A stretch of 64,000 nucleotides of DNA from Candidatus Aegiribacteria sp. (GTDB lineage: Bacteria > Fermentibacterota > Fermentibacteria > Fermentibacterales > JCC-6), in contig JAIOQY010000032.1 in the NCBI GenBank assembly GCA_021108435.1, forward strand, positions 1,890-65,889. Direction: 5' to 3'. Under the pieces are notes generated by a model. The model saw nothing but the letters and a program-made list of their open reading frames with translations, did no database searches and was not told the DNA's origin. A program made the position numbers and the translations under genes. Below are positions 1 to 64,000 of the stretch, piece by piece. Positions within the stretch are counted from its first letter, which is position 1; each line of letters starts with the position of its first letter.

Positions 1-1249
1 GGTCCATGCCGAGAGCCTTTATGGCATCACTCCACTTGTCAATCAGCATGTCAAGCATATTGCCGGAGATCCAGCCTAGTATCTCGGACCCAACATCAAA
101 TATACTGGTAATATCTATCGAAATAATACCGGCTGCTGATGAAAACATATCCATTGAATCCCTGATCTTCTTAATCGCTTCATCGACCTGTTGAGGAGAT
201 TTACCGGTTGCTATACCCAGCCTCTGCCTTGCTGAGTTTCCGGGCTGTGCTACACCTATCGGTGGCTTGAACCAGGGCAGAGTACGCGATCTGTACGGTG
301 ACGGTGGTGGTGGCGGAACAGGGCAGTCCTTGAGCCAGGGCAGATCCTTTCGCAGTCCAGCACCGCCGGCCTTAGTGAGAGTATTTCCGTATGAGAGTTC
401 AGTGTTCTCATCCTCTGGAACCCATAGTTCTATCCGGGTATGACTGTATCCGCTCGGGAAGTATCGGATGTAGTAACCATTTGGATGCCAGGACCATCTG
501 CCTTCAGGAATATCTCTCTCATTGTACTCTTCGGGAGGATCACCATGGATGATCGCGATTTCTTCCAGTTCCTCGTATGAGGATTCAGCTCTGGAAAGAG
601 TGTTTCTTATTCCGGCTTCAGCTTCCAGCACTGACCTGACCGGTCCGGTAATGTCTCCGAACAGATCATCCATCATACCGTCTGGAATAAGTTCCAGCGC
701 CCCGCCGTTGATTTCGAAGATTTCCTCTGGAGTAAGCAGAATAAATGCATTACTCTGCATATTATCATTCATATCAGAGAGCTTGCATCTTGCGAGGATT
801 GCCCAGATAAGTGATTGAACATCACGTTGAGAAATTTCACCATGATCGGATGAACGATCCAGGATCGCCTGAATAATATCACTTCTGCTCCCTTCCAGAG
901 GCGCGTAAATGTATCCGTTGCCTCCGGTATCGGAAACGTAAGTACCGGCATGAAGACAATAGCTTCTTGCTTCAAGTTCATAAGCTCCCGGAAGAAGGAA
1001 GATCAAGCCATCTGAATTCATCGGCATATCGTACAGAGGAGTAAAGAACTCCGGTTCAAAGCCGTCCATTTCAGGACGTTCGAAAACGGCATCTTCCAGT
1101 CCAGTTGTTATCACCGGTTCCTGTTCAAGAAGATCTCCGAGGTCAGGGAGATCAATTGGAATGTCAGGTATCGACGGGATCGAGAACTGTGCCTGTGCGG
1201 CTCCGGATACCAGGAGGAGTGTGACAAGTAAAGACAGTTTATATCTCAT
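1..1249 (-). CDS. hypothetical secreted protein (C-terminal end outside window)
   Basis: I translated the minus strand from ATG 1249-1247. It reads MRYKLSLLVTLLLVSGAAQAQFSIPSIPDIP..., a signal-peptide-like N-terminus. I checked the frame codon by codon to about position 780 and read it less rigorously beyond that; it appears open to position 1. With no stop in the window, the ORF track omits it. No family recognised. Confidence 0.6.
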   Translation of the reverse strand, partial: MRYKLSLLVTLLLVSGAAQAQFSIPSIPDIPIDLPDLGDLLEQEPVITTGLEDAVFERPEMDGFEPEFFTPLYDMPMNSDGLIFLLPGAYELEARSYCLHAGTYVSDTGGNGYIYAPLEGSRSDIIQAILDRSSDHGEISQRDVQSLIWAILARCKLSDMNDNMQSNAFILLTPEEIFEINGGALELIPDGMMDDLFGDITGPVRSVLEAEAGIRNTLSRAESSYEELEEIAIIHGDPPEEYNERDIPEGRWSWHPNGYYIRYFPSGYSHTRIELWVPEDENTELSYGNTLTKAGGAGLRKDLPWLKDCPVPPPPPSPYRSRTLPWFKPPIGVAQPGNSARQRLGIATGKSPQQVDEAIKKIRDSMDMFSSAAGIISIDITSIFDVGSEILGWISGNMLDMLIDKWSDAIKALGMD

Positions 1250-1441
1250 GGCTGTTTCCTTTCAAAAAATGTTACTCAAACTAATACAACTTAAATCATG
1301 GTGACTGCATGGGCAAGTCCTCTTCAGATAATCAATTCAGGCTGGTATCCTGAGATAATTTCAGTGACACTCATTAATTGCTGGAGTAGATTGCAGGTTA
1401 GAAGCAAAAGAACATCTGAAACGAATCTGATTGGAGAAAAA

Positions 1442-2197
1442 ATGCCAGGTAATCCTGTTATCGAATCGCTTATGCAGAGGAAATCCATCAGGAAGTACAC
1501 AACTGAACAACCTTCTGATGAAGTTCTGGAAGCAATCGTACGTGCCGGTCAGCAGGCACCGTTCGCGATGCAGCTCGGCAGTTTGCTGCTCTCGCGGGAT
1601 ATTGAAAATAATGTATTCAGATCACCTCTCCAGTTTACCATATGTGTGGATATACACAGGATGGAGAAGATCATGGACAGGCGGGGCTGGAAGAGAGAAG
1701 CATCCGATCTGTTTACACTTCTGTTTGGGATTCAGGATGCCGCATATATGGCTCAGAACATGGTTACTGCCGCTGAAAGCTTCGGTCTGGGAAGCTGCTT
1801 TATCGGCAATGCTCCATTCATGGCGGGGAAGATAAGGGAGGAGTATGAACTTCCGGAAAGGATCTTTCCACTGGTCATTCTGACGATGGGATATCCTGCG
1901 GAGGAACCGCCTGTCAGACCCAGGTATCCTGTGGAATTTCATCTGTTCGAAGACAGATATCCGGAATTCACTGATGAAGTCGTGTCTGCCGCGACGGAAG
2001 AAATGGATTCGGGTTTCCTTGACCAGGATTATTACAGGAATGCCGGTTACATGATCCCTCTTGAAGATGGGAGGGAGGAGACCTGCAACTTCGATAATTA
2101 TTCATGGACAGAGCATATCTCCCGGAAACTGGGACAATGGGGAAAGGATCCAGAGGATCTTCTGCAGAATATCAGAGAGTGCGGGTTCAATATCTGA
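1442..2197 (+). CDS. nitroreductase family protein
   Basis: ORF 1298..2197. I moved the start to ATG 1442, which follows GGAG at 1433-1436. MPGNPVIESLMQRKSIRKYT...EAIVRAGQQAPFAMQ is a typical nitroreductase-fold N-terminus, and the roughly 250-aa size fits. Confidence 0.8.
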   Translation: MPGNPVIESLMQRKSIRKYTTEQPSDEVLEAIVRAGQQAPFAMQLGSLLLSRDIENNVFRSPLQFTICVDIHRMEKIMDRRGWKREASDLFTLLFGIQDAAYMAQNMVTAAESFGLGSCFIGNAPFMAGKIREEYELPERIFPLVILTMGYPAEEPPVRPRYPVEFHLFEDRYPEFTDEVVSAATEEMDSGFLDQDYYRNAGYMIPLEDGREETCNFDNYSWTEHISRKLGQWGKDPEDLLQNIRECGFNI

Positions 2198-2250
2198 ACG
2201 GCGTTTGCATTCTGCGAAATGTAAACATATGTTCAGTATTATATTAATCA

Positions 2251-3141
2251 TTGCCGGGAGGGGTTTCTTTGATCCGAGAGATACAGACCCGCACCATTAT
2301 TAACAGAGTAAGCGCTCCTGATTCCTGGTTCGGTCTGCATTACAACATGAACCTTTACCGGGGGTGCAGTCATAGGTGTATCTACTGCGATTCCCGCAGT
2401 GAGTGTTACGGCATTGATTGTTTCGATAGAGATGTGCTGGTAAAAACAAACGCTGTTGATCTTCTGAGAGACAGGCTTCCCCGACTGAGAATCAAAGGCA
2501 CAATAGGAACAGGCTCGATGAACGATCCGTACCAGCCTGTTGAAAAGAAGATCGAACTCACCCGCAGGGCACTCGAAGTAATCGCAGAGAACCATTTTCC
2601 GGTTCATGTAATCACAAAAAGCGATCTTGTCCTCCGCGATGCAGACCTGCTTGAGAAAATCAGTAAGGTTTACTCCGCAGTTACTTTTACTGTAACAACC
2701 GCTGATGAGACACTTGCCGGGAAACTCGAGCCTTTTGCTCCTTCTGTGACGGCGCGGTTCAAAGCGATGAGACAGCTATCGGAGCGTGGCATTCATACGG
2801 GAATCACTCTTATGCCGGTTCTACCTTTCATAACGGATAATCCGGCAAATATTCTTGCCATTCTTGACATGGCAGCTGAATCAGGTGCGGAATACATTAT
2901 TCCTTTTTTAGGCGTTACTCTCAGGGATGGTCAGAGAGAGCATTTTCTGAGGGAGATAGAGCAAGTGTTTCCCGGCATGAACCGGAAATACAGGGAACAT
3001 TTCGGAAACATGTACCACTGTACGGTAAGCAACGCAGGCCTCCTTGAAGGAATACTCAGGGAAGCCTGCGATAAAAGATCGATTCTTCTTGAAATGCCCT
3101 TTTATGATCCTTTCGATAACGGACAGATGGATCTGTTCTAG
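2251..3141 (+). CDS. radical SAM protein, SplB/DNA-photolyase-like (COG1533-type)
   Basis: CxxxCxxC cluster motif in LYRGCSHRCIYCDSR. The N-terminus INRVSAPDSWFGLHYNMNLYRGC is typical of this subfamily. The start is TTG at 2251; TTG at 2269 is an alternative. Confidence 0.75.
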   Translation: MPGGVSLIREIQTRTIINRVSAPDSWFGLHYNMNLYRGCSHRCIYCDSRSECYGIDCFDRDVLVKTNAVDLLRDRLPRLRIKGTIGTGSMNDPYQPVEKKIELTRRALEVIAENHFPVHVITKSDLVLRDADLLEKISKVYSAVTFTVTTADETLAGKLEPFAPSVTARFKAMRQLSERGIHTGITLMPVLPFITDNPANILAILDMAAESGAEYIIPFLGVTLRDGQREHFLREIEQVFPGMNRKYREHFGNMYHCTVSNAGLLEGILREACDKRSILLEMPFYDPFDNGQMDLF

Positions 3142-3264
3142 ACCCGCATCCGGAACCAAAACAGTGCCACCCACCATTAAAACGACAAACGAAGGCTAGA
3201 ACTCATATTCCAGCAATGCCAACAGTTCTAAAACTTCCACTATGAGGTGCCGGAAATTCTGCTT

Positions 3265-4395
3265 TTACTCCACGAGTTCGAGAGTATAGAGTTTCTGATA
3301 TCCGTCAGCCGGGTCAAGGGACCAGGCAAGTATCCCGTAATCATCAACCTTGACTTCCCAGAGCAGACCGGAATATCCTGAGATCGCAGGTATGTTAACA
3401 GTGAACAGGTGGTTTCCATCGAGATCGAAGATATCGAATGTAGGAATTTCCTCAGTTCCCCTGCGGACCCAGAGTCTTTCCTGGTTATCAATACCCATTG
3501 AATGAACCATCCATCGGAATGGATCAGGTTCGAAGTTGGTCCGGGCATTGTATCCCATATTCCTGGCTCTCTGGTTATAGAATGCGGCTTCATCCTGTAT
3601 TTCCGCTTCGGATTTCTCTACACGAGGCAGATCAAGGGATATTTCAACGAATTCATTTCCATCTGCGTCGAAACCGGTAACAAGGTATTCTTCTGAGTCT
3701 CGAGAAGCTATGAATACGATACCATCATAATTGGAAGCCCAACCCCTGGATAAATAGCCTTCCTCAATTATCAGCGTGAAATCGTCGAAATTGACCGGTA
3801 ATGAGTTTTCCCAGTAAATCAGAGACGGCTCTGTTTTATCGATATCGAATCTTCCGACTTTCGTATTCATAATAAACTGTCCGTCAATTATGTCAAAGGT
3901 GGTCAACAATGCTATGTACCTGCAGCTGTCGGCGGCAGTCATATTAAGAACAGGTTCCCTGTTAATTTCCGCGGAAATTCCTTCCCATTCACCATCCGGA
4001 AGGAACGTATGGATACCGCCTGCCTGCATATCCATCATAGCGATCCTGCCATCGGACAGTCTCACCATCGAGAGTGGATTCACGAATTCACCAGGGCCGG
4101 TTCCACGCCTGCCGAAACTTCTGACGAATTCCCCTTCAGGTGTGTACTCGCGAGTGCAGCATGCCGGTCTGTCAAGAATCAGAATATTACCATCTGCAGA
4201 GTGCGAAGAGCTTTCGATGGATCCGAACACATAATTTGAATCGCCCAGTTCGACTCCGATGGAATCAAGAAAGACGAGTTCTCGAACGGTCTCGGGTTCA
4301 GCAACCAGTTCGGCAGTATCGGTTTGTTCACCGCCGCAGGATGCCAGCAGTGAGACAAGAAACAGCAATGAAACAATTGGAAATAGATATTTCAT
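3265..4395 (-). CDS. lipoprotein, 6-bladed beta-propeller (NHL-like) family
   Basis: ORF 3265..4407. I moved the start to ATG 4395, which has GGAGG 6 nt upstream. Lipobox in MKYLFPIVSLLFLVSLLASCGG. Repeated G-x-GPGEF / DG-type blades. Confidence 0.75.
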   Translation of the reverse strand: MKYLFPIVSLLFLVSLLASCGGEQTDTAELVAEPETVRELVFLDSIGVELGDSNYVFGSIESSSHSADGNILILDRPACCTREYTPEGEFVRSFGRRGTGPGEFVNPLSMVRLSDGRIAMMDMQAGGIHTFLPDGEWEGISAEINREPVLNMTAADSCRYIALLTTFDIIDGQFIMNTKVGRFDIDKTEPSLIYWENSLPVNFDDFTLIIEEGYLSRGWASNYDGIVFIASRDSEEYLVTGFDADGNEFVEISLDLPRVEKSEAEIQDEAAFYNQRARNMGYNARTNFEPDPFRWMVHSMGIDNQERLWVRRGTEEIPTFDIFDLDGNHLFTVNIPAISGYSGLLWEVKVDDYGILAWSLDPADGYQKLYTLELVE

Positions 4396-4542
4396 AATAA
4401 CCTCCATGGAAAGTTCAGTTAAAAAGGTAATATATGGATCAGCCGCAAATGTCTAGATTGCATCTGAGTAAAGGTTGACCCATACCTGCGGGAATGAATA
4501 GCTTATAATGTATAAAGTATATCAAATGACTGGAGGATAAAA

Positions 4543-6051
4543 ATGCTGCTGATGCTATGTCTTCTGGCTTCCGCTCCGGATACCCTGTGGGCAAATGTTA
4601 CAAGCGGAGGTGTTTATTCAACCGTATCCCTCGGAGATCTGAACGGTGACAGTGTTGATGATGTTGCCTGCGGAGTGAATTTCTGGGATGAGGAGCCGAC
4701 TCTCTGGTGTCTTTCCGGGTCTGACGGAAGTGTTATCTGGACAAGTGATCAATACAATGGAATCTACCAGGATGAGGGATTACTTGCCGTTTCTGATGCG
4801 AATAGTGATGGGCATAAGGATATCCTCATGGCTACTCCGGGCGGATATGCCCCCCCGGGAAGATGCCTTATCCTGATTTCAGGAATTGACGGTTCTCTTA
4901 TCTGGGAGTGGAGCGCCTACAATAATATTCCATCCGGAGCCGGCTGGGGTTACAGCTGCGCTGAAATGGAGGATCAGACAGGTGATATTGTGCCTGAATT
5001 CATTGGCGGATTCGGCTCTACAGGATCCGCGAACAGCTCTGCTGCCGCATGTCTGAATGGTGCTACAGGTGACACTCTCTGGACAAGAACCGCAGCGGAC
5101 GCGGTCGAGGACATACTTGTTATTCCGGATGTTACCGGAGACGGAGTTCAGGAGGTTTATCTGGGAATAGGCGGAAGCGGTTATGCGGACAATACGCTTG
5201 AGCTTGTTGATGGTTCTGACGGAACTCTGGTCTGGGGTCGGAACGGCGGGGGAGATGTCATGTGTGTGTCCGCCCTTGACAGGGAGGATACTTCTCCCTG
5301 GCTGGTGAGTTCTTCATTCGACGGCGGTGTGCAGTGCTATACCCCCGGAGGAGATTCTATATGGGCTCGAGGTCTTGGCGGTTTTCTTCTTGATGTGGAG
5401 GGCGGCCCTGATCTTAATGGAGATGGAATTGCTGAAGTAGCTGTCGCCGGAGACAATTCAGGTACGATATGTCTTGATGGAGCGACTGGCGTAACACTGT
5501 GGAGCTATCCTACAGGAGCGAACACCTGGAGTGTAGTCTGGTCTGATTCCGTCTATCATGAGGGCCTGTGGATTCCCTGCATTTCCGGGGGGAGCGTTAA
5601 CGGTAAAAAGATTACACTCGTGAATGCTCTGGATGGCTCTCTGATCTGGGAGCAGTCTTTTACGGAAAGAGTATATAACGTTTCAAGTGTATATATGACG
5701 AACCTTTCACCCTCAGCAATAATAATTGCGGGATTACAGGATCAGCAGAGCCAGCCGTATCATGCATGGGCATTTCTTTCGTCTATTGAAACATCCTGTG
5801 AGGAAACTTCTTTCAGCAGTTATTGCGGAAATCTGGTGGAACGGAATCCCGCCATAGGAATCATGAATCTGAATCCTCCGGAGGGAATCTGGAGGTTTGA
5901 GATATACGATCTGACCGGAAGGCTTGTCTGGGAGGATGATATTTCTGAAGTCAGGTCAGTTAATATCTCAGGGTGGAGTGCAGGTTGCTATCTTGTTCGT
6001 GCTTCGTACGGGACCGCTTTACTTACACGAAGAGTTACTGTTCTGAAGTAA
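4543..6051 (+). CDS. secreted beta-propeller repeat protein with T9SS-type C-terminal sorting domain
   Basis: GGAGGA RBS and a signal peptide MLLMLCLLASAPDTLWA. About seven D-G-[ST]-x-[IVL]-W repeats (PQQ/FG-GAP-like). The C-terminus IYDLTGRLVWED...SAGCYLVRASYGTALLTRRVTVLK resembles a T9SS CTD. Confidence 0.75.
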   Translation: MLLMLCLLASAPDTLWANVTSGGVYSTVSLGDLNGDSVDDVACGVNFWDEEPTLWCLSGSDGSVIWTSDQYNGIYQDEGLLAVSDANSDGHKDILMATPGGYAPPGRCLILISGIDGSLIWEWSAYNNIPSGAGWGYSCAEMEDQTGDIVPEFIGGFGSTGSANSSAAACLNGATGDTLWTRTAADAVEDILVIPDVTGDGVQEVYLGIGGSGYADNTLELVDGSDGTLVWGRNGGGDVMCVSALDREDTSPWLVSSSFDGGVQCYTPGGDSIWARGLGGFLLDVEGGPDLNGDGIAEVAVAGDNSGTICLDGATGVTLWSYPTGANTWSVVWSDSVYHEGLWIPCISGGSVNGKKITLVNALDGSLIWEQSFTERVYNVSSVYMTNLSPSAIIIAGLQDQQSQPYHAWAFLSSIETSCEETSFSSYCGNLVERNPAIGIMNLNPPEGIWRFEIYDLTGRLVWEDDISEVRSVNISGWSAGCYLVRASYGTALLTRRVTVLK

Positions 6052-6174
6052 CTATGTGTGGAATATAAGCAGGATTAACCGAATCCCTTATGTGACAGGC
6101 TTGACATTGAAAATAGTATACATATGTTTACTATACAATCATGCTCAATGTAAGTTGCGCTAAGGGAGGGCAAC

Positions 6175-6738
6175 ATGAATCCGGTAACCAGGCGTTATGT
6201 AAAACGATACAGGAATCTCTGGAAAAGGGGCGAGGCTTACCGTAAAGCAGTATCTCAAGATAGTATTCGTGCCGGATTCTATGCAAGGCAACACCGTTTC
6301 GCCCGATCAGAAGCGATGGGGAAGAACTATTTCTCCGAATACACCGAAGAAAAATACGATTCGGTCACCGAATGTCTGGCTTGCTACAGGTGGTTCATAA
6401 TACCTGATCGACTGAGGCAGGCTTCAGGAAGATTTGATGTAACCAGTATTGATGAACTGCTTGATCTGGCCGGCTACTCCAAATCCCTGATAGCTGAAGA
6501 ACTGTTTCACATGATCGATTCCTGTCTGGAGTCCGGTGTTTGCCTCAAGAGTGACCTCGAAATGATTCGCTGCGCGTACAATGGTTTATCCGGATTTGAA
6601 GATCTTTTTGTGAACAGGATTACCGATTGGGGACCTGTCGGATCTGATCGGAGTGCTATTACCGTTCAGCAGAAAACAGAATTCATTCGAAAAGGTTTTA
6701 ACAACCCGCAGATATATTCACATGCGGATGTATCCTGA
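6175..6738 (+). CDS. hypothetical protein
   Basis: 187-aa ORF with GGGAGGG upstream of the ATG. It does not overlap neighbouring genes. No motif recognised. Confidence 0.5.
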   Translation: MNPVTRRYVKRYRNLWKRGEAYRKAVSQDSIRAGFYARQHRFARSEAMGKNYFSEYTEEKYDSVTECLACYRWFIIPDRLRQASGRFDVTSIDELLDLAGYSKSLIAEELFHMIDSCLESGVCLKSDLEMIRCAYNGLSGFEDLFVNRITDWGPVGSDRSAITVQQKTEFIRKGFNNPQIYSHADVS

Positions 6739-6883
6739 TGTGATACAGTCCGGAAGTTCGTAGAACACTTGTTTGTTCGCACATAATTATTGTCTATAAT
6801 ACTTGCGTTGTCTTCTCGGTTTCTTTCGAGAAAAGAGATCTATTCCGTTATTTGTTTGGTAATCTCAATCTGGAGGTTCAGAG

Positions 6884-8167
6884 ATGGATAAGGGCTTCAA
6901 CGCTTTTGAAATGGCACAAAAACAATTCGATCAGGTTGCAGACCAACTTGATCTTGAGCAGGGAACAAGAGCATTTTTACGCTGGCCGATGAGGGAATAT
7001 CATTTCATCATTCCTGTACACATGGATGATGGTTCTGTACAGGTATTTCGTGGATTCCGGGTACAGCACAGTGATGTTCGCGGTCCCTGTAAAGGTGGAA
7101 TAAGGTTCCATCCACAGGAAACCGAGGATACTGTCAGAGCTCTCGCGACATGGATGACCTGGAAAACCGCTGTTGTCGATATCCCTCTTGGAGGGGGCAA
7201 GGGCGGTGTTATCTGCGATCCTCACGAACTTTCAATGAGAGAGCAGGAACAGATCTGCCGCGGCTGGATCAGGAATGTCTGGAGAAACATCGGTCCCGTT
7301 CAGGACATACCTGCTCCTGATGTAATGACATCTCCACAGCACATGCTCTGGATGATGGACGAGTACGAAACGATAGTTGGCGGGAAGTATCCCGGTGTTA
7401 TCACAGGGAAGCCCGTTGGGAGCGGTGGATCTCTTGGAAGAACAGAGGCCACGGGATACGGTGTGATTTACACCGTACGGGAAGCGTTAACCAGAATGGG
7501 ACTTGATATCAGAGAAACTACCATGGCCTGCCAGGGCTTTGGTAACGTAAGTCAGTACGCGGCTGATCTGTTCATCAAATATGGAGGTAAAGTAGTCTGT
7601 GTATCCTGCTGGGATCAGAGCGATATGACTTCTTACACCTACCGTAAAATGGATGGAATAGATATTGAGTTTCTGCTGAGCATCACTGACAGATTCGGAA
7701 CGGTAAATCCCGAAAAGGCCATGGCAGCCGGATACGAACAGCTTTCCGGAGATGCCTGGATTGAAACCGAGGCGGATGTTCTGATGCCGGGAGCCCTCGA
7801 AAACCAGGTTAACGGTGAGACAGTTAACAAAATACATGCCAGAGTGAAAATCGTTGCCGAGGGTGCGAACGGCCCGACAACACCTGAAGCGGATGCTTAC
7901 CTGAAAGAGAACAATATCTTTGTGATTCCGGATTTCCTCTGCAACGCAGGAGGCGTTACCTGTTCATACTTCGAACAGGTTCAGAATAATATGAACTACT
8001 ACTGGGAGAAGGATGAAGTCCTTTCCAAACTTGATACAAAAATGACTTCAGCTTTCCATGCTGTTGCTGATCTTGCTGACAGCCAGTCAGTATATATGAG
8101 AGACGCAGCCTACATGATTGCTATCGACAGAGTAGCAACTGCGGCACGAATGAGAGGGCTTGTCTAG
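6884..8167 (+). CDS. gdh: glutamate dehydrogenase (Glu/Leu/Phe/Val dehydrogenase family, ~420-aa class)
   Basis: GGAGG RBS. Motifs KGGIRFHP and PLGGGKGGV, with a C-terminal Rossmann block GFGNVS. Confidence 0.9.
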   Translation: MDKGFNAFEMAQKQFDQVADQLDLEQGTRAFLRWPMREYHFIIPVHMDDGSVQVFRGFRVQHSDVRGPCKGGIRFHPQETEDTVRALATWMTWKTAVVDIPLGGGKGGVICDPHELSMREQEQICRGWIRNVWRNIGPVQDIPAPDVMTSPQHMLWMMDEYETIVGGKYPGVITGKPVGSGGSLGRTEATGYGVIYTVREALTRMGLDIRETTMACQGFGNVSQYAADLFIKYGGKVVCVSCWDQSDMTSYTYRKMDGIDIEFLLSITDRFGTVNPEKAMAAGYEQLSGDAWIETEADVLMPGALENQVNGETVNKIHARVKIVAEGANGPTTPEADAYLKENNIFVIPDFLCNAGGVTCSYFEQVQNNMNYYWEKDEVLSKLDTKMTSAFHAVADLADSQSVYMRDAAYMIAIDRVATAARMRGLV

Positions 8168-8273
8168 GCAACCCCCTGATGGGTCATAAGCATCATCCGA
8201 CATGCACGCTCTGGTTCGTGTCCCCGAATAATGCCCCTGCCTCTACCTGTTTCTGATTCGGAAAGGATATCTG

Positions 8274-10622
8274 ATGACTGAAAAAGCCGTAACTCCACAT
8301 GCAAAATTAAAAGATGAAAACAAACCCGAATGGAAAATCATCGTTGATCTTCTTGGAGATACAGATCCAGTTCTGCTGAAGCGTTTGAGCAGGAAGATGA
8401 TGAACTACCTTTTCAAACGGAAAGTCAAGAAAATATCCGAGATTATGGAGCAGTTCCATTTAAGAAAAGCAAATGGAAACAAGACGGGTGATCCTTATGG
8501 AGAAAATCAACCCGCGCCCAGGATTGATTACCAGGATCTGGAAAGCATCACAAGCCAGGTTTTCAGCGTTGCTGAAGAGGAACTGTCACCTGAGGAGCTT
8601 TCTCAAGCTATCCACAGATGGCTCCGATATGAAAGCACCAGGTTTCTTTCTGTAATTGCTGACCGCAGAGATGTTCCTCTGGGACAGCTCAGGGAAGCTC
8701 TGGAAAAATATGTTCTGCTTCCGGACAAAAACAAAAAGATGGACAGAAGCGAACAGAGGGGCATAATTGTAGACATTACAAGGCGAATATTCAACGATGA
8801 TCTGCAGTATATCAACACGATCAGCAAACATGTCCGGATAGAGGATTTCAGTGAAGTGCTTGATCATACTATCGGGCCTCTCAATGGTAACGGAAAAGTC
8901 GGCGGAAAAGCTTCAGGATTGTTCCGGGCTCAAAAAATTCTTGATTCACACAGAAAGCACAATGTAGTACTCAGGAATCTCAGGATACCAAGAACGTGGT
9001 ACATCTCATCCGATTCTATTCTGGAGTTCATTCATTACAATGCGCTTGAAGAGATGCTTGCAATCAAGTATTCGGATACTGATGAAATAAGGCAGGAATA
9101 CGAGCTTCTGGAGCAGGTATTCAAACATTCCCAGCTTCCATCATGTGTTCTGAGCGGTTTGAACTTTGCGCTGGACCATCTTGGTTCATCGCCTCTGATA
9201 GTCAGATCATCAAGCCTTCTCGAGGACAGCTCCGGTGCTGCTTTCGCTGGGAAATACAAAAGCCTTTTTGTTGCCAATACAGGCACCAGGAAAGAGAGAC
9301 TGGAAGCCATTTCTGACGCGATCCTTGAAGTATACGCAAGCGTATTCGGTCCTGATCCCATTGAGTACCGCCGCGAACGGGGATTGCTGGATTTCAATGA
9401 AGAGATGGGTATTCTTATCCAGGAGGTCGTCGGCAACAGGATAGGCAAGTACTATTTCCCACCTCTTGCCGGTGTGGCATTCAGCCGGAACGATTACAGA
9501 TGGTCTCCGAGGATCAAAAAGGAAGATGGAATGGTCAGGCTGGTTACCGGGCTGGGAACAAGAGCTGTAGATCGAACAGGAAAAGACTTTCCTGTTCTCA
9601 TGAGTCCCGGACAGCCAAAGATCAGAATCAATGCAGCTGAGGAGGAGATACTTCGCTACGCACAAAAGCATATGGACGTGATCAACCTTGAGAAAGGCTG
9701 TCTTGAAACCGTCAGCGTAGAAAGCATTATCAAGGAATGCGGCAGTAAATTCCCATGTCTTTCCTATATAGTCTCCATTGATGAAGGTGACCACATCCAG
9801 CTGTCTCCGGGTTCGATGTTCAACATTGAAAACAAGGATACAGTGGTAACATTCCATAATCTTCTCGAGAAGAGCCCGGTTCCTTTACTTTTTAAGACAA
9901 TGCTCAGTATTCTCGAGGATGAAATTGGTATGCCGGTTGATATTGAATTTGCGTACAGCTCTGATATACATACACCTTACCTGCTTCAATGCAGACCGCA
10001 GAGTATTGGAGACGGGCTTGCAGACACATCAATTCCGAAGAACATCCCGAAGGACGATATACTTTTCACAGCGGACAGGTACATCATGTCCGGTCTATGC
10101 CATAACATAGAATATCTTGTTTATGTTGATGGAGACGAGTATGACAGGATTTCATCAAGAGAAGGGCTTCTTCAGGTTGGTCATATAATAGGACAGCTGA
10201 ACAAGAAACTTCCCAATAAGAAATTTGTGCTGATCGGCCCTGGAAGATGGGGAAGTAAAGGTGATATCAAGATGGGTGTTCACGTTGGCTACTGTGATAT
10301 CAACAACACTGCTATGCTGATAGAGGTTGCAAAGAGCAAACAGGGCTATGTACCAGATCTTTCCTTCGGAACCCACTTTTTCCAGGATCTTGTAGAAGCT
10401 AATATCAAATATCTCCCCTTATACCCGGATGAACCAGGAGTGATATTCAGAGAGGATATATTCAGTACATCCAAAAACATACTTCGAAAGCTTGTAAGTA
10501 ATGCGGAAGAGTTTGAGCAGGTTATCAAGGTTGTAAAGATTTCAAATGAATTTCCCGGAGCGTCTGTCTGTATAATAATGGATAGTGACTCCGATTCAGC
10601 ACTCGCGTATCTGAAGAGGTGA
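8274..10622 (+). CDS. PEP/pyruvate-binding (PPDK_N ATP-grasp) domain protein of unknown function
   Basis: GGKASGL and IVRSSSLLEDSSGAAFAGKY match the nucleotide-binding half of PpsA/PPDK. I saw no T-S-H-A-A swivel motif. The C-terminal module carries GPGRWGS and GTHFFQD. Confidence 0.75.
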   Translation: MTEKAVTPHAKLKDENKPEWKIIVDLLGDTDPVLLKRLSRKMMNYLFKRKVKKISEIMEQFHLRKANGNKTGDPYGENQPAPRIDYQDLESITSQVFSVAEEELSPEELSQAIHRWLRYESTRFLSVIADRRDVPLGQLREALEKYVLLPDKNKKMDRSEQRGIIVDITRRIFNDDLQYINTISKHVRIEDFSEVLDHTIGPLNGNGKVGGKASGLFRAQKILDSHRKHNVVLRNLRIPRTWYISSDSILEFIHYNALEEMLAIKYSDTDEIRQEYELLEQVFKHSQLPSCVLSGLNFALDHLGSSPLIVRSSSLLEDSSGAAFAGKYKSLFVANTGTRKERLEAISDAILEVYASVFGPDPIEYRRERGLLDFNEEMGILIQEVVGNRIGKYYFPPLAGVAFSRNDYRWSPRIKKEDGMVRLVTGLGTRAVDRTGKDFPVLMSPGQPKIRINAAEEEILRYAQKHMDVINLEKGCLETVSVESIIKECGSKFPCLSYIVSIDEGDHIQLSPGSMFNIENKDTVVTFHNLLEKSPVPLLFKTMLSILEDEIGMPVDIEFAYSSDIHTPYLLQCRPQSIGDGLADTSIPKNIPKDDILFTADRYIMSGLCHNIEYLVYVDGDEYDRISSREGLLQVGHIIGQLNKKLPNKKFVLIGPGRWGSKGDIKMGVHVGYCDINNTAMLIEVAKSKQGYVPDLSFGTHFFQDLVEANIKYLPLYPDEPGVIFREDIFSTSKNILRKLVSNAEEFEQVIKVVKISNEFPGASVCIIMDSDSDSALAYLKR

Positions 10623-10625
10623 GAA

Positions 10626-10645
10626 GGGGTCGGACGTCCGACCCC
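10626..10645. terminator. bidirectional hairpin between convergent genes
   Basis: Perfect 20-nt GC-rich palindrome GGGGTCGGAC/GTCCGACCCC. It sits exactly between the stop at 10622 (+) and the stop at 10654 (-). Confidence 0.7.
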
Positions 10646-10653
10646 CCCAGGTT

Positions 10654-12006
10654 CTAGACTACGCCCTGAGCCATCATGGCATCGGCGACCTTGCGGAAGC
10701 CGGCTGCATTTGCTCCAAGCACATAGTTTCCAGGATCACCGTAGAATTTTGCTGCTTCGTAAGCCTGGCTGTGTATACTGATCATGATGTTATGAAGTTT
10801 CTCATCGACCTCTTTGCGGGTCCAGCTTGAGAATATGGCGTTCTGTGCCATCTCAAGACCTGAAGTCGAAACTCCACCGGCGTTAGCGGCTTTTCCTGGG
10901 CCATATAGAACCTTGTGGTCAAGGAATATGTTTACACCCTCAGGAACCGTAGGCATGTTGGCTCCCTCGGAGACAAGGAAGACGCCATTGTTGATAAGGT
11001 TCTGAGCATCCTTCGCGTTGATCTCATTCTGTGTAGCACTCGGGAATGAGCAATCCGCCTTATGATCCCAGAGAGGATTGTAGTCGAGATCAGGATCGAC
11101 AGCTGTGTAGACAGCGTTCGGATATTTCTCTACGTATTCCTTTATTCTGCCTCTTTTTACGTTCTTGAGGTCCATCACATATGCGAGTTTATCGGCATCG
11201 ATACCGTCCTCATCGTAAATGTATCCACTGGAATCTGAAAGAGTGACCACTTTACCACCGAGTTCTGTAATTTTCTCGGTAGCAAACTGGGCAACGTTAC
11301 CTGATCCCGAAACAAGACAGACCTTATCCTGGTAGCTGTCACCACGTGTTTTGAGCATCTCTTCGCCGAAGTAGACAGCGCCGTAACCGGTGGCTTCCGG
11401 TCTGATAAGACTTCCGCCATACTCGCGGCCTTTACCAGTGAGTACGCCGCTCCATTCATTGCGAAGCTTTTTGTACTGTCCGAAAAGGAAACCGATCTCA
11501 CGTCCGCCAACACCAATATCGCCTGCCGGAACATCAGTGTTCGGCCCGATATGACGGAAAAGCTCGGACATGAAGCTCTGGCAGAAGCGCATTACTTCAA
11601 GGTCGGATTTTCCCTTGGGATCAAAATCGGATCCACCTTTACCGCCACCCATGGGGATGGTTGTGAGAGCGTTCTTGAAAACCTGCTCAAACGCGAGGAA
11701 CTTGAGGATGCCAAGGTTCACCGAAGGGTGGAATCGAAGACCGCCCTTATAGGGTCCTATAGCACTGTTCATCTCGATACGGAATCCACGGTTCACATGG
11801 ATCTCTCCACTGTCATCTACCCATGGAACACGGAACATGATAACGCGTTCAGGTTCAACTATACGCTCAGGAATTTTCGCACTCCTGTATTCAGGGTGCT
11901 TATCAAGCACCACTTCAAGCGATTCAAGGACTTCCTGTACAGCCTGATGGAATTCCGGCTGAGAAGGATCCCTCTGTACTACCTTCTGGTAGAGTTCTTC
12001 GAGCAT
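10654..12006 (-). CDS. gdhA: NADP-specific glutamate dehydrogenase (E. coli GdhA-type, ~450 aa)
   Basis: YKGGLRFHPSVNLGILKFLAFEQVFKN, PMGGGKGGSDFDPKGKS and GSGNVA are classic GdhA motifs. An RBS-like AAGGGGA lies upstream. Confidence 0.92.
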   Translation of the reverse strand: MLEELYQKVVQRDPSQPEFHQAVQEVLESLEVVLDKHPEYRSAKIPERIVEPERVIMFRVPWVDDSGEIHVNRGFRIEMNSAIGPYKGGLRFHPSVNLGILKFLAFEQVFKNALTTIPMGGGKGGSDFDPKGKSDLEVMRFCQSFMSELFRHIGPNTDVPAGDIGVGGREIGFLFGQYKKLRNEWSGVLTGKGREYGGSLIRPEATGYGAVYFGEEMLKTRGDSYQDKVCLVSGSGNVAQFATEKITELGGKVVTLSDSSGYIYDEDGIDADKLAYVMDLKNVKRGRIKEYVEKYPNAVYTAVDPDLDYNPLWDHKADCSFPSATQNEINAKDAQNLINNGVFLVSEGANMPTVPEGVNIFLDHKVLYGPGKAANAGGVSTSGLEMAQNAIFSSWTRKEVDEKLHNIMISIHSQAYEAAKFYGDPGNYVLGANAAGFRKVADAMMAQGVV

Positions 12007-12258
12007 TTTCAGTCCCCTTTCAAAGGATAAGTTGAGGTTTCAATAGGATCAAATCTTTACAATGAATGTGTTAGCTTAATCGAGGACGTATCACTCTGTC
12101 AATAGCATACCAGTTTTCAGGAATACCGGGTGTTTTATATCTTTACTTGACCTTATGCTTTGTCGGAAGATATGATGCTGACTTGGTGCGCTTATCTGTA
12201 ATTACATCTGGAGAGTTTTCTTTAAGCAAAGAATCCAGTATCAGCGAGAGGAACTCGT

Positions 12259-15234
12259 GTGACGGAACTGATCAAGGGAAGAAAAAAAAGGCTTCAGCTG
12301 AGGAAAATTGAATCCCGGCTGGACAGCCTTATGAAAACCAGAATTCGGAATATCCTGCTCATATGCAGTCTATATGATTACTATATGATAGAGGAGGATG
12401 GAAGACTTGGTGACCTTCTTGGAAACACCTACACGATAAGTGACGCAGGGAATATTCCTGTAATTACTCAGATATCAAATGCTGATACCGCCCTTGAACT
12501 TCTCGGAAAAGACGCGGGGCAAAGTATTGATCTTATCATCTGCATGGCAAGAATCGGAAGTATGGATTTTCCTGAATTCATCAGGAACATCAGGACTATT
12601 CGCTCCGATCTTCCGATTGTTGTACTGGCTCACAGCCCTGAGGAACTGTTGAGGCTGCAGGAAAAACACTGGACTGATGAAACCAACAGGGTTTTCACCT
12701 GGCTCGGGCGCGGAGAGACTGTACTTGGAATAATCAGACTTGTTGAGGATTCAAGAAACGCGGAGCATGACTGCGCTGAACTTGGAGCGCCCTGCCTTCT
12801 GCTTGTTGAGGATGATGTCCATTTTTATTCAAGATATCTGTACGAGGTTATGACCATAATACAGGAAAGAACCATAGAAATTCTCGACAGTTTTTCATCT
12901 TTTACAAAAAGAAATCTCAGAGCCAGAACCAGAACGAAAGTATTGATGGTTACCTCACTTGAGGAAGCTGAGAAGATACTGGAAACTCATGGAGACGCGC
13001 TCATCGGAGTGATCACCGATATGAAATTTCTCAGAAAAGGTGAACTGGATGAAAAAGCGGGAAAAATTCTTATCAGGAAGATAAAGGAAACTCTGCCGGA
13101 AATGCCCGTTATCCTGCAGACATCTGAATCAAAAGGGCAGAAGATCGCTGCCGCGCTGGGTGTTGAATACATTTCAAAGAACTCACCGGCGCTGATGAGC
13201 GATCTCAGAAAATGTCTTGCAGAGTCCTTCGGATTCGGCGATCTTGTCTTCAGAAATGATGATGGAGAGATCATCAGATCAGTTTCAAATATTAAAGAAA
13301 TGAATCAGCTGATCGATAAAATACCTGCTGAATCTGTTTATCGGAGTTTGAGTACCGGCGAGCTGGTGCGCTGGCTGAAGATACAGACAGAACTTGAACT
13401 CGCATGCAGGGTACAGGAAAATTTATCAATGAACGGAACCCCGCTCGAAGTCAGAACCGGACTGGTTGATATTTTCAGCGATTTCAACAAAGAGAGCAGG
13501 CGGGGATATGTGTCAAATTACAGCAGATCCTTCCATGAGGATCAGATTCTTTTCAGCAGACTGGGATCAGGTTCAATGGGTGGCAAAGGAAGAGGGCTGG
13601 CTTTCATTGATCGGGTGCTGGCAGCCAATTTTGATGAAAGCAGATTCAAGAAAGTACATGTCTCTGTTCCACGTACACTTATAATAACGACGGAGTTCTT
13701 CGATAAATTCGTGTATCAGAACAAATTGCTGGAATTTGCTCTTGAATGCGATAATGATCTCAGAATTTTAAGACAGTTTTTAAAGGCTGACCTTCCCCCG
13801 ACCATTCTCGGTGATATCAGAGACTATATCAGAGCAGTCCGGTCACCGATTGCAGTGAGATCTTCAAGTCTCCTTGAGGACGCGATGTATCAGCCATTCG
13901 CCGGCATCTACGCCACAAAAATGCTTCCGAATAATTCCCGGAGCGAAGACAAGAGATTCAATGAACTGGCGGATGCCATTAAATTCGTTTACGCATCCAC
14001 ATTTCTCAAAGCCGCGAAGTCATATATCACAGCGACGAACCACCGCGTGGAGGACGAGAAGATGGCTGTTCTTCTTCAGGAAGTTGTTGGCAGGAATTAC
14101 GGACATTCCTTCTACCCGCATTTCGCCGGAGTCGGCCGGTCTTATGATTTCTATCCAACCGGTTCCGCAAAACCGGAGGATGGAGTTGTAAATGTCGCGC
14201 TGGGACTTGGGAAATCGATTGTTGATGGTGGCGTATCACTTCGGTTTACGCCGAAGTTCCCGAGGGTTCTTCCTCAGTTCGCAACTCTCAAGGATATGAT
14301 GAACAACTCTCAGCACAACTTCTATGCTGTGAGTATGGGTCACTCCGAATGGAGTTCTTCCCTTGATGAGGATCAGTACCTGATTCTGCAGGATCCTGGA
14401 GTTGCGGAGAGTGATGGAACCCTGGAATACCTGGCTTCAACGTACGATGCGGCTAATGAGAGAGTACTGGATGGCATCACACGATCCGGACCCAGAGTGA
14501 TCAACTTCGCGCATGTACTCAAGAATAAAGTCTTTCCACTCGCCCCTCTTACTGATGTGCTGCTTACTATGGGCGAGGATGCTATGGGGTGTCCTGTAGA
14601 GATCGAGTTCGCGGTTACTCTCGGCAAAAAGCGACCCCTTCCAGCTGAATTCAGTCTGCTCCAGATAAGACCCATGGTGGTCAGTGACAGGCTGGTGAAA
14701 GTAGATCTGACCAATATGGAGAAAAAAGAACTCTTCTGCTGGACGGACACAGCGCTCGGTAATGGAATAATCGATACGATCAAAGATATTGTGTATGTAA
14801 AACCGGACCAATTCGATGCATCTAAAACCCGTGCAATTGTAAAGGAAGTGGACAAACTAAACAGAGAACTGAGCAATGAAGGTAGATCTTACATGCTCAT
14901 CGGACCAGGCAGATGGGGTTCAACAGACCCCTGGCTTGGTATACCGGTAACCTGGAGCCAGATTTCAGGAGTGAAGGTTATAATGGAGGCAAGCCAGCAG
15001 AATATGAATATCGATCCATCCCAGGGTTCTCACTTTTTTCAGAATATGACTTCTCTTGGCGTTGCTTATTTTACGGTGTCTCATGTCAAGGAAAGTAATT
15101 TTATCGACTGGTCATGGCTTGATTCTCAACCGGCCGCAGCCGATGGCGAACTCCTGCGTCACATAAGCCTTGAGTCGCCCGTAAAAGTAATGATTGATGG
15201 ACGGTCCGGTAATGGAGTAATGGTTAAACCATAA
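12259..15234 (+). CDS. receiver-domain-containing PEP/pyruvate-binding (PPDK_N) protein of unknown function
   Basis: Paralogue of 8274..10622: GGKGRGLA, AVRSSSLLEDAMYQPFAGIY, GPGRWGS, GSHFFQN. It is preceded by two receiver-like modules. The start is GTG at 12259; ATG at 12331 is an alternative. Confidence 0.75.
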   Translation: MTELIKGRKKRLQLRKIESRLDSLMKTRIRNILLICSLYDYYMIEEDGRLGDLLGNTYTISDAGNIPVITQISNADTALELLGKDAGQSIDLIICMARIGSMDFPEFIRNIRTIRSDLPIVVLAHSPEELLRLQEKHWTDETNRVFTWLGRGETVLGIIRLVEDSRNAEHDCAELGAPCLLLVEDDVHFYSRYLYEVMTIIQERTIEILDSFSSFTKRNLRARTRTKVLMVTSLEEAEKILETHGDALIGVITDMKFLRKGELDEKAGKILIRKIKETLPEMPVILQTSESKGQKIAAALGVEYISKNSPALMSDLRKCLAESFGFGDLVFRNDDGEIIRSVSNIKEMNQLIDKIPAESVYRSLSTGELVRWLKIQTELELACRVQENLSMNGTPLEVRTGLVDIFSDFNKESRRGYVSNYSRSFHEDQILFSRLGSGSMGGKGRGLAFIDRVLAANFDESRFKKVHVSVPRTLIITTEFFDKFVYQNKLLEFALECDNDLRILRQFLKADLPPTILGDIRDYIRAVRSPIAVRSSSLLEDAMYQPFAGIYATKMLPNNSRSEDKRFNELADAIKFVYASTFLKAAKSYITATNHRVEDEKMAVLLQEVVGRNYGHSFYPHFAGVGRSYDFYPTGSAKPEDGVVNVALGLGKSIVDGGVSLRFTPKFPRVLPQFATLKDMMNNSQHNFYAVSMGHSEWSSSLDEDQYLILQDPGVAESDGTLEYLASTYDAANERVLDGITRSGPRVINFAHVLKNKVFPLAPLTDVLLTMGEDAMGCPVEIEFAVTLGKKRPLPAEFSLLQIRPMVVSDRLVKVDLTNMEKKELFCWTDTALGNGIIDTIKDIVYVKPDQFDASKTRAIVKEVDKLNRELSNEGRSYMLIGPGRWGSTDPWLGIPVTWSQISGVKVIMEASQQNMNIDPSQGSHFFQNMTSLGVAYFTVSHVKESNFIDWSWLDSQPAAADGELLRHISLESPVKVMIDGRSGNGVMVKP

Positions 15235-15273
15235 CATCGCTGCAACAGTGCGAAAAAAGTGAGGGAGTTGCAT

Positions 15274-16140
15274 ATGCACGAGATCCTTTTTAAAGAGGAG
15301 ATTGGACCTGACATTCATCTATATCGGTTCCATGCGCCCGATGTGGCCAGGTTCAGAAAGCCCGGCCAGTTCGTGATCGTAAGGATCAGCGATGAGGGAG
15401 AGCGAATTCCAATTACTATCGCTGATGTAAACCATGACAAGGGTAGTATTACTCTCATCGTGCAGTCAGTCGGGAAGACAACTCTGCAGATGGCCGGGAT
15501 GAATGTAGGCGACTCAATTCCGGACATAACCGGCCCTCTTGGAGTTCCGACACATATTGAGAAAGTAGGGAACGTACTCTGCGTTGGTGGCGGTATCGGG
15601 ATTGCTCCATTGTATCCTGTTGCGAAAGCAATGAAGGATATCGGTAATCGTGTGATCAGCATACTCGGCGCGAGATCCTCAAATCTTCTGATTCTCGAGA
15701 AGGAAATGAAAGAAGTGAGCAGCGAAGTGCTTATCACAACGGATGATGGAACAAAGGGCCGCAAAGGACTGGTCACGGATGCCATCAAGGAACTTGTCAG
15801 TCAGGGTGAGAAATTCAATCTGTGTGTTGCTATGGGACCGCCAATCATGATGAAATTTGTCAGCCTTCTTACGAAAGAACTTGATATTCCAACTATTGTC
15901 AGCCTGAATCCTATCATGATCGATGGTACTGGCATGTGCGGAGGCTGCAGAGTAACTGTGGGGGGTGAGACGAAATTTGCCTGTGTTGATGGACCTGAGT
16001 TCGATGGACATCAGGTTGATTTCGACGAATTGATGAAACGTCTGACGATGTACTCATCGCATGAAAAACAATCCCTTGACCGTTATTCGTCAAAGACCGG
16101 CTGCAAGCTGGCCAGCGTGCTGGAGGGGGATCAGGAATGA
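15274..16140 (+). CDS. nfnA: NfnA-type ferredoxin-NADP+ oxidoreductase subunit (PyrK-like FAD/2Fe-2S)
   Basis: ORF 15259..16140. I moved the start to ATG 15274, with GAGGGAG 6 nt upstream. PyrK-like fold with a C-terminal GMCGGCRV...C cluster. It is coupled to the GltD-like gene by an ATGA overlap. Confidence 0.75.
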   Translation: MHEILFKEEIGPDIHLYRFHAPDVARFRKPGQFVIVRISDEGERIPITIADVNHDKGSITLIVQSVGKTTLQMAGMNVGDSIPDITGPLGVPTHIEKVGNVLCVGGGIGIAPLYPVAKAMKDIGNRVISILGARSSNLLILEKEMKEVSSEVLITTDDGTKGRKGLVTDAIKELVSQGEKFNLCVAMGPPIMMKFVSLLTKELDIPTIVSLNPIMIDGTGMCGGCRVTVGGETKFACVDGPEFDGHQVDFDELMKRLTMYSSHEKQSLDRYSSKTGCKLASVLEGDQE

Positions 16141-17600
16141 ACATCAAGGAAAGACTTAAAATTCCGCCAACCATGATGCCCGAGCAGGATCCCGCCGAGC
16201 GGATCACCAATGTGGAAGAGGTTCCCCTTGGTTATACCCCGGAGATGGCAATGCTGGAAGCGAAGAGGTGTGTTCAATGCAAAACTCCGTTCTGTGTGGA
16301 AGGATGTCCTGTCGGAATTGATATTCCGGGCTTTATCAAATTGATAGAGGACGGAGATTTTCGTGGGGCGATAAACAAGATGAAGGAGAAGAACCTCCTC
16401 CCCGCCATCTGCGGCAGGGTATGCCCTCAGGAGGAACAGTGTCAGCTGGTCTGCACAATAGGAAAGGCACAGAAAGATCCCTGCAAAGCCGTGATGATCG
16501 GGAAACTCGAACGGTTCGTAGCGGACTGGGAACGGGAACAGGGAGAGTACGATCTTCCGCCCGAAGTCAAACCTTCAGGCAGAAAAGTTGCTGTTATCGG
16601 TGCAGGGCCTGCTGGTTTGACGGTTGCCGGCGATCTGATCAGGTTCGGACATTCCGTGACAGTGTTTGAAGCGCTTCACAAGGCTGGAGGAGTGCTGGTT
16701 TACGGTATTCCCGAATTCAGGCTCCCCAAAGCAATTGTCCAGGGGGAAGTTGATTATCTCGAGAAACTAGGAGTCAATTTCCGATACAATTTCGTTGTGG
16801 GCAAGACAGCTCCGGTGAGTCAGCTTATCGAAGATTATGACGCAGTATTTATCGGGACCGGAGCAGGGCTTCCGCGATTCATGAGGGTCGATGGAGAAAA
16901 CCTCCTGGGTGTTCTATCCGCTAATGAGTATCTGACAAGGGCCAACCTGATGAAAGCTTACAGTTTTCCGGAAACCGATACGCCTATAGTAACAGGGAAG
17001 AAAGTAATCACTGTCGGCGGCGGAAACGTTGCTATGGACTGCGCCAGAACTGCACTGAGAATGGGCGCTGCCAGATCGCTTATCGTTTACCGCAGAGCAG
17101 AGGAACAGATGCCGGCAAGACTCGAAGAGATTCATCATGCCAGGGAAGAAGGAGTTGAATTCCACCTTCTGCAGAACCCCGTCAGTCTTATCGGGAATGA
17201 GGCCGGATGGATATCTGGAGCCAGACTTATTAAAATGGAACTGGGAAAACCTGACTCTTCCGGGAGAAGAAGACCTGTTCCCATTGAAGGGTCAGAGTTC
17301 ATCGAAGAGACCGACGCGCTGATTGTCGCGATAGGTAACAGTCCAAACCCTCTAGTACCGGCTTCATTCCCGGAGCTGGAGGTCACAAGATGGGGCGGAG
17401 TTGTTGTCAACGAGTTAACAGGTCAAACCTCTGTTCCAGGCGTTTTTGCCGGAGGTGATATTGTACTCGGGGCTGCGACGGTTATTCTCGCGATGGGACA
17501 CGGCCGGCGTGCAGCAAAGGCGATGAATCTGTATCTGAATTCCGGTCGCTGGGTCGATCTGGACAAAGCAATGGACCTGTCCAGAGCTGAAGTGCGATAA
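16137..17600 (+). CDS. nfnB: NfnB-type / glutamate synthase small-subunit-like NADPH oxidoreductase
   Basis: CVQCKTPFCVEGCP...CGRVCPQEEQC, VAVIGAGPAGLT and GGGNVAMDCART form the GltD family pattern. There is no GOGAT large subunit nearby. Confidence 0.8.
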   Translation: MNIKERLKIPPTMMPEQDPAERITNVEEVPLGYTPEMAMLEAKRCVQCKTPFCVEGCPVGIDIPGFIKLIEDGDFRGAINKMKEKNLLPAICGRVCPQEEQCQLVCTIGKAQKDPCKAVMIGKLERFVADWEREQGEYDLPPEVKPSGRKVAVIGAGPAGLTVAGDLIRFGHSVTVFEALHKAGGVLVYGIPEFRLPKAIVQGEVDYLEKLGVNFRYNFVVGKTAPVSQLIEDYDAVFIGTGAGLPRFMRVDGENLLGVLSANEYLTRANLMKAYSFPETDTPIVTGKKVITVGGGNVAMDCARTALRMGAARSLIVYRRAEEQMPARLEEIHHAREEGVEFHLLQNPVSLIGNEAGWISGARLIKMELGKPDSSGRRRPVPIEGSEFIEETDALIVAIGNSPNPLVPASFPELEVTRWGGVVVNELTGQTSVPGVFAGGDIVLGAATVILAMGHGRRAAKAMNLYLNSGRWVDLDKAMDLSRAEVR

Positions 17601-17683
17601 CCTGTGATGTTCTTGACTTTACTGAATGTGGAACGTAGCGTTCCCCCATTCATTCAAATATGCCCTAAAGAAGGAGGAATCCA

Positions 17684-18670
17684 TTGAAAGGCCGCGTACT
17701 TATTATTGACGATGAAGCTGAGATTCGACGCAATCTTACAGTAGGTCTTACTCAGGAAGATTACACTGCCGTTGCCTGTCCTGATGGTATTTCCGCGATT
17801 CATGAACTGAATCAGTCTCGAGAAAAGGGTGTAGCATACGATTATCTTATTACTGACATATTCATGCCGGATATCGATGGTCTGAAGATACTCAAGGTGA
17901 TAAAAAATCAGTATCCCGACCTTCCCGTTCTCGTAATTACGGGCTTCGGGGATGAGAGACTGATGATGACCGCGCTTTCAGAACAGAACACCGGTTATCT
18001 GGACAAGCCATTTGAAATATCGGATCTTGTAGAAGCTCTTGAGGAATTGTCTCCTGGGAAAACAGGAACCGAAACAGAAGAAGCTTCAGTTGATGACGGT
18101 ATGCGGGAATCGGTAAGCGCCTACCTGACCGTGAAGATAACGGAACCTGACAGAAGCATGGAGATATTTGATATCCTTTACAGGATGGATGGTATCCAGT
18201 CATGCGATGCTGTGAGAGGTGATTTCGACATAATACTTCTCGTTCAGGCTTCTTCGACTGATGAAATCCAGGAGATATTCAGCAGAGTCAAAGAACTGGA
18301 CGGCATTGAAGTGCTGTCCATGTCTCAAATTGAGCGTCCAAAGCTCGACAGAGATGTAGACTCCTTTATCGATACATACCAGAAGGCCGTCAAAAGGGAC
18401 GTTCAGGCAGAAGCCAGAAGACAGCCGGGAACGATGAGTTATATCATCGTTGACATAGATCCGGATGCGATTCAGCAGATATTTACAACGGTTTTCTTCA
18501 TCGATGAAGTTGTCTTCTGTGATGTTATCGAAGATGGTGCTAAGCTTGTCGGTATGATTACCGGTCATGGAGCCATGGGGAAAACTCCCCGGATCATTGA
18601 GAAACTGAGTCAGATTGATGGTGTTCTTAGAGTTCGTGAAGCCAAAGTAATAAATCTTATTGATGACTGA
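17684..18670 (+). CDS. response regulator receiver fused to two RAM (Lrp/AsnC ligand-binding-like) domains, no DNA-binding domain seen
   Basis: GGAGGA RBS with a TTG start. REC motifs are VLIIDDE, ITDIFMPDIDG, VITGFG and LDKPF. Two alpha-beta sandwich-like blocks follow: AYLTVKI...GDFDIILLVQASS...LDGIEV and SYIIVDI...KLVGMITG...IDGVLRV. Confidence 0.65.
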   Translation: MKGRVLIIDDEAEIRRNLTVGLTQEDYTAVACPDGISAIHELNQSREKGVAYDYLITDIFMPDIDGLKILKVIKNQYPDLPVLVITGFGDERLMMTALSEQNTGYLDKPFEISDLVEALEELSPGKTGTETEEASVDDGMRESVSAYLTVKITEPDRSMEIFDILYRMDGIQSCDAVRGDFDIILLVQASSTDEIQEIFSRVKELDGIEVLSMSQIERPKLDRDVDSFIDTYQKAVKRDVQAEARRQPGTMSYIIVDIDPDAIQQIFTTVFFIDEVVFCDVIEDGAKLVGMITGHGAMGKTPRIIEKLSQIDGVLRVREAKVINLIDD

Positions 18671-18797
18671 TGGCCGCTCAATCTTTTCAGGGTTGTCATC
18701 AGGATAATGAAATTAAACCGGTTTATGATCTGAATCTGTTGTAGCGGACCGAAAACGGAATTCGGGTCAATGAGAGGAAGTGGTGATCACGGCTACA

Positions 18798-19298
18798 ATG
18801 AGGGAGAATTTCAGTTACAGGCTATGGAGATATGACGGAGCACCCGGTGAGCTTATCCCTCTTCTGCAGTCTGCCCAGGAACACTTCGGTTACATACCCA
18901 TCCGCGCGATCAACTACATTTCCGGAGTAACCGGAATACCTGAGTCGGATATCTATGGAGTTATTACTTTTTACAGTCAGTTCAGACTTCGCCCCATGGG
19001 TAAGTACATTATTCGTGCGTGCGCCGGAACTGCCTGTCATGTATCCGGGGCTAAAATGATTATAGAGACTATCGAGGATGAACTCGGGATCGAAGTCGGT
19101 GATACATCGGAGGACGGGATGTACACTCTGAATACGGTAGCCTGCATCGGCTGCTGTTCTCTTGCGCCTGTTATAATGATTAATGACGAGACTTACGGTC
19201 GGCTTACACCTGCATCGCTGCGGAAACTTCTTCGTGAACATATCCGTAAGACCGGCGCAAAAGCCGATTCTGTCGTAGGAGCATCCTGCGGCGGTTAA
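18798..19298 (+). CDS. NuoE/HydC-like 2Fe-2S thioredoxin-fold subunit
   Basis: CAGTACHVSGA...CIGCCSLAPV is the NuoE-type 2Fe-2S motif. I chose the ATG at 18798; the ORF track start, GTG 18780, is an alternative. Confidence 0.8.
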   Translation: MRENFSYRLWRYDGAPGELIPLLQSAQEHFGYIPIRAINYISGVTGIPESDIYGVITFYSQFRLRPMGKYIIRACAGTACHVSGAKMIIETIEDELGIEVGDTSEDGMYTLNTVACIGCCSLAPVIMINDETYGRLTPASLRKLLREHIRKTGAKADSVVGASCGG

Positions 19299-19347
19299 AT
19301 GTTTCGATTTATGAAATCCATTTGTGAAAAACGTCTGGAGCGCTGAA

Positions 19348-21129
19348 ATGAAGACAATTGTAGTAGGTATGGGAACATGCGGTCTTTCCGCCGGGGCCAG
19401 GGTTGTGTTCGAAAAGCTGGAGGAGCTTGCAAGCGCGAATGCAGATATCTGCCGGCTGACAATATCCGGATGCATCGGCATGTGCTATCGGGAGCCTCTG
19501 GTGGAAATCAGGGATGGCGTCCGCAGAGTCTTCTACGGAGGAGTCACCACAGAATCCGCTGAAAAGATCTTTGAGAGCAATGTGCTGAATGATAATAGAA
19601 TTGAAGACAACAACCTGGTCTACGTTATCGAACGGGACGGATCGACTTCCGGTTCCGAAGCCGGTTTTCTTGACCTTCAGGAGAGAATAGTCCTCCGCAA
19701 TTGCGGTACGATCAATCCTGAGTCCATTTCAGATTACATGGAATCAGGCGGCTACGAAAGCCTGAAAGAGATTCTTTTCAAGTGGTCTCCTGAGCAGATA
19801 ATTCAGGAAGTGAAGAATTCTGGACTTCGTGGAAGAGGAGGAGCCGGATTTCCTACAGGTCTGAAATGGTCCTTTGCCGCCTCAAACGAAGCTGACAGAA
19901 AATATGTTGTATGCAATGCCGATGAGGGTGACCCCGGCGCGTTTATGGATCGTTCTGTTCTGGAGGGAGATCCTCACTCCGTTCTGGAAGGCATGATCAT
20001 CTGTGCCAGAGCGATCGGTGCGGACTTCGGTTATATCTACTGCAGAGCGGAATATCCCCTGGCTATTCACCGGCTTGAAATAGCACTGTCAGAAGCCAGA
20101 GAGAAGGGCTATCTCGGCAAAGATATACTGGGTTCCGGCTTCAATTTTGACATTAAAATCAAGCAGGGCGCGGGAGCGTTCGTCTGCGGAGAAGAGACAG
20201 CGCTTTTTGCCTCGATCGAAGGCGAACGCGGAATGCCCCGTATTCGCCCCCCTTTCCCAGCGGAAAAAGGTCTCTGGCAGAAGCCCACCAATAACAATAA
20301 TGTGGAAACCTACGCCAATATTCCATGGATAATAGCGAACGGCGCTGACGCATACGCTGCTTTCGGAACAGAGAAAAGTCCCGGCACCAAGGTTTTTGCC
20401 CTTGCGGGGAAAGTCGTTCACGGAGGTCTTGCCGAGGTTTCAATGGGAACCACAATAGATGACCTCGTCTTCAGGATCGGCGGAGGCATCAAGGAAGGCA
20501 GGGAGTTCAAGGCAGTACAGATGGGCGGTCCATCCGGCGGCTGTATTCCAGCCAGTCTGAAGAATACTCCCGTGGATTTCGAATCAATACCTGCCACCGG
20601 AGCCATCATGGGCTCAGGCGGAATGGTTGTAATGGACGATACGACCTGCATGGTCGAGATTGCAAGGTTCTTTCTGGATTTCACACAGAACGAATCCTGC
20701 GGTAAATGTACTTTCTGCAGGATCGGCACGCTCAGGATGCTTGAAATTCTTGAGAGACTGACCCGTGGTGAGGGACTTCCTGAAGACATAGAAAAACTTG
20801 AGCAGCTTTCAATTCAGATAAAGGAAGCAAGTCTCTGCGGGCTCGGGCAGACAGCTCCCAATCCTGTACAGACAACGATACGATATTACCTGGATGAATA
20901 TCTGGCACATATCAACGATAAACGGTGTCCGGCAGGAAGCTGCCTAGCTCTGGTCGAATTCAGTATCGATGCTGATAAGTGTGTCGGATGTACGATCTGC
21001 GCGAAGAATTGTCCGGTTGACGCAATCTCCGGAAAAGTCAAAGAACTACACGTTATTGATCAGGAAATCTGCGTGAAATGCGGCAAGTGCATTACAAGCT
21101 GCAATTTCAACGCAGTAATTACAAGGTAG
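19348..21129 (+). CDS. NuoF/HydB-like NADH-binding FMN/Fe-S flavoprotein subunit
   Basis: I moved the start to ATG 19348, with GGAG 7 nt upstream. N-terminal thioredoxin-like 2Fe-2S domain (GMGTCG...GCIGMC). Motifs GLRGRGGAGFPTG, NADEGDPGAF and SCGKCTFCR. Two C-terminal ferredoxin CxxCxxCxxxCP motifs. Confidence 0.88.
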   Translation: MKTIVVGMGTCGLSAGARVVFEKLEELASANADICRLTISGCIGMCYREPLVEIRDGVRRVFYGGVTTESAEKIFESNVLNDNRIEDNNLVYVIERDGSTSGSEAGFLDLQERIVLRNCGTINPESISDYMESGGYESLKEILFKWSPEQIIQEVKNSGLRGRGGAGFPTGLKWSFAASNEADRKYVVCNADEGDPGAFMDRSVLEGDPHSVLEGMIICARAIGADFGYIYCRAEYPLAIHRLEIALSEAREKGYLGKDILGSGFNFDIKIKQGAGAFVCGEETALFASIEGERGMPRIRPPFPAEKGLWQKPTNNNNVETYANIPWIIANGADAYAAFGTEKSPGTKVFALAGKVVHGGLAEVSMGTTIDDLVFRIGGGIKEGREFKAVQMGGPSGGCIPASLKNTPVDFESIPATGAIMGSGGMVVMDDTTCMVEIARFFLDFTQNESCGKCTFCRIGTLRMLEILERLTRGEGLPEDIEKLEQLSIQIKEASLCGLGQTAPNPVQTTIRYYLDEYLAHINDKRCPAGSCLALVEFSIDADKCVGCTICAKNCPVDAISGKVKELHVIDQEICVKCGKCITSCNFNAVITR

Positions 21130-21138
21130 GAGCGGCCA

Positions 21139-23100
21139 ATGGAAAAAATCAGACTGAAGATCAACGGTCAGGAAATAGAGGCCACTCCAGGGAAAACAAT
21201 TCTCGAAGTGGTTCAGGAGCAGGAACTCGATGACATACCCACTCTCTGTCACTCACCTGAACTCGAACCTTACGGTTCCTGTTTTGTATGCGTGGTCGAG
21301 GTAAAGGGAAGGGCGAATCTTGTTCCTTCATGCGCGACTCGAATAGCTCCGGACATGGAAATACTTACTCGAAGCGATAGAGTTCTGGCATCCAGAAAAA
21401 CGGCGCTCGAATTGCTGCTGTCCAACCATTATGCTGATTGCGTCTCCCCCTGTATGGAGGGATGCCCCGCCGGAGTTGACGCCCAGGGATATATTGCCCT
21501 TTCGGCGATGGGACAGTACAGGAAAGCTGTCGACCTCATTCGCGAAAAGAATCCCTTTCCAGCTGCCTGCGGAAGAGTATGCGTCCGCAAGTGCGAGGAC
21601 GTCTGCAGAAGAATGGATGTGGATGCGTCCGTTGCGATAAACAACATCAAGAGATTTGTCACTGATTCCCCCGAGGCTTACGCCACGAAACCGGTATGCG
21701 CCCCCTCTACAGGTAAAACAGCAGGGATCATCGGCGCTGGACCGGCGGGTCTTACCGCCGCCTGGTTCCTTGGAAAAAACGGGATCAAATGTGAAGTTTA
21801 CGAAGCCATGGATCGTACTGGAGGAATGCTGCGATACGGTATTCCCGAGTACAGACTTCCGGATGATGTTCTCGACAGAGAAGTGGAGTACATCTGCAGA
21901 ACAGGTACCACGATTCACTGCGGGGTTCGGGTGGGGAAGGACATCACGCTGGATGAGATCAGGGAAAAGCATAACGCTGTTTTCATCGGAGCAGGCGCAT
22001 GGACAGGCAAGGCAATGCGGGTTGAGGGTGAGTTTGATACCGAAGGCGTCGTAACCGGCGCTGACTTCCTGGTTGAAAAGGCAGATGATCCTCAGCCGCT
22101 GAAGGGTACTGTGGTTGTGGTCGGTGGTGGAAATACCGCCATGGACGCGGCAAGAACTGCCTGGAGACTGAATGCGGACAAGGTCATCGTTCTTTACAGA
22201 AGAACCAAAGCGGAGATGCCGGCTGACGCCATGGAAATTGAAGATTGTCTTGAAGAGGGCATTGAGATCATGGAGCTGGCCGCACCAATCGGTATCGTGA
22301 GGAAGGATGACAGACTCAGCGCTCTGCGCTGCCAGCGCATGAAGCTTGGTGAGCCGGATGATTCCGGAAGACGAAGACCTGTTCCACTGGAAGGTTCGGA
22401 ATTTGACCTTCCCTGTGACCTGGCTATTTCAGCCATCGGGCAGAATACAGTTCTTGATGGACTTGTAGAAACCAGAGATGGCGATGTGGACCTGACAAGA
22501 TGGAATACATACATTGCGGATCTCAGTACAATGGCTACGAACATTGAAGGAGTATTTGCAGGTGGTGATGCTGCGGATGATGGTCCTACCGTTGTTATCG
22601 ATGCTATCAGAGACGGTCAGAGAGCCGCCAGGGCAATAACAGCCTGGCTTGACGGCGTTCAGCCGAAACCTTACCCGTTCGTGGTTGCAAAGGAATTCTG
22701 GTCAAAGCCGGGGAAAGCTGAACTCGGCGATGTAAAGGAATCACCCAGACATGAAGTCCACCAGATAGATGTTGAAGACCGCAGAAACAATTTTACAGAG
22801 GTATCGAATGGTTTTGAGCCTGAGGATAACGAACATGAATGCGATAGGTGCCTTTCCTGTGGCTGCGTAAGATTCGATGATTGCGATCTCCGGCTCTATG
22901 CTGAGGAATATGGCGTTGATATGGAGTACTTCAAAGGCCATGTAAGAAAACACAAGGTTGATGACAGGCACCCTTACATATCCTACGATCCCAACAAATG
23001 TGTACTCTGCGCGAGATGTATCCGAACCTGCCGCCATCGGACTTGTGGGAAGAGGATTCAAAACCGAAATGCGCCCCGCTATGAACAATCCTCTTGTTGA
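21139..23100 (+). CDS. N-terminal part of a split Bfu/Stn-type large subunit: 2Fe-2S + GltD-like NADPH module + start of Fe-S domain
   Basis: 2Fe-2S motif CHSPELEPYGSCFVCVV...C. GltD-like motifs CGRVCVRKCEDVC, IIGAGPAGLTAA and GGGNTAMDAART. It ends inside CVLCARCIRTC and is followed by a nonsense tail. See the frameshift finding. Confidence 0.7.
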   Translation: MEKIRLKINGQEIEATPGKTILEVVQEQELDDIPTLCHSPELEPYGSCFVCVVEVKGRANLVPSCATRIAPDMEILTRSDRVLASRKTALELLLSNHYADCVSPCMEGCPAGVDAQGYIALSAMGQYRKAVDLIREKNPFPAACGRVCVRKCEDVCRRMDVDASVAINNIKRFVTDSPEAYATKPVCAPSTGKTAGIIGAGPAGLTAAWFLGKNGIKCEVYEAMDRTGGMLRYGIPEYRLPDDVLDREVEYICRTGTTIHCGVRVGKDITLDEIREKHNAVFIGAGAWTGKAMRVEGEFDTEGVVTGADFLVEKADDPQPLKGTVVVVGGGNTAMDAARTAWRLNADKVIVLYRRTKAEMPADAMEIEDCLEEGIEIMELAAPIGIVRKDDRLSALRCQRMKLGEPDDSGRRRPVPLEGSEFDLPCDLAISAIGQNTVLDGLVETRDGDVDLTRWNTYIADLSTMATNIEGVFAGGDAADDGPTVVIDAIRDGQRAARAITAWLDGVQPKPYPFVVAKEFWSKPGKAELGDVKESPRHEVHQIDVEDRRNNFTEVSNGFEPEDNEHECDRCLSCGCVRFDDCDLRLYAEEYGVDMEYFKGHVRKHKVDDRHPYISYDPNKCVLCARCIRTCRHRTCGKRIQNRNAPRYEQSSC

Positions 23101-24778
23101 AACAAGCTGCGTGAGCTGCGGAAACTGCGTTGATGCCTGTCCGACCGGAGCGCTTACGGTGAAATATCCATTTCCGGGAAGAGCATGTCTTGAGACTACG
23201 GATATACCCACACATTGTGGTTTCTGTTCTATAGGGTGCGAGATTTCTGTAAGGAAGTTCGGAGATGGAAGGTATTTTGTGGCTTCCAACGGAGTCCCCG
23301 GAGATTATCTCTGCAGGTATGGAAGGTTCGGCCATGAGCTTTTCATTAAGCAGGACAGACTGGTGCAGCCGGTCGTGAGAAGCGGCAACTCCTATAGTAC
23401 TGTTGGCTATGATGCTGCCTATGGCAGAATAGTAGAATCCCTGAAGGCTGCAGCTGAAAAATACGGACCTGCGAGTGTTGCCGTATTTGTATCACCGGAA
23501 CTGACAAACGAGGAATTGTACATTGCCGGCAGGATTGCCAGATCCGGGATTGGCACAAATAACATCGGCTCTCTTGCCAATATTTCGGGCGGTGGGCGTT
23601 CAGGTGTTCTCGATAAAGCTCTGGGCTTCACAGCATCTACTGCTGACAGAAAATGCCTCGGGGAAGCCGATCTGATTATCTGTAACAATACATCCATGGA
23701 GGCAGATCACCTGGTTCTTGCCGTCGAAGTGATACAGTCAGTCAAAAGTGGAGCCAAACTCATCGTATCAAACTCAATGCTTGATTCGACCGATCAGCAT
23801 CTTTCCAGTCTTGCGGTGGATCCCATGAGAGGTAGAGCCTCCATTTTCTGGAATGCGGTAATGCAGGTTCTTCTCGATAGTGGAGATATTAAGGGCACAT
23901 CCTCCTTCCTTTTGAACAGAGATGTGTCCATAGAAGTGGCTGCTGCCAGATCAGGTGTTGAGGAAGATAGCATTCTCGAAGCCGCAGAGCTGCTTAGAAA
24001 CTCCGGAAAAGTTGTCTTTATCCATAGTCCTGACCGCCCTCAGGATGCTTCTCCTGATGATACAGAGATATTCGCTGATCTTGCAATCATGCTCACAGCC
24101 GCGGGAAAGAAGACGGACATACTTCTCCCGAGACTGATCGCGAACAGCGCCGGTCTTGAAGTAATGGGAGCTGATCCTGCTTTTCTGCCGGGAAGAATTT
24201 CCACAGGGGGAGAACTGCCGGGCGCCTCTACGATTCAGGATCTGAGAAAGATCCTTGAGAGCGGTGACATCAGGGCCGCGCTCATTATCGGAGAAAACCC
24301 GCTTGAGTACAACAGAACCGGTTCCTGGTTCCAGAATGTGGAATTTCTTGCGGCAGTTGACTGGGCCGATACTGAGACAACAAGGTTTGCAGATGTCACG
24401 CTTCCGGGAAGTACTTTCCTTGAAACACCAGGAACGAGGTGTAATTTCGAGGGTGAGCTTACATCCTTCACGGGAGCTGTATCTCCGCCTTCCGGTATAA
24501 CATCTACGGAAGCGCTTACCTGCCTGGCAAAGGCATTCGGGCTTACTATCGCGGATGGTCTGTTCGATGAGATCGACAGGATAGTGAGGAAGAACCTTGG
24601 CGATCTTACCCGCTTCTACTGGAATACCGGCGAGAAGAGGAACTGGGATGGTAAAGGAGAACTGGTAGCGATTGAAGCAGATGTAAAAGCTACGTCTATC
24701 CTGCCCCCGATGACTCACAGTCAGGAATACAGGAAAGAGATCAGGGAAGTGGGAACGGAACGTTTCCGAGTTCTATGA
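22958..24778 (+). CDS. C-terminal part of the same split gene: ferredoxin-type cluster + NuoG/FdhA-like molybdopterin-oxidoreductase fold
   Basis: From about 23030 the +1 frame reads AAIGLVGRGFKTEM...SCVSCGNCVDACPTGAL, then THCGFCSIGCEISV...LCRYGRFG, the MopB N-terminal 4Fe-4S motif. The residues before about 23030 in this frame are probably not translated. Confidence 0.65.
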   Translation: MMTGTLTYPTIPTNVYSARDVSEPAAIGLVGRGFKTEMRPAMNNPLVETSCVSCGNCVDACPTGALTVKYPFPGRACLETTDIPTHCGFCSIGCEISVRKFGDGRYFVASNGVPGDYLCRYGRFGHELFIKQDRLVQPVVRSGNSYSTVGYDAAYGRIVESLKAAAEKYGPASVAVFVSPELTNEELYIAGRIARSGIGTNNIGSLANISGGGRSGVLDKALGFTASTADRKCLGEADLIICNNTSMEADHLVLAVEVIQSVKSGAKLIVSNSMLDSTDQHLSSLAVDPMRGRASIFWNAVMQVLLDSGDIKGTSSFLLNRDVSIEVAAARSGVEEDSILEAAELLRNSGKVVFIHSPDRPQDASPDDTEIFADLAIMLTAAGKKTDILLPRLIANSAGLEVMGADPAFLPGRISTGGELPGASTIQDLRKILESGDIRAALIIGENPLEYNRTGSWFQNVEFLAAVDWADTETTRFADVTLPGSTFLETPGTRCNFEGELTSFTGAVSPPSGITSTEALTCLAKAFGLTIADGLFDEIDRIVRKNLGDLTRFYWNTGEKRNWDGKGELVAIEADVKATSILPPMTHSQEYRKEIREVGTERFRVL

Positions 24779-24901
24779 CCCGCAAGCCCGCAAATTTTCT
24801 GTAGAACTGTCCGGGCTAAATCACATCTGGCGGAAACTTCTTTATTCTGTTAGTGTAAAATACATGTGTATTGTATAATGTAATGTTAAGGCTATTCTTA
24901 C

Positions 24902-27900
24902 ATGTTTTGCGGGAGTGTTGCTTTGGACAGGAATCTGAAAGACTTTGAATTTGTCTCTATCGGTACAGCGATAATATCCCTCGAAAAGAAAATTCTGGAC
25001 GCAGACGACCGTTTCTGTGAAATTCTCGGTTACAACCGTGATGAACTTCTTGAAATCTCGTGGAAAGAAATCTCATTTCCTGCTGATATTAAAAAAGAGT
25101 CTACTTATTTCAGATCTCTACAGAAAAGCAAGATAAACGAGTTTTCCATAGATAAACGGTTTCTAAATAAAACAGGAAAAATCGTTTTTACAAATATTTC
25201 GGTGAAATGTTTTCTATGTGGAAAAAGATCACCCGGTTATTATCTCATCTTAGCTCATGATATTACAGATCGTAAACATATGGAACAGAACCTTCATTCT
25301 CAGATTGAGTTAGAGAAGCTCATTGCTGCAATTTCAACAGGTTTTATCGTTTCACCGGGCGAGATCGACAGTAAAATTAACAACGCTTTGAAGGATATTG
25401 GGGAATTTTCAGGTATTGACCGCTGTTATGTCTTTCAATTTTATGATGATGGAAAGACGATGAACAACACACACGAATGGTGCAAAAAAGATATAGAACC
25501 ACAAATTAATATTCTCCAGAATATCTCAGTCGAGGAAGAATATCCTGATTTCACTAAAAGGATCAGGGCATTTGATATAATTCATGTTCCAGTTGTCGAT
25601 GACCTTCCTCCTGAAGCCAGTATCGAAAAAGTAAATTTTCAGAATTTGGGAATAAAATCACTTATCCTTGTTCCCATTGTTTATGCAAAGGTACTCATCG
25701 GATTTCTAGGGTTTGATTCGGTGAAGACAGAAAAAACCTGGAAAGAAAACGACATCAGATTACTGAAAATGATCGGTGAAATTTTCGCAAATGCATTAGA
25801 ATGCAACCGCACAGAAAAGGAAATTCAGAATCTTCAGGATTACAATCGGGGATTGATCGAGGTCAACCTCGACCCCCTGGTTACCTTTGATCCGGATGGA
25901 ATCATTCTTGATGTAAATCAGGCAACCATACAGGCTACAGGAAAATCCAGGGAGGAACTGATAGGTTCTGATATTACAGGCTATTTCACGAACCCGGAAA
26001 AAGCTCTTGAGGGCGTGAAATCGGTTTTCAAGTTTGAAGAGATACGTGATTACGAACTGGTTTTGAAAGCTGTTGATGGTTCGGAAACAGAAGTCGCCTA
26101 TAATGCTTCGGTCTTCAGAGATAATTCAGGTAAAGTCATCGGTGCCTTCGCAGCAGCACGGGATATAACCAGACGGAAGCAGGCGGAGGAAATACAGGAG
26201 GTACTATTTCAGATCTCACAGGCAGTAAGTGCCTCGGATAATCTGCAGGAGTTCCTTGAGATTGTACATCAACAATTCGGGAGACTTGTAGATACAAGCA
26301 ACTTCTATGTTGCTCTGTACGACGAAGAAAATGATTTGTACTCATTTCCCTGTATTTTTGATGAATACGATAAGAATCCTGATTTCAGCAAACAGCAGAT
26401 GAAGAAAAGCCTGACGGATTATGTTCGCAGAACCGGCAAATCCCTTCTTGCTGATGATAGAATTCATCAGGAACTCATCCGAAAGGGTGAGGTCGAAATG
26501 GTTGGTAAGCAATCACCGATCTGGCTGGGTGTTCCCCTCAGAACTTCGCATGGAGTCATTGGTGTTGTTGCTGTTCAGAGCTATTCCCAGAGTTCGCTCT
26601 ATTCGATGCAGGATCTGGAAATGATGTCGTTTGTTGCTGAAAACATATCCCTTGCAATTGAACATAAAAAAGTTGAGGAAAAACTTGTCAGATATCACAG
26701 TCATCTCGAGGAACTGGTCAGGAAACGAACTGAGGAGCTGACTGAAACCAATCGTAAACTTGAAATGAAAATAAGCGAACATAGGCAGACTGAAGAAGCA
26801 CTGAGGGATTCAGAGCGAAGGATGTCTGAAATCATAGACTTCCTTCCCGATGCCACGCTTGTTGTGAACAGGGATTCACAGGTTATCGCATGGAACAAGG
26901 CAATGGAAGAGATGACAGAAGTTCCAGCCGATGAAATGCTGCGTAAAGGTGATTATGAATATGCAATTCCTTTCTACGGCAGGAGAAGGCCAATCCTTAT
27001 CGATAGAATCTTTGACTCTCACTCGGAAACGGACAATCTTTACACTACTATCAGGCAGGAGCTTAACACTCTTGTCGGTGAAGCTTTTACCCCCGCCCTT
27101 GGCGGTCAAGGTAGATATCTCTACGCTACAGCCAGGGCTCTTTATGATTCTCAGGGCAAGCTTGCCGGAGCTATCGAATCCATTCGCGACATCACTGAAC
27201 GAAGAAAAGTCGAACAGGCCCTTGCTGAATCGGAAAAACGTTATCGAACGCTTCTCGTTAATCTTCCTGTAGGTGTATTCCAATCCACAATTGACTCTGA
27301 AGGACATGCGATTTCGTGTAATATCTCACTGGCAAGAATGCATGGATTCGACAATCCTGAAGAGATGGAAAAAGTCAGTTTGACAGACATGTATGTAAAC
27401 CCGGATGACAGGAAGAGGTTTGTGGAAGCAGTCTGTTCAAATGACTCGGTTGCTAACTTTGAAGTCCAGCTGAAGCGTATTAACGGGGGGAAGTTCTGGG
27501 GTTCCATGACAGCACGAGCAGTAAGGGATTCTGATGGACAGATTAACTGCATTGACGGTATTCTGGAAGACATCACTGAACGAAAACTGGCAGAAGAGGA
27601 ACTGCAAAAATCAGAAGAGCGCTTTCGCGATCTTGTTCTCAGTACATCAGACTGGGTCTGGGAAGTCGATACTCAGGGACGTTATACCTACTGTTCTGAA
27701 CAGGTTGCAAATGTACTTGACTACACCGCTGAAGAAATTATTGGGAAAACACCTTTTGATCTGATGCCACCCGAGGAAGGCGCTCGAATACGCGGTATTT
27801 TCAATAATATCGTCGAAAACCTTGCGCCTATCGTTGAGCTGGAAAACTGGAACATCAGGAAGGATGGTCGAAAGATCTGTCTTCTTACAAATGGTGTACC

Positions 27901-29146
27901 CATGTTTGATGAAACCGGCTGTCTTATCGGTTACCGTGGCCTGGACCGGGATATCACCAACCGTAAGGAAGCCGAGGCAGAAAAACAGAAACTGGAAAAA
28001 CAGATACTGCAGACGCAGAAACTGGAAAGCCTTGGTGTGCTGGCAGGGGGAATAGCACATGATTTCAACAATCTGCTTGTAGGTATTCTTGGCAACGCTG
28101 ACCTGGCACTGGACTCACTCTCCCCTGTTTCACCCGCCTGTCCCAACATACACGAGATCGAAACCGCAGCTAAACGGGCAGCTGAGCTTTCCCGCCAGAT
28201 GCTGGCATACTCCGGCAAGGGTCAGCTTATCGTCGATGTCATCAGTCTCAATGATGTTGTTAAGGAAATGGCGCACCTGCTTGAAGTTTCAATTTTAAAA
28301 AATGTTGTCCTTAAATTTAATCTGAGTGATGATCTACCAGCTGTTGAAGTTGATGTAACACAGATTCGACAGGTTATAATGAACCTGATTACAAACGCCT
28401 CTGAAGCGATTGGTGAAAAAAGCGGAGTCATTTCTATCACAACCGGAATACTGGAATGCGACAGCAATTACTTTGACGGAACCTATCTTAAGGAGGATAT
28501 GAAGGAGGGGATATACGTTTATCTTGAGATCGCTGATACCGGTTGCGGTTTGAATATCGAAACACAATCAAAGATTTTTGATCCCTTCTTCACCACTAAA
28601 TTTACCGGTCGTGGTCTTGGACTCGCTTCTGTTCTCGGTATAGTTCGCGGTCACGGTGGTTCGCTCAAACTATACAGTGAAGAGGGGCATGGTTCTACCT
28701 TCAAAATTCTGCTTCCGGCAGTTGAAAGGCGCAGGATATCCCTTGAAAAAGAAACTCCAGTAGATATGAGCTGGAAAAGCAGCGGGACTATCCTTCTGGT
28801 CGATGATGAAGAAACAGTACGGACTGTAGGCGAAACGATGCTTCAAAGGCTTGGTTTTACCGTGCTAACTGCAACGGATGGTCGAGATGCAATTGATATT
28901 TATCGCAAGAATTCTGATGAAATCAGGTGCGTTATACTCGACCTGACAATGCCGCATATGAGTGGTGAGGAAGCCTTCATTGAACTCAGGCGTATAAGGA
29001 ATGATATTAAAATTCTTCTTTCCAGTGGTTACAACGAGCAGGATGTTATTCAACGATTCTCCGGCATGGATATTGATGGCTTCATACAGAAGCCGTACAG
29101 GTTTGCAGATCTTGTCTGCGAATTACGAACAATACTTGAGAAATAA
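24902..29146 (+). CDS. hybrid sensor histidine kinase (multi-PAS, two GAF, HisKA, HATPase_c, C-terminal receiver)
   Basis: 1414-aa ORF. H-box IAHDFNNLL. ATPase motifs EIADTGCG and GRGLGLA. Receiver motifs LLVDDEE, VILDLTMPHMSG and IQKPY. Repeated PAS-like blocks ending in DITERK/DITRRK. Confidence 0.9.
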   Translation: MFCGSVALDRNLKDFEFVSIGTAIISLEKKILDADDRFCEILGYNRDELLEISWKEISFPADIKKESTYFRSLQKSKINEFSIDKRFLNKTGKIVFTNISVKCFLCGKRSPGYYLILAHDITDRKHMEQNLHSQIELEKLIAAISTGFIVSPGEIDSKINNALKDIGEFSGIDRCYVFQFYDDGKTMNNTHEWCKKDIEPQINILQNISVEEEYPDFTKRIRAFDIIHVPVVDDLPPEASIEKVNFQNLGIKSLILVPIVYAKVLIGFLGFDSVKTEKTWKENDIRLLKMIGEIFANALECNRTEKEIQNLQDYNRGLIEVNLDPLVTFDPDGIILDVNQATIQATGKSREELIGSDITGYFTNPEKALEGVKSVFKFEEIRDYELVLKAVDGSETEVAYNASVFRDNSGKVIGAFAAARDITRRKQAEEIQEVLFQISQAVSASDNLQEFLEIVHQQFGRLVDTSNFYVALYDEENDLYSFPCIFDEYDKNPDFSKQQMKKSLTDYVRRTGKSLLADDRIHQELIRKGEVEMVGKQSPIWLGVPLRTSHGVIGVVAVQSYSQSSLYSMQDLEMMSFVAENISLAIEHKKVEEKLVRYHSHLEELVRKRTEELTETNRKLEMKISEHRQTEEALRDSERRMSEIIDFLPDATLVVNRDSQVIAWNKAMEEMTEVPADEMLRKGDYEYAIPFYGRRRPILIDRIFDSHSETDNLYTTIRQELNTLVGEAFTPALGGQGRYLYATARALYDSQGKLAGAIESIRDITERRKVEQALAESEKRYRTLLVNLPVGVFQSTIDSEGHAISCNISLARMHGFDNPEEMEKVSLTDMYVNPDDRKRFVEAVCSNDSVANFEVQLKRINGGKFWGSMTARAVRDSDGQINCIDGILEDITERKLAEEELQKSEERFRDLVLSTSDWVWEVDTQGRYTYCSEQVANVLDYTAEEIIGKTPFDLMPPEEGARIRGIFNNIVENLAPIVELENWNIRKDGRKICLLTNGVPMFDETGCLIGYRGLDRDITNRKEAEAEKQKLEKQILQTQKLESLGVLAGGIAHDFNNLLVGILGNADLALDSLSPVSPACPNIHEIETAAKRAAELSRQMLAYSGKGQLIVDVISLNDVVKEMAHLLEVSILKNVVLKFNLSDDLPAVEVDVTQIRQVIMNLITNASEAIGEKSGVISITTGILECDSNYFDGTYLKEDMKEGIYVYLEIADTGCGLNIETQSKIFDPFFTTKFTGRGLGLASVLGIVRGHGGSLKLYSEEGHGSTFKILLPAVERRRISLEKETPVDMSWKSSGTILLVDDEETVRTVGETMLQRLGFTVLTATDGRDAIDIYRKNSDEIRCVILDLTMPHMSGEEAFIELRRIRNDIKILLSSGYNEQDVIQRFSGMDIDGFIQKPYRFADLVCELRTILEK

Positions 29147-29163
29147 TCATTTCCTCAAGCTCT

Positions 29164-29754
29164 TCATAGTAATTCTCCCGGTTCATATATTCTATTTACC
29201 AGGCAGTTCTTTCTATCGAAATGGATCCCTTCCATCGAAAGCAGCCTTCTTTTCATATTGGTACCGCCCTGATAACCGCCGGGAGTTCCGTCAGATCGAA
29301 TAGTCCTGTGACAGGGAATGATTATCGGGAAGGGGTTTCTGGCAAGAGCATTTCCAACCGCGCGGCTGTTGCCCGGACTGCCAAGTCGCTCCGCAATGCG
29401 CTGATATGTAGTGACATGTCCGCGGAGAACTGAGTGTTCTGTAACAAGCACTTTCTGCTGGAATTCTGAACAGAGATCCATTCGGACAGATGAAAGTGAA
29501 AAGCTGATATCAGCTCCATTCAGGAATGCTTCGATATCTCCCGCAATTGAATCAATCACGCGGCATGTACCTGGACTGCAATCATGAAAGTACTCTGATA
29601 TGTACGCTTCAGCAGTAATACCCTGCCCTGAGAGAAGTACTCTGAAGATAGCAGGCTCACCACGGAACATTGACCACAGCACGGCAGTTGACCCGAAGAT
29701 TGGTGAATGAATATACAGAAAGAATCTTCCGGGATCATCAATTTTCATTATCAA
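29164..29754 (-). CDS. ogt: methylated-DNA--protein-cysteine methyltransferase
   Basis: Active-site motif IIIPCHRTIRSDGTPGGYQGG, preceded by the NSRAVGNALARNP helix. Confidence 0.85.
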   Translation of the reverse strand: MIMKIDDPGRFFLYIHSPIFGSTAVLWSMFRGEPAIFRVLLSGQGITAEAYISEYFHDCSPGTCRVIDSIAGDIEAFLNGADISFSLSSVRMDLCSEFQQKVLVTEHSVLRGHVTTYQRIAERLGSPGNSRAVGNALARNPFPIIIPCHRTIRSDGTPGGYQGGTNMKRRLLSMEGIHFDRKNCLVNRIYEPGELL

Positions 29755-29767
29755 ATGATTCGATTGG

Positions 29768-30406
29768 TTAATCTGAACCCGATTTCTTTTCCGTGCTCTT
29801 CCTGTTTATTCTTCGGTGAATATCCGGATAGTGTATCTCCATACATTCAGGACATATCGAATGAGTGACCTGAGCATTCGTATGGGTGGCAATATAATCG
29901 TCTACCTGTTGCCAGTAGTTCTTGTCATCACGTACTTTCTTGCAGAATGAACAGATTGGAAGGATTCCCTGCAGGGTTTTTATATGATCGAGCGAGTTCT
30001 GGAGGTCTTTCGCATGACTCAGCAATCTGTCCTGCATTTCAATGATCCGGCGGCCCGCGCTGATACGGGCACGGAGTTCTTCAGGATAGAAGGGCTTCGT
30101 TATATAGTCGTCTGTTCCGGTATCAAGACCTTCAACGATGTCCTGCTTGTTGTCCTTCACGGTGAGCATGATGATGTAAAACGGATTGTCACCATCCATT
30201 GAACGGATTCTCCTGCACAGATCAAGGCCGCTCAGTCCGGGCATCAGCCAGTCAAGCAATATGAGCCTTGGTGTATCCGGCTGTCTGGTAACTGTCCATG
30301 CCTCTTCACCACCTGATACAGCAATCACATCATGACCACACTTCTGGAGTAAGCTCGACAGGGTATTACGGGTGGAGAGATCATCCTCCACGATCAGGAT
30401 TTTCAT
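29768..30406 (-). CDS. response regulator with C-terminal four-cysteine module
   Basis: REC motifs ILIVEDD, LLDWLMPGLSG and ITKPF. The C-terminal module is ICSFCKKVRDDKNYWQQVDDYIATHTNAQVTHSICPEC. There is a 4-nt ATGA overlap with the upstream Hpt gene. Confidence 0.85.
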   Translation of the reverse strand: MKILIVEDDLSTRNTLSSLLQKCGHDVIAVSGGEEAWTVTRQPDTPRLILLDWLMPGLSGLDLCRRIRSMDGDNPFYIIMLTVKDNKQDIVEGLDTGTDDYITKPFYPEELRARISAGRRIIEMQDRLLSHAKDLQNSLDHIKTLQGILPICSFCKKVRDDKNYWQQVDDYIATHTNAQVTHSICPECMEIHYPDIHRRINRKSTEKKSGSD

Positions 30407-30759
30407 AGTATTATCTCCCTGATTTCCTTTTCAACTTCCGTGAACCGATTATCCAGTTCGGCTAACAAAGAAAGCGCAGTACTAAGATCGTTTGTTCTGC
30501 TGGCTTTCTCAATCCTGGATGCGACCTTCTGGAGCTTCATAGCAGCCATGTTGGCGGCTGAGCCATTTATACTGTGAGCCAGAAGCTCAGCTCCACGGAT
30601 ATCATTTTCATTGAGTCTGTCCTTCAGCAAGTCTATTCGGCTGCGGATATCTGTCAGAAAAATTTCCGCAATCGATTTTGCGAGCACTATGTCTCCCATC
30701 ATGCGTTCCATGAGGTCATCAGGATCGAAGATGGATCTATCAGACACTGGTAAGGACAC
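30403..30759 (-). CDS. Hpt (histidine phosphotransfer) domain protein
   Basis: 118 aa. LLAHSINGSAANMAA matches the Hpt phospho-His helix (H-x-x-[KN]-G-S). It is co-transcribed with the REC-Cys4 gene. Confidence 0.8.
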   Translation of the reverse strand: MSLPVSDRSIFDPDDLMERMMGDIVLAKSIAEIFLTDIRSRIDLLKDRLNENDIRGAELLAHSINGSAANMAAMKLQKVASRIEKASRTNDLSTALSLLAELDNRFTEVEKEIREIIL

Positions 30760-31095
30760 TGATTCACTCCCGATTCTAGTTGTGCTTGAATTCTAACGGA
30801 TTCAACAAAATAATCATAGTGAGTAGTTAATAATTCCGGAAAATGAACTGTAGTTCACACTTTAAAGCTAACAAAGCCAACGAACCTTCGTCAATATGGG
30901 GTTACTCTGGAGCTGCTTCTCCTGGAGGATCGGCAGCATAAGGATGTGCATAATAGAACCTGTGCTTGACGGGTCATGCAAAATCCTGCATCTAATAAAC
31001 TAATTATTCATTAAGATATGCTGAGAACCACCGCCGAAAAAGAAACGGCTTGACTGACTTATCACAGGAAAGAGAAGAAATAAGAGGTAGCGTTC

Positions 31096-33084
31096 ATGAT
31101 TCGTCTTGAGAACCTCTACTCACTGATCGAAGGAAACTTTGATTTTCTCCTTGCAGTAGATGGCAATGAGAAGATTATCCATGTCACTCCCCTTCTGAAG
31201 CATACATGCTCACAAGATGTTTCTGACGTTTCAGGAGCCCACCTGATAGATATTCTTGAAACTGAATCTCTCTCATCTTTGCGTAAAGCAATAGTCGAGG
31301 TTAAAAAGGGTACCAGGGGAGTACATGCTCTGCTGTCCACCAGATCTGAGAGATCAACACCGATTCCAATGAACGTCGGTTACATAGAGAGTGTTCAGGG
31401 TGGTATTTACCTTTTCTTCGGCGCGCAGGCTGACTCGCTTCGCAGAATAAGTGACTGGGAAAAGGAAGAAAGGGTGAAGGAGCTGTCCTGTCTTTACTCG
31501 GTTTCGGAATGGATAGAGGTTTCCGAGTCCATCAGTGATTTTTTCACAAGACTTCCGGAATATCTCTCTCGAGGTATGCGTTTTCCGGAAGAAGCGGTTG
31601 TCTGTTCCACATATCAGGGTTTGGAGTACGGTCAGGAACTGGCGGGAAAGGAATTCATAACAGTCAACCTGATTGTTAACGGTGAGCAGAAAGGCGAAAT
31701 AAGAGTTGGATACCTGAGCGAAACACGTAACATGTTGCCTGAAGAGCAGAAAATGCTGTTCGAAATAGGAAGAATGCTCAGTCTGGCGCTCGAAAGGAAA
31801 GAACTCTCCGAAAAAATTGTTCTCAAACAGGAAGAGGAAGAGGAGTTCAACAAACATCTGAAAGAGCTTGAAAAAGAGATCGGCAAACGGGAAAAGGAGC
31901 TTAAAGCCCAGAAGCAGAAATTGAGTACGGCTGATTCCTATCTGAACCGCGTCAACAAAAGCTGGGATGAAGCCAGCCGCAGGCTTGAAACCATGTTCCA
32001 GGCTATCCCTGATGAAGTAATGCTCATTGATCTTAACAGAAACGTGGTTATGAGCAATCAGGAGAATATCGCTCCCGGTGACAAATGCTATAGAACCTAT
32101 TTTAAGAGAGAAACTCCCTGTGAGGATTGTCGATTGGCAAAGATAAAACGGGACAAGACACCGATTACCATTACAATAAGAGATGATGAAAGATATCTTC
32201 AGGTTCACGCTCTTCCTATATACAACCAGGAAGAGGAAGTCGATGGAATCCTTGAATTCTACAGGGATATCACGCTTGAGAAGACCTACGAACAGCAGCT
32301 GCAGCAGGCCGACAAACTGGCTTCCCTGGGTCAGCTTGTAAGCGGTATCGGCCATGAGATCAACAATCCAAACCAGTTCATAAGGGGAAACATCAAGATC
32401 ATCAATCAGGCGATAACGGACATGCTGCCGATTGTGGATGATTACTACAAAGAACATCCGGATCTCAAAATTGCCAGGCTTAAATACGATTTCTTCAGAG
32501 AGCATATCATGACCCTGGTAGATGACATGTCTCACGGTTCGGAACGGATAAAGGGTATTGTGGAGGGTCTTCGGGGTTTTGCCAGAAAGGATGAGGGGCT
32601 TCTTCTGGATACTGTGGATGTCAACACGTTAATAGAAGCTACGACCAGGCTGGTTCAGAACGAAGTACACAAGCATGCTGAGATCGAACTGGGGCTGAGC
32701 AAAGGTGTAAAAACGTTCACGGGCAATTCCCAGAAGATCGAGCAGGTTCTTGTAAACCTCATAGTGAATGCTTCTCAGGCTATCCCGGATGATATAAAGG
32801 GTTTGATTACCGTCAGAACCAGGATGGATAAAGATACCGTTGTCATAGAGATTGAGGACAACGGCAAAGGAATGGATGAGAAAACCCTTAAGCTGATCTT
32901 CGATCCTTTCTTCACGACAAAACGCACAAAGGGCGGAACAGGGCTGGGTCTCGCGATTGCCTTCAGAATCATCGAGGAGCATGGCGGAAGCATTTCGGTA
33001 AGTAGCAAACCTGGCTCAGGAACACTGTTCACTATCAAAATTCCATTGCCGGATCATGAAGGAGACAGGAAGGCGAAGAAATGA
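31096..33084 (+). CDS. cytoplasmic sensor histidine kinase (PAS/GAF-like, coiled coil, HisKA, HATPase_c)
   Basis: H-box GIGHEINNPNQF. ATPase motifs EDNGKGM and GTGLGLAIAF. No transmembrane segment seen. ATGA overlap with the downstream regulator gene. Confidence 0.88.
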   Translation: MIRLENLYSLIEGNFDFLLAVDGNEKIIHVTPLLKHTCSQDVSDVSGAHLIDILETESLSSLRKAIVEVKKGTRGVHALLSTRSERSTPIPMNVGYIESVQGGIYLFFGAQADSLRRISDWEKEERVKELSCLYSVSEWIEVSESISDFFTRLPEYLSRGMRFPEEAVVCSTYQGLEYGQELAGKEFITVNLIVNGEQKGEIRVGYLSETRNMLPEEQKMLFEIGRMLSLALERKELSEKIVLKQEEEEEFNKHLKELEKEIGKREKELKAQKQKLSTADSYLNRVNKSWDEASRRLETMFQAIPDEVMLIDLNRNVVMSNQENIAPGDKCYRTYFKRETPCEDCRLAKIKRDKTPITITIRDDERYLQVHALPIYNQEEEVDGILEFYRDITLEKTYEQQLQQADKLASLGQLVSGIGHEINNPNQFIRGNIKIINQAITDMLPIVDDYYKEHPDLKIARLKYDFFREHIMTLVDDMSHGSERIKGIVEGLRGFARKDEGLLLDTVDVNTLIEATTRLVQNEVHKHAEIELGLSKGVKTFTGNSQKIEQVLVNLIVNASQAIPDDIKGLITVRTRMDKDTVVIEIEDNGKGMDEKTLKLIFDPFFTTKRTKGGTGLGLAIAFRIIEEHGGSISVSSKPGSGTLFTIKIPLPDHEGDRKAKK

Positions 33085-34445
33085 ATAAGATCCTGATAGT
33101 TGATGACGATGTTGCTGTAACCAACTACTTCATGGTTTTTCTGATGCAGACCGAAGTGTTTGAACCCACAGTTGTCAACGATTCAAGAGAAGTTGAGACC
33201 ATTCTTGACACTGAGTTGTTTGATATAATCATGCTCGATCTTGATATGCCGAACGTAAGCGGCATGGATATTCTAAGAATGATGCAGGAAAAAAGTATAA
33301 ATATCCCCGTGGTAATTCTTACAGGTGTCAACGATATTGAACTTGCAGTTAAATCGATGAAACTGGGAGCATTTGATTACCTGACAAAACCTGTTGACGA
33401 TGAATACCTTCTTGAAGTTCTGAATAGAGCCATAGAATATGGCGCAATGCATGAAACCATTGATAAATTGCCCGAGATGCTTTCCAGAGAGGATCTGGAT
33501 AACAAGGCAGCCTTCGAAAGACTCCCTACACAGGATCCTGGCGTGATACGGCTTTTTCATCAGGCCGAGAAAATGGCTAAAGGAGATCTCAGTGTATTCA
33601 TCTGGGGGGAAAGGGGTACAGGGAAGGAATCACTTGCACGAGCTATTCACAATGCTTCTCCAAGGGTCGACAGGCCCTTCATTGCTCTTGACAGCGCTTC
33701 TCATTCTCAGGAAGAATTCTCCGAGGAGCTTTTCGGCAGAGCCAGGGACTGGAGCGGAAGAAGCGAGGAGATGCCCGGTTTTCTTGAAACGGCGTCAGGT
33801 GGAACACTGTTCATTGATAATATCGAGCATATGAGTCTGCCGGTTCAGGTAAGACTCAAGAGAGTAATCCAGACAAACGAGTATTACAGGAATAACTCGA
33901 CAGAGATATTAGGTTGTGATGTTCGTTTCATAGTGGCTTCCACTCATGATCTTACCAGTTCAAAATATCGCGATTCCTTCTCGCGGGATCTGCTGTACCA
34001 TCTTATGGTGAATTCTATCCGGATTCCGCCTCTGAGAGACAGGTCTGACGATATCCCGCTGCTGACGAAATATTTCCTGAAGATGGAGAACGAGCGAACA
34101 GGAATAAATATTACCGGTATTTCCGACGAACTCATGGATCTGCTGCAGCAGTATAGTTTTCCCGATAATATGCAGGAGCTGAGAAATATCATTGCAGGGG
34201 CGATAGTGAGTGCTGAGGGAGATACAATTACTCCTGATTCCCTCTCTCCTTATATCCGCGAACGGATAACACCGGGAGAAGTGACCGGTGGATTTGCTCC
34301 GATGAAGCTCCAGGAAGCAATAATTGATTTTGTAACAAAAACAATGGAGTACTGCGGTGGTGATATGAAGGATGCTGCCAGACTTCTTGGTATTTCAAAG
34401 GACGAACTGGATCAGTATATCAACCAGGATAGCTCTCCTGAATAA
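33081..34445 (+). CDS. NtrC-family response regulator (REC + AAA+ + Fis-type HTH) with degenerate sigma-54 contact and Walker B motifs
   Basis: REC motifs ILIVDDD, MLDLDMPNVSG and LTKP. Walker A GERGTGKE. The C-terminal HTH is AARLLGISKDELDQYI. The GAFTGA position reads RDWSGR and Walker B reads LFIDNI. Confidence 0.85.
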   Translation: MNKILIVDDDVAVTNYFMVFLMQTEVFEPTVVNDSREVETILDTELFDIIMLDLDMPNVSGMDILRMMQEKSINIPVVILTGVNDIELAVKSMKLGAFDYLTKPVDDEYLLEVLNRAIEYGAMHETIDKLPEMLSREDLDNKAAFERLPTQDPGVIRLFHQAEKMAKGDLSVFIWGERGTGKESLARAIHNASPRVDRPFIALDSASHSQEEFSEELFGRARDWSGRSEEMPGFLETASGGTLFIDNIEHMSLPVQVRLKRVIQTNEYYRNNSTEILGCDVRFIVASTHDLTSSKYRDSFSRDLLYHLMVNSIRIPPLRDRSDDIPLLTKYFLKMENERTGINITGISDELMDLLQQYSFPDNMQELRNIIAGAIVSAEGDTITPDSLSPYIRERITPGEVTGGFAPMKLQEAIIDFVTKTMEYCGGDMKDAARLLGISKDELDQYINQDSSPE

Positions 34446-34467
34446 TTTCAGGACAGAAAAATAAAGT

Positions 34468-35235
34468 ATGCGGGTTATTAATCAGCTGCAGGAAATATTC
34501 AATATTCAGAGTAGAATCATAGATATTCACCCCATTCTGGAGCGTGTATTTCCTGTTGCTCTTGTCGAAGGTGATAAGTTCCTTATTTATGATATTGACG
34601 AATCCGGTCAGCGATATGTCTTTGTCATGGATGCTCCGACTCCGATGCCGGTTCCACTGAAAGTGCGAGCTGCATTTTCTCTTGAGTGTTACGGAGGAAA
34701 AACAGCTTGCATTGTTACAGGCGATGTATTCGATTCTCTTGAAGGGTATGTGACCATCTTCCACGAGTTTGTTCACTGTCAGCAGTCTGAAACCTGCGAA
34801 AATGAACTCAAACAGACACTGGGAATTGCCCGCAGGGCTCAGGTTGAGAACGATCACATGTGGGAGATCAATTATCCGTTTCCATACGATTCTCCAGATT
34901 TCAGAGATCTTTATGCATTGTTCCTTGACGAACTGGATAATGGCAGGAAAGGCAATGTCTCGGAAACTCGATTGCGGTTGAAACAGATACTGAAAAAAAA
35001 CGATTACGAGTATATGGTCTGGCAGGAATGGAAAGAGGGCTTTGCGCGATTTATCGAGAACTTGATCAGAAACAGGCTGGATCTTGCTGAGAACCATGGG
35101 GGTTACAGGAAGCCGTATGATCGTGTCCTTTTCTATGAAGGCGGAGCCGGATACATCGGATTCCTTGGTTTGCGTGAGCCGCGATTGCTGGTGGAGATTG
35201 AAAAGCTGTTTCACGTTATGATGTGCGGAGAATAA
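34468..35235 (+). CDS. hypothetical protein with HExxH motif (putative zinc metallopeptidase-like)
   Basis: 255-aa ORF. HEFVH at 34762-34776. I preferred it over the antisense ORF 34420..35256, which has a low-complexity, atypical composition. Confidence 0.6.
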   Translation: MRVINQLQEIFNIQSRIIDIHPILERVFPVALVEGDKFLIYDIDESGQRYVFVMDAPTPMPVPLKVRAAFSLECYGGKTACIVTGDVFDSLEGYVTIFHEFVHCQQSETCENELKQTLGIARRAQVENDHMWEINYPFPYDSPDFRDLYALFLDELDNGRKGNVSETRLRLKQILKKNDYEYMVWQEWKEGFARFIENLIRNRLDLAENHGGYRKPYDRVLFYEGGAGYIGFLGLREPRLLVEIEKLFHVMMCGE

Positions 35236-35334
35236 TAGAATCATGACTGATTGCATTGATACGACAACGGACTTTGTTTTTTATGGAAACTTTGATTTCC
35301 AGAGCAGACATAATTCTCATACCCGGAGGGTTTC

Positions 35335-35745
35335 ATGGGTTATATAGGCTGGATACTGTTACTCTTTGTTCTGGGGATAATCAACCTGATCGCAGGAGTT
35401 AAAGGGATAAGAAGTTTTCTTTCTCAGGATTCATCTATCAGAACGTACCAGAATCTTGAGAATTTTAAAAGTATGGTGCGGAAACAGATGTATCAGGCTC
35501 TTCTTCAGCTGGTCATTCTGGGAACTATGACAGTGATAGGGATAGTCGGTATGCTTGTTGGAAAATTGAATTTCAGCGGAACGTTGCTGTTCCTGACGCT
35601 CAACGTGATAAATATCTTTGCCGGCAAGTGGGGAAAGGGATTTGAAAAGAAGGCAAGATCTCTGAAAGTTGAAAGTCCGAATCTTCTTGACGAATATAAA
35701 TCAGTATGCAGAACCTGGTTCAGGAAACCGTTCCCCGATTTCTAA
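35335..35745 (+). CDS. small integral membrane protein, unknown function
   Basis: 136 aa with three hydrophobic helices (ILLLFVLGIINLIAGV, LLQLVILGTMTVIGIVGMLV, LLFLTLNVINIFAG). GGAGGG upstream of the ATG. Confidence 0.6.
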   Translation: MGYIGWILLLFVLGIINLIAGVKGIRSFLSQDSSIRTYQNLENFKSMVRKQMYQALLQLVILGTMTVIGIVGMLVGKLNFSGTLLFLTLNVINIFAGKWGKGFEKKARSLKVESPNLLDEYKSVCRTWFRKPFPDF

Positions 35746-37073
35746 TACCTGTCCAGATACCTTTCGATTTCCCAGTGATGAATCACCCTGATGTACTCTT
35801 CCCATTCCCTTCTCTTGTTGTACATGAAATGTTCGTATATGTGCTCTCCCAGTGCCTCAATTATCACATTATCCTTCTCCAGATAGTTGAGAGCTTCAAA
35901 AAGGCTGGATGGCAGATGATGTATCTTCAGCCTTGCTTTCTCCCGCTTGCTCATTTTGAAGATGTTCCTGTTAACCGGCCTGCCGCAGTCCATTCCCTTT
36001 TCTATTCCGTCCAGACCCGCAGCGAGAAGCACCGTAAGCGCCAGGTAGGGATTGCATGAGGGATCCGGTACCCTAACCTCACACCTGGTATCGTTTCCCT
36101 TTCTTGCAGGGACGCGAATGAGCGGAGAACGGTTCTTTTCCGACCAGGCAACATTTATCGGAGCTTCGTGACCGGGGACAAGTCTTTTGTACGAATTAAC
36201 AAGCGGATTGGTTACAGCCACAAATGCTCTTGCATGTTGAAGAAGACCGGCAATGAAACCTCTCGCTGAAGGCGACAGACCGTCATCACCATCAGGGTCA
36301 TCAAATGCATTATCCCCTGAAAGCGTGAACAGGGACATGTTCATATGCATCCCAGATCCGTTAACATCGGAAAGCGGTTTAGGCATGAATGTTGCGTGAA
36401 GCCCGTGTGAAAGGGCTACTTTTTTAACTACGAATCTGAATGTAACAATATTGTCGGCTGTCTTCACAGCATCGGTATACCTGAAATCGATTTCATGCTG
36501 TCCGGGGGCAACTTCGTGATGAGCGGCCTCCACTTCGTACCCCATTGACTCAAGAACCAGTGCTATATCCCGCCTGGCTTCCTCTCCTTTGTCCACGGGT
36601 GAAAGGTCAAAATAGCTTCCTCTGTCGTGCGTTTTGGTAACGGGATTACCGGAAGCGTCCATCTGAAAGAGGAAAAATTCTGCTTCAGGACCGGCCATTA
36701 CCCTGTATCCCATTTTCCTTGCCCGTTGAACCTGATTTTTCAGCAGTGTCCGGGGGCATCCCGGAAACGGATTGCCATCGGGGTCTGCTACATCACATAT
36801 AAGGCGGCCGACCTTTCCATGCTCAGTTCTCCAGGGAAATACTCCGAATGTCTCAAGATCGGGTATGAGGACCATGTCCGACTCTTCAATTCGCGTAAAT
36901 CCCTCGATTGAGGAGCCGTCGAACATTACCTGTCCATTAAGAGCTTTGACAAACTGACTTTCAGGTACTTCAACATTCTTGATGATACCGTCGATATCTG
37001 TGAATTGAAGCCGCAGAAAGTGTACGTTATGTTTCTCGCATTCGGATAGTAGTGATTCCACTGAAACTGTCAT
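35742..37073 (-). CDS. glnA: glutamine synthetase, type I (443 aa, GSI-alpha-like)
   Basis: FLRLQFTDIDGIIKNVEV, MFDGSSIEGF, GPEAEFFLF, HHEVAPGQHEIDF and NRSPLIRVP are canonical GlnA motifs. Confidence 0.93.
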   Translation of the reverse strand: MTVSVESLLSECEKHNVHFLRLQFTDIDGIIKNVEVPESQFVKALNGQVMFDGSSIEGFTRIEESDMVLIPDLETFGVFPWRTEHGKVGRLICDVADPDGNPFPGCPRTLLKNQVQRARKMGYRVMAGPEAEFFLFQMDASGNPVTKTHDRGSYFDLSPVDKGEEARRDIALVLESMGYEVEAAHHEVAPGQHEIDFRYTDAVKTADNIVTFRFVVKKVALSHGLHATFMPKPLSDVNGSGMHMNMSLFTLSGDNAFDDPDGDDGLSPSARGFIAGLLQHARAFVAVTNPLVNSYKRLVPGHEAPINVAWSEKNRSPLIRVPARKGNDTRCEVRVPDPSCNPYLALTVLLAAGLDGIEKGMDCGRPVNRNIFKMSKREKARLKIHHLPSSLFEALNYLEKDNVIIEALGEHIYEHFMYNKRREWEEYIRVIHHWEIERYLDRY

Positions 37074-37226
37074 TTGCAGCCTTCTTTCGCATCATTATGA
37101 ATATTTCGAGGCTAGAACTTAAGCAAATTATCTATAAGTTTGCATTTCGACTCCGAAATATATCCAATTCTGCATTATTCGCAATCAGGGCTGAATACGG
37201 ATGAACAGTATGCTGGCAAGTACTGA

Positions 37227-38330
37227 TTACTTGAGTTCGGGTTCCTCCCAGGCAACCACGATTGCCAGGTCGTTTTCTTTAAGGATGCTTCCGCTATCGC
37301 GTCTGGGATTGATACGGATATCGCCTGATGAGTTTATTCCCAGGAGAAGAAGAGGATTATCTGCCGACCTGGTTCTGTATATATGCTGACCAAGATCAGA
37401 GAAGCTCTTTCCGATGAACTCATCAGGGATGGGAATCTGATATATTTCGTTGGAATCTCCCGATATTGTCAACAATCTCCGGTATACATTGCTGAGGTTA
37501 TGAGAGAGGGCGGATTGAGCGAGGAGTCTCATTCCGAAATCTTCCGAACAGACGATTTCTTCCGCACCGGCTTGTTCGAGATGATCCACGTTTGTAAGAT
37601 CCACTCCCTGAGCACATATATGAATATCTCGTTCCGAGTCCAGCTTTTCGCAGGTTCTTCTGATGTTCAGACATATCAGGATGGATTTGGCGTCAGCAAG
37701 CTCTTTCTGATCACGGTCAGCAAGTATGATAACCGAAAACACATTCTGAATATTTGCTCTCTTAAGAACCGCTTCCAGAGTTGGTTCTCCTTTAATTAGA
37801 TAGACATTCTCGAAAACCGCATTATCATCCTCGTCAGGGAAATCAGCTGCTTCGTGGTTTTCGCTGATGATAACGACAGGGCGCTTGTTGTGAACGATGT
37901 CAGCATGAAGCTGCTCAATGAGTGGTATTCCCATTTCATTCCAGTTACATATGATGATATGATCTCTGAGTTCGTACGATGGTATCTTCATTTTCCCTCT
38001 CAATCGTTTTTCAATCAGGAAGGATGCTATGGCCGCCGTGAAGACAGCTACAACACCCGCGCTCAATACCAGGATGACAGTTGTGATTATCCGGCCTGCA
38101 ATCGTAACCGGGACTCCACTGTCCAGTCCGCTGAAAAGATAGACGGCAATATTCCAGAACGACTTGTAAAGAGTATCAAACTCCGGGTTTGATCTGCCCT
38201 CGGTGAAAAGCAGAATGGAAGCTCCGAAAAGCCAGATTACAAATACAGCCGCGAGTATTCTGATGAACTCATGCTTCTCGAAGAATATGAACATCTTCTT
38301 GAAGAGGCTGTCTGCTTTCTTTCGTTTCAA
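37227..38330 (-). CDS. ion channel protein with 2-TM pore domain and cytoplasmic RCK/TrkA-N domain
   Basis: Two transmembrane helices flank a pore loop. These are followed by HIIICNWNEMG and a Rossmann-like RCK region. The start is TTG at 38330; ATG at 38294 is an alternative. The selectivity-filter position is non-canonical (SGLDSG). Confidence 0.7.
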   Translation of the reverse strand: MKRKKADSLFKKMFIFFEKHEFIRILAAVFVIWLFGASILLFTEGRSNPEFDTLYKSFWNIAVYLFSGLDSGVPVTIAGRIITTVILVLSAGVVAVFTAAIASFLIEKRLRGKMKIPSYELRDHIIICNWNEMGIPLIEQLHADIVHNKRPVVIISENHEAADFPDEDDNAVFENVYLIKGEPTLEAVLKRANIQNVFSVIILADRDQKELADAKSILICLNIRRTCEKLDSERDIHICAQGVDLTNVDHLEQAGAEEIVCSEDFGMRLLAQSALSHNLSNVYRRLLTISGDSNEIYQIPIPDEFIGKSFSDLGQHIYRTRSADNPLLLLGINSSGDIRINPRRDSGSILKENDLAIVVAWEEPELK

Positions 38331-38480
38331 TTTATGCTATCCTGACTTCAATTCGGGGTAAACATGAAACCTGGCGGATCCGAACCTGCATACTAATCCT
38401 AAACTTTAACTGGCGCATCAGGCAAGACCGCATGAAAGAGAATCCGTGACAGCACCTGTTTCCTCTGGTATCTTAACCAG

Positions 38481-40133
38481 ATGTTTAGAATATCCGCTGA
38501 AAGAACCAGGAAAAACGAATCCAGAATTTTACTTGTGCTGTTCATACTGGCTCTGGTTCTGCGACTCATAGTTATCCTTCATAATCCGATCCCGGCAGGG
38601 GATGGTATAGCATCCAATCTTGAGATCGCTGAAAATCTCAGATATGGTTACGGTTTCTCAACCATGAGAAAATGGACGCTGTTCGATCAGTCAATCGATC
38701 CGATCAGGCCTGAATCCAACAGACAGCCAATCATGTCCCTGCTCATTTTATTACTTTTCACGACTACCGGACCCGGATTTCTCCCCGCACAGATGCTGTC
38801 ACTGTTAATCGGACTTGTATGTCTTGCGATGTGCTGGTTCTGGACAAGAAAGATTTTCGGTGTAATTCCAGCACTGATGTCAACGCTTGTTCTGGCCATC
38901 CATCCGTTATTTGTCTACTATTCAACACAGCCTGACAGCCTTCTTTTATTCACTGCATTGTTCTTTACAATCCTGCTGGCTGCGGACAGGGAGAAAATCA
39001 CCTTCAGACAGGTAGTTCTTCTGGGTGCTCTATCCGCCCTGGCGTATCTTGTGCGGACTCAGGGTATGCTCCTTGCCTTTTCAATGTGTATCTGGATTCT
39101 AATCAGGGGCGGCAGCCGGAAGTTCCTGAAAGTTCTGATGTTCCTGCTTGTATTCCTGCTTGCATGCATGCCCTGGTTTATAAGGAACTCGGAGAAGTTC
39201 GGCTCGATGACTTACTCACAGAATGGGCTGTTTCTTCTCAACGAGAATCACTGGGCTGCATGGGAAGTCCGGGAAAGCGCGCCGGGACCCATGGATATGA
39301 TCAGATTTCAGGGACCTGCTGCCGTAATGATATATACAGCAAAAGGATTTCTGAGAATATTTGAACCCATTACGACCGGCACATTACACAGGGGTGAAAT
39401 CTACGCGCAGCCGCCTCTCATCGGCTTCGCGATACTCGCATTGCTTGCTTTGAAGAATCGGAAGCTTCGAAAAAAGATGCTGCTCCCTTTGATAGCAGCT
39501 CTTCCGGTCATGGCTGTTCTTGTATTGCATGAGCATAGCGGAAGGTATCTTTCCTTTTTGAATGTAATTGTCATTGCTCTGGGATGTGCGGGGCTGGTCA
39601 GACTGCTTCAGATAGCAGGTAAACGAACTGCGGCTGTTGCAGGTATTCTTCTTATTGTTCCATTTGCCTTACCACTTGGTTCTCTAGTGATTGCGGATTC
39701 ATCAGAGAAAGCAGCCGAAGCTGAAGAAGTTGCTGATTGGATTATTGAAAACAGTTCTTCCGATGACTGGGTGGTTACATTTCCCAATGTGGAACTGTTC
39801 ATATGGAAATACAGACGTCCTACACTGTCGATGCCAAACGATTATGAGATGCTTCTATGGCCCTGTCTCGAAGAGCATGACGTGCGATATGTTGTTATAG
39901 ACAGAGATATCAGCTATTTAAGACCCAGGCTGTCAACAAGATGGAGAAGAAGTCCTGATGGCAGTGAATGGGAAATAGTAGATCCCCCTGATTTTCTTGA
40001 AGAGGTGTACAGAACACGCTCTGGCTTTACCATCGTCTACGAGATGATCGGTGAGGTTCCTGATGGATTCATGTATGTGGATAACCTCCCTCGCGACAAT
40101 TTGCGCGCATTAGCGCCTGGTGGAGCGAACTGA
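38481..40133 (+). CDS. polytopic membrane glycosyltransferase, GT39/ArnT-like (tentative)
   Basis: 550 aa with about 10 or more hydrophobic helices and a soluble C-terminal domain. The overall layout resembles dolichyl/undecaprenyl-phosphate-sugar-dependent glycosyltransferases. No catalytic motif verified. Confidence 0.5.
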   Translation: MFRISAERTRKNESRILLVLFILALVLRLIVILHNPIPAGDGIASNLEIAENLRYGYGFSTMRKWTLFDQSIDPIRPESNRQPIMSLLILLLFTTTGPGFLPAQMLSLLIGLVCLAMCWFWTRKIFGVIPALMSTLVLAIHPLFVYYSTQPDSLLLFTALFFTILLAADREKITFRQVVLLGALSALAYLVRTQGMLLAFSMCIWILIRGGSRKFLKVLMFLLVFLLACMPWFIRNSEKFGSMTYSQNGLFLLNENHWAAWEVRESAPGPMDMIRFQGPAAVMIYTAKGFLRIFEPITTGTLHRGEIYAQPPLIGFAILALLALKNRKLRKKMLLPLIAALPVMAVLVLHEHSGRYLSFLNVIVIALGCAGLVRLLQIAGKRTAAVAGILLIVPFALPLGSLVIADSSEKAAEAEEVADWIIENSSSDDWVVTFPNVELFIWKYRRPTLSMPNDYEMLLWPCLEEHDVRYVVIDRDISYLRPRLSTRWRRSPDGSEWEIVDPPDFLEEVYRTRSGFTIVYEMIGEVPDGFMYVDNLPRDNLRALAPGGAN

Positions 40134-40160
40134 TTCAAGTAGATTCTTTCCAGCGCATTC

Positions 40161-41249
40161 CTACAGTTTCGGTGTTATATCTTCGATATCTTGTTGTTTA
40201 GTCCTGTCGAGAGGCAGATGAAGAATATCCTTACCGAGCATTGAAAAATCCAGGTCTTTCAAATACAGAGCTCGAACACGCCGATTATGCTGAGTGTGAT
40301 AATGAAGCACCCGCCCGGAAAGATCCCATGCAGTAGTCCATTGAGTAGAACTGCGCATGCCTTCTGTAATGCAGTGACCATCAGAGCCTTCAGCTGCGCC
40401 AAGAGGTACATTGAAGTTATCCAGAATTCTGAATACTTCATAAACAGTTTCAGCAGATGTTTCTGTAAGGCGTGCGGTCTGAGTCCATGCTGCAGCACGT
40501 ACGAAGCGTGAAGGTGGCGTGAAGTCACCAGGTAATCCAATCATACCGCTTCCGGCACCCAGTGGTGCGAAATCAAGGTCATCAATCATTCTGTCAGGCA
40601 GAGCAACAGGTGAAAGACTCAGATAATTCCGCAAATTAGTCATATGCCAGTCGAAATTTGGCGCATTTGTAACAACCCCTAGAGGATTATCGAAAATTTT
40701 CATCTCACCATCGATGAATTCAATGACAATTGATTCTCCATCCGGACCTGTCACCATCCAGTGAGCAGCAACAGGAATCCCTATTTCTTCTTCCACTACA
40801 GGAACAACCCTGACTTTGCTCATACCCTGGCGGACCTCATCTATAGAAGCAAACTGGGCAAGGATAAACGCTGTAACATCGATTGCTGTAATGGAATTAT
40901 CTGCTTCGTTCGTTTCGTAGCCGGGGTAACAGGTAAATCCAGGGAGATAGAATAAACCAATCGCCAGACCCTTCTCGTTCATACCGTCACTGAGATAATC
41001 TTTTCCATCAGCATCGATCCCGACAACACCATATTTTGCTTTCCATTTTCTGCCGTTCAACCCATCCGGGGTTAAACCCGCGAAAGAATATCCGCGAGGA
41101 ATAACAGCAACGCGGGAATGCATATCGAATGCTCCCCATTCATTTGTACGTCCGTAAACAACTCCTTTGTCAGCTGCTATCAATCTGATTCCAGTGCAGG
41201 CCTGGAAAGAATCCACATTGGCGCCTGCCATACTATTATTCTGTTTCAC
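40161..41249 (-). CDS. choloylglycine hydrolase / linear amide C-N hydrolase family (Ntn-hydrolase)
   Basis: Nucleophile context QAC|TGIRLIAADKGVVYGRTNEW, with later NAPNFDWH-type motifs typical of the penicillin V acylase / bile salt hydrolase family. Confidence 0.75.
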   Translation of the reverse strand: MKQNNSMAGANVDSFQACTGIRLIAADKGVVYGRTNEWGAFDMHSRVAVIPRGYSFAGLTPDGLNGRKWKAKYGVVGIDADGKDYLSDGMNEKGLAIGLFYLPGFTCYPGYETNEADNSITAIDVTAFILAQFASIDEVRQGMSKVRVVPVVEEEIGIPVAAHWMVTGPDGESIVIEFIDGEMKIFDNPLGVVTNAPNFDWHMTNLRNYLSLSPVALPDRMIDDLDFAPLGAGSGMIGLPGDFTPPSRFVRAAAWTQTARLTETSAETVYEVFRILDNFNVPLGAAEGSDGHCITEGMRSSTQWTTAWDLSGRVLHYHTQHNRRVRALYLKDLDFSMLGKDILHLPLDRTKQQDIEDITPKL

Positions 41250-41512
41250 TTATTTCTCCATCTATTGTTAATTGTTGTGATACGCTTGGCTGCACAAATT
41301 ATGAACCGTCTGGACATCTCGCCTTCTACTCCTTAAGACTAATTCCTCATGTAATGTGTTGTCAATCGAAATATTTATAGGCAGTGAAATCAGTATTCCT
41401 TTCCGGAGTATGCGGATAATATGTAGCTTTGGAGTGGATTTCTGTATAATCTCTTGCTATTATGTAGCTGGTGCATTATGTAACTACTACATAATAGTAG
41501 AAAGGTCATGTC

Positions 41513-42904
41513 ATGAGGTTGGATTTTCTGAATAGACATAGTGAATTGAAAAGACTTGAAAAAGCTTTCAGCGGAAAGAAGTCTTCTTTTGTCTGTCTTT
41601 ACGGCAGGAGAAGATGTGGTAAAACACGTCTGTTGAGGGAATCTCTTAAAGTAATCACGCATGTCTACTATTCCGGTGCAAAGCGTGAGCGAAGTATGCA
41701 GCTCTCCTTACTGGCAAGGGAAATCTCAAGGCTTCTACCAGGATTCGACAGAGTGGAATATCCGGGATGGGACGAACTGCTCCAGCGATGGTTCAAAGAT
41801 TCTCCTCCGGGTGCGGTTCTTGTGCTTGATGAGTTTCCATGGATTGTCGAACAGGCACCAGAATTGCCCGGAATACTTCAGGAGCACATTGATCGTGATT
41901 ATGATAGTACAAGGCATTTTGCCATATGCGGCTCATCTCAGAGAATGATGATGGGTCTGTTGCTTGATGCATCCGCACCACTTTACGGTAGAGCTACTGA
42001 GCTTATCAGACTCGCTCCGATGGGAATAGAATATCTTGTTGATGCACTGAACACATCTACTCCACGCCAATCCCTCGAAAACTGGGCAGTCTGGGGGGGA
42101 ATACCAAGATACTGGGAGATAGCGTCAGACTTCGATGATCTATGGGAAGCAGTATCAGAAACAGTTCTCGATCCACTTGGAGTATTTCACAGAGAACCTG
42201 AGAGGCTTCTTTTAGATGATATGAGAGATATAGTGCAACCGTTATCCATATTGTCCCTGATTGGAAGAGGTTCACACAGAATATCAGAAATAGCAGGGAG
42301 ACTTGGCAAGCAGGCCACATCAATTTCAAGACCAATTTCAAGGCTTCAGGAACTGAATTATGTTGAACGTCGCATACCCTTCGGGCAGTCACCTCTTAAA
42401 TCGAAGCTGAGCTATTACAACCTTAAGGATTCCTTTCTCCGTTTCTGGTTCCGATTCGTCGAACCGGAAATGTCCCTGCTCGAATCTGGCGGTAAAGATC
42501 TTGTGATGAAGTCTATAAGAATCTCCTGGGATCAGTTCCTCGGGTATGTGTGGGAGGATCTGGCACGAATCAGTCTGCCGCGGATAATAATCGATAATCG
42601 GCGATGGGGACCCGCTTCAGGCTGGTGGTCCGGAAGGAGAGAGCGTGGAATAGAACTGGATGTAGTATCAGCAAATCCTGAGAATGAAAGGGAGCTTCTG
42701 ATTGGCGAAGTGAAACTCCGGGTATCCGGGAAAGATATTGAACCCCTGCTCGGAAACCTTCGAAATAAAGTGAACCACACGCCCTTTGCTTCAGGTGCGG
42801 AAACCATAAGATACCGGTTGTTTGTACTTGATAATGATATCAGCCACCCTGAAGTCATTTCAGGAGAACAAATTATAACAGCATGTGCGGGCTCAGATAA
42901 CTGA
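41513..42904 (+). CDS. AAA-type ATPase with C-terminal DUF234-like domain
   Basis: Walker A LYGRRRCGKTRLL and Walker B VLVLDEF. The layout is that of the archaeal-ATPase/DUF234 family. Confidence 0.7.
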   Translation: MRLDFLNRHSELKRLEKAFSGKKSSFVCLYGRRRCGKTRLLRESLKVITHVYYSGAKRERSMQLSLLAREISRLLPGFDRVEYPGWDELLQRWFKDSPPGAVLVLDEFPWIVEQAPELPGILQEHIDRDYDSTRHFAICGSSQRMMMGLLLDASAPLYGRATELIRLAPMGIEYLVDALNTSTPRQSLENWAVWGGIPRYWEIASDFDDLWEAVSETVLDPLGVFHREPERLLLDDMRDIVQPLSILSLIGRGSHRISEIAGRLGKQATSISRPISRLQELNYVERRIPFGQSPLKSKLSYYNLKDSFLRFWFRFVEPEMSLLESGGKDLVMKSIRISWDQFLGYVWEDLARISLPRIIIDNRRWGPASGWWSGRRERGIELDVVSANPENERELLIGEVKLRVSGKDIEPLLGNLRNKVNHTPFASGAETIRYRLFVLDNDISHPEVISGEQIITACAGSDN

Positions 42905-42945
42905 TGGCGAATTGATCTATCAAGTATTCCTTCAATGCATCCCTG

Positions 42946-44928
42946 TTATTTTGCTTCTTTTATAATCTGTTTAGCCTCCGAATAGAGTTTTGCTTTCTGC
43001 TGGGCAATGATGAGTTTAACATCGGCCCAGACCAGTCCCTGTGATTCGCCAAATTTCTGAAGAAGGTTCTTCTCACCGCTTGTGATCCTTCCATCCGCAA
43101 GAACTACCCTTGCCATCACTGCGAGAATTTCTCTGGCTTCCTTCTGATTCTGCGGAACAGGGAGTATTTTCTGCCCGGATGAAACAGTCTGGATTATGCT
43201 GGCCAGTTTCTCTTCAGAGATCCTTCTTGCTTTAGCGAAAGTCGAGAGAGCTTCCATTTCCTTGGCATCTACTTCGCCATCGGCGTACATGGCTGAAACC
43301 ATGGATGAAAGAAGGATTTCCGGTGAAACAAGAGCAGTTCTCTGAACGTCAGATACAGCCTCTGTTGTGATTCTTGAGGCAGAGAAACGATGTACCGATT
43401 CCAGAACCCATGTTTGGCTTCCATCATTCAGGGATCTCCCGCAGTAATCGCATTTCCCCGTACTGCCTCCTTCGTATGGAGCTCCGCAACCCGGACAGTG
43501 TGAGGAACGGAAACTGTTATCAACAGATGTTTTTCTCCCATGCTTTCGAACCAGTGTGTATATCTGTGGTCTGATTGCTTTATGACCGGTTGATCGAATC
43601 CTGCCTTCAGCATTACGCCTTGCATTTATACCGGACCATTTTACCAGAATTTCAATTTTGTCCATTCTGTTCGGAGTACCTGGAATGATGCTTTGAACCT
43701 CCACCGTTCCAACAGCGGCATCCTTGAAAAAGAGCCATCCCTCATCGGTCTTCGTATTCGCAAGTTGTTTACTGAAACTTTCAATGAAAGTGGGAAGAGC
43801 AATCTTCCTTGAGGCGGAAACGTCACCTGTGAACCATGATTTTATCAAACGCCAGAAAATCACAGATGTTCTGTCTTCAATGTGCTGGATGTTGAACCCG
43901 GGATCCAGAGACGTCATGCTTTCCTGGCCCGGAATCATCGATACATCAGATACTATGTTCCACTCAACGGATTGAGTTATTTCTGCGAGTACCCAGTCGT
44001 ATTCACCACTTGTCAGAATTGAGTCACAGTTCGCGCATTTACCCGTATCGCTGAGTTCAAGCGCAGCTCCGCAGTTGGGGCAGAATCCATCTACAAGACC
44101 TTTACCTTGCAGAGTCTGAACTCCCGGTTTTCGAAGGAAACTCCAGTATTCGGTGAATGAATTCGATGAGTTCTTCCTTATTCTTTTTCCGGTTGAAAGA
44201 TCTATATCACAGTCATCAGCTATGGCGTTAATTTCCACATGGATGGTGTCGAAGTGCAAATCGCTGAAAACCCCTACTATCTTCGAACTCTGGACAGCTA
44301 TATTTTCCATCAGGTTGCGATAGCCTTCAGTTTTCTGCATTTCTATCTGCAGGCTGAATCTTTCATTGATTCCATCGGAAATGAACTGATTCACCTTTCC
44401 CAGATCCTGATTGGACCATGCCTCCTGAAGGGCAATGAAGGCTTTATTGGTTCTCTGGAGGAAAGCTTCCTTTGTAAACCCCTCATCGCGAAGTTTCAGC
44501 GCATTCAGAGCTTCCTGCATCTTCTGTTGTTCCTGCTGTTTGTTCAGTTTTCTCGCACGGGTAATTGTATGAGTTTCCAATCCTCCCTTTGCTTTCTTTC
44601 CAAACTTAATCATCAAAACGATCACTACAATCAGCAGCGGAACTCCAATCAGTGGTTTGTGAATAGCAAGGCGGATAAGAAGATAGAGAATGTATCCTGA
44701 ACCGCCTCCCCCGCCGCTTCCGCCTCCCCCGCCGCTGGAACCTCCATAGCTGCCTCCGCCTCCTGCTCTGGCGAAAGAAGCTGAAGCTAGAATAAGCAGA
44801 ACAGCAACGACACAAAGCAGTAACAGTCCTTTTCTGTTTCGACCTGGAAGCAACACGATTACCCTCCTTGAAAAATCTTGAACACTCTTGATGGCTATAG
44901 TGTATATTTTTATCATGTATGTGTCCAT
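42946..44928 (-). CDS. membrane protein with Gly-rich segment, two Tim44-like domains each followed by a zinc ribbon, and a TerB-like C-terminus
   Basis: Hydrophobic N-terminus, then GGGGSYGGSSGGGGGSGGGGGSG and a transmembrane segment. A Tim44-like block follows (FLQRTNKAFIALQEAWSNQDL...). Zinc ribbons CPNCG...CANC and CPGCG...CDYC. C-terminus MYADGEVDAKEMEAL. Confidence 0.65.
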   Translation of the reverse strand: MDTYMIKIYTIAIKSVQDFSRRVIVLLPGRNRKGLLLLCVVAVLLILASASFARAGGGGSYGGSSGGGGGSGGGGGSGYILYLLIRLAIHKPLIGVPLLIVVIVLMIKFGKKAKGGLETHTITRARKLNKQQEQQKMQEALNALKLRDEGFTKEAFLQRTNKAFIALQEAWSNQDLGKVNQFISDGINERFSLQIEMQKTEGYRNLMENIAVQSSKIVGVFSDLHFDTIHVEINAIADDCDIDLSTGKRIRKNSSNSFTEYWSFLRKPGVQTLQGKGLVDGFCPNCGAALELSDTGKCANCDSILTSGEYDWVLAEITQSVEWNIVSDVSMIPGQESMTSLDPGFNIQHIEDRTSVIFWRLIKSWFTGDVSASRKIALPTFIESFSKQLANTKTDEGWLFFKDAAVGTVEVQSIIPGTPNRMDKIEILVKWSGINARRNAEGRIRSTGHKAIRPQIYTLVRKHGRKTSVDNSFRSSHCPGCGAPYEGGSTGKCDYCGRSLNDGSQTWVLESVHRFSASRITTEAVSDVQRTALVSPEILLSSMVSAMYADGEVDAKEMEALSTFAKARRISEEKLASIIQTVSSGQKILPVPQNQKEAREILAVMARVVLADGRITSGEKNLLQKFGESQGLVWADVKLIIAQQKAKLYSEAKQIIKEAK

Positions 44929-45022
44929 AGAAGAATTTCAGTAGACTTCATATAGTTGACGTACAGGTATACTTCATATTTTGTAGTATATGACCGGCAG
45001 AAACACAGGAAGGATTTCTCAT

Positions 45023-45469
45023 ATGCGTACTATTATGATAATTATATCAGGTTTTATATTACTGATATCCTGCGGAGAATCACCGCCTCAGGGAGAATTG
45101 GATTTTTCTCTCGATGAAGAGATTGTATCCGATCATATCCCAGAGGTTACCGATACTGCTTTGTTAGAAGATACACTTCTCATGGCTTCCGAGAATGAAG
45201 AGGTTATCAGCACTGAAGGCCCCGAAGGGACCTGGACAACAACAATGGGAGTAATGGAATTAAGCATTGATGATCGGGGACATGTGAATGGTGCTTATCC
45301 TCTTGGATCCATTAATGGTGAACTTGATGGAACTGTCCTGGAATTCACATACTCAGAAGGTACGCTTGAAGGCTCCGGTTCCTTCGTTTTCAATGAGGAG
45401 TTCAGTTCTTTCCAGGGGATTCAGGATATCGCGGGCACTGAGCTTATCTGGAACGGTCAGAGGATGTAG
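45023..45469 (+). CDS. small lipoprotein, unknown function
   Basis: ORF 44990..45469. I moved the start to ATG 45023, with AGGAAGGA 8 nt upstream. Lipobox in MRTIMIIISGFILLISCGES. Confidence 0.6.
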   Translation: MRTIMIIISGFILLISCGESPPQGELDFSLDEEIVSDHIPEVTDTALLEDTLLMASENEEVISTEGPEGTWTTTMGVMELSIDDRGHVNGAYPLGSINGELDGTVLEFTYSEGTLEGSGSFVFNEEFSSFQGIQDIAGTELIWNGQRM

Positions 45470-45474
45470 AGTAA

Positions 45475-46662
45475 ATGATTTCGCGATTGACAATTCCGGA
45501 AGAACTGCAGAAAAGAGCACTTTCCATCAGAGGTGACGTTCCGTCTCCTCTCACATCCTTGATGATAAGAACTGCATGGGAGCCGGTCATATCCCGATTG
45601 GAGGAGTTTAGATCGGGGGAGACGGTAACCCTCGTGGTCAATGATTCAACCAGACCAGCATCATTTCGCATGCTGGCTCCGGTCGAACATGAACTCAGAA
45701 GTAATGTAAGAATCCTTTTTGCAACCGGGACGCACCGCCCGGTTACATTCGAAGAGAAAAATCTGCTTCTGGGTGGATTATTTCCTGAAGCCGCATGGAA
45801 AAATTCTGATTGTGATTCAAGTGAAATGATACTTATCGGCATAACTTCGAGAGGTACGCCGGTCAGTGTTGATCCATGGATTCTTGATGGAAATCCTGTG
45901 GTGTCAGTGAATTCCGTTGAACCTCACTATTTCGCGGGATATACAGGCGGCAGGAAATCATTTCTTCCCGGTGTATCTGCGAGGGAGTCAATAGTACTGA
46001 ATCATTACCTGGCCTGTCTGCCCGGCGCCATGCCCGGAAAACTCAACGGTAATCCGGTACATCTTGATATGATGGAAGCCCTTGAATTGATTGAAGAACA
46101 CGTTGAAATCGTACAGGGAAACGGCGTAGTGCATGACGGTGAACTTGTGCACTTCATAACGGGATCCTGTGAAGGATCATTCATGGCTGCTGTAGATGTC
46201 TGTTCCCGTTTGTCTACTCTTGCGGAAACCGATAAATCACCTGTTGTCGTTCTTCATCCCGGCAGTCCGCTGGATATAAGCCTGTACCAGTCGGAGAAGG
46301 CCATATACAATTGCCATTCCCTTGTTGAGGATGGAGGCGTTCTCCTGCTTGTAAGTTCCTGTACGGAAGGGCTGGGAGCAGATCACATGGAAAAGGCTTT
46401 TAAAGCCTCAATGGATTCGGACTGGGAAGCACCGGAGATTGACCGGTACAATCTGGGAGATCACTCGATTGTCAGATTGACGGACATGAGAAAGAGAATC
46501 CGCCTTGCTCTGGCAAGCGGTCTTCCGGACGCGATTGTTTCCGGAATGGGTATAGAACCCGTACATGATATATCGGATTGGTTGCAGCAACAGGGATGCT
46601 TCAATCCTCTGTTTGTTCCTAGAGCAGGATTTGTTGTGCCTTTGCCGGAGAGAGAGACTTAA
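45475..46662 (+). CDS. LarA-like (nickel-pincer lactate racemase family / DUF2088) protein
   Basis: VVNDSTRP, FATGTHRP and VEPHYFAGYTGGRKSFLPG match the LarA N-terminal-domain signatures as I recall them. Confidence 0.65.
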   Translation: MISRLTIPEELQKRALSIRGDVPSPLTSLMIRTAWEPVISRLEEFRSGETVTLVVNDSTRPASFRMLAPVEHELRSNVRILFATGTHRPVTFEEKNLLLGGLFPEAAWKNSDCDSSEMILIGITSRGTPVSVDPWILDGNPVVSVNSVEPHYFAGYTGGRKSFLPGVSARESIVLNHYLACLPGAMPGKLNGNPVHLDMMEALELIEEHVEIVQGNGVVHDGELVHFITGSCEGSFMAAVDVCSRLSTLAETDKSPVVVLHPGSPLDISLYQSEKAIYNCHSLVEDGGVLLLVSSCTEGLGADHMEKAFKASMDSDWEAPEIDRYNLGDHSIVRLTDMRKRIRLALASGLPDAIVSGMGIEPVHDISDWLQQQGCFNPLFVPRAGFVVPLPERET

Positions 46663-46663
46663 C

Positions 46664-48034
46664 ATGTGGAATTTCAGAACAAGACTCCTGCCTATGATTG
46701 TTACAGGTATTCTGATCTGGGTATTTTTTCTGTACAGTCACAACCTTGTATCAAGGCTTAAAGAGACAAGAGCGAGCGCAAATGAGACTATAGCCTGGTT
46801 CTGGGCAGGCACTCAGGTTCCAATGAGCAGATTATCGGAACTGGGATCATTGAGTGTATGTTCCCAATGTGGATCCTCCGAACCATTTGATTCGGTTCTG
46901 CCTGATACCACTATTTCTCGTTTCTGCCGGGAATGCGGCCGGGAAACGGAATGGCATGTAGTTTCTATAATTGATTTCGAAGAAAGAAATCTGATTTCCA
47001 GAAGAACAAGTGCTTTGTTTCAGGAACTGGTGAACAGACTGGAATACTATACTATCCTTTCCGATCAATTCATGGTCCCCCAGGTAGTTAACGGGACTGC
47101 AGTTCCTGATACGATTAGCGAGCGTGATATGAAATCGTATCAGGAAATGATTATTACACTTGACGAGCTGAATCCACCAGTCCCTATGGAAGGAGCTTCC
47201 GGAGAAATCATTGGATATCTTCACTATGGATCGGATGATCTTACCAGAGAATTGACACTTGTACCGTATATCGAACTTGGAATGCTTTTCCTTCTGGCTT
47301 TTCTTTTCATGTATGCGATCAGGATTGAAACGAAAAGAGAAAAGGAGTTATCCTGGATAGGATTCGCCAAAGAAACAGCTCACCAGATAAGTACTCCGCT
47401 GACCTCTCTAATGGGATGGCTGGAACTTCTTCACGAGAGACCTGAAGCACATACGGACAAAGAATTTTCCGAGGCTCTTGAATACATTGAAAACGATGTT
47501 GAAAGATTAAAGCAGATTGCAAACAGATACGGTCAGATGGGAAAAAAGCCCAAACTTGAGAACAACCTTGTTAATCCCATAATACTTGATACTGTTCATT
47601 ATTTCTATGGGCGCCCCGGATTAATAAATGAAGAAATCAAACTGGAGACAGATCTTTGCTCGGAACAGATAGTGTATCTCAATAGAGTGTTGTTCGGCTG
47701 GGTTGTTGAAAACCTTCTCAAGAACTCGCTTTCATCGCTTGGTTCAGAGAGATCCGGAATGATCATGATAACTTCCAATGATATCGAAGAGGGTCCCGGA
47801 TTAGTCGAAATTGAAATTGCGGATAACGGGAAAGGTATTGCCTTCCGTGATCAGAAAAAAATATTCAACGCTGGATTCAGTACGAGGCGTGGTGGATGGG
47901 GCCTTGGCCTTACTCTCAGTAAGAGAATCATTGAAGAATATCATAATGGGAGCATTCGTCTCAGGGCAAGTTCACCCGGTAAGGGAACAACCTTCACAAT
48001 AGTACTTCCAGCCGCACCAAAAGGTGAAGAATGA
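46664..48034 (+). CDS. membrane sensor histidine kinase (PorY-like by context)
   Basis: ORF 46565..48034. I moved the start to ATG 46664, 1 nt after the larA-like stop. Two transmembrane helices. H-box ETAHQISTPLTSL. ATPase motifs ADNGKGI and GGWGLGLT. ATGA overlap with the porX-like gene. Confidence 0.8.
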   Translation: MWNFRTRLLPMIVTGILIWVFFLYSHNLVSRLKETRASANETIAWFWAGTQVPMSRLSELGSLSVCSQCGSSEPFDSVLPDTTISRFCRECGRETEWHVVSIIDFEERNLISRRTSALFQELVNRLEYYTILSDQFMVPQVVNGTAVPDTISERDMKSYQEMIITLDELNPPVPMEGASGEIIGYLHYGSDDLTRELTLVPYIELGMLFLLAFLFMYAIRIETKREKELSWIGFAKETAHQISTPLTSLMGWLELLHERPEAHTDKEFSEALEYIENDVERLKQIANRYGQMGKKPKLENNLVNPIILDTVHYFYGRPGLINEEIKLETDLCSEQIVYLNRVLFGWVVENLLKNSLSSLGSERSGMIMITSNDIEEGPGLVEIEIADNGKGIAFRDQKKIFNAGFSTRRGGWGLGLTLSKRIIEEYHNGSIRLRASSPGKGTTFTIVLPAAPKGEE

Positions 48035-49587
48035 TAACTGTACTATGGGTGGATGATGAAATAGCACACCTCCAGAGTCATATACGATTCCTCGAGAAGC
48101 GTGGATATAAAGTCCTGACCGCAAGCAGCGGGAACGCAGCTCTTGATTCATTGAGAGAGAATCGGGTGGATATAGTACTGATGGATCAGATGATGGTAGG
48201 GATGGACGGACTGGAGACTGTTTCCATCCTGCGAAAAAATTATCACGCACTTCCCGTTGTTATGGTTACTCAGAGCGAAGAAGAAGAACTGATGGATCTT
48301 GCTATTGGTGGTGAAGTAGATGATTACCTTACCAAACCTGTCAATCCCAGTCAGATACTCCTTGTAATAAAGAGACTGGTTATGGGAACCCGTTTAAAAA
48401 CTCAGAGAGCCGCAAGAGAGATTGTTGATCAGACCACCAGGATAATGGACATACGAAGCCATGAGATGGACTGGCAGGAGTGGGTTAATATTTACAGATC
48501 ATGGGTGGAGATGGATGTCGCATCCAAAGGATCTCTTGCCGATGAAATGAAGACAGTTCAGAAAACCAGGTTCGATGATCTTGCAATAGATTTTTCAAAA
48601 CATGTTGAGCACAGTTATCCTGACTGGATTGCCGGTACAGGTTCTGATTCACCCTTGATGTCTCATAATTATCTTGAAAGAGTGGTTATCCCTCAACTGG
48701 AATCATCAAGCGAAATTGTTATGCTCATTATTGACTGCATGCGGTATGACCAGTGGCTGACGATGGCGCCTGTGCTTGAAAAATGGTTTCATATTGAGAC
48801 TGAGTTTATGTTGACAGTACTTCCCTCAGCCACGCCTTACAGTCGAAACTCTATTTTTGCCGGTCTGCTTCCACGTGATATATGGAGATTTCATCGTCAC
48901 AGATGGATTGAGCATTACGGTGTCCCTGGATTGAACAGGTATGAACATGAATTCCTGTCTGAAGCATTGAAACGGCTTGGATGTGTAAGACATTCCAATC
49001 CGGATTACGTAAAAATCAGTAACAGGAAAGAAGGAGAAGTTCTCCTGCATTCACTTTCCCGGAATTTGCAGAATGGATTCCTTGCGGTTGTTGTAAATTA
49101 TATTGATCATCTTACCCACGGCAGGTCTGAACTTGATCTCATACGTGATCTTGCTCCGGACGTTGCCAGTTTTCGCAGTCTTGCCGAGACTTGGTTTAAA
49201 TCATCCTTCCTCAAAATTCTGTTCCAGACACTTGCCGCACGGGGCACCACCGTACTTGTTACCAGCGATCATGGTTCTGTTTTTACAGCCAGAGATACCA
49301 GGATCATGGGTAGAGGAGTATCAGGCAGTATAAGATACAGATACGGGAGCAACCTGTCTGTGGATCCCAGAACGGCAATAACTGCCAGGAAACCCGCAGA
49401 ATGGGGTCTGCCGGATGATACTCCGGCAAAAAATTATCTGTTTGCAAGGTCTGATTATTTCATGATGTTTCAGAATGTACCCCGGAATGAAATGCAGAAA
49501 TTCAGAAACACATTCCAGCATGGCGGTGTGTCTCTTGAGGAAGTGATAGTTCCAAGCATCGTTCTGAAACCAAAGAATATGAAATGA
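48031..49587 (+). CDS. porX: PorX-type response regulator (receiver + PglZ/alkaline-phosphatase-like domain)
   Basis: REC motifs VLWVDDEIAHL, VLMDQMMVGMDG, VTQSEEEE and YLTKPVNPSQIL. PglZ motifs IDCMRYDQW, SATPYSRNSIFAG, IDHLTHG and TSDHGS. The architecture is as I recall for Porphyromonas PorX. Confidence 0.8.
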   Translation: MITVLWVDDEIAHLQSHIRFLEKRGYKVLTASSGNAALDSLRENRVDIVLMDQMMVGMDGLETVSILRKNYHALPVVMVTQSEEEELMDLAIGGEVDDYLTKPVNPSQILLVIKRLVMGTRLKTQRAAREIVDQTTRIMDIRSHEMDWQEWVNIYRSWVEMDVASKGSLADEMKTVQKTRFDDLAIDFSKHVEHSYPDWIAGTGSDSPLMSHNYLERVVIPQLESSSEIVMLIIDCMRYDQWLTMAPVLEKWFHIETEFMLTVLPSATPYSRNSIFAGLLPRDIWRFHRHRWIEHYGVPGLNRYEHEFLSEALKRLGCVRHSNPDYVKISNRKEGEVLLHSLSRNLQNGFLAVVVNYIDHLTHGRSELDLIRDLAPDVASFRSLAETWFKSSFLKILFQTLAARGTTVLVTSDHGSVFTARDTRIMGRGVSGSIRYRYGSNLSVDPRTAITARKPAEWGLPDDTPAKNYLFARSDYFMMFQNVPRNEMQKFRNTFQHGGVSLEEVIVPSIVLKPKNMK

Positions 49588-50009
49588 TGAACCGGATTGA
49601 TCTTGAACATCTTGCAGAGAAGATCGCTTTGAGTATGTATCCAGGAGATAACATCTTCCTTGTAGGTGATCTTGGAGTGGGCAAATCAGTATTCGCGAGA
49701 GCTGTTCTCAGAACACTCGGAGTGACAGGTAATATTCCAAGCCCGAGCTTTATAGTTGACGCGGTTTACTACACTGGAAATAAGGAAATCCATCATATTG
49801 ATCTCTACCGACTTGAGGGAGCCCATCGGGAGCTGCACTCCCTTGGTATCTTTGAAGCGCTTGATTCAAGCTCTCTGGCAGTTGTAGAATGGGCGGATCG
49901 GCTTGAAGAGGAGATTCTGGATAATGGAGTACTGATAAACATCGGTTTTACAGATGATCCGAATCTGAGAGAGGTGGTCGTGGATGACCGGCGTCTGGCT
50001 GGGAATTGA
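49584..50009 (+). CDS. tsaE: tRNA t6A37 biosynthesis ATPase TsaE
   Basis: 141 aa. P-loop GDLGVGKS, followed by SPSF and HIDLYRL, typical of YjeE/TsaE. ATGA overlap with porX. Confidence 0.85.
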   Translation: MMNRIDLEHLAEKIALSMYPGDNIFLVGDLGVGKSVFARAVLRTLGVTGNIPSPSFIVDAVYYTGNKEIHHIDLYRLEGAHRELHSLGIFEALDSSSLAVVEWADRLEEEILDNGVLINIGFTDDPNLREVVVDDRRLAGN

Positions 50010-50655
50010 AACATCAACCTCCACCGGAGGTGTTGCACTGGTCAGGAATGGGAAACTTGTTGCCGAGGAGTACCTGCCTGTCGCTGCTGTTCACTCTGAA
50101 AAAGTTCTCCCGTGTATATCAAACCTCCTGGAAAAAACAGAGATTTCTCCCGAAGAGATCTCAGGAATCGCGGTTTCTTCCGGTCCGGGATCCTACACCG
50201 GTTTGAGGATCGGCATTGCCACAGCCATTGGTCTGTCTGCAGGCTGGGAGATCGGTCTGAAAGGTGTTGAGACTCTCAGGGTTCTTGCTTCATCAGTTAC
50301 CACTGAGAATCCTGTTCTGGCGTGTATCAGAGCCAGACAATCTGAAGTTTTTGCCGCGCTGTATGAAAGCAGTTCTCCAGATGCAGAGATTCTTATCCCT
50401 CCCGGGGTTTATATGGTTTCAGCACTATTGAAGGAATTATCAACAGGAGATGAATTGATCGCTGTAGGAAGTGGAAGAAGTGAAATTTCGCTCCCTGATT
50501 CAGTACAATGGGTACCCGAACTATGGGATATTCCCAGACCATCTCTTGTTGCACTGATCGGCAGTATCAGGGCTGGAGCCGAGGGATTCGACAGGACCAT
50601 AACTCCTGTCTACCTGCGGGGTTTCAACGAGAAGGCGAAGAGCAGTGTGCGCTGA
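49984..50655 (+). CDS. tsaB: tRNA t6A37 biosynthesis protein TsaB
   Basis: WLGIETSTSTGGVAL...GPGSYTGLRIGIA is the YeaZ/TsaB signature. It lies between tsaE and a rimI-like domain, as in many bacteria. Confidence 0.85.
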   Translation: MTGVWLGIETSTSTGGVALVRNGKLVAEEYLPVAAVHSEKVLPCISNLLEKTEISPEEISGIAVSSGPGSYTGLRIGIATAIGLSAGWEIGLKGVETLRVLASSVTTENPVLACIRARQSEVFAALYESSSPDAEILIPPGVYMVSALLKELSTGDELIAVGSGRSEISLPDSVQWVPELWDIPRPSLVALIGSIRAGAEGFDRTITPVYLRGFNEKAKSSVR

Positions 50656-51877
50656 ATTGCGAGTTGCTTCGAAAAGAGACATCACTGAAATTCTGGAGAT
50701 CGAGAATAAGTACTTTCCATGCCCATGGAGCGCAGAACAGATAACTGCCTGCATAAACACGCCTTTCGTGCGAACATGGACAGCAAGAACTGATGGGAAG
50801 GTAGCAGGATACGTTACCGCAAATCTTGTGTCAGAGGAAATTCATATTATCAACCTTGCCGTTCGTGATGAATTCCGGAGACAGGGAATCGGTACATTTC
50901 TTCTAAAAGCAGCGGAATATTGGGGAAGTCGACTGGGAATAGCCGCTTCAAGGCTTGAGGTTAGGGAATCCTCAAAACCTGCAATTGCGTTCTACTTGAG
51001 GAATGGATACAGACAGACGGATCAACTGAGCTGTTACTATCCTGATTCCGAGGATGGCCTGGAGTTTCAGGCGATCCTGGTTCCTGATGAAACAGATGTC
51101 GGTATTGCACGGTCAATTGCTAGTCTCTGTGAGAGTATTCCGCGTGTTGGTATCGTACTCGGATCGGGCCTTTCATGGCTTGCCGATTCATTCGGGAATG
51201 GAACTGAAATTACGTATCCCGAAATAACAGGATTTTCTCATGCCAGATTGCCCGGGCATCCCGGGAAGCTTGTATTCAGCGAGTGCGGCAATTTTGTGTT
51301 CCTGCTGGGAAGGCGTCATTATTACCAGGGTTACAGCGGTGATCAGGTATCTCTTCTTCCAGGCGTGCTTGGAGATCTTGGTGTATTATCATGGGTATTG
51401 ATGTCTTCTTCAGGAGCGGTGGATCCAGCCCTTGATTGTGGTGACATTATTGTCTTCAGTGATCATGTCAATTTTTCGGGTTGTATTCCCGAATCCACTA
51501 AAGGAAGAGTTGGGCGATACGTTTATTCAGAAGAACTACGGGAACTGGCACTTTCGATTGCTTCAGAAACTGGTGCTTCTGTCGATAAAGGGATTTTTGC
51601 CTGTGTATCCGGTCCGGCCTATGAAACGTCTTCAGAAATACGGTTTCTGAGAAGAAACGGCATTTCATCCGTTTCCATGTCAACAGTACCGGAGGCTCTG
51701 CTGTTATCTTCACGTGGATTTGACGTTGTGGCTCTTTCTCTAATCACAAATGCCGTGTTACCTGGCGAAAAGGTGACTCATGATGATGTGCTGGCTTCAC
51801 AGACTGTAATTCGAAGGAAGCAGGAAGAATTCCTTATTGCTTTTCTCAGGGAGATTGCCGCTCGTGAATTACGCTGA
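50645..51877 (+). CDS. fusion protein: RimI-like GNAT acetyltransferase + purine nucleoside phosphorylase (PunA-type)
   Basis: N-terminal part: IINLAVRDEFRRQGIGTFLL (GNAT). C-terminal part: GIVLGSGL...GHPGKLVF...MSTVPEA (trimeric PNP family). It is a single uninterrupted ORF. The GTG start overlaps tsaB. Confidence 0.75.
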   Translation: MCAELRVASKRDITEILEIENKYFPCPWSAEQITACINTPFVRTWTARTDGKVAGYVTANLVSEEIHIINLAVRDEFRRQGIGTFLLKAAEYWGSRLGIAASRLEVRESSKPAIAFYLRNGYRQTDQLSCYYPDSEDGLEFQAILVPDETDVGIARSIASLCESIPRVGIVLGSGLSWLADSFGNGTEITYPEITGFSHARLPGHPGKLVFSECGNFVFLLGRRHYYQGYSGDQVSLLPGVLGDLGVLSWVLMSSSGAVDPALDCGDIIVFSDHVNFSGCIPESTKGRVGRYVYSEELRELALSIASETGASVDKGIFACVSGPAYETSSEIRFLRRNGISSVSMSTVPEALLLSSRGFDVVALSLITNAVLPGEKVTHDDVLASQTVIRRKQEEFLIAFLREIAARELR

Positions 51878-53132
51878 AGCGGAAGAATACCTTTTCGGGA
51901 GAAGACGAATGGGTATGAAATTCGGCCTGGATCGTGTTCGCTGTCTTCTGAATGATGCCGGCAATCCACAGAAACACTTCAGGACAATCCACGTTGTCGG
52001 AACAAACGGGAAAGGCAGTACAACTGCCCTGCTTGCTGAGATCCTGTACCACCTTGGTTATAAAGTCGGCAGAATCACATCACCTCATCTCCTTCATTAT
52101 CGGGAAAGAACAGCGATTAATAATGTCTGGATACCTGAGGAAGCCGTAATTGAGTTTATGGAGCTTTTCAAAGAAAGGATAGAGAAACACAGCGCGACTT
52201 TCTTTGAAATAACAACGGTTATGTCGGCATGGTTCTTTGAAAAGGAAGGTGTTGATTTCGTTGTCGCCGAAGCAGGTCTTGGCGGAAGACTTGATGCCAC
52301 GAGACTCCTGGATGGCGAATGCACTCTTTTCACAGGTGTTGAACTCGAACACAGGCGAATACTTGGATATACAGAAACCCTTATTGCAGCTGAAAAGGTT
52401 GCGATTGCCCGGAGGGGTTCAACTCTTATTGCCTTTAAACAGAAGCCTGAAGTTGAAGAGGTATTGACCGCTGCTGAAAAAGCCGGAAGTCTCATTCGCA
52501 TAAGACCTGAATCGACGGAGTTATCACCTCTTCCAGGAGCGCATCAGAAACGTAACTCCGGACTGGCTCTGTCCGCTGCCCTGATGTTTTCCGGTTACAC
52601 GAAGGAAGATGTACAACCAGCATTCGAAAAATCATGCAAAACTCTCAGATGGCCGGGACGACTTGATCTCCATTCAGGATCACCGTCCATACTTTTCGAT
52701 GTGGCGCACAGCCCGGGTTCGGTTGAGTATCTGGTTTTCTATCTGAAGAAGAACTGGAAACTTCCTGTACCGGCCGTAGTGGGATTTCTGGAAGACAAAT
52801 TCTGGAAGGAAATGACAGAACAGCTTTGCGAGGTTCTGAATCCTGTCATAACAACTACACCTCTCAACGAGAGATCTCTTCCTGCAATCTCTCTGGCGGA
52901 GCAGTTTCAGGATGCTGGAGTGGAAACGTTCTGGAGAGATGATATCGGTGAAGCGATGAATCTAGCCCGGTCTTTTCAGTCTGATCTGATTGTTGTGACC
53001 GGTTCTTTCTTCGTTGTGGGATGTGCTATGCATCATGCCTGGCGGAATGAGTGGATAGCTCTGCCGGAAAAAGGGGATGAGCAGAATCAGCTGTTCCAAA
53101 ACGTTGACAGTTATCATCGGACTGATGTATAG
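51837..53132 (+). CDS. folC: bifunctional folylpolyglutamate synthase / dihydrofolate synthase
   Basis: YAEAEEYLF...GMKFGLDRV N-terminus, HVVGTNGKGST P-loop and a Mur-ligase layout. The start is uncertain: TTG at 51837 or a nearby GTG. Confidence 0.85.
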   Translation: MLFSGRLPLVNYAEAEEYLFGRRRMGMKFGLDRVRCLLNDAGNPQKHFRTIHVVGTNGKGSTTALLAEILYHLGYKVGRITSPHLLHYRERTAINNVWIPEEAVIEFMELFKERIEKHSATFFEITTVMSAWFFEKEGVDFVVAEAGLGGRLDATRLLDGECTLFTGVELEHRRILGYTETLIAAEKVAIARRGSTLIAFKQKPEVEEVLTAAEKAGSLIRIRPESTELSPLPGAHQKRNSGLALSAALMFSGYTKEDVQPAFEKSCKTLRWPGRLDLHSGSPSILFDVAHSPGSVEYLVFYLKKNWKLPVPAVVGFLEDKFWKEMTEQLCEVLNPVITTTPLNERSLPAISLAEQFQDAGVETFWRDDIGEAMNLARSFQSDLIVVTGSFFVVGCAMHHAWRNEWIALPEKGDEQNQLFQNVDSYHRTDV

Positions 53133-53185
53133 GTATTGCTTATGAAAAATAGAGATTCAGTTCAGAAAACTGGAGGTTGAATTAA

Positions 53186-53428
53186 ATGACCGATAAGAAA
53201 ACCGTTGTTTCCGAGCAGATGGATTCGTCGAAAGAAGATAACAGGGCAGCACCTTTTACGCTGATAAATTACCTGCTGTTCGCAATCGGGTTGCTGGACA
53301 TAGTAATCGGATGGTTCCTGCTTCGGGGAGGACACATTACAATCGCTCCCATCATGCTTATCGTGGGTTACTGTGTGATAATACCTTTCGCGATCATGTT
53401 CAGAAAGAAAGCAACGGAAAACGCCTGA
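53186..53428 (+). CDS. small two-TM membrane protein (DUF3098-like, tentative)
   Basis: 80 aa. GGAGG precedes the ATG. Two hydrophobic helices, NYLLFAIGLLDIVIGWFLL and IAPIMLIVGYCVIIPFAIMF. The antisense ORF 53162..53629 is judged spurious. Confidence 0.6.
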   Translation: MTDKKTVVSEQMDSSKEDNRAAPFTLINYLLFAIGLLDIVIGWFLLRGGHITIAPIMLIVGYCVIIPFAIMFRKKATENA

Positions 53429-53429
53429 G

Positions 53430-54176
53430 GTGAAATTCTTTCCCGCTGTATTTTTAACGATTATGCTTTTATCGTGCGAGAGTAATAATGAAATGTTCTT
53501 TCTTCCTGAACCTCTTCCACTGACCGAACAGGACAACGCCTTCGTAACTGTTCCCGGAGGATTATACATAACAGACGAACATGATACTCTTTCGATTAAT
53601 GGTTTTCGCCTTGGAAGATACGAAGTCACAAACAGACTGTTCTACAGTCTTGCTGATGATGCCGGAATTGAATTACCGCCAGATCCTGTTTTTTCGGGAA
53701 TGGAAAAGTATCTTTTCAATTATCCCAACTATCCTGTTGTGAATGTCAGTATGGATGAAGCCGCTGCAGCAGCAGCTGAAATGGGAGGCAGACTGCCCAC
53801 CCGCGCGGAATGGGAATATGCTGCTTCACTTGGGATATCAGGAGACATGTCAGGGCAGTATCCTTGGGGATCACTTGATCCTTCCGATGCTGAATACCCG
53901 GCCAATTACCTTTCATCCGATGAATGGGAGACAAGAGGATTAGATGGATACCTCTGGACAGCTCCGGTGGATTCTTTTCCTCTTAATGATGCAGGTTTCG
54001 CCTGCCAGGCTGGAAATGTCGCTGAATGGACCATGTCTACGGATTCACTTGTGCCGGTCTGCGGTGGTGCCTGGCTGTCACCAGCGGGGGATATTACGAT
54101 CAGCAGCGTCAAATACCTGGCATCTGGCGACCGTGCCCGACATATCGGGTTCCGCATCCTGCTCCCGGGGACGTAG
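53430..54176 (+). CDS. lipoprotein with formylglycine-generating-enzyme (SUMF1/FGE-sulfatase) domain
   Basis: Lipobox in MKFFPAVFLTIMLLSCESN. FGE-fold motifs RYEVTN, PVVNVSMDEA, RLPTRAEWEYAA, GNVAEWT and GFRIL. Confidence 0.75.
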   Translation: MKFFPAVFLTIMLLSCESNNEMFFLPEPLPLTEQDNAFVTVPGGLYITDEHDTLSINGFRLGRYEVTNRLFYSLADDAGIELPPDPVFSGMEKYLFNYPNYPVVNVSMDEAAAAAAEMGGRLPTRAEWEYAASLGISGDMSGQYPWGSLDPSDAEYPANYLSSDEWETRGLDGYLWTAPVDSFPLNDAGFACQAGNVAEWTMSTDSLVPVCGGAWLSPAGDITISSVKYLASGDRARHIGFRILLPGT

Positions 54177-54379
54177 TCTGTTTCGTCAATTTAGACAGCA
54201 TTAATGGGTATATATTAAATAATAAATAGACCTAATACGTGCAATTTGATTAATTACAATAAATATTAGATAAGCATTCAATGAGCAGGATAAAGTAATC
54301 TGAAATGAGAGACTACAGTTAATATCCTATAAGAGCATCAGGCTCACATCAGGGGCAGGTCTGCTGAAGGGAAATCACA

Positions 54380-55825
54380 TTGCATATAAAGAAAACAGGT
54401 CTTCTGCTGAGTTTGATTCTAATTTCTGCAAGCTTAACCTTGGCTGATTGGCAAAGCTTCCAATTGACCGATAACAGTTATGCGGAATCAATGTCCTCAG
54501 TAGACTTAGATCCATCCGACATTCCTCATTTTGCCTGGTGCTCCAATAACGATGGTGACTATGATATTTACTATCTTTCTGAAATCACCGGAACACCAGT
54601 AAAAGTTACCGATAATAACACTAATGACCTGTATCCTCGTTTAAGGATAGATCAGGCAGGGAATGCACATATTGCCTTCAAGGGACATGATGGTCATGAT
54701 TATGAAGAATTTTATGTGAACAACATTGGCGGCAGTTTTTGCGACCCGGTGCAGGTTAGTTTCACAGAAACAGATGTTGGTGTCTTTGTCCCTGAACACT
54801 CATGCTTAAGTATTGATCCTGCCGGCGTTGCCCATATTGCTTACAAATATGGGTACTATGAATATGGTAACTGGGATATTTATTATGTAAACAATGAGGG
54901 AGGGTCATTTGGATCATCGACCAGAGTCACTGATGAAACAGGAGGAAAAAGTTACGTCAGACCTTCAATGGCTCTGGATAGTAACAGTTTCGTTCATACT
55001 GTATTTGAAAATGGAGCCAATATACTCTACACAAACAATGTTGCAGGGACATTCGACAGTCTGACAACAGTAAGTGCAGGAACGATTTGTTGGCACTCTT
55101 CGATAGGGATCGATTCCTCAGACAACGTTCATGTCTCTTACTCTAAATACCATGGGGGAGCTTACTATATTAACAATGTGGGCGGAAGTTTTGAGACCAC
55201 AGTAACCTTGACAACCGCAAACAGTATTAATGAAGTCACAGCTTTAGTAGTGGATCATTTAGATAATATTCATGTTGCCTATATCGGCGGGGATTTTGGA
55301 ACCCCTAATACTCATGAGCTGTATTATGTGAATAATTGCACCGGGAGTTTTGAGGTTCCCGAACAGTTAACCTTCAATAGTGAGCATACCGCAAATATAT
55401 CATTAAGCATTGATTCTGTTTGTGCTGGTCATATAGCATTCCTGGAGGGATTATATGGAAGTAATGATTATGAAGTCTGGTATTGCACAAATAGTGAATT
55501 TGTTGGCATATCTTCTGACAATGCAAGCTACTCAGGTAGCAGCCCTTCTACATTTTCGTTACAGAACCATCCAAATCCGTTCAATCCGACAACAACCATC
55601 AGCTATCAATTATCAGTTAATGCGAATATAACCCTCAGCATTTACAACATACTGGGACAGAAGTTGCGGACATTGGTAAATGAAAATAAACCTGCTGGTT
55701 ATCATTCAGTACTCTGGAATGGCACCGATGAAAACAGCCAGCCTGTTCCTTCAGGAGTGTATTTTTATCAGTTAACAACAGGGAGCGATATATCTGAAAC
55801 GAAACGAATGATGTTCTTGAAATAG
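54380..55825 (+). CDS. secreted repeat protein with T9SS-type C-terminal sorting domain
   Basis: TTG start with signal peptide MHIKKTGLLLSLILISASLTLA. Repeated D-x-x-G/N-x-H-[IV]-[AS]-[FY] blades. The C-terminal 92 aa (55547-55822), NHPNPFNPTTTISYQL...GVYFYQLTTG...KRMMFLK, are typical of a T9SS/FlgD-Ig-like CTD. Confidence 0.8.
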   Translation: MHIKKTGLLLSLILISASLTLADWQSFQLTDNSYAESMSSVDLDPSDIPHFAWCSNNDGDYDIYYLSEITGTPVKVTDNNTNDLYPRLRIDQAGNAHIAFKGHDGHDYEEFYVNNIGGSFCDPVQVSFTETDVGVFVPEHSCLSIDPAGVAHIAYKYGYYEYGNWDIYYVNNEGGSFGSSTRVTDETGGKSYVRPSMALDSNSFVHTVFENGANILYTNNVAGTFDSLTTVSAGTICWHSSIGIDSSDNVHVSYSKYHGGAYYINNVGGSFETTVTLTTANSINEVTALVVDHLDNIHVAYIGGDFGTPNTHELYYVNNCTGSFEVPEQLTFNSEHTANISLSIDSVCAGHIAFLEGLYGSNDYEVWYCTNSEFVGISSDNASYSGSSPSTFSLQNHPNPFNPTTTISYQLSVNANITLSIYNILGQKLRTLVNENKPAGYHSVLWNGTDENSQPVPSGVYFYQLTTGSDISETKRMMFLK

Positions 55826-55976
55826 CAGGCTGGGCTAACCTGAAAATTCCAACAGCTTTCACTATTATGATATCCGGGAGGACACTGATGGAATCAATGA
55901 CTGGCTTCAGTCGAGCTGAAACCGGAAGATTTTAGTATTGCGCACTATGTCGATAGTATTAAGGAGAGTTCCCATA

Positions 55977-58900
55977 ATGCAGGTAATTTCTCATTTTCTG
56001 CTGATTTTTCTTGTTTTCATTAATTCATCAGCTCAAATCCTGGATGAAACAGATTCAATTGATATTCCACCCGGCGGTTACGCCTGGTCAATTTATAATG
56101 ATACCTCTGTTTCTCAGGTATTTACAACTGTTTCAACGTTTGCTCCCGGTCCGTGGCCTGGTATTGATGATCAGCAATTGCGTGAATTTCTTACGGAACC
56201 TGCATTAGAAGCACTTGATTTGGCTGATGAGTGGCTGATTCATGATCTCCTTGTGAAGTTTGCTGATCTTCTTTTCGAACCCGTTGATGTGTCTTCTCCT
56301 GTTCAGCCGGCCTTTGCTGATGTAAACAGTGATGCTTCATCAGATCTTATTCTGACAGATGATGATGGGGATATTCACGCATATGTCGCTCCGAACTGGG
56401 AAGAATTCCAGAGTCCTATTGAGGAATTTGATTTCCAGGTCTTATGCGATATCAATAATGATGGACTTGCGGATACCGCCCTGATAAGCAGCGATGGTAC
56501 ACTCACGATTGAAAGCGGAGGCCTGCCCTTTCTGACTGCTTCCGGATTTGATTTCTCAGCCGTAACAGGTGTAGCCCTTTCTGATATGGAAGGTGACGGA
56601 CTTGCTGATCTTATTGCAGGAACGGAATCAGGTAAGGTGCTGGTATTCCGGAATAGAGGTACTGTTGAAACCCCTGTATTTCTTCCATTCTCCTCAGAAT
56701 CAGAGCTGTTCTTTCCCATGAACCCGGGAGCTTTTACAATACCTGAAATTTATTCTGTTGATGATACAACCATGTGTCTTGCTGCGGGAACTCAGCAGAG
56801 CGGTTTGAAATTGTACCGCCTTAACATTGATTCACAGGTGTATGCGGATGAATGGGTTGAGATTGAGTCCGTATTATCAAGTGAGAAACTCCAGAATATT
56901 TCACCGGTCGTGATTTGTCTTGATGGAGAGACAAAGCTTATATGCTGTTCCCGTTACGGTGCGCTGTATGAAGTGATATCCGATCCGGATTCTCTTCAAA
57001 TGCTGAGTCTTCCCCCTGTTCCGGGCACATATCCTTCTTTGGCTTATGGTTGTCTGAACGGAGACCTGGAACCCGATCTCGTTGCAGGAACAATGGAAGG
57101 TGATGTGTTCATGCTTCGCGGCTATCGGAATGGGTGGTTTGAAGGTTCCTGGGAGCGTATACCGGATTTTCCAGCCATTTCTTCCGGTACTCCAGCTTTT
57201 TTCGAAGATGGAATCATCTTTGGTTCGAAGGATGGTGATATCAGATACTATGTCCGGACTGAGGAAGAAACATGGACTGATGTTACAGACATCTCGCCTT
57301 TCAGAGGAATTGATGTCGGAGAATATTCAAGTCCGTGTACGGCGGATTTCAACAGTGATGGTGTGGACGAACTCATCATCGGAAACTCAAGTGGCAATCT
57401 AACCTGTTTTGAGCTTGACGAGAATGCCTGTAATGGGGAGCCGTTCTTCATTGAGAAACACTCTTTCAGATTTGCCCCCAACAGAGCTGTCTCGGAACTG
57501 AATAGATATTATTCGAGATATTTCTCCCCTTATTCATTGCTCCGCACACCATCAGATTCCATGATTGTAAACGCCTTCGCAAGAGAGGTTATCGAAGCTG
57601 ATCCTCTAATCAGAGACGAAATTGCATACTGTGTTGCAAATACTCCGACTGAAATTCTCAGGGAAATGTACGAGAATGGTGACAGTGATATCTTCAGTAA
57701 TAACGCTTTACAGCTTTATTCATTGGCGAATGAGCTTGAATACGTGAGACTGACTGAATCAACTGATGGGACAATCTGCGAACTGCTTATCGACAGTGGA
57801 TGGGTTACTATCAAAAGAGAGAACTACTACAGATTCGTCGTACATCCCAGAATACTCTTCGAAGTTCCTGGCAGGATAGATGCTGATTACTGGCTGACAG
57901 ATGCGGATTCTCTGGAACTTACGATGGAGGAATGGCTCAGGCATGAACCGGACAGCCTTTTCGGTGAATCTGAGAACCATGTGTTCTGGCGGGAAACAAT
58001 TCCGTCTGACCATTCGCATGGACCTGTTCTTATTCAATCGATGAGGAAGGCGCGAACGTACGAAGAAGCAGTACTGAGAATCTGCAATTACCTTGCCTGG
58101 TCTCAGCCTAATGGAATTATGACTTTCGGATATCTCACGAATGATCTTCAGCCCATGGTGATCTACAGAAAAGGCTACGGCTCCTGTGGTGAACAGTCCA
58201 TTCTGCAGACAGCTCTATGCAGAGCCTTTTTCATTCCGGCGTATGTTGTAGGGTGCAGGGGTGAAGATCACCAGTGGAACCACTACCTTAATCCATCAGA
58301 CGGCAGATGGAATCACTGGGATATCAATTATGGAATTCGAGGTATTGGGCACGTATGGGTATCAGGCGAAGGAAACGCTCATAGCAGGAAAACAATATCC
58401 GCAATCACCGCATTCGGACCGGAAGATACTGTATGGCCTGTTACCAGAAGTGTTGCTGTTCCCGAGGGTTCCGGATATATGCCGGGGGATTCAGGATATA
58501 CCGCTACTGCTCATGTTGAAGTAATGGTCAGCGATGCCCGGGGAACACCTGTTGAAGGAGCGATGGTTCTCATGAGATCGCACTGGGACAGGGCTAACAT
58601 GGTTTCCATATTCAACTACACCAATGAAATGGGTAAGTGTTCATTTGAACTGGGATGGGAACCGTACGGAGGATATACTCTTGATATCGTGACACCATAT
58701 GGAGTTACGGGATGTTCTAATATCTCCTTTTCCGAAGGGAAAGACTATACTCTTGAATACTCGGTGCCGGGAACCATACCGGATATGCAGGAGATCCTGC
58801 TTCCGGAGAACGCCCCTTCGGATGGAATTCATGCTTCAGCTGTGCTCTACCCGGTTTCCTATTATACGGGTACACTTTATTCGCTTGATAACGAAGAAGA

Positions 58901-60491
58901 CAATGGAGGGTATGGAGGCACAAGATGGACTGAATGGCCGGAGAGTCACTCGTCGGCGATTCCTGTTTTCATGGATGGAGAGAATTTCCGGAACTATGCA
59001 AATGGATTCAACTGCCGTGCTCTTCCAGCTCCATTCCGTTCTGAACCGGGCGATACATGTTTTGTTGTTCTGGACAACAGAAACAATCTGTTCACATGGC
59101 GAAGATTCTCCGGAATGGAAACTTACCGCGCACTTTCGAGTGATCTGCCTCCCGTCGATACAGCCTGGCTCAATGCTCCGGTGCCCATTCGCATTCCAGG
59201 TGTTTCTCCTGTTCCCGAATATGCTTTCTCCGATAGCTCCAGCGGTCAGAACTGGATCAAATTGTTTTCGGAAGTCCAGATAGAACAGGATGACCCTGAT
59301 GATCCTCTTTCCGCGGGATGGATCCTGGGACCATTCCGATTACCTGCGAACGAGAGAAGCCTTTCAATCGGAACAACAGGAATAACTCCTGATCTGGATA
59401 TGGATCTGTTTCTCTTCAAGGATCAGAACAGTAACAGGCTGGTAGATGGAATGTCCGAGGTTGCTGAAAGCTCCTCTTCTCCCACGTCCAATGAGAATAT
59501 CTTTATTCCCGATCCGGATACTTCAGCAGTATACTGGATCTACATGCAGGGCTGGCAGGTGCCTGATGAGACGGGAAAAGTCGATCTGGGACTTGCATTT
59601 GAGCCGGAAATGCTTCGAATCCACTCACTCGAACCCTCAGGCTGTCTTGATTCGATTCCTGAGCGCTTCAGCTTTGAGATTGAGCCTGAAATGATGGAGA
59701 ACGAGCGAATGCTGGTTCTGTTTGGCGAAGCTTCAGTTATTCCAAGGCTAGTTAATGAGAAATTGGTTTTTGACAGACCGTCTCAATGCAGTAAATCCGA
59801 AATTCCTGAATTATCGATTCTTGACGAAAACGGAGAATTAATTGAAAGAGTATTCTGGACCGTGCAGACAGACAGTACTCCACCTGTAATCAGCGAGTAT
59901 TCGGTAAGTATGGATTCAACATTGATGTTTGCTCATATAACTGTAAAATGTATAGATGAAGATACGGGAATTCTAAACGCAACCCTTTCCGCAGAGGGGC
60001 TTGACGATGCTGTACTTATTATGGGCGAGGACTCAATCTGGACAGTCGATCTGAATCTAACTCAGGTTTCAGCGCAGCCTGTCGCGATCATACTGAGTTT
60101 TGAGGATATGGCCGGGAATGAAAAGGTTAGCGAGCCTTACATTATTACTGTTCCGGAAAGACCTCTGGCACTGTTTCATTCAGAGTATCCCGGAGGCACA
60201 ACATACGATCATAGACCGATATTACAGATTTGCGTTGATTTCTCGGATAGTATATTGACCTGGGAAGCTCGAGCTGAACTTTCTGACAGTTCCGGTGATG
60301 TCATGTATGTACTGTCGCCTCTTGCAATGTATGAAGATCTGGTTCAGTTCAGGCCACCATCATATCTTGATGATGGCGAATACAGCATATCCATAACTTT
60401 TCTTTCCTGTGACGGAGAGGAACTTGCTGGATATTCATGGAGTTTTACCGTTGACAGGATGGATACTCCCGAAACAGGTTTGGAACGTTAG
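55977..60491 (+). CDS. giant secreted FG-GAP/VCBS-repeat protein with transglutaminase-like core
   Basis: ORF 55938..60491. I moved the start to ATG 55977, with AAGGAGAG 8 nt upstream. Signal peptide MQVISHFLLIFLVFINSSAQ. FG-GAP repeats (DINNDGLADTAL, DMEGDGLADLIAG, DFNSDGVDELIIG). Transglutaminase core GYGSCGEQS...GEDHQWNH...HWD at about 58173-58330. Confidence 0.8.
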   Translation: MQVISHFLLIFLVFINSSAQILDETDSIDIPPGGYAWSIYNDTSVSQVFTTVSTFAPGPWPGIDDQQLREFLTEPALEALDLADEWLIHDLLVKFADLLFEPVDVSSPVQPAFADVNSDASSDLILTDDDGDIHAYVAPNWEEFQSPIEEFDFQVLCDINNDGLADTALISSDGTLTIESGGLPFLTASGFDFSAVTGVALSDMEGDGLADLIAGTESGKVLVFRNRGTVETPVFLPFSSESELFFPMNPGAFTIPEIYSVDDTTMCLAAGTQQSGLKLYRLNIDSQVYADEWVEIESVLSSEKLQNISPVVICLDGETKLICCSRYGALYEVISDPDSLQMLSLPPVPGTYPSLAYGCLNGDLEPDLVAGTMEGDVFMLRGYRNGWFEGSWERIPDFPAISSGTPAFFEDGIIFGSKDGDIRYYVRTEEETWTDVTDISPFRGIDVGEYSSPCTADFNSDGVDELIIGNSSGNLTCFELDENACNGEPFFIEKHSFRFAPNRAVSELNRYYSRYFSPYSLLRTPSDSMIVNAFAREVIEADPLIRDEIAYCVANTPTEILREMYENGDSDIFSNNALQLYSLANELEYVRLTESTDGTICELLIDSGWVTIKRENYYRFVVHPRILFEVPGRIDADYWLTDADSLELTMEEWLRHEPDSLFGESENHVFWRETIPSDHSHGPVLIQSMRKARTYEEAVLRICNYLAWSQPNGIMTFGYLTNDLQPMVIYRKGYGSCGEQSILQTALCRAFFIPAYVVGCRGEDHQWNHYLNPSDGRWNHWDINYGIRGIGHVWVSGEGNAHSRKTISAITAFGPEDTVWPVTRSVAVPEGSGYMPGDSGYTATAHVEVMVSDARGTPVEGAMVLMRSHWDRANMVSIFNYTNEMGKCSFELGWEPYGGYTLDIVTPYGVTGCSNISFSEGKDYTLEYSVPGTIPDMQEILLPENAPSDGIHASAVLYPVSYYTGTLYSLDNEEDNGGYGGTRWTEWPESHSSAIPVFMDGENFRNYANGFNCRALPAPFRSEPGDTCFVVLDNRNNLFTWRRFSGMETYRALSSDLPPVDTAWLNAPVPIRIPGVSPVPEYAFSDSSSGQNWIKLFSEVQIEQDDPDDPLSAGWILGPFRLPANERSLSIGTTGITPDLDMDLFLFKDQNSNRLVDGMSEVAESSSSPTSNENIFIPDPDTSAVYWIYMQGWQVPDETGKVDLGLAFEPEMLRIHSLEPSGCLDSIPERFSFEIEPEMMENERMLVLFGEASVIPRLVNEKLVFDRPSQCSKSEIPELSILDENGELIERVFWTVQTDSTPPVISEYSVSMDSTLMFAHITVKCIDEDTGILNATLSAEGLDDAVLIMGEDSIWTVDLNLTQVSAQPVAIILSFEDMAGNEKVSEPYIITVPERPLALFHSEYPGGTTYDHRPILQICVDFSDSILTWEARAELSDSSGDVMYVLSPLAMYEDLVQFRPPSYLDDGEYSISITFLSCDGEELAGYSWSFTVDRMDTPETGLER

Positions 60492-60498
60492 GTTCGGA

Positions 60499-60575
60499 TG
60501 GTGGGCGAAGAGGGACTTGAACCCCCGACATCCTGCTTGTAAGGCAGGCACTCTAGCCAGCTGAGTTATTCGCCC
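60499..60575 (-). tRNA. tRNA-Val (anticodon TAC), CCA encoded
   Basis: I folded it by hand as a cloverleaf. Acceptor GGGCGAA/TTCGCCC, D stem ACTC/GAGT, anticodon stem CCTGC/GCAGG with loop CTTACAA, T arm GGGGG-TTCAAGT-CCCTC, then A-CCA. 77 nt. Confidence 0.9.
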
Positions 60576-60686
60576 ACGAAACTGATGGTTGTTGCTTTCG
60601 CGACCGGAGAGCATATATGATTTGACAGATGTTGTCTGTCAAGAACGTTGAGGTTCTGAGTTATCGAATGAACGGAGAATAACCGG

Positions 60687-62474
60687 GTGGACAAAAAGAA
60701 CACAGATCAATGCGAGTGCCCGGGCAGTATTATCCCTGCAGCAAGAAGATCGGACATCTATAAAAAACTGCTTGCTCTGAAAAAAACATATAACACTAAA
60801 GTTATCATTGATCAGAAGGATGGTGATGACCTGGTTCTGGTCGGCGTTGCCGCAATAGACTGGCCCGGTCTCGCTACAATTGTGCTCAGCGAACTTCATC
60901 ATTCCGGTTGGAATCTGGACCTTCTCGAGGGCTTTGCGTTAAGGAGTGAAGGGCTTCGAAGAGGATATGTGATTACGGGAATTCGGGATGAAAATTCAGA
61001 GAGAAGAAATAGATTTGCCGCAGATGCAATGAGAATGGCTGATCTTTTAGCCAGACTGGCTCAGGGACGGGCTGGAACAGTGTCACTGCTGTCCAGAGCA
61101 GCTGAACGACTGGAGAAGTTCGAGGAAGTAAGGGCTGCACTGGAAGGTCTCTATGGTGATGAAGGGATTCCTTCAGGTATTCTAGGCGAGAAAGGTGAAC
61201 TGGTTCTGTTCATCTCTTCCAGGTCTGACGAATACCTTGCGGAGAGAAACGCTCTGGACCTGGCCTGGATCATCAGATCGAATTTTCAACTGGTTAATCA
61301 GGTCCGAATCAGCGGTGGTAAAGCCCAGTTTCGGATAAAGAATCTAAATACAACGAGGGAACACCTTACAGGGATAAATATCACGGGATTCGAAAGAGAT
61401 ATCTCCTTTCAGAACTGTGTTACCGCTCTCACACATGCGTGGTTTGGTGCTTCTATCCGCCACCAGAGAAGATATACAACAAGGGACGGAATAATATCCA
61501 TTCGGATTGAAATGACTGGTCCCACCGGATTAAGCGCAACCAGAGAAGAACAGATAATTATTAGAAGGACCCTCAAAAAGCTTCTTGTTGCTCATGAACT
61601 TGAAAGGTTGAACCGGATACATCGATACGGAGGCGGAGAGCACTATGCGAGAGCCTTGATTCCGCTTCTGCTAAAAGAGTGCGAGAATGCGGATATGAAC
61701 CAGGCTTACCTGGCAGTCGTCTCCTCAACAACTTTTCAGGCACAGCTGAAGCTTGTTCTTGTCTCGAAACAGTCTGATAATGAGAAGCATGATGTAAAAA
61801 TCATTCAACTTGTCGGCTCAATAAATGAAGTTGACGGTCTTTCAGTTGTCTCCTTCAGATCTCCTTCAAATTACCGTGAGATCTGGGTAGATATCATTGA
61901 CATTACTGTTGAGCGTGAAGCTTTCATGGAAATGGAGGACGCATATCGGGACGTTAAACTGGCCATAGAAGCCAGTTTCGGTCAGTTCAGGGATTTTGAT
62001 CGGGGAATGCGGCTAAATGATGTAAGACAGTTGATGGAGATCCGGGAGATGATTCAGGATATTCCTGATCACCTCATCACAGATTTTTACTATCATATCG
62101 AGGATTTTCTCAGATCAAGCATGTCAGTCGATGAATTGGCACTTCATATTCGGCTGATCTACGTATCTATCTCATCTTATCTTGAATTCCGAAACAACAT
62201 TGAAAACCCTTCTTCCCTGGACGTGTTCCTTGGCAAGCGGAAGATTGCGACACTGATATGCTGCGTATCTGAGGTTCATACAGTTTCCTTTCAGCATCTA
62301 CTTGAAGCAGTAAAGGATTACACTGTGAATGTAAGCATAATAGAGTGGTCCGGAGTTTCAGCATTACTCCTCAGGATTCAGAAAGACGAGAAGGGCTTGA
62401 ATAAGGAGGATCTCGCTGAAGTATTGAGCAGATTGAAAGTCCTCTGTAATTCTCAACAACCTGACTCTTCTTGA
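60687..62474 (+). CDS. hypothetical protein with several ACT-like repeats (tentative)
   Basis: 595-aa ORF with a GTG start. Four blocks resemble ACT/regulatory beta-alpha-beta-beta-alpha-beta units, for example LVLVGVAAIDWPGLATIVLSELHHSGWNLD and IATLICCVSEVHTVSFQHLLEAVKDYTVNV. No catalytic domain recognised. Confidence 0.55.
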   Translation: MDKKNTDQCECPGSIIPAARRSDIYKKLLALKKTYNTKVIIDQKDGDDLVLVGVAAIDWPGLATIVLSELHHSGWNLDLLEGFALRSEGLRRGYVITGIRDENSERRNRFAADAMRMADLLARLAQGRAGTVSLLSRAAERLEKFEEVRAALEGLYGDEGIPSGILGEKGELVLFISSRSDEYLAERNALDLAWIIRSNFQLVNQVRISGGKAQFRIKNLNTTREHLTGINITGFERDISFQNCVTALTHAWFGASIRHQRRYTTRDGIISIRIEMTGPTGLSATREEQIIIRRTLKKLLVAHELERLNRIHRYGGGEHYARALIPLLLKECENADMNQAYLAVVSSTTFQAQLKLVLVSKQSDNEKHDVKIIQLVGSINEVDGLSVVSFRSPSNYREIWVDIIDITVEREAFMEMEDAYRDVKLAIEASFGQFRDFDRGMRLNDVRQLMEIREMIQDIPDHLITDFYYHIEDFLRSSMSVDELALHIRLIYVSISSYLEFRNNIENPSSLDVFLGKRKIATLICCVSEVHTVSFQHLLEAVKDYTVNVSIIEWSGVSALLLRIQKDEKGLNKEDLAEVLSRLKVLCNSQQPDSS

Positions 62475-62509
62475 CATATGGCAGCAGTATTTCTATTGTT
62501 CCCGTCCCT

Positions 62510-62586
62510 GGCGGCGTAGCTCAGCTGGCTAGAGCAGCGGAATCATAATCCGCGGGTCGGGGGTTCAAGTCCCTCCGCCGCTACCA
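62510..62586 (+). tRNA. tRNA with CAT anticodon (elongator tRNA-Met; lysidine-modified tRNA-Ile2 not excluded), CCA encoded
   Basis: Cloverleaf: acceptor GGCGGCG/CGCCGCT (G1-U72 wobble), D arm GCTC-AGCTGGCTA-GAGC, anticodon stem GCGGA/TCCGC with loop ATCATAA, T arm GGGGG-TTCAAGT-CCCTC, then A-CCA. It lacks initiator features: no 1:72 mismatch and no GGG/CCC anticodon stem. Confidence 0.88.
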
Positions 62587-62592
62587 AAAAAC

Positions 62593-62621
62593 GGGGGCAC
62601 CTTTTCGGTGTCCCCGCTTTT
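62593..62621 (+). terminator. rho-independent terminator after the tRNA
   Basis: Stem GGGGGCACC / GGTGTCCCC (9 bp with one G-U pair), loop TTTTC, followed by a GCTTTTGT U-rich tail. Confidence 0.7.
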
Positions 62622-62947
62622 GTAGTAATCGGGGACGTACCACACTTCTTCAACTTATCAGAAGAAACTGCCTTATCAGTGCATAATCTGAGATTGCATA
62701 TTTACAGTAATGGCAGCAGGTCGTGCTGCATTACTTCAACTTACGAGAACACTGCTCTCATTTCATCATCGAATCAGCAAGCATGGTTTTATCCTGAGCG
62801 AGCGAAGCTAGTAGAAGGGAAACCGAAGGTTCTCCGAAGGAAATCCCTACCTGCCAGCCATGTAAGTGAATGCCCCCTTTTAATGAGGCTTTGTTATTCG
62901 TAATGTAAACAGTTACATTCAGTATATGAACGGAGTGTATACTGATA

Positions 62948-63106
62948 ATGAAGAATTCAGTGTTACTTCTGATAGCCTTTTGTGCCTTACTTCACGCAGA
63001 CACTCTCCTCGTTCCCTCCGAATACCCTTCCATCCAGAGTGCTATCAGCGCTGCTCAGGACGGTGATACAGTGCTTGTGTCCCCCGTGAATATGGAGGAC
63101 CAATAG
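62948..63106 (+). pseudogene. truncated N-terminal remnant of a secreted right-handed beta-helix (pectin-lyase-fold) protein
   Basis: MKNSVLLLIAFCALLHADTLLVPSEYPSIQSAISAAQDGDTVLVSP matches the usual start of such proteins (signal peptide + TIQ-AI-AA-DGDTV-V-PG-Y). It diverges after VLVSP and stops after 52 codons. Confidence 0.5.
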
Positions 63107-63164
63107 GCTTCCAGCAACAGGCTTATCTCTTAGCATACAGGTCTACAATCATCCATCGGGCGTA

Positions 63165-64000
63165 TTAAAGATATTCCTTCAACTCGTGAAGATCCATCCA
63201 ACTGATTACTCTGGTATTCCGTCTTAATCGCGCCTTCTCTCCACCATATACCAGCCATGAATCCTGATTTTCAATTCCACTGCACTTCTGCCAGAAATCC
63301 AGCCCTTTGAAAAAATCGCTGTTCAGAGTTTGACCGGATTTGATTTCAAGTGGAATCAATTCGTCTGCTTTCTCAAAGAGAACATCCACTTCGTGTCCCT
63401 TATGATCGCGCCAGAAATACAAATTTGATTGCAGCCCCATATTAAACTGCATTTTAACAAATTCACTGATAACCCAGCCTTCGAACAGATTTCCTCTGAG
63501 AGGATGAGATTCCAGCTGCTCGACTTCCCTGATATTCAAAAGCCAGGCGGCAAGTCCGGAATCGTAGAAATAGAGCTTCGGTGATTTTATTATGCGTTTG
63601 TTGAAATTACGGAAATGTGGCTGAAGCAGAAAAATCAGATAGCTTGCTTCCAGTATGGAAATCCAGGACTTCGCGGTGTTGTGCGTAATGCCGGCATCTG
63701 TTGCCAATCCGGATAGATTAAGGAGTTGCCCGGTTCTGCCGGCGCACAGGCGCACAAATCTCTGAAATGTTCTGAGATCCCTTATATTAAGCATCTGTCT
63801 AACGTCTCGCTCAATATAGGTATTCATGTAATTCGAAAACCAGGCGGATGGATTCAAATTGCGATCGTGGATAGGTGGATATAGCCCTCTGTACATTACC
63901 GGATCAAGTGCCTGGGGGTGAGAATACACCTCTCCGTACGTGAAAGGCAGCAGTTGAACAAGTGCAACTCTGCCAGCGAGAGATTGTGTTATTCCGGAGT
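63165..64000 (-). CDS. AAA ATPase with DUF4143-like C-terminal domain (N-terminal part outside window)
   Basis: The ORF track starts it at 63929 (GTG). I read further upstream in the same frame and got ...SGITQSLAGRVALVQLLPFTYGEV with no stop up to 64000. The C-terminal part (RFVRLCAGRTGQLLNLSGLATDAGITHNTAKSWISILEASYLIF..., KLYFYDSGL) is typical of the AAA_14/DUF4143 family. Confidence 0.75.
   Translation of the reverse strand, partial: SGITQSLAGRVALVQLLPFTYGEVYSHPQALDPVMYRGLYPPIHDRNLNPSAWFSNYMNTYIERDVRQMLNIRDLRTFQRFVRLCAGRTGQLLNLSGLATDAGITHNTAKSWISILEASYLIFLLQPHFRNFNKRIIKSPKLYFYDSGLAAWLLNIREVEQLESHPLRGNLFEGWVISEFVKMQFNMGLQSNLYFWRDHKGHEVDVLFEKADELIPLEIKSGQTLNSDFFKGLDFWQKCSGIENQDSWLVYGGEKARLRRNTRVISWMDLHELKEYL

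Follow-up and report, generated by a model that had tools for sequence, protein, structure and literature searches.

Proteins A and B, encoded in a 64,000-nucleotide stretch of the Candidatus Aegiribacteria sp. genome (the window), belong to a large uncharacterised family in which a PPDK_N ATP-grasp domain is joined to a new, histidine-bearing C-terminal module of ~190 aa (the C-module). The genes of this family are paired with those of glutamate dehydrogenase (GDH) in a class-specific manner, A with GDH1 and B with GDH2, and such pairing was found in >15 phyla, gut Bacteroides included. No published characterisation of the family was found in the literature. Tentatively, and without regarding it as probable, we favour the reading that A and B are signal-gated, ATP-dependent modifiers of their cognate GDH that act via a phospho-His intermediate. 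The locus is arranged as follows, in coordinates of the window:

6884–8167, plus strand: gdh1, ORF of 427 aa; hexameric-type GDH of the Thermococcales/Thermotoga/RocG-like class, partner of protein A
8274–10622, plus strand: protein A, ORF of 782 aa, after a 106-nt gap from gdh1
8274–8888, plus strand: N-terminal helical domain of A (aa 1–205)
8895–10010, plus strand: PPDK_N ATP-grasp of A (aa 208–579; Pfam PF01326)
10020–10619, plus strand: C-module of A (aa 583–782)
10236–10256, plus strand: GPGRWGS glycine-rich loop of A (G655–S661), after a beta-strand
10368–10388, plus strand: G[TS]HFFQ[DN] motif of A
10374–10376, plus strand: codon of A His701 in the motif S-x-G-T-H-F-F-Q; candidate phospho-acceptor at the N-terminus of predicted helix 701–708
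10626–10645: perfect 20-nt palindrome in the tail-to-tail A/gdhA spacer
10654–12006, minus strand: gdhA (GDH2), 450 aa; E. coli-type NADP-specific GDH, divergent from B
12007–12258: divergent gdhA/B intergenic region, 252 nt
12259–15234, plus strand: protein B, ORF of 991 aa, GTG start
B about aa 28–160, plus strand: degenerate receiver-like domain
B about aa 178–312, plus strand: canonical receiver with acidic pair E184–D185, acceptor D254 (nt 13018–13020) and K307
B between canonical receiver and PPDK_N, plus strand: linker
13573–14724, plus strand: PPDK_N ATP-grasp of B (aa 439–822; Pfam PF01326)
14692–15231, plus strand: C-module of B (about aa 812–991)
14902–14922, plus strand: GPGRWGS of B
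15025–15045, plus strand: G[TS]HFFQ[DN] motif of B
15031–15033, plus strand: codon of B His925, the counterpart of A H701
15259–16140, plus strand: nfnA, starting 24 nt after B; context gene, not a core part
16137–17600, plus strand: nfnB; context gene, not a core part

The ORF, gap and motif coordinates given in a preliminary description of this DNA were all exact, and the gene calls were backed by Pfam and NCBIfam. Both gdh products contain ELFV_dehydrog_N and ELFV_dehydrog (Pfam); that of gdhA reached the NADP-GDH equivalog PRK09414 (738 bits, cut-off 536; NCBIfam), while the best PDB relatives of that of gdh1 were the Thermococcus and Pyrococcus GDHs (E 2e-125). The identity of nfnA and nfnB was established by the NCBIfam models PRK06222 (422 bits, cut-off 220) and TIGR01316 (625 bits, cut-off 472). 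A and gdhA are separated by 31 nt, within which lies the palindrome GGGGTCGGACGTCCGACCCC; it folds into an 8-bp GC stem. This hairpin is real, but its proposed function as a shared terminator remains unproven, since a T-tract is lacking and no terminator was called there by the scan. A single sigma-70-like match, at 12147–12176 on the plus strand, was found in the 252-nt gdhA/B region, which is not above chance expectation there.

In both A and B the sole Pfam match was PF01326 (PPDK_N), and neither PEP-utilizers nor PEP-utilizers_C was detected in them at E<=0.01. The motifs GGK[AG]xGL, [IA]VRSSSLLED and FAGxY are present in both proteins, and the swivel motif G-x-T-S-H is absent from both. 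Judging by their sequence similarity (29% identity over 542 aa, C-module included, E 2e-48), A and B are paralogues. An AF2 model of A (pLDDT 84.8, pTM 0.81) matched rifampin phosphotransferase, PpsA, HpeI and PPDK in Foldseek via the ATP-grasp only. The C-module, an alpha/beta unit that closes both proteins, was modelled with confidence (pLDDT 90.6), but it is covered by no Pfam model and none of the solved structures matched it significantly. The isolated C-modules of 34 members gave no PEP-utilizers match even at E<=10, and neither a swivel-His domain nor a TIM barrel was found by Pfam, by PDB-sequence profile search or by Foldseek with the C-module model.

The earlier inference that these proteins are not PpsA/PPDK is thus upheld. 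Some databases label family members 'phosphoenolpyruvate synthase' or 'pyruvate, water dikinase', and like those enzymes A and B have a homologous PF01326 ATP-grasp with its nucleotide/Mg motifs (GGK, VRSS..ED..FAG, E-F and LQxRP) all kept. They differ in lacking both the swivel phosphohistidine domain (PF00391) and the PEP/pyruvate TIM barrel (PF02896), in having the structurally unmatched C-module and extra regulatory domains, and in the linkage of the family genes to gdh instead of to gluconeogenesis genes. All NCBIfam PpsA/PPDK models scored only about 50 bits, against cut-offs of 598–883, and matched the N-terminal domain alone. Together with the missing swivel and barrel domains, a full-length identity of up to 40–57% across phyla, with the C-module intact and invariant, and a gdh linkage reproduced in two independent surveys, this refutes an ordinary or degraded PEP synthase or pyruvate phosphate dikinase, or mere chance adjacency to gdh; we give these explanations practically no credence. 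Because A and B have no PEP-binding domain, the PEP-dependent mechanism once suggested for them is unlikely.

Conservation was evaluated in 138 members spanning three paralogue classes. The ATP-grasp catalytic residues K212, R311, E317, D318, E376, Q383, E558 and Q572 were invariant in all of them (138/138), as were G657, R658, G660, E684, S697, H701, F702 and F703 of the C-module. Such strict invariance would be unexpected if the ATP-grasp were a pure binding module, and in the C-module the invariance of His, Arg, Glu and Ser likewise speaks for chemistry. Both observations weigh against A and B being nucleotide or energy-charge sensors that control GDH by binding, without covalent modification, which we consider quite unlikely. 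Such sensors would nevertheless agree with the binding of ATP/AMP by ATP-grasp domains and with the tight, class-specific gdh linkage described below, and there is a precedent for an enzyme-like regulator: AMP activation of the Thermus thermophilus GDH is reportedly conferred by a catalytically inactive adenine phosphoribosyltransferase homologue that forms a complex with it.

The linkage to gdh was observed in surveys of both orthologue groups. For A, 80 loci of GTDB species representatives (41–55% identity; many phyla, including Thermoplasmata archaea) were evaluated, and gdh was present in 63 of them. Among the 55 whose upstream DNA extended for 3.5 kb or more, a GDH1-type gdh was upstream on the same strand in 49, and any gdh was found in 52. 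The commonest orders were GDH1>short paralogue>A (25 loci) and GDH1>A (18 loci), and the short and A paralogues are naturally fused in some genomes. Unbiased clustering of all neighbouring ORFs in the 80 loci returned only two widely shared families, PPDK_N (80/80) and GDH (63/80), and no conserved pathway enzyme beside them.

For B, 80 metagenome loci (37–52% identity) were evaluated, in 60 of which the upstream DNA was 1.8 kb or longer. In these 60, gdh was directly upstream in 34 (32 of them GDH2-type and on the same strand) and anywhere in the locus in 44; it was out of reach in the remaining 16, so that the linkage of B is incomplete. In single look-ups, gdh adjoined or was near B in three Bacteroides loci, Tenuifilaceae, Aminicenantes, one further lineage, Ca. 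Sabulitectum and another Fermentibacteria-like contig, the exception being a Zixibacteria B locus with no gdh nearby. In Aminicenantes the stop codon of B is overlapped by a gene for a Metallophos phosphoesterase, and a gene of this kind is found again in further B loci. A role tied to GDH, previously inferred from this window, therefore does not rest on a linkage confined to one genome (gdh upstream in 49/55 A loci and present in 44/60 B loci). The association with nfnAB, from which a tie to NAD(P)H had been drawn, is real, yet it is found in a minority of loci: Nfn-like genes occur in 6–8 of the 80 A loci, the order GDH2>B>NfnA>NfnB in about 8 of the 80 B loci, and nfn linkage is absent in Ca. 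Sabulitectum.

Signalling-type domains recur in the family. E184, D185, D254 and K307 of the B receiver were invariant in 15 B members; the two N-terminal receiver-like domains of B were missing from the preliminary description. Most A orthologues are ~1060 aa long: a GAF-like domain, a presumed sensor, extends their N-terminus, and at the C-terminus they carry an NTP_transf_2/Pol-beta nucleotidyltransferase domain bearing a GS...DxD motif. The latter has a weak likeness to the protein-AMPylating MntA. Neither the third paralogue nor the fusions to GAF-like and nucleotidyltransferase domains, which are the rule in other phyla, could be seen from the window alone. In Zixibacteria the same modules are present as separate genes beside B, which encode a GAF histidine kinase, a receiver protein, a nucleotidyltransferase and a Metallophos phosphoesterase. 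These fused input domains (the B receiver, and the GAF-like and nucleotidyltransferase domains of A orthologues) indicate a signalling enzyme. Since the A of the window lacks both the GAF-like and nucleotidyltransferase domains, the fusion arguments reach it only by orthology; the B of the window also has no nucleotidyltransferase domain. Receiver and GAF-like inputs with a nucleotidyltransferase output could also belong to signalling enzymes that do not target GDH, for instance ones that act on a transcription factor or make a nucleotide signal for nitrogen/redox genes, with gdh merely co-regulated in the same operon, and gdh is indeed missing near some B loci. However, the neighbourhood holds no conserved alternative target and the family is locked to gdh, not to any regulator gene, and we give this possibility little credence.

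In the favoured reading, the family would act on GDH itself, A on the upstream-encoded GDH1-type enzyme and B on the divergently encoded E. coli-type GdhA. The ATP-grasp domain would bind ATP and transfer a phosphoryl group to a histidine, a reaction common to the ATP-grasps of all characterised PPDK_N enzymes. The acceptor would be the invariant C-module histidine (H701 in A, H925 in B), at a helix N-terminus beside the GPGRWGS loop; its reach to the ATP site is unestablished. The phosphoryl group would then be passed on to the cognate GDH hexamer, switching its activity. An unidentified histidine kinase would gate B by phosphorylating its second receiver (D254), and A would be gated through its N-terminal helical domain. 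Established PPDK and PpsA swivel domains carry the motif G-G-x-T-S-H, which the S-x-G-[TS]-H at the helix N-terminus may parallel by analogy. No swivel domain could be detected in the C-module, which leaves this analogy and a single invariant residue as the basis for the phospho-His relay. The earlier proposal of this histidine as phospho-acceptor gains from its invariance (138/138) and position, but its phosphorylation is pure inference, as is GDH as the target of any modification. No data from biochemistry or genetics exist, and which way the activity of GDH would be shifted is likewise inferred.

Counting against the favoured reading, to our knowledge the characterised PPDK_N enzymes (PpsA, PPDK, GWD, RPH, PigC and phenylphosphate synthase) all phosphorylate a small molecule or glucan, never a protein. 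A and B may instead be small-molecule dikinases or ligases that phosphorylate, or thereby activate, a metabolite that takes part in the GDH reaction, or a compound derived from it, converting ATP to AMP + Pi as do rifampin phosphotransferase, phenylphosphate synthase and PigC, while GDH supplies or removes the metabolite. The closest structural and sequence relatives (RPH, PpsA, HpeI and PigC) agree with this, and the polar C-module residues R658, D664, E684, S697 and H701 resemble a catalytic site more than a simple phospho-carrier. Operon linkage to a metabolic enzyme usually signals a shared pathway, and linkage to gdh is equally expected for an enzyme acting on a GDH substrate or product. 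On the other hand, no other conserved pathway enzyme is present in the neighbourhood, we know of no such ATP-consuming step on glutamate or 2-oxoglutarate, and fusions to receiver, GAF-like and nucleotidyltransferase domains are what one typically finds in signalling proteins and not in pathway enzymes. The class-specific pairing would be needless if one common metabolite were the substrate, and fits a protein target better. This alternative seems to us unlikely, though less so than the other rivals.

The best structural and sequence matches (Foldseek E 1e-13, phmmer E 4e-7), RPH (PDB 5HV1, 5FBS) and PigC/RedH, are also of the dikinase type, without a PEP barrel and with an ATP-grasp that phosphorylates a non-pyruvate substrate. 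Two parts that A and B lack are retained in RPH and PigC, a large substrate-binding domain and, at the C-terminus, a canonical swivel His domain; the A/B family is also not near resistance or pigment genes. In the split dikinases (phenylphosphate synthase and the HpeHI/AcvAB-type hydroxyacetophenone dikinases; HpeI, PDB 9GOJ, was a Foldseek match, E 2e-10), the PPDK_N ATP-grasp is likewise apart from the PEP barrel, with a separate His-bearing partner, and the genes of several paralogous or partner subunits adjoin one another. There, however, the partner is a recognisable PEP-utilizer domain, and these enzymes, which belong to aromatic catabolic clusters, target small phenolic molecules.

For the control of GDH that we favour, GlnE/GlnD and glutamine synthetase (GS) offer a functional analogy only, as signal-responsive enzymes that reversibly and covalently control a central nitrogen-assimilation enzyme. 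A Pol-beta-type nucleotidyltransferase domain is shared with long A orthologues, but the ATP-grasp/C-module core has no sequence relationship to them, and the target would be GDH, not GS. The bifunctional kinases/phosphatases AceK (isocitrate dehydrogenase) and PDRP/PSRP (PPDK/PpsA) share the concept of a dedicated kinase encoded beside its one metabolic-enzyme target; their folds are unrelated, with no Foldseek or HMM match to the A/B family. Post-translational control of Bacteroides GDH was reportedly described by Yamamoto et al. in 1987 and by Baggio & Morrison in 1996. Bacteroides species have B orthologues near a gdh, and no connection has been established; in the loci examined B is not downstream of gdh (here of 445 aa), but lies upstream in divergent orientation, and a peptidase gene separates the two. 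The recurrence of the gdh pairing across phyla points to an undescribed ATP-dependent system for the control of a central nitrogen enzyme.

The ORF map of the locus matched exactly the arrangement claimed in the preliminary description, in which two glutamate dehydrogenase (GDH) genes are each partnered with a large uncharacterized protein:

6884–8167, plus strand: gdh1 (GDH1-type), 427 aa
8274–10622, plus strand: protein A, 782 aa, 106 nt past gdh1
10654–12006, minus strand: gdhA (GDH2, E. coli-type), 450 aa, tail-to-tail with A
12259–15234, plus strand: protein B, 991 aa, GTG start, head-to-head with gdhA with 252 nt between them
15259–16140: nfnA, 24 nt past B, passing NCBIfam model PRK06222
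16137–17600: nfnB, after nfnA, passing NCBIfam model TIGR01316

Both gdh products are full ELFV dehydrogenases according to Pfam and NCBIfam. The gdhA product scores 738 bits with the NADP-GDH equivalog PRK09414, above its cut-off of 536, and the nearest structures to the gdh1 product are the Thermococcus and Pyrococcus GDHs (E 2e-125). Between A and gdhA, where a palindromic terminator was proposed, there is a perfect 20-nt palindrome (10626–10645), but it lacks a T-tract and a terminator scan did not call it. A and B are indeed paralogues, 29% identical (E 2e-48) over 542 aa that take in both ATP-grasp and C-terminal module, and the motif positions previously assigned to them were all correct, including the absence of G-x-T-S-H. 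Their closest named relatives, at 59–73% identity, are in Candidatus Sabulitectum/Fermentibacteria.

The family to which A and B belong is, judged by sequence, a member of the PPDK_N superfamily. PF01326 (PPDK_N) was detected by Pfam in A at aa 208–579 (E 8e-52) and in B at aa 439–822 (E 4.6e-39); it was the sole domain-family match of A, and in B it was accompanied only by a below-cut-off Response_reg match. No Pfam match was obtained in either full-length protein to the swivel domain PF00391 or to the PEP/pyruvate-binding TIM barrel PF02896, and both chains stop about 200 aa beyond the ATP-grasp. The PpsA, PPDK, RPH, and PigC models were all confined to the N-terminal part of A and B, the NCBIfam PpsA models scoring no more than ~50 bits, with cut-offs of 598–883, and the RPH and PigC models 15–51 bits against cut-offs of 999–1300. 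The AF2 model of A (pLDDT 84.8, pTM 0.81) comprises an all-helical N-terminal domain (aa ~19–200), the ATP-grasp, and an alpha/beta C-terminal module. In Foldseek searches of the PDB it matched rifampin phosphotransferase, Neisseria meningitidis PpsA, HpeI, and PPDK (E 1e-13 to 1e-6), every one via the ATP-grasp. Thus, while A and B have the ATP-grasp in common with PpsA and PPDK, two of the three defining features, the swivel and the TIM barrel, are missing; likewise, in comparison with RPH and PigC, only the ATP-grasp aligns, and both the swivel His domain and the large substrate-binding domain are lacking.

Directly after PPDK_N, both proteins carry the signature G-x-G-R-W-G-[ST] ... E ... 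S-x-G-x-H-F-F, which marks a shared C-terminal domain, hereafter the C-module. Because its S-x-G-T-H-F-F motif, set against G-G-x-T-S-H-A-A, led us to suspect a divergent swivel domain, the C-module of A (aa 583–782) was modeled alone (pLDDT 90.6, pTM 0.89). This identity was not supported by any of three approaches. Pfam gave no family, PEP-utilizers (PF00391) included, for 34 isolated C-modules at E ≤ 10; a profile of the same 34 had no match among PDB sequences; and Foldseek matches to the isolated model reached at best E 0.1, with TM below 0.32, those listed containing no dikinase chain and the weak ones being Rossmann- or flavodoxin-like alpha/beta domains. A relationship to the swivel domain that is remote or permuted cannot be excluded. 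As far as the tools used can tell, however, the swivel and the barrel are absent, as the earlier claim that these proteins are not PpsA or PPDK required, and the C-module is an undescribed domain. Its profile retrieved 2430 clusters (50% identity) from 1.84 billion representative proteins. In the listed proteins of ~560 aa or more it is C-terminal, apart from a few fusions of ~1500–1650 aa with an additional internal copy, and the short matches are probably gene fragments. The models place the invariant His of the module past a beta-strand/Gly-rich loop (GPGRWGS) element, where it marks the N-terminus of a predicted helix.

To survey the surroundings of A, one genome per GTDB species was scanned. 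At least 595 relatives were found, and the best 80 of these, A orthologues with 41–55% identity, were used. They come from many lineages: Caldisericota, Acidobacteriota (including Aminicenantes, Holophagae, and Thermoanaerobaculia), Bacteroidota, Ignavibacteria, Calditrichota, Zixibacteria, Eisenbacteria, Krumholzibacteriia, Planctomycetota, Myxococcota, Chloroflexota, Gemmatimonadota, Spirochaetes, Firmicutes, Kiritimatiellae and Fibrobacteres relatives, and Thermoplasmata archaea. Six-frame ORFs of the loci were scored against the proteins of the window. A gdh was present in 63 of the 80 loci. Where at least 3.5 kb of upstream DNA was available, 52 of 55 loci had some gdh, and in 49 it was a GDH1-type gene upstream of A on the same strand. 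In 50 of the 80 loci a further PPDK_N paralogue lies directly upstream of A. A short paralogue consisting of the ATP-grasp and C-module only occurs in this position, and it can be replaced by B. The commonest orders were GDH1>short>A (25 loci) and GDH1>A (18 loci). In other phyla, and in most of the survey loci (L006–L085), gdh1, the short paralogue (582 aa), and a longer A of ~1060 aa make up the canonical operon, for example at L071:5706–7454 (short) and L071:7455–10631 (long A); the short paralogue is absent from the window. In an unbiased all-against-all clustering of the neighboring ORFs, only the PPDK_N family (80/80) and GDH (63/80) were widely shared; the next real families were NfnB-like (eight loci), an unknown 149-aa protein (eight), and NuoF-like (six). 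Genes for the unknown protein, which matches no Pfam family, closely follow long A (L084:12757–13203 and seven others).

The second survey covered 80 metagenome-contig loci with B orthologues (37–52% identity). Considering the 60 whose sequence extends 1.8 kb or more upstream, gdh was directly upstream of B in 34 (32 of them GDH2-type on the same strand) and within the locus in 44. Individual look-ups gave a similar picture. In three Bacteroides loci gdh is one to three genes from B; in Tenuifilaceae it is divergent from two paralogues; in Aminicenantes it is near B; and in an additional lineage it follows B after 69 nt. Ca. Sabulitectum has both gdh1>A and gdh2<>B, without nfnAB, and a second Fermentibacteria-like contig has gdh2<>B. 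The exception was Zixibacteria, where gdh is absent. The human-gut Bacteroides orthologues of B fall in clusters with thousands of member sequences from gut metagenomes. In these bacteria (L091:4274–12976, L001, and L090), genes for an Xaa-Pro aminopeptidase and a prolyl-oligopeptidase flank the 445-aa gdh near B, and in one strain AAA ATPase and HNH/NinG-like genes immediately precede B, inserted between it and the prolyl-oligopeptidase gene.

With one to three gdh per genome of several Mb, we estimate that well below 1% of arbitrarily chosen genes would have a gdh within a few kb by chance. The linkage is therefore not limited to the source genome; such a limitation would have refuted the proposed role tied to GDH. 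It is also class-specific, A being found with GDH1 and B with GDH2, and we are very confident that the function of the family is directly tied to GDH. That A and B are ordinary PpsA or PPDK enzymes, or adjacent to gdh by chance, can be practically dismissed, refuted as it is by the domain absences together with the two surveys.

The association with nfnAB suggested earlier was only partly borne out. Although ~8 of the 80 B loci repeat the order GDH2>B>NfnA>NfnB, nfnAB cannot be considered a core partner as a general rule, since Nfn-like genes were found in only 6–8 of 80 loci around A and ~8 of 80 around B. The Ca. Sabulitectum relative lacks nfnAB 3' of B and has instead, ~2 kb past B on the opposite strand, a gene for glutamine synthetase (L092:20169–21500). 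Past the locus in the window (18780–24778) is a set of NuoE-like, NuoF-like, and GltD-like/2Fe-2S plus molybdopterin (formate-dehydrogenase-like) genes, the last of which is present as two ORFs (21139–23100 and 22958–24778) overlapping by 143 nt in different frames. Its counterpart in Tenuifilaceae (L004), where the same trio adjoins gdh, is a single 1232-aa protein. The split may be genuine, or it may reflect a frameshift or a sequencing error.

Residue conservation was evaluated by aligning 138 members from other genomes (80 A-type, 36 short, and 22 B-type) to the family profile. Invariant in all 138 were K212, R311, S312, E317, D318, E376, M378, Q383, E558, and Q572 in the ATP-grasp and G657, R658, G660, E684, S697, H701, F702, and F703 in the C-module (numbering of A). 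On the strength of this invariance, all three paralogue classes look catalytically competent, although this remains a prediction. The family thus has a catalytically intact dikinase-type ATP-grasp and a C-module with an invariant His/Arg/Glu/Ser constellation. Such strict catalytic conservation speaks against a regulator that merely senses nucleotides and acts on GDH non-covalently, an explanation we consider rather improbable.

B has two receiver-like domains at its N-terminus. The first is degenerate, without the acceptor Asp, and it is here that the weak Pfam Response_reg match falls (27.6 bits against a cut-off of 30.2; the L006 orthologue, from the A survey, is above the cut-off with 41.7 bits). 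In the second, with the context LLLVEDD...GVITD...LQTS...SK, the residues that define a response-regulator receiver are all met (E184–D185, D254, Thr/Ser, and K307), and E184, D185, D254, and K307 are invariant in 15 of 15 B members; phosphotransfer itself is inferred. Directly 3' of nfnB, the window encodes a response regulator in which a receiver is fused to an AsnC/Lrp-type ligand-binding (RAM-like) domain (17684–18670), which may belong to the same regulatory circuit. Kinase and sigma-54 activator genes lie farther downstream (24902–29146, 31096–33084, and 33081–34445). They include a 1414-aa hybrid histidine kinase (two GAF, four PAS, and a receiver domain) and a PAS histidine kinase accompanied by an NtrC-type sigma-54 activator; both kinases are candidate inputs for the B receiver domain. 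The PAS kinase is weakly similar (E 9e-5) to the GAF-like N-extension of the long A orthologues.

That N-extension (~145 aa), a homologue of the GAF region of a Zixibacteria histidine kinase (L005), is one of two domains that the typical A orthologue of ~1060 aa has in addition to those of A from the window. The other, at the C-terminus, is an NTP_transf_2/Pol-beta nucleotidyltransferase with an intact GS...DxD motif and a weak resemblance to the protein-AMPylating MntA. A from the window has neither, and no nucleotidyltransferase homologue was found anywhere in the window. An anti-phage defense system was also considered and discarded, PADLOC giving no match for A, B, or the short paralogue, and only weak PDC-S09 matches to the nucleotidyltransferase of a long A orthologue. 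In Zixibacteria (L005), a GAF histidine kinase, a receiver protein, a nucleotidyltransferase, and a Metallophos phosphoesterase are separate genes beside B. This ~289-aa calcineurin-like phosphoesterase (L005:4635–5501) also occurs in Aminicenantes (L086:10987–11856), where its gene overlaps the stop codon of the B orthologue, and in two metagenome loci of the B survey (L094–L173), and none was seen in the window. It may provide the reverse (phosphatase) activity. Furthermore, natural fusions of the short paralogue and A form reading frames of 1500–1740 aa with two C-modules each (P0408–P0410; L010:2873–7900, L017:1425–6308, L036:6951–11768, L048:1144–5904, and L059:7511–12724), which suggests that the two paralogues function jointly as one unit.

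Fused and adjacent modules of this kind are hallmarks of enzyme systems for signaling or regulation rather than of catabolic pathways. They weigh, along with the class-specific pairing and the lack of any other conserved pathway gene, against a dikinase or ligase acting on a small-molecule substrate or product of GDH; that explanation, whose chemistry would conform to precedent, seems to us unlikely but worth keeping in mind. A signaling enzyme with a target other than GDH is quite improbable. The family has sensory input domains, and its linkage, which is class-specific and holds across phyla, is to gdh alone.

Our preferred reading is that a phospho-His would be formed on the C-module in an ATP-dependent manner, presumably at H701 in A and H925 in B, although no distance from H701 to the ATP site is available. 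Transfer of the phosphoryl group from this His to the cognate GDH would then switch the activity of that enzyme. Gating would occur through phosphorylation of D254 in B and through the N-terminal domain in A. In the absence of biochemistry, with only indirect evidence from genomes and conservation, this mechanism is possible, but we would not yet call it probable. More tentative is the full picture of a GDH with a dedicated and ancient covalent-modification switch, GlnE/GlnD-like, built from a dikinase-type ATP-grasp and a new phosphohistidine domain, with one paralogue per GDH class, two-component and GAF inputs, and a nucleotidyltransferase added in many phyla. Wherever it could be tested, the earlier interpretation was supported, and the observation behind it stands.

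Conceptually, the family is nearest to the dikinases that are split or lack the barrel (RPH, phenylphosphate synthase, and HpeHI); functionally, its closest analogies are with GlnE/GlnD, which act on glutamine synthetase, and with AceK, which acts on isocitrate dehydrogenase. Prokaryotic GDH has long been viewed as controlled mainly by transcription and allostery, and our searches found no literature tying this family to GDH. Baggio and Morrison reportedly described, in 1996, a trans-acting gene downstream of gdhA in B. thetaiotaomicron; we claim no link to B, as the gene order in the Bacteroides loci examined does not place B downstream of gdh. BT1971 of B. thetaiotaomicron is a catalase. Family members appear in databases as “PEP/pyruvate-binding domain-containing protein,” “hypothetical protein,” “CheY-like chemotaxis protein,” and “phosphoenolpyruvate synthase,” the last of these names being misleading and wrong.

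A family of ~2400 clusters (50% identity), with conserved catalytic residues and near-obligate linkage to gdh, is thus still without an assigned function, and its signature domain is without a Pfam model. GDH is at the junction of carbon and nitrogen metabolism, and it is the exit point of amino acid catabolism in the protein-fermenting anaerobes that carry the system, the carriers including Fermentibacteria, Aminicenantes, Thermoplasmata, Ignavibacteria, and Bacteroides. If the target is a metabolite instead, a missing reaction next to GDH would be defined. There is a realistic chance, though a minority one, that this is a categorically new control system for GDH. If GDH is modified, the family would provide a new phosphohistidine-type domain and the first PPDK_N enzyme with a protein substrate, extending the dikinase superfamily to such substrates. 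It would also bring to light a new level of control over nitrogen in microbes of the gut and of sediments, with the switch operating in the dominant Bacteroides of the human gut, and might account for old, unresolved reports of reversible GDH inactivation in Bacteroides.

Follow-up and report, generated by a model that had tools for sequence, protein, structure and literature searches.

A gene neighborhood in an uncultured marine-sediment Candidatus Aegiribacteria (phylum Fermentibacterota) encodes both known types of ferredoxin-coupled NADH/NADPH transhydrogenase in tandem, with the last and longest gene, stnC, interrupted. This raises the question of whether the microbe possesses two working routes between NADPH, NADH, and ferredoxin or one route and a relic. 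We examined a 64,000-nucleotide stretch of DNA (the window) containing the neighborhood and find that the locus very probably holds the genes for two complete NADH-dependent reduced-ferredoxin:NADP+ oxidoreductases with different mechanisms and that the interruption is almost certainly technical. Our results concern homology, the domains and motifs present, synteny, and population-level gene intactness; activity, cofactor loading, and physiological direction we infer. The relevant features are as follows.

6884–8167, forward strand: GDH-family gene 1, given as context (Pfam ELFV_dehydrog, ELFV_dehydrog_N)
10654–12006, reverse strand: GDH-family gene 2, given as context (Pfam ELFV_dehydrog, ELFV_dehydrog_N)
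15274–16140 (alternative start 15259), forward strand: nfnA (NfnS), PyrK-like FAD/NAD(H) subunit with a [2Fe-2S] site (Pfam FAD_binding_6, NAD_binding_1, DHODB_Fe-S_bind)
16137–17600, forward strand: nfnB (NfnL), GltD-like subunit with two [4Fe-4S], FAD, and NADPH sites (Pfam Fer4_20, Pyr_redox_2)
17684–18670, forward strand: gene for a REC and Lrp/AsnC-type RAM protein (Pfam Response_reg 1e-24, AsnC_trans_reg 7e-8)
18798–19298 (alternative start 18780), forward strand: stnA (= NfnC/BfuC), NuoE-like thioredoxin-fold [2Fe-2S] subunit (Pfam 2Fe-2S_thioredx, E 3e-50)
19348–21129 (alternative start 19324), forward strand: stnB (= NfnB/BfuB), NuoF-like FMN/NAD(H) subunit (Pfam Complex1_51K, NADH_4Fe-4S, C-terminal 2x[4Fe-4S])
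21139–24778, forward strand: stnC (= NfnA/BfuA), predicted [2Fe-2S] domain, GltD/NfnL-like FAD/NADPH module, Fe-S wire, and dead FdhF/NuoG-like domain
21139–23100 and, in the +1 frame, 22958–24778, forward strand: the two frames of stnC in the window (Fer2_4, Fer4_20, Pyr_redox_2 in the first; Fer4 and Molybdopterin PF00384 in the second)
23030–23031, forward strand: site of 20 nucleotides (TGCGAAGGTTCTTCCGATCT) missing from stnC, identified by alignment with relatives and an independent assembly

A preliminary description of this DNA had called the genes at 15274–17600 a standard NfnAB pair, and both their Pfam domains and their best PDB matches agree. The closest matches of NfnA are the P. 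furiosus NfnI small subunit (5jca_S, E 2.5e-100) and T. maritima NfnA (4ylf_A, 2e-94), with PyrK matching far more weakly (1e-19), while those of NfnB are T. maritima NfnB (4ylf_B, E 2.5e-169, residues 11–472) and P. furiosus NfnI-L (5jca_L, 9.5e-151). Judged by match scores, both subunits are closer to NfnI-type enzymes than to NfnII (5vj7). The PyrK-like small subunit has FAD and NAD domains and an Asp/Cys3 [2Fe-2S] motif (DGTGMCGGCRV, aligning with DGTGMCGACRV of 5jca_S and 4ylf_A), the Asp of which we take to be a cluster ligand, and the neighboring GltD-like large subunit has two [4Fe-4S], FAD, and NADPH sites. Both proteins are full-length homologs of the T. maritima NfnAB/NfnSL (4YLF) and P. 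furiosus NfnI (5JCA) subunits and share with them the DGTGMCGxC motif and translational coupling, here an ATGA at 16137–16140 in which the nfnB start overlaps the nfnA stop. Unlike these characterized enzymes, the Aegiribacteria pair stands in tandem with a Bfu-type Nfn.

The three genes beyond the REC/RAM gene had been read as a candidate bifurcating complex in which NuoE-like, NuoF-like, and GltD/NuoG-type large subunits follow the Bfu/Stn plan. That assignment stands, with all three products full-length homologs of solved StnABC/NfnABC enzymes, but the novelty implied by "candidate" does not: our comparisons support the prediction that 18798–24778 encodes an StnABC/NfnABC complex (Type 1 Nfn-Bfu), a family that has already been purified and structurally solved. 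ORF coordinates place stnA, stnB, and stnC next to each other, with 49 nt between the first two and 9 nt between the last two. The StnA translation carries the Cys motifs CAGTACH...CIGCC. StnB has an N-terminal thioredoxin-like domain and two C-terminal CxxCxxCxxxC motifs, is 61% identical to S. ovata StnB, and aligns over its full length with 9n5u_B, 9bov_B, and 8oh5_B (E about 1e-247), keeping NADEGDPGAFMDR and GAGAFVCGEE. We take 9N5U/9N5V to be the T. sibiricus NfnABC, the NfnB numbering of which fits. Using this numbering, the Bfu signature residues D195, A201, M203, and F281, a set taken from the report of an archaeal NfnABC from Thermococcus sibiricus (PMC12018979), are all conserved in StnB. 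Bit scores of StnB against PDB chains fall from Nfn-Bfu B subunits (826) through NiFe-Bfu (742), FeFe HydB (629–717), and FdsB (431) to Nqo1 (394), a ranking that stands in for a tree and that, together with the diagnostic GltD insertion, is the basis for the putative placement in Nfn-Bfu (the Nfn clade of BfuB is clade 53 in PMC9304861).

The four-part large subunit that the preliminary description recognized matches the StnC architecture of PMC10482914. As in other Stn/NfnABC large subunits, an N-terminal [2Fe-2S] domain and an inserted GltD/NfnL-like FAD-NADPH module are joined to a NuoG/FdhF-like Fe-S scaffold. PDB sequence searches match the N-half to 9bov_A (6e-173) and 8oh5_C (9e-157) and the C-half to the same chains (1e-47 and 6e-45, respectively), with collinearity over residues 1–623 and 632–1106. 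Identity across the N-half is 44% to S. ovata StnC and 47.5% to C. saccharolyticus NfnA, inside the 37–49% range spanned by the Stn clusters that Kremp et al. list (PMC7483475). The NADPH motif GGGNTAMD...YRR..EMPA and every Stn Cys cluster motif align with their S. ovata and C. saccharolyticus counterparts. The genes and motifs quoted in the preliminary description are likewise present, and its peptides IIGAGPAGLTAA, RMKLGEPDDSGRRRPVPLEGSEF, and KMELGKPDSSGRRRPVPIEGSEF occur in the translations.

The best-scoring solved homologs are C. saccharolyticus NfnABC (9BOV/9BP5; PMC11829005) and 9N5U/9N5V. In 9n5u the large subunit, at 963 aa, is shorter than the one here. S. ovata StnABC (PDB 8OH5/8OH9; PMC7483475, PMC10482914) has an identical three-subunit set and gene order, and its StnC (1172 aa versus 1219 aa here) has an equal domain order. 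Several features nevertheless set the Aegiribacteria system apart from that of S. ovata. The host is a Fermentibacterota fermenter rather than an acetogen, the REC/RAM gene and a complete nfnAB lie ahead of the cluster, the StnC C-terminal scaffold has diverged (E about 1e-45), and StnC has a GltD/NfnB-type first Cys motif (ACGRVC) where S. ovata and C. saccharolyticus have SIGK/RxC. Metal occupancy at B2/B5 varies among the solved NfnABC/Stn enzymes (Zn or [2Fe-2S]). The family's activity, which we predict for the complex here, is that of an NAD+-dependent NADPH:ferredoxin oxidoreductase with FMN, FAD, and about 42 Fe per protomer.

The two enzymes would connect the same substrates by different paths. 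In NfnAB, the GltD-like subunit would oxidize NADPH at its bifurcating FAD and send one electron through two [4Fe-4S] clusters to ferredoxin; the other electron would reach NAD+ by way of the PyrK-like subunit, using its [2Fe-2S] cluster and FAD. In StnABC, the large subunit would oxidize NADPH in its GltD-like module, where the FAD is non-bifurcating, and electrons would travel along the large-subunit Fe-S chain, on a dead FdhF/NuoG-like scaffold, to an FMN/Fe-S bifurcation site in the NuoF/NuoE-like core, which would reduce NAD+ and ferredoxin. Both reactions are reversible. In a fermentative host equipped with GDHs, Rnf, and hydrogenases, the two enzymes likely pass reducing power from NADPH to NADH and reduced ferredoxin, or work the other way for biosynthesis.

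The order nfnA-nfnB-REC/RAM-stnA-stnB-stnC is kept across two Fermentibacterota families (about 13 fetched loci), and nfnA and stnC lie on one contig, 7.5–8.7 kb apart, in the genomes of 17 relatives (families f1 and f3). With both enzymes already well characterized, this pairing is the one mildly new point, and it is so because Nfn and Stn are reported to be "almost mutually exclusive" in acetogens (PMC7483475). In the Thermococcaceae, similarly, any one organism carries either of the two Nfn types 'but not both' (PMC9304861). Wherever a Fermentibacterota locus has enough flank, the REC/RAM gene lies directly upstream of stnA, even if nfnAB is not adjacent, and Pfam detects no DNA-binding domain in its product.

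A refinement that is compatible with two complete enzymes holds that they are functionally unequal, such that one of them (NfnAB as an NfnII/Xfn-like variant, or Stn) differs in partner or physiological direction, with the REC/RAM protein controlling Stn. The conserved tandem order, set against the either/or distribution in the literature, and the persistence of the REC/RAM gene beside stnABC where nfnAB is absent both argue for this refinement, as does P. furiosus, which retains the separately studied paralogs NfnI and NfnII (PMC12506544). The closer match of NfnA and NfnB to NfnI-type enzymes and the uniformly canonical Stn signature residues argue against it, and we consider it possible but rather unlikely.

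The long gene had been described as split. The window does contain the split, but its cause is almost certainly a gap at the level of the assembly rather than biology. The 20-nt gap is seen against every relative aligned. The best-matching run (X1, 98% of words matched) has also been assembled independently, and this assembly of the same population, compared with the window over 9.7 kb, shows a single substitution and 20 extra nucleotides behind 23030, carried on a contig at depth 28.8. Restoring these nucleotides yields a 1219-aa ORF that reads CIRTC-AKVLPIS-AIGLVGRGF across the site, and stnC is intact in all relatives (ORFs of 1221–1234 aa). The final 11 nt of the missing 20-mer match the 3′ end of the Illumina adapter, which points to a technical cause. 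The break is thus almost certainly a technical assembly gap in a gene that is not dead. A real and recent pseudogene, in which an Stn made redundant by NfnAB is decaying in this strain, would account for the frameshift in the window and fit the near-mutual exclusivity seen in acetogens, and the opposite loss does occur (two genomes, G002 and G006, retain Stn without NfnA). Yet the lesion is single and leaves stnA and stnB intact, and the deleted form appears in none of the four runs examined, which together with the X1 assembly, the intact relatives, and the adapter-like end makes this account improbable. A deleted allele may exist as a minority, given that rare variants are dropped from Logan contigs. 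No RNA run contains the gene.

Judging from its residues, the FdhF/NuoG-like domain of StnC is catalytically dead. The positions of FDH Cys386/His387 (6tg9_A) are occupied by Ser/Gly, R. capsulatus FdsA RVCHSPT aligns with NISGGGR, and stnC has no Pfam match to Molydop_binding (PF01568). This agrees with the earlier remarks that the protein lacks a recognizable C-terminal dinucleotide-binding barrel and that the gene has no in-frame TGA, the restored ORF being free of stops. We give next to no credence to the three genes encoding an NAD(P)H-linked formate dehydrogenase, hydrogenase, or respiratory complex I N-module, even though these enzymes share the Molybdopterin fold and NuoE/NuoF/NuoG-like domains (Pfam) and true FdsA chains match the StnC C-half at about 1e-34: at the sequence level, a Mo/W formate dehydrogenase (FdhF/FdsA) is rejected by the Ser/Gly replacements at the catalytic Cys/Sec and His and by the missing PF01568, [FeFe]-hydrogenase HydABC by the absence of the H-cluster domain PF02906 (Fe_hyd_lg_C) from 21139–24778 (the genome's only copy is on contig C34), and a complex I N-module (NuoEFG) by the Bfu-specific extra N- and C-terminal domains of the NuoF-like subunit and by the location of the genome's only NuoH-type gene (PF00146) in an Mbh/Mrp-type group-4 NiFe cluster without NuoEFG (contig C5). 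No complex I that needs these NuoEF-like genes was found in the genome. Neither a true formate dehydrogenase or hydrogenase with catalytic residues nor a complex I encoded elsewhere, which the preliminary description had named as findings that would overturn its reading, was thus encountered.

The two nearby GDHs of the preliminary description are confirmed by Pfam as GDH-family genes upstream of nfnA. They lend weak support to its further suggestion of a dedicated island for glutamate oxidation: GDH gene 2 adjoins nfnA in the closest relatives and otherwise only in L015 and L031, but this adjacency does not extend throughout the clade that keeps nfnAB-REC/RAM-stnABC.

A more speculative proposal, which we regard as unlikely, is that NfnAB and StnABC are non-redundant enzymes kept together for that reason across an order-level clade, for example, operating in opposite NADPH directions or using distinct ferredoxin partners. 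The conserved REC and double-RAM protein between them might then respond to an amino-acid-type ligand and, lacking a DNA-binding domain, switch Stn directly. If true, electron-bifurcating enzymes would have their first dedicated regulator in this protein.

Nfn-type transhydrogenases connect the NADH, NADPH and ferredoxin pools of anaerobes. Open reading frames and Pfam domains confirm that the window carries an NfnAB pair followed by NuoE-like, NuoF-like and large-subunit genes, as the preliminary description had observed:

6884-8167, forward strand: GDH-family gene, upstream of nfnA
10654-12006, reverse strand: GDH-family gene, upstream of nfnA
15259/15274-16140, forward strand: PyrK-like gene (nfnA), ORF
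16137-17600, forward strand: GltD-like gene (nfnB), its start overlapping the stop of the PyrK-like gene (ATGA)
17684-18670, forward strand: receiver plus RAM-domain gene (REC/RAM), ORF
18780/18798-19298, forward strand: NuoE-like gene (stnA), ORF
19324/19348-21129, forward strand: NuoF-like gene (stnB), with Complex1_51K, NADH_4Fe-4S and a C-terminal dicluster domain (Pfam)
21139-23100 and 22958-24778, forward strand: large gene (stnC), ORF in two frames

Pfam bears out every domain named in that description, and the peptides it cited are found in the window translations. The first half of stnC encodes Fer2_4, Fer4_20 and Pyr_redox_2 domains, and the second half encodes ferredoxin-type clusters and a Molybdopterin (PF00384) fold; Pfam found no Molydop_binding domain in this half. 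Directly 3' of stnC, positions 24902-29146 encode a hybrid histidine kinase of 1414 aa that combines several PAS and GAF domains with a C-terminal receiver and which was not detected at that place in the relatives' loci.

The upstream pair (15274-17600) had been read as standard NfnAB, and its closest matches agree. NfnA matches the small subunit of Pyrococcus furiosus NfnI (5jca_S, E = 2.5e-100) and Thermotoga maritima NfnA (4ylf_A, 2e-94), with a weaker match to NfnII (5vj7_B, 8e-64) and a far weaker one to PyrK (1e-19), and it contains the DGTGMCGxC motif. NfnB matches its T. maritima counterpart at 2.5e-169. By sequence, the pair is a canonical, ordinary NfnAB/NfnSL.

The three downstream genes had been interpreted as a Bfu/Stn-type complex, and matches to solved StnABC/NfnABC enzymes support this assignment. 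Among PDB sequences, StnB gives full-length matches (E ~1e-247, 826 bits) to its B-subunit counterparts in three Nfn-Bfu enzymes of solved structure: Caldicellulosiruptor saccharolyticus NfnABC (9bov_B; PMC11829005), Sporomusa ovata StnABC (8oh5_B; PMC10482914) and 9n5u_B, which was deposited as 'NfnB' and whose residue numbers agree with those of the archaeal Thermococcus sibiricus enzyme (PMC12018979). Below these rank the B subunit of NiFe-Bfu (742 bits), FeFe HydB (629-717 bits), FdsB (431 bits) and Nqo1 (394 bits). The StnC N-half (residues 1-623) is collinear with 9bov_A (E = 6e-173) and 8oh5_C (9e-157), and the C-half, from residue 632 onward, matches the same proteins at 1e-47 and 6e-45, respectively. 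Identity is 61% for StnB and, for the StnC N-half, 44% to S. ovata and 47.5% to C. saccharolyticus; these fall within the 37-49% spanned by tabulated Stn clusters (Kremp et al.). The four-part reading of the large subunit proposed earlier corresponds exactly to the layout of the 1172-aa StnC described by Kumar et al., with a [2Fe-2S] domain (residues 1-101), a GltD-like NADPH/FAD module (102-565) followed by further clusters, and a catalytically inactive FdhF-like domain (683-1172). Direct sequence matches to solved structures settle family membership: by sequence, stnABC encodes an ordinary complex of the StnABC/NfnABC family.

Signature and cofactor motifs were compared by alignment. StnB keeps the Bfu signature residues (D195, A201, M203 and F281 in the T. 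sibiricus enzyme; PMC12018979), as NADEGDPGAFMDR and GAGAFVCGEE. The second Rossmann motif of StnC is of the NADPH type (GGGNTAMDAARTA...LYRRTKAEMPA) and matches the S. ovata and C. saccharolyticus proteins as well as NfnB. All StnC cluster motifs align: the four Cys of the [2Fe-2S] site, two GltD-type clusters, CxxCxCx5C, two CxxCxxCxxxC and an Fdh-type CxxCxxxC...C. One site differs from the solved proteins. At 21556-21600 (residues about 140-154), StnC reads ACGRVCVRKCEDVC, in which the GltD/NfnB-type cluster motif retains its first Cys. NfnB and GltD show the same state, whereas the corresponding sequence is SIGKIC in S. ovata and SIGRVC in C. saccharolyticus. Cluster ligation may differ here.

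A formate dehydrogenase reading of the large subunit is ruled out, since the Mo-ligating Cys386/His387 of Rhodobacter capsulatus FdsA (RVCHSPT, 6tg9_A) are replaced by Ser/Gly in StnC (NISGGGR) and the Molydop_binding domain is absent. Hydrogenase and complex I readings of stnABC are ruled out by domain content and by own-genome searches, which found no classical complex I requiring stnAB-type NuoEF-like genes.

The split of stnC is almost certainly an assembly gap. Relatives from 29 of 31 related genomes have an unbroken frame of 1221-1234 aa, and DNA alignment with them reveals that 20 nt are absent from the window directly after ...CGAACCTG (position 23030), where the relatives read CGCGAAGGTTCTTCCGATTC or a variant thereof. 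The sequencing run that best matches the window is a marine sediment metagenome in which 98% of sampled words are present. Its independent Logan assembly covers the locus with a 25.9-kb contig (depth 28.8) that, across 15200-24900, differs from the window by a single substitution (24721 T>C) and by 20 extra nt (TGCGAAGGTTCTTCCGATCT) inserted behind 23030. With these restored, stnC is one 1219-aa ORF (...CVLCARCIRTC-AKVLPIS-AIGLVGRGFKTEM...). Related strains in two other runs (X3 and X4) also have 20 nt at this site. The deleted form was found in none of the runs examined, though contigs can hide rare variants and a minority allele is possible; even so, the dominant stnC genotype is intact. As both the relatives and the independent assembly have 20 extra nt, the readings of 23030 as a programmed frameshift or as a true pseudogene are rejected.

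The missing 20-mer ends exactly in the 11-nt TCTTCCGATCT, which matches the 3' end of Illumina TruSeq adapters. As a lead, this adapter-like end suggests that a trimming-related assembly error may be the cause. A contamination screen that systematically cuts out adapter-like sequence was rejected as an explanation: the genome is not depleted in the TCTTCCGATCT k-mer, and three other adapter-like sites of 11-12 nt are intact (C10:21055, C20:23151 and C29:20245), so the gap is not due to such excision. The practical warning is that a 20-nt assembly gap with an adapter-like end makes an intact 1219-aa gene resemble a pseudogene.

A comparison of relatives revealed a conserved gene order. The closest public loci (95-97% protein identity) come from MAGs labelled Candidatus Aegiribacteria, and farther ones from Ca. 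Sabulitectum and Fermentibacteraceae in marine sediment and cold-seep samples. The order nfnA-nfnB-REC/RAM-stnA-stnB-stnC recurs in loci L011-L013, L015-L019, L021, L023, L030, L031 and L034, and nfnA and stnC lie on one contig, 7.5-8.7 kb apart, in 17 relatives' genomes, of which 10 belong to the window's genus (family f1) and 7 to the sister family f3. Other loci (L025, L027-L029, L032 and L035) have REC/RAM-stnABC without adjacent nfnAB. The REC/RAM gene, whose product has no DNA-binding domain, directly precedes stnA wherever a Fermentibacterota locus has enough flanking sequence, including loci without adjacent nfnAB, and its linkage to stnABC is tighter than that of the nfnAB or GDH genes. 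At E <= 1e-40, nfnA was not found in two genomes of the same genus (G002 and G006, 97-98% complete) in which stnC is present; some lineages that retain Stn have therefore lost NfnAB.

The two GDH-family genes do lie upstream in the window, but the proposed dedicated glutamate-oxidation island is set aside: GDH adjacency is limited to the closest relatives (L011-L013) plus L015 and L031, and is absent from Sabulitectum-type loci that retain nfnAB-REC/RAM-stnABC.

At the locus, promoter-like sites are no commoner than in shuffled sequence, a terminator scan placed a terminator-like site at no gene end, and none of the RNA runs searched contains the gene.

Searches of the window's own genome serve physiological inference only. 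Rnf is encoded on contig C39. Contig C34 (18214-21646) encodes a 591-aa [FeFe]-hydrogenase, a NuoE-like gene and a short, 393-aa NuoF-like protein without the N-terminal and C-terminal Fe-S domains of bifurcating HydB. A Mbh/Mbx/Mrp-type group-4 NiFe cluster on C5 (44074-53000), preceded by a PyrK-like gene, contains NuoH-, NuoB-, NuoC- and NuoD/NiFe-large-subunit-like genes along with antiporter-like subunits. NfnAB and StnABC could plausibly shuttle reducing equivalents among the NADPH, NADH and ferredoxin pools, with NADPH supplied, for example, by GDH and ferredoxin feeding hydrogenases or Rnf.

The genome has two more full-length BfuB (StnB-type) genes, on C32 and C82, each in a further Bfu-type module cut by a contig end. 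The second module (C32:1-2847) comprises a NuoE-like gene, a 620-aa BfuB and a BfuA (large subunit) in which an Fe-S N-terminus and an aldehyde:ferredoxin oxidoreductase (AFOR_C) domain are fused, and recalls the WOR-Bfu enzymes of PMC12318220. In the third (C82:7047-12762), a 635-aa BfuB precedes a BfuA of at least 978 aa, a fusion of a NuoG-type [2Fe-2S]/Fe-S N-terminus with HdrA-like FAD domains.

The tandem represents no new kind of enzyme, and the sole point beyond what is known is the conserved tandem of both families with the REC/RAM gene between them. Nfn-type BfuB has been reported from Bacteroidetes, Synergistetes, Firmicutes and Euryarchaeota, and Thermococcaceae carry Nfn-Bfu or NfnAB, 'but not both' (Schut et al.); Stn and Nfn are 'almost mutually exclusive' in acetogens (Kremp et al.). 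Against these either-or statements, a conserved Nfn and Stn tandem is therefore unusual. The NfnSL and Nfn-Bfu/Stn families have been presented as alternatives. Here, an uncultured sediment phylum retains the two as a tandem of fixed order, separated by a gene for a small signalling protein. The locus is thus a natural system for asking whether NfnSL and Nfn-Bfu/Stn truly share one job.
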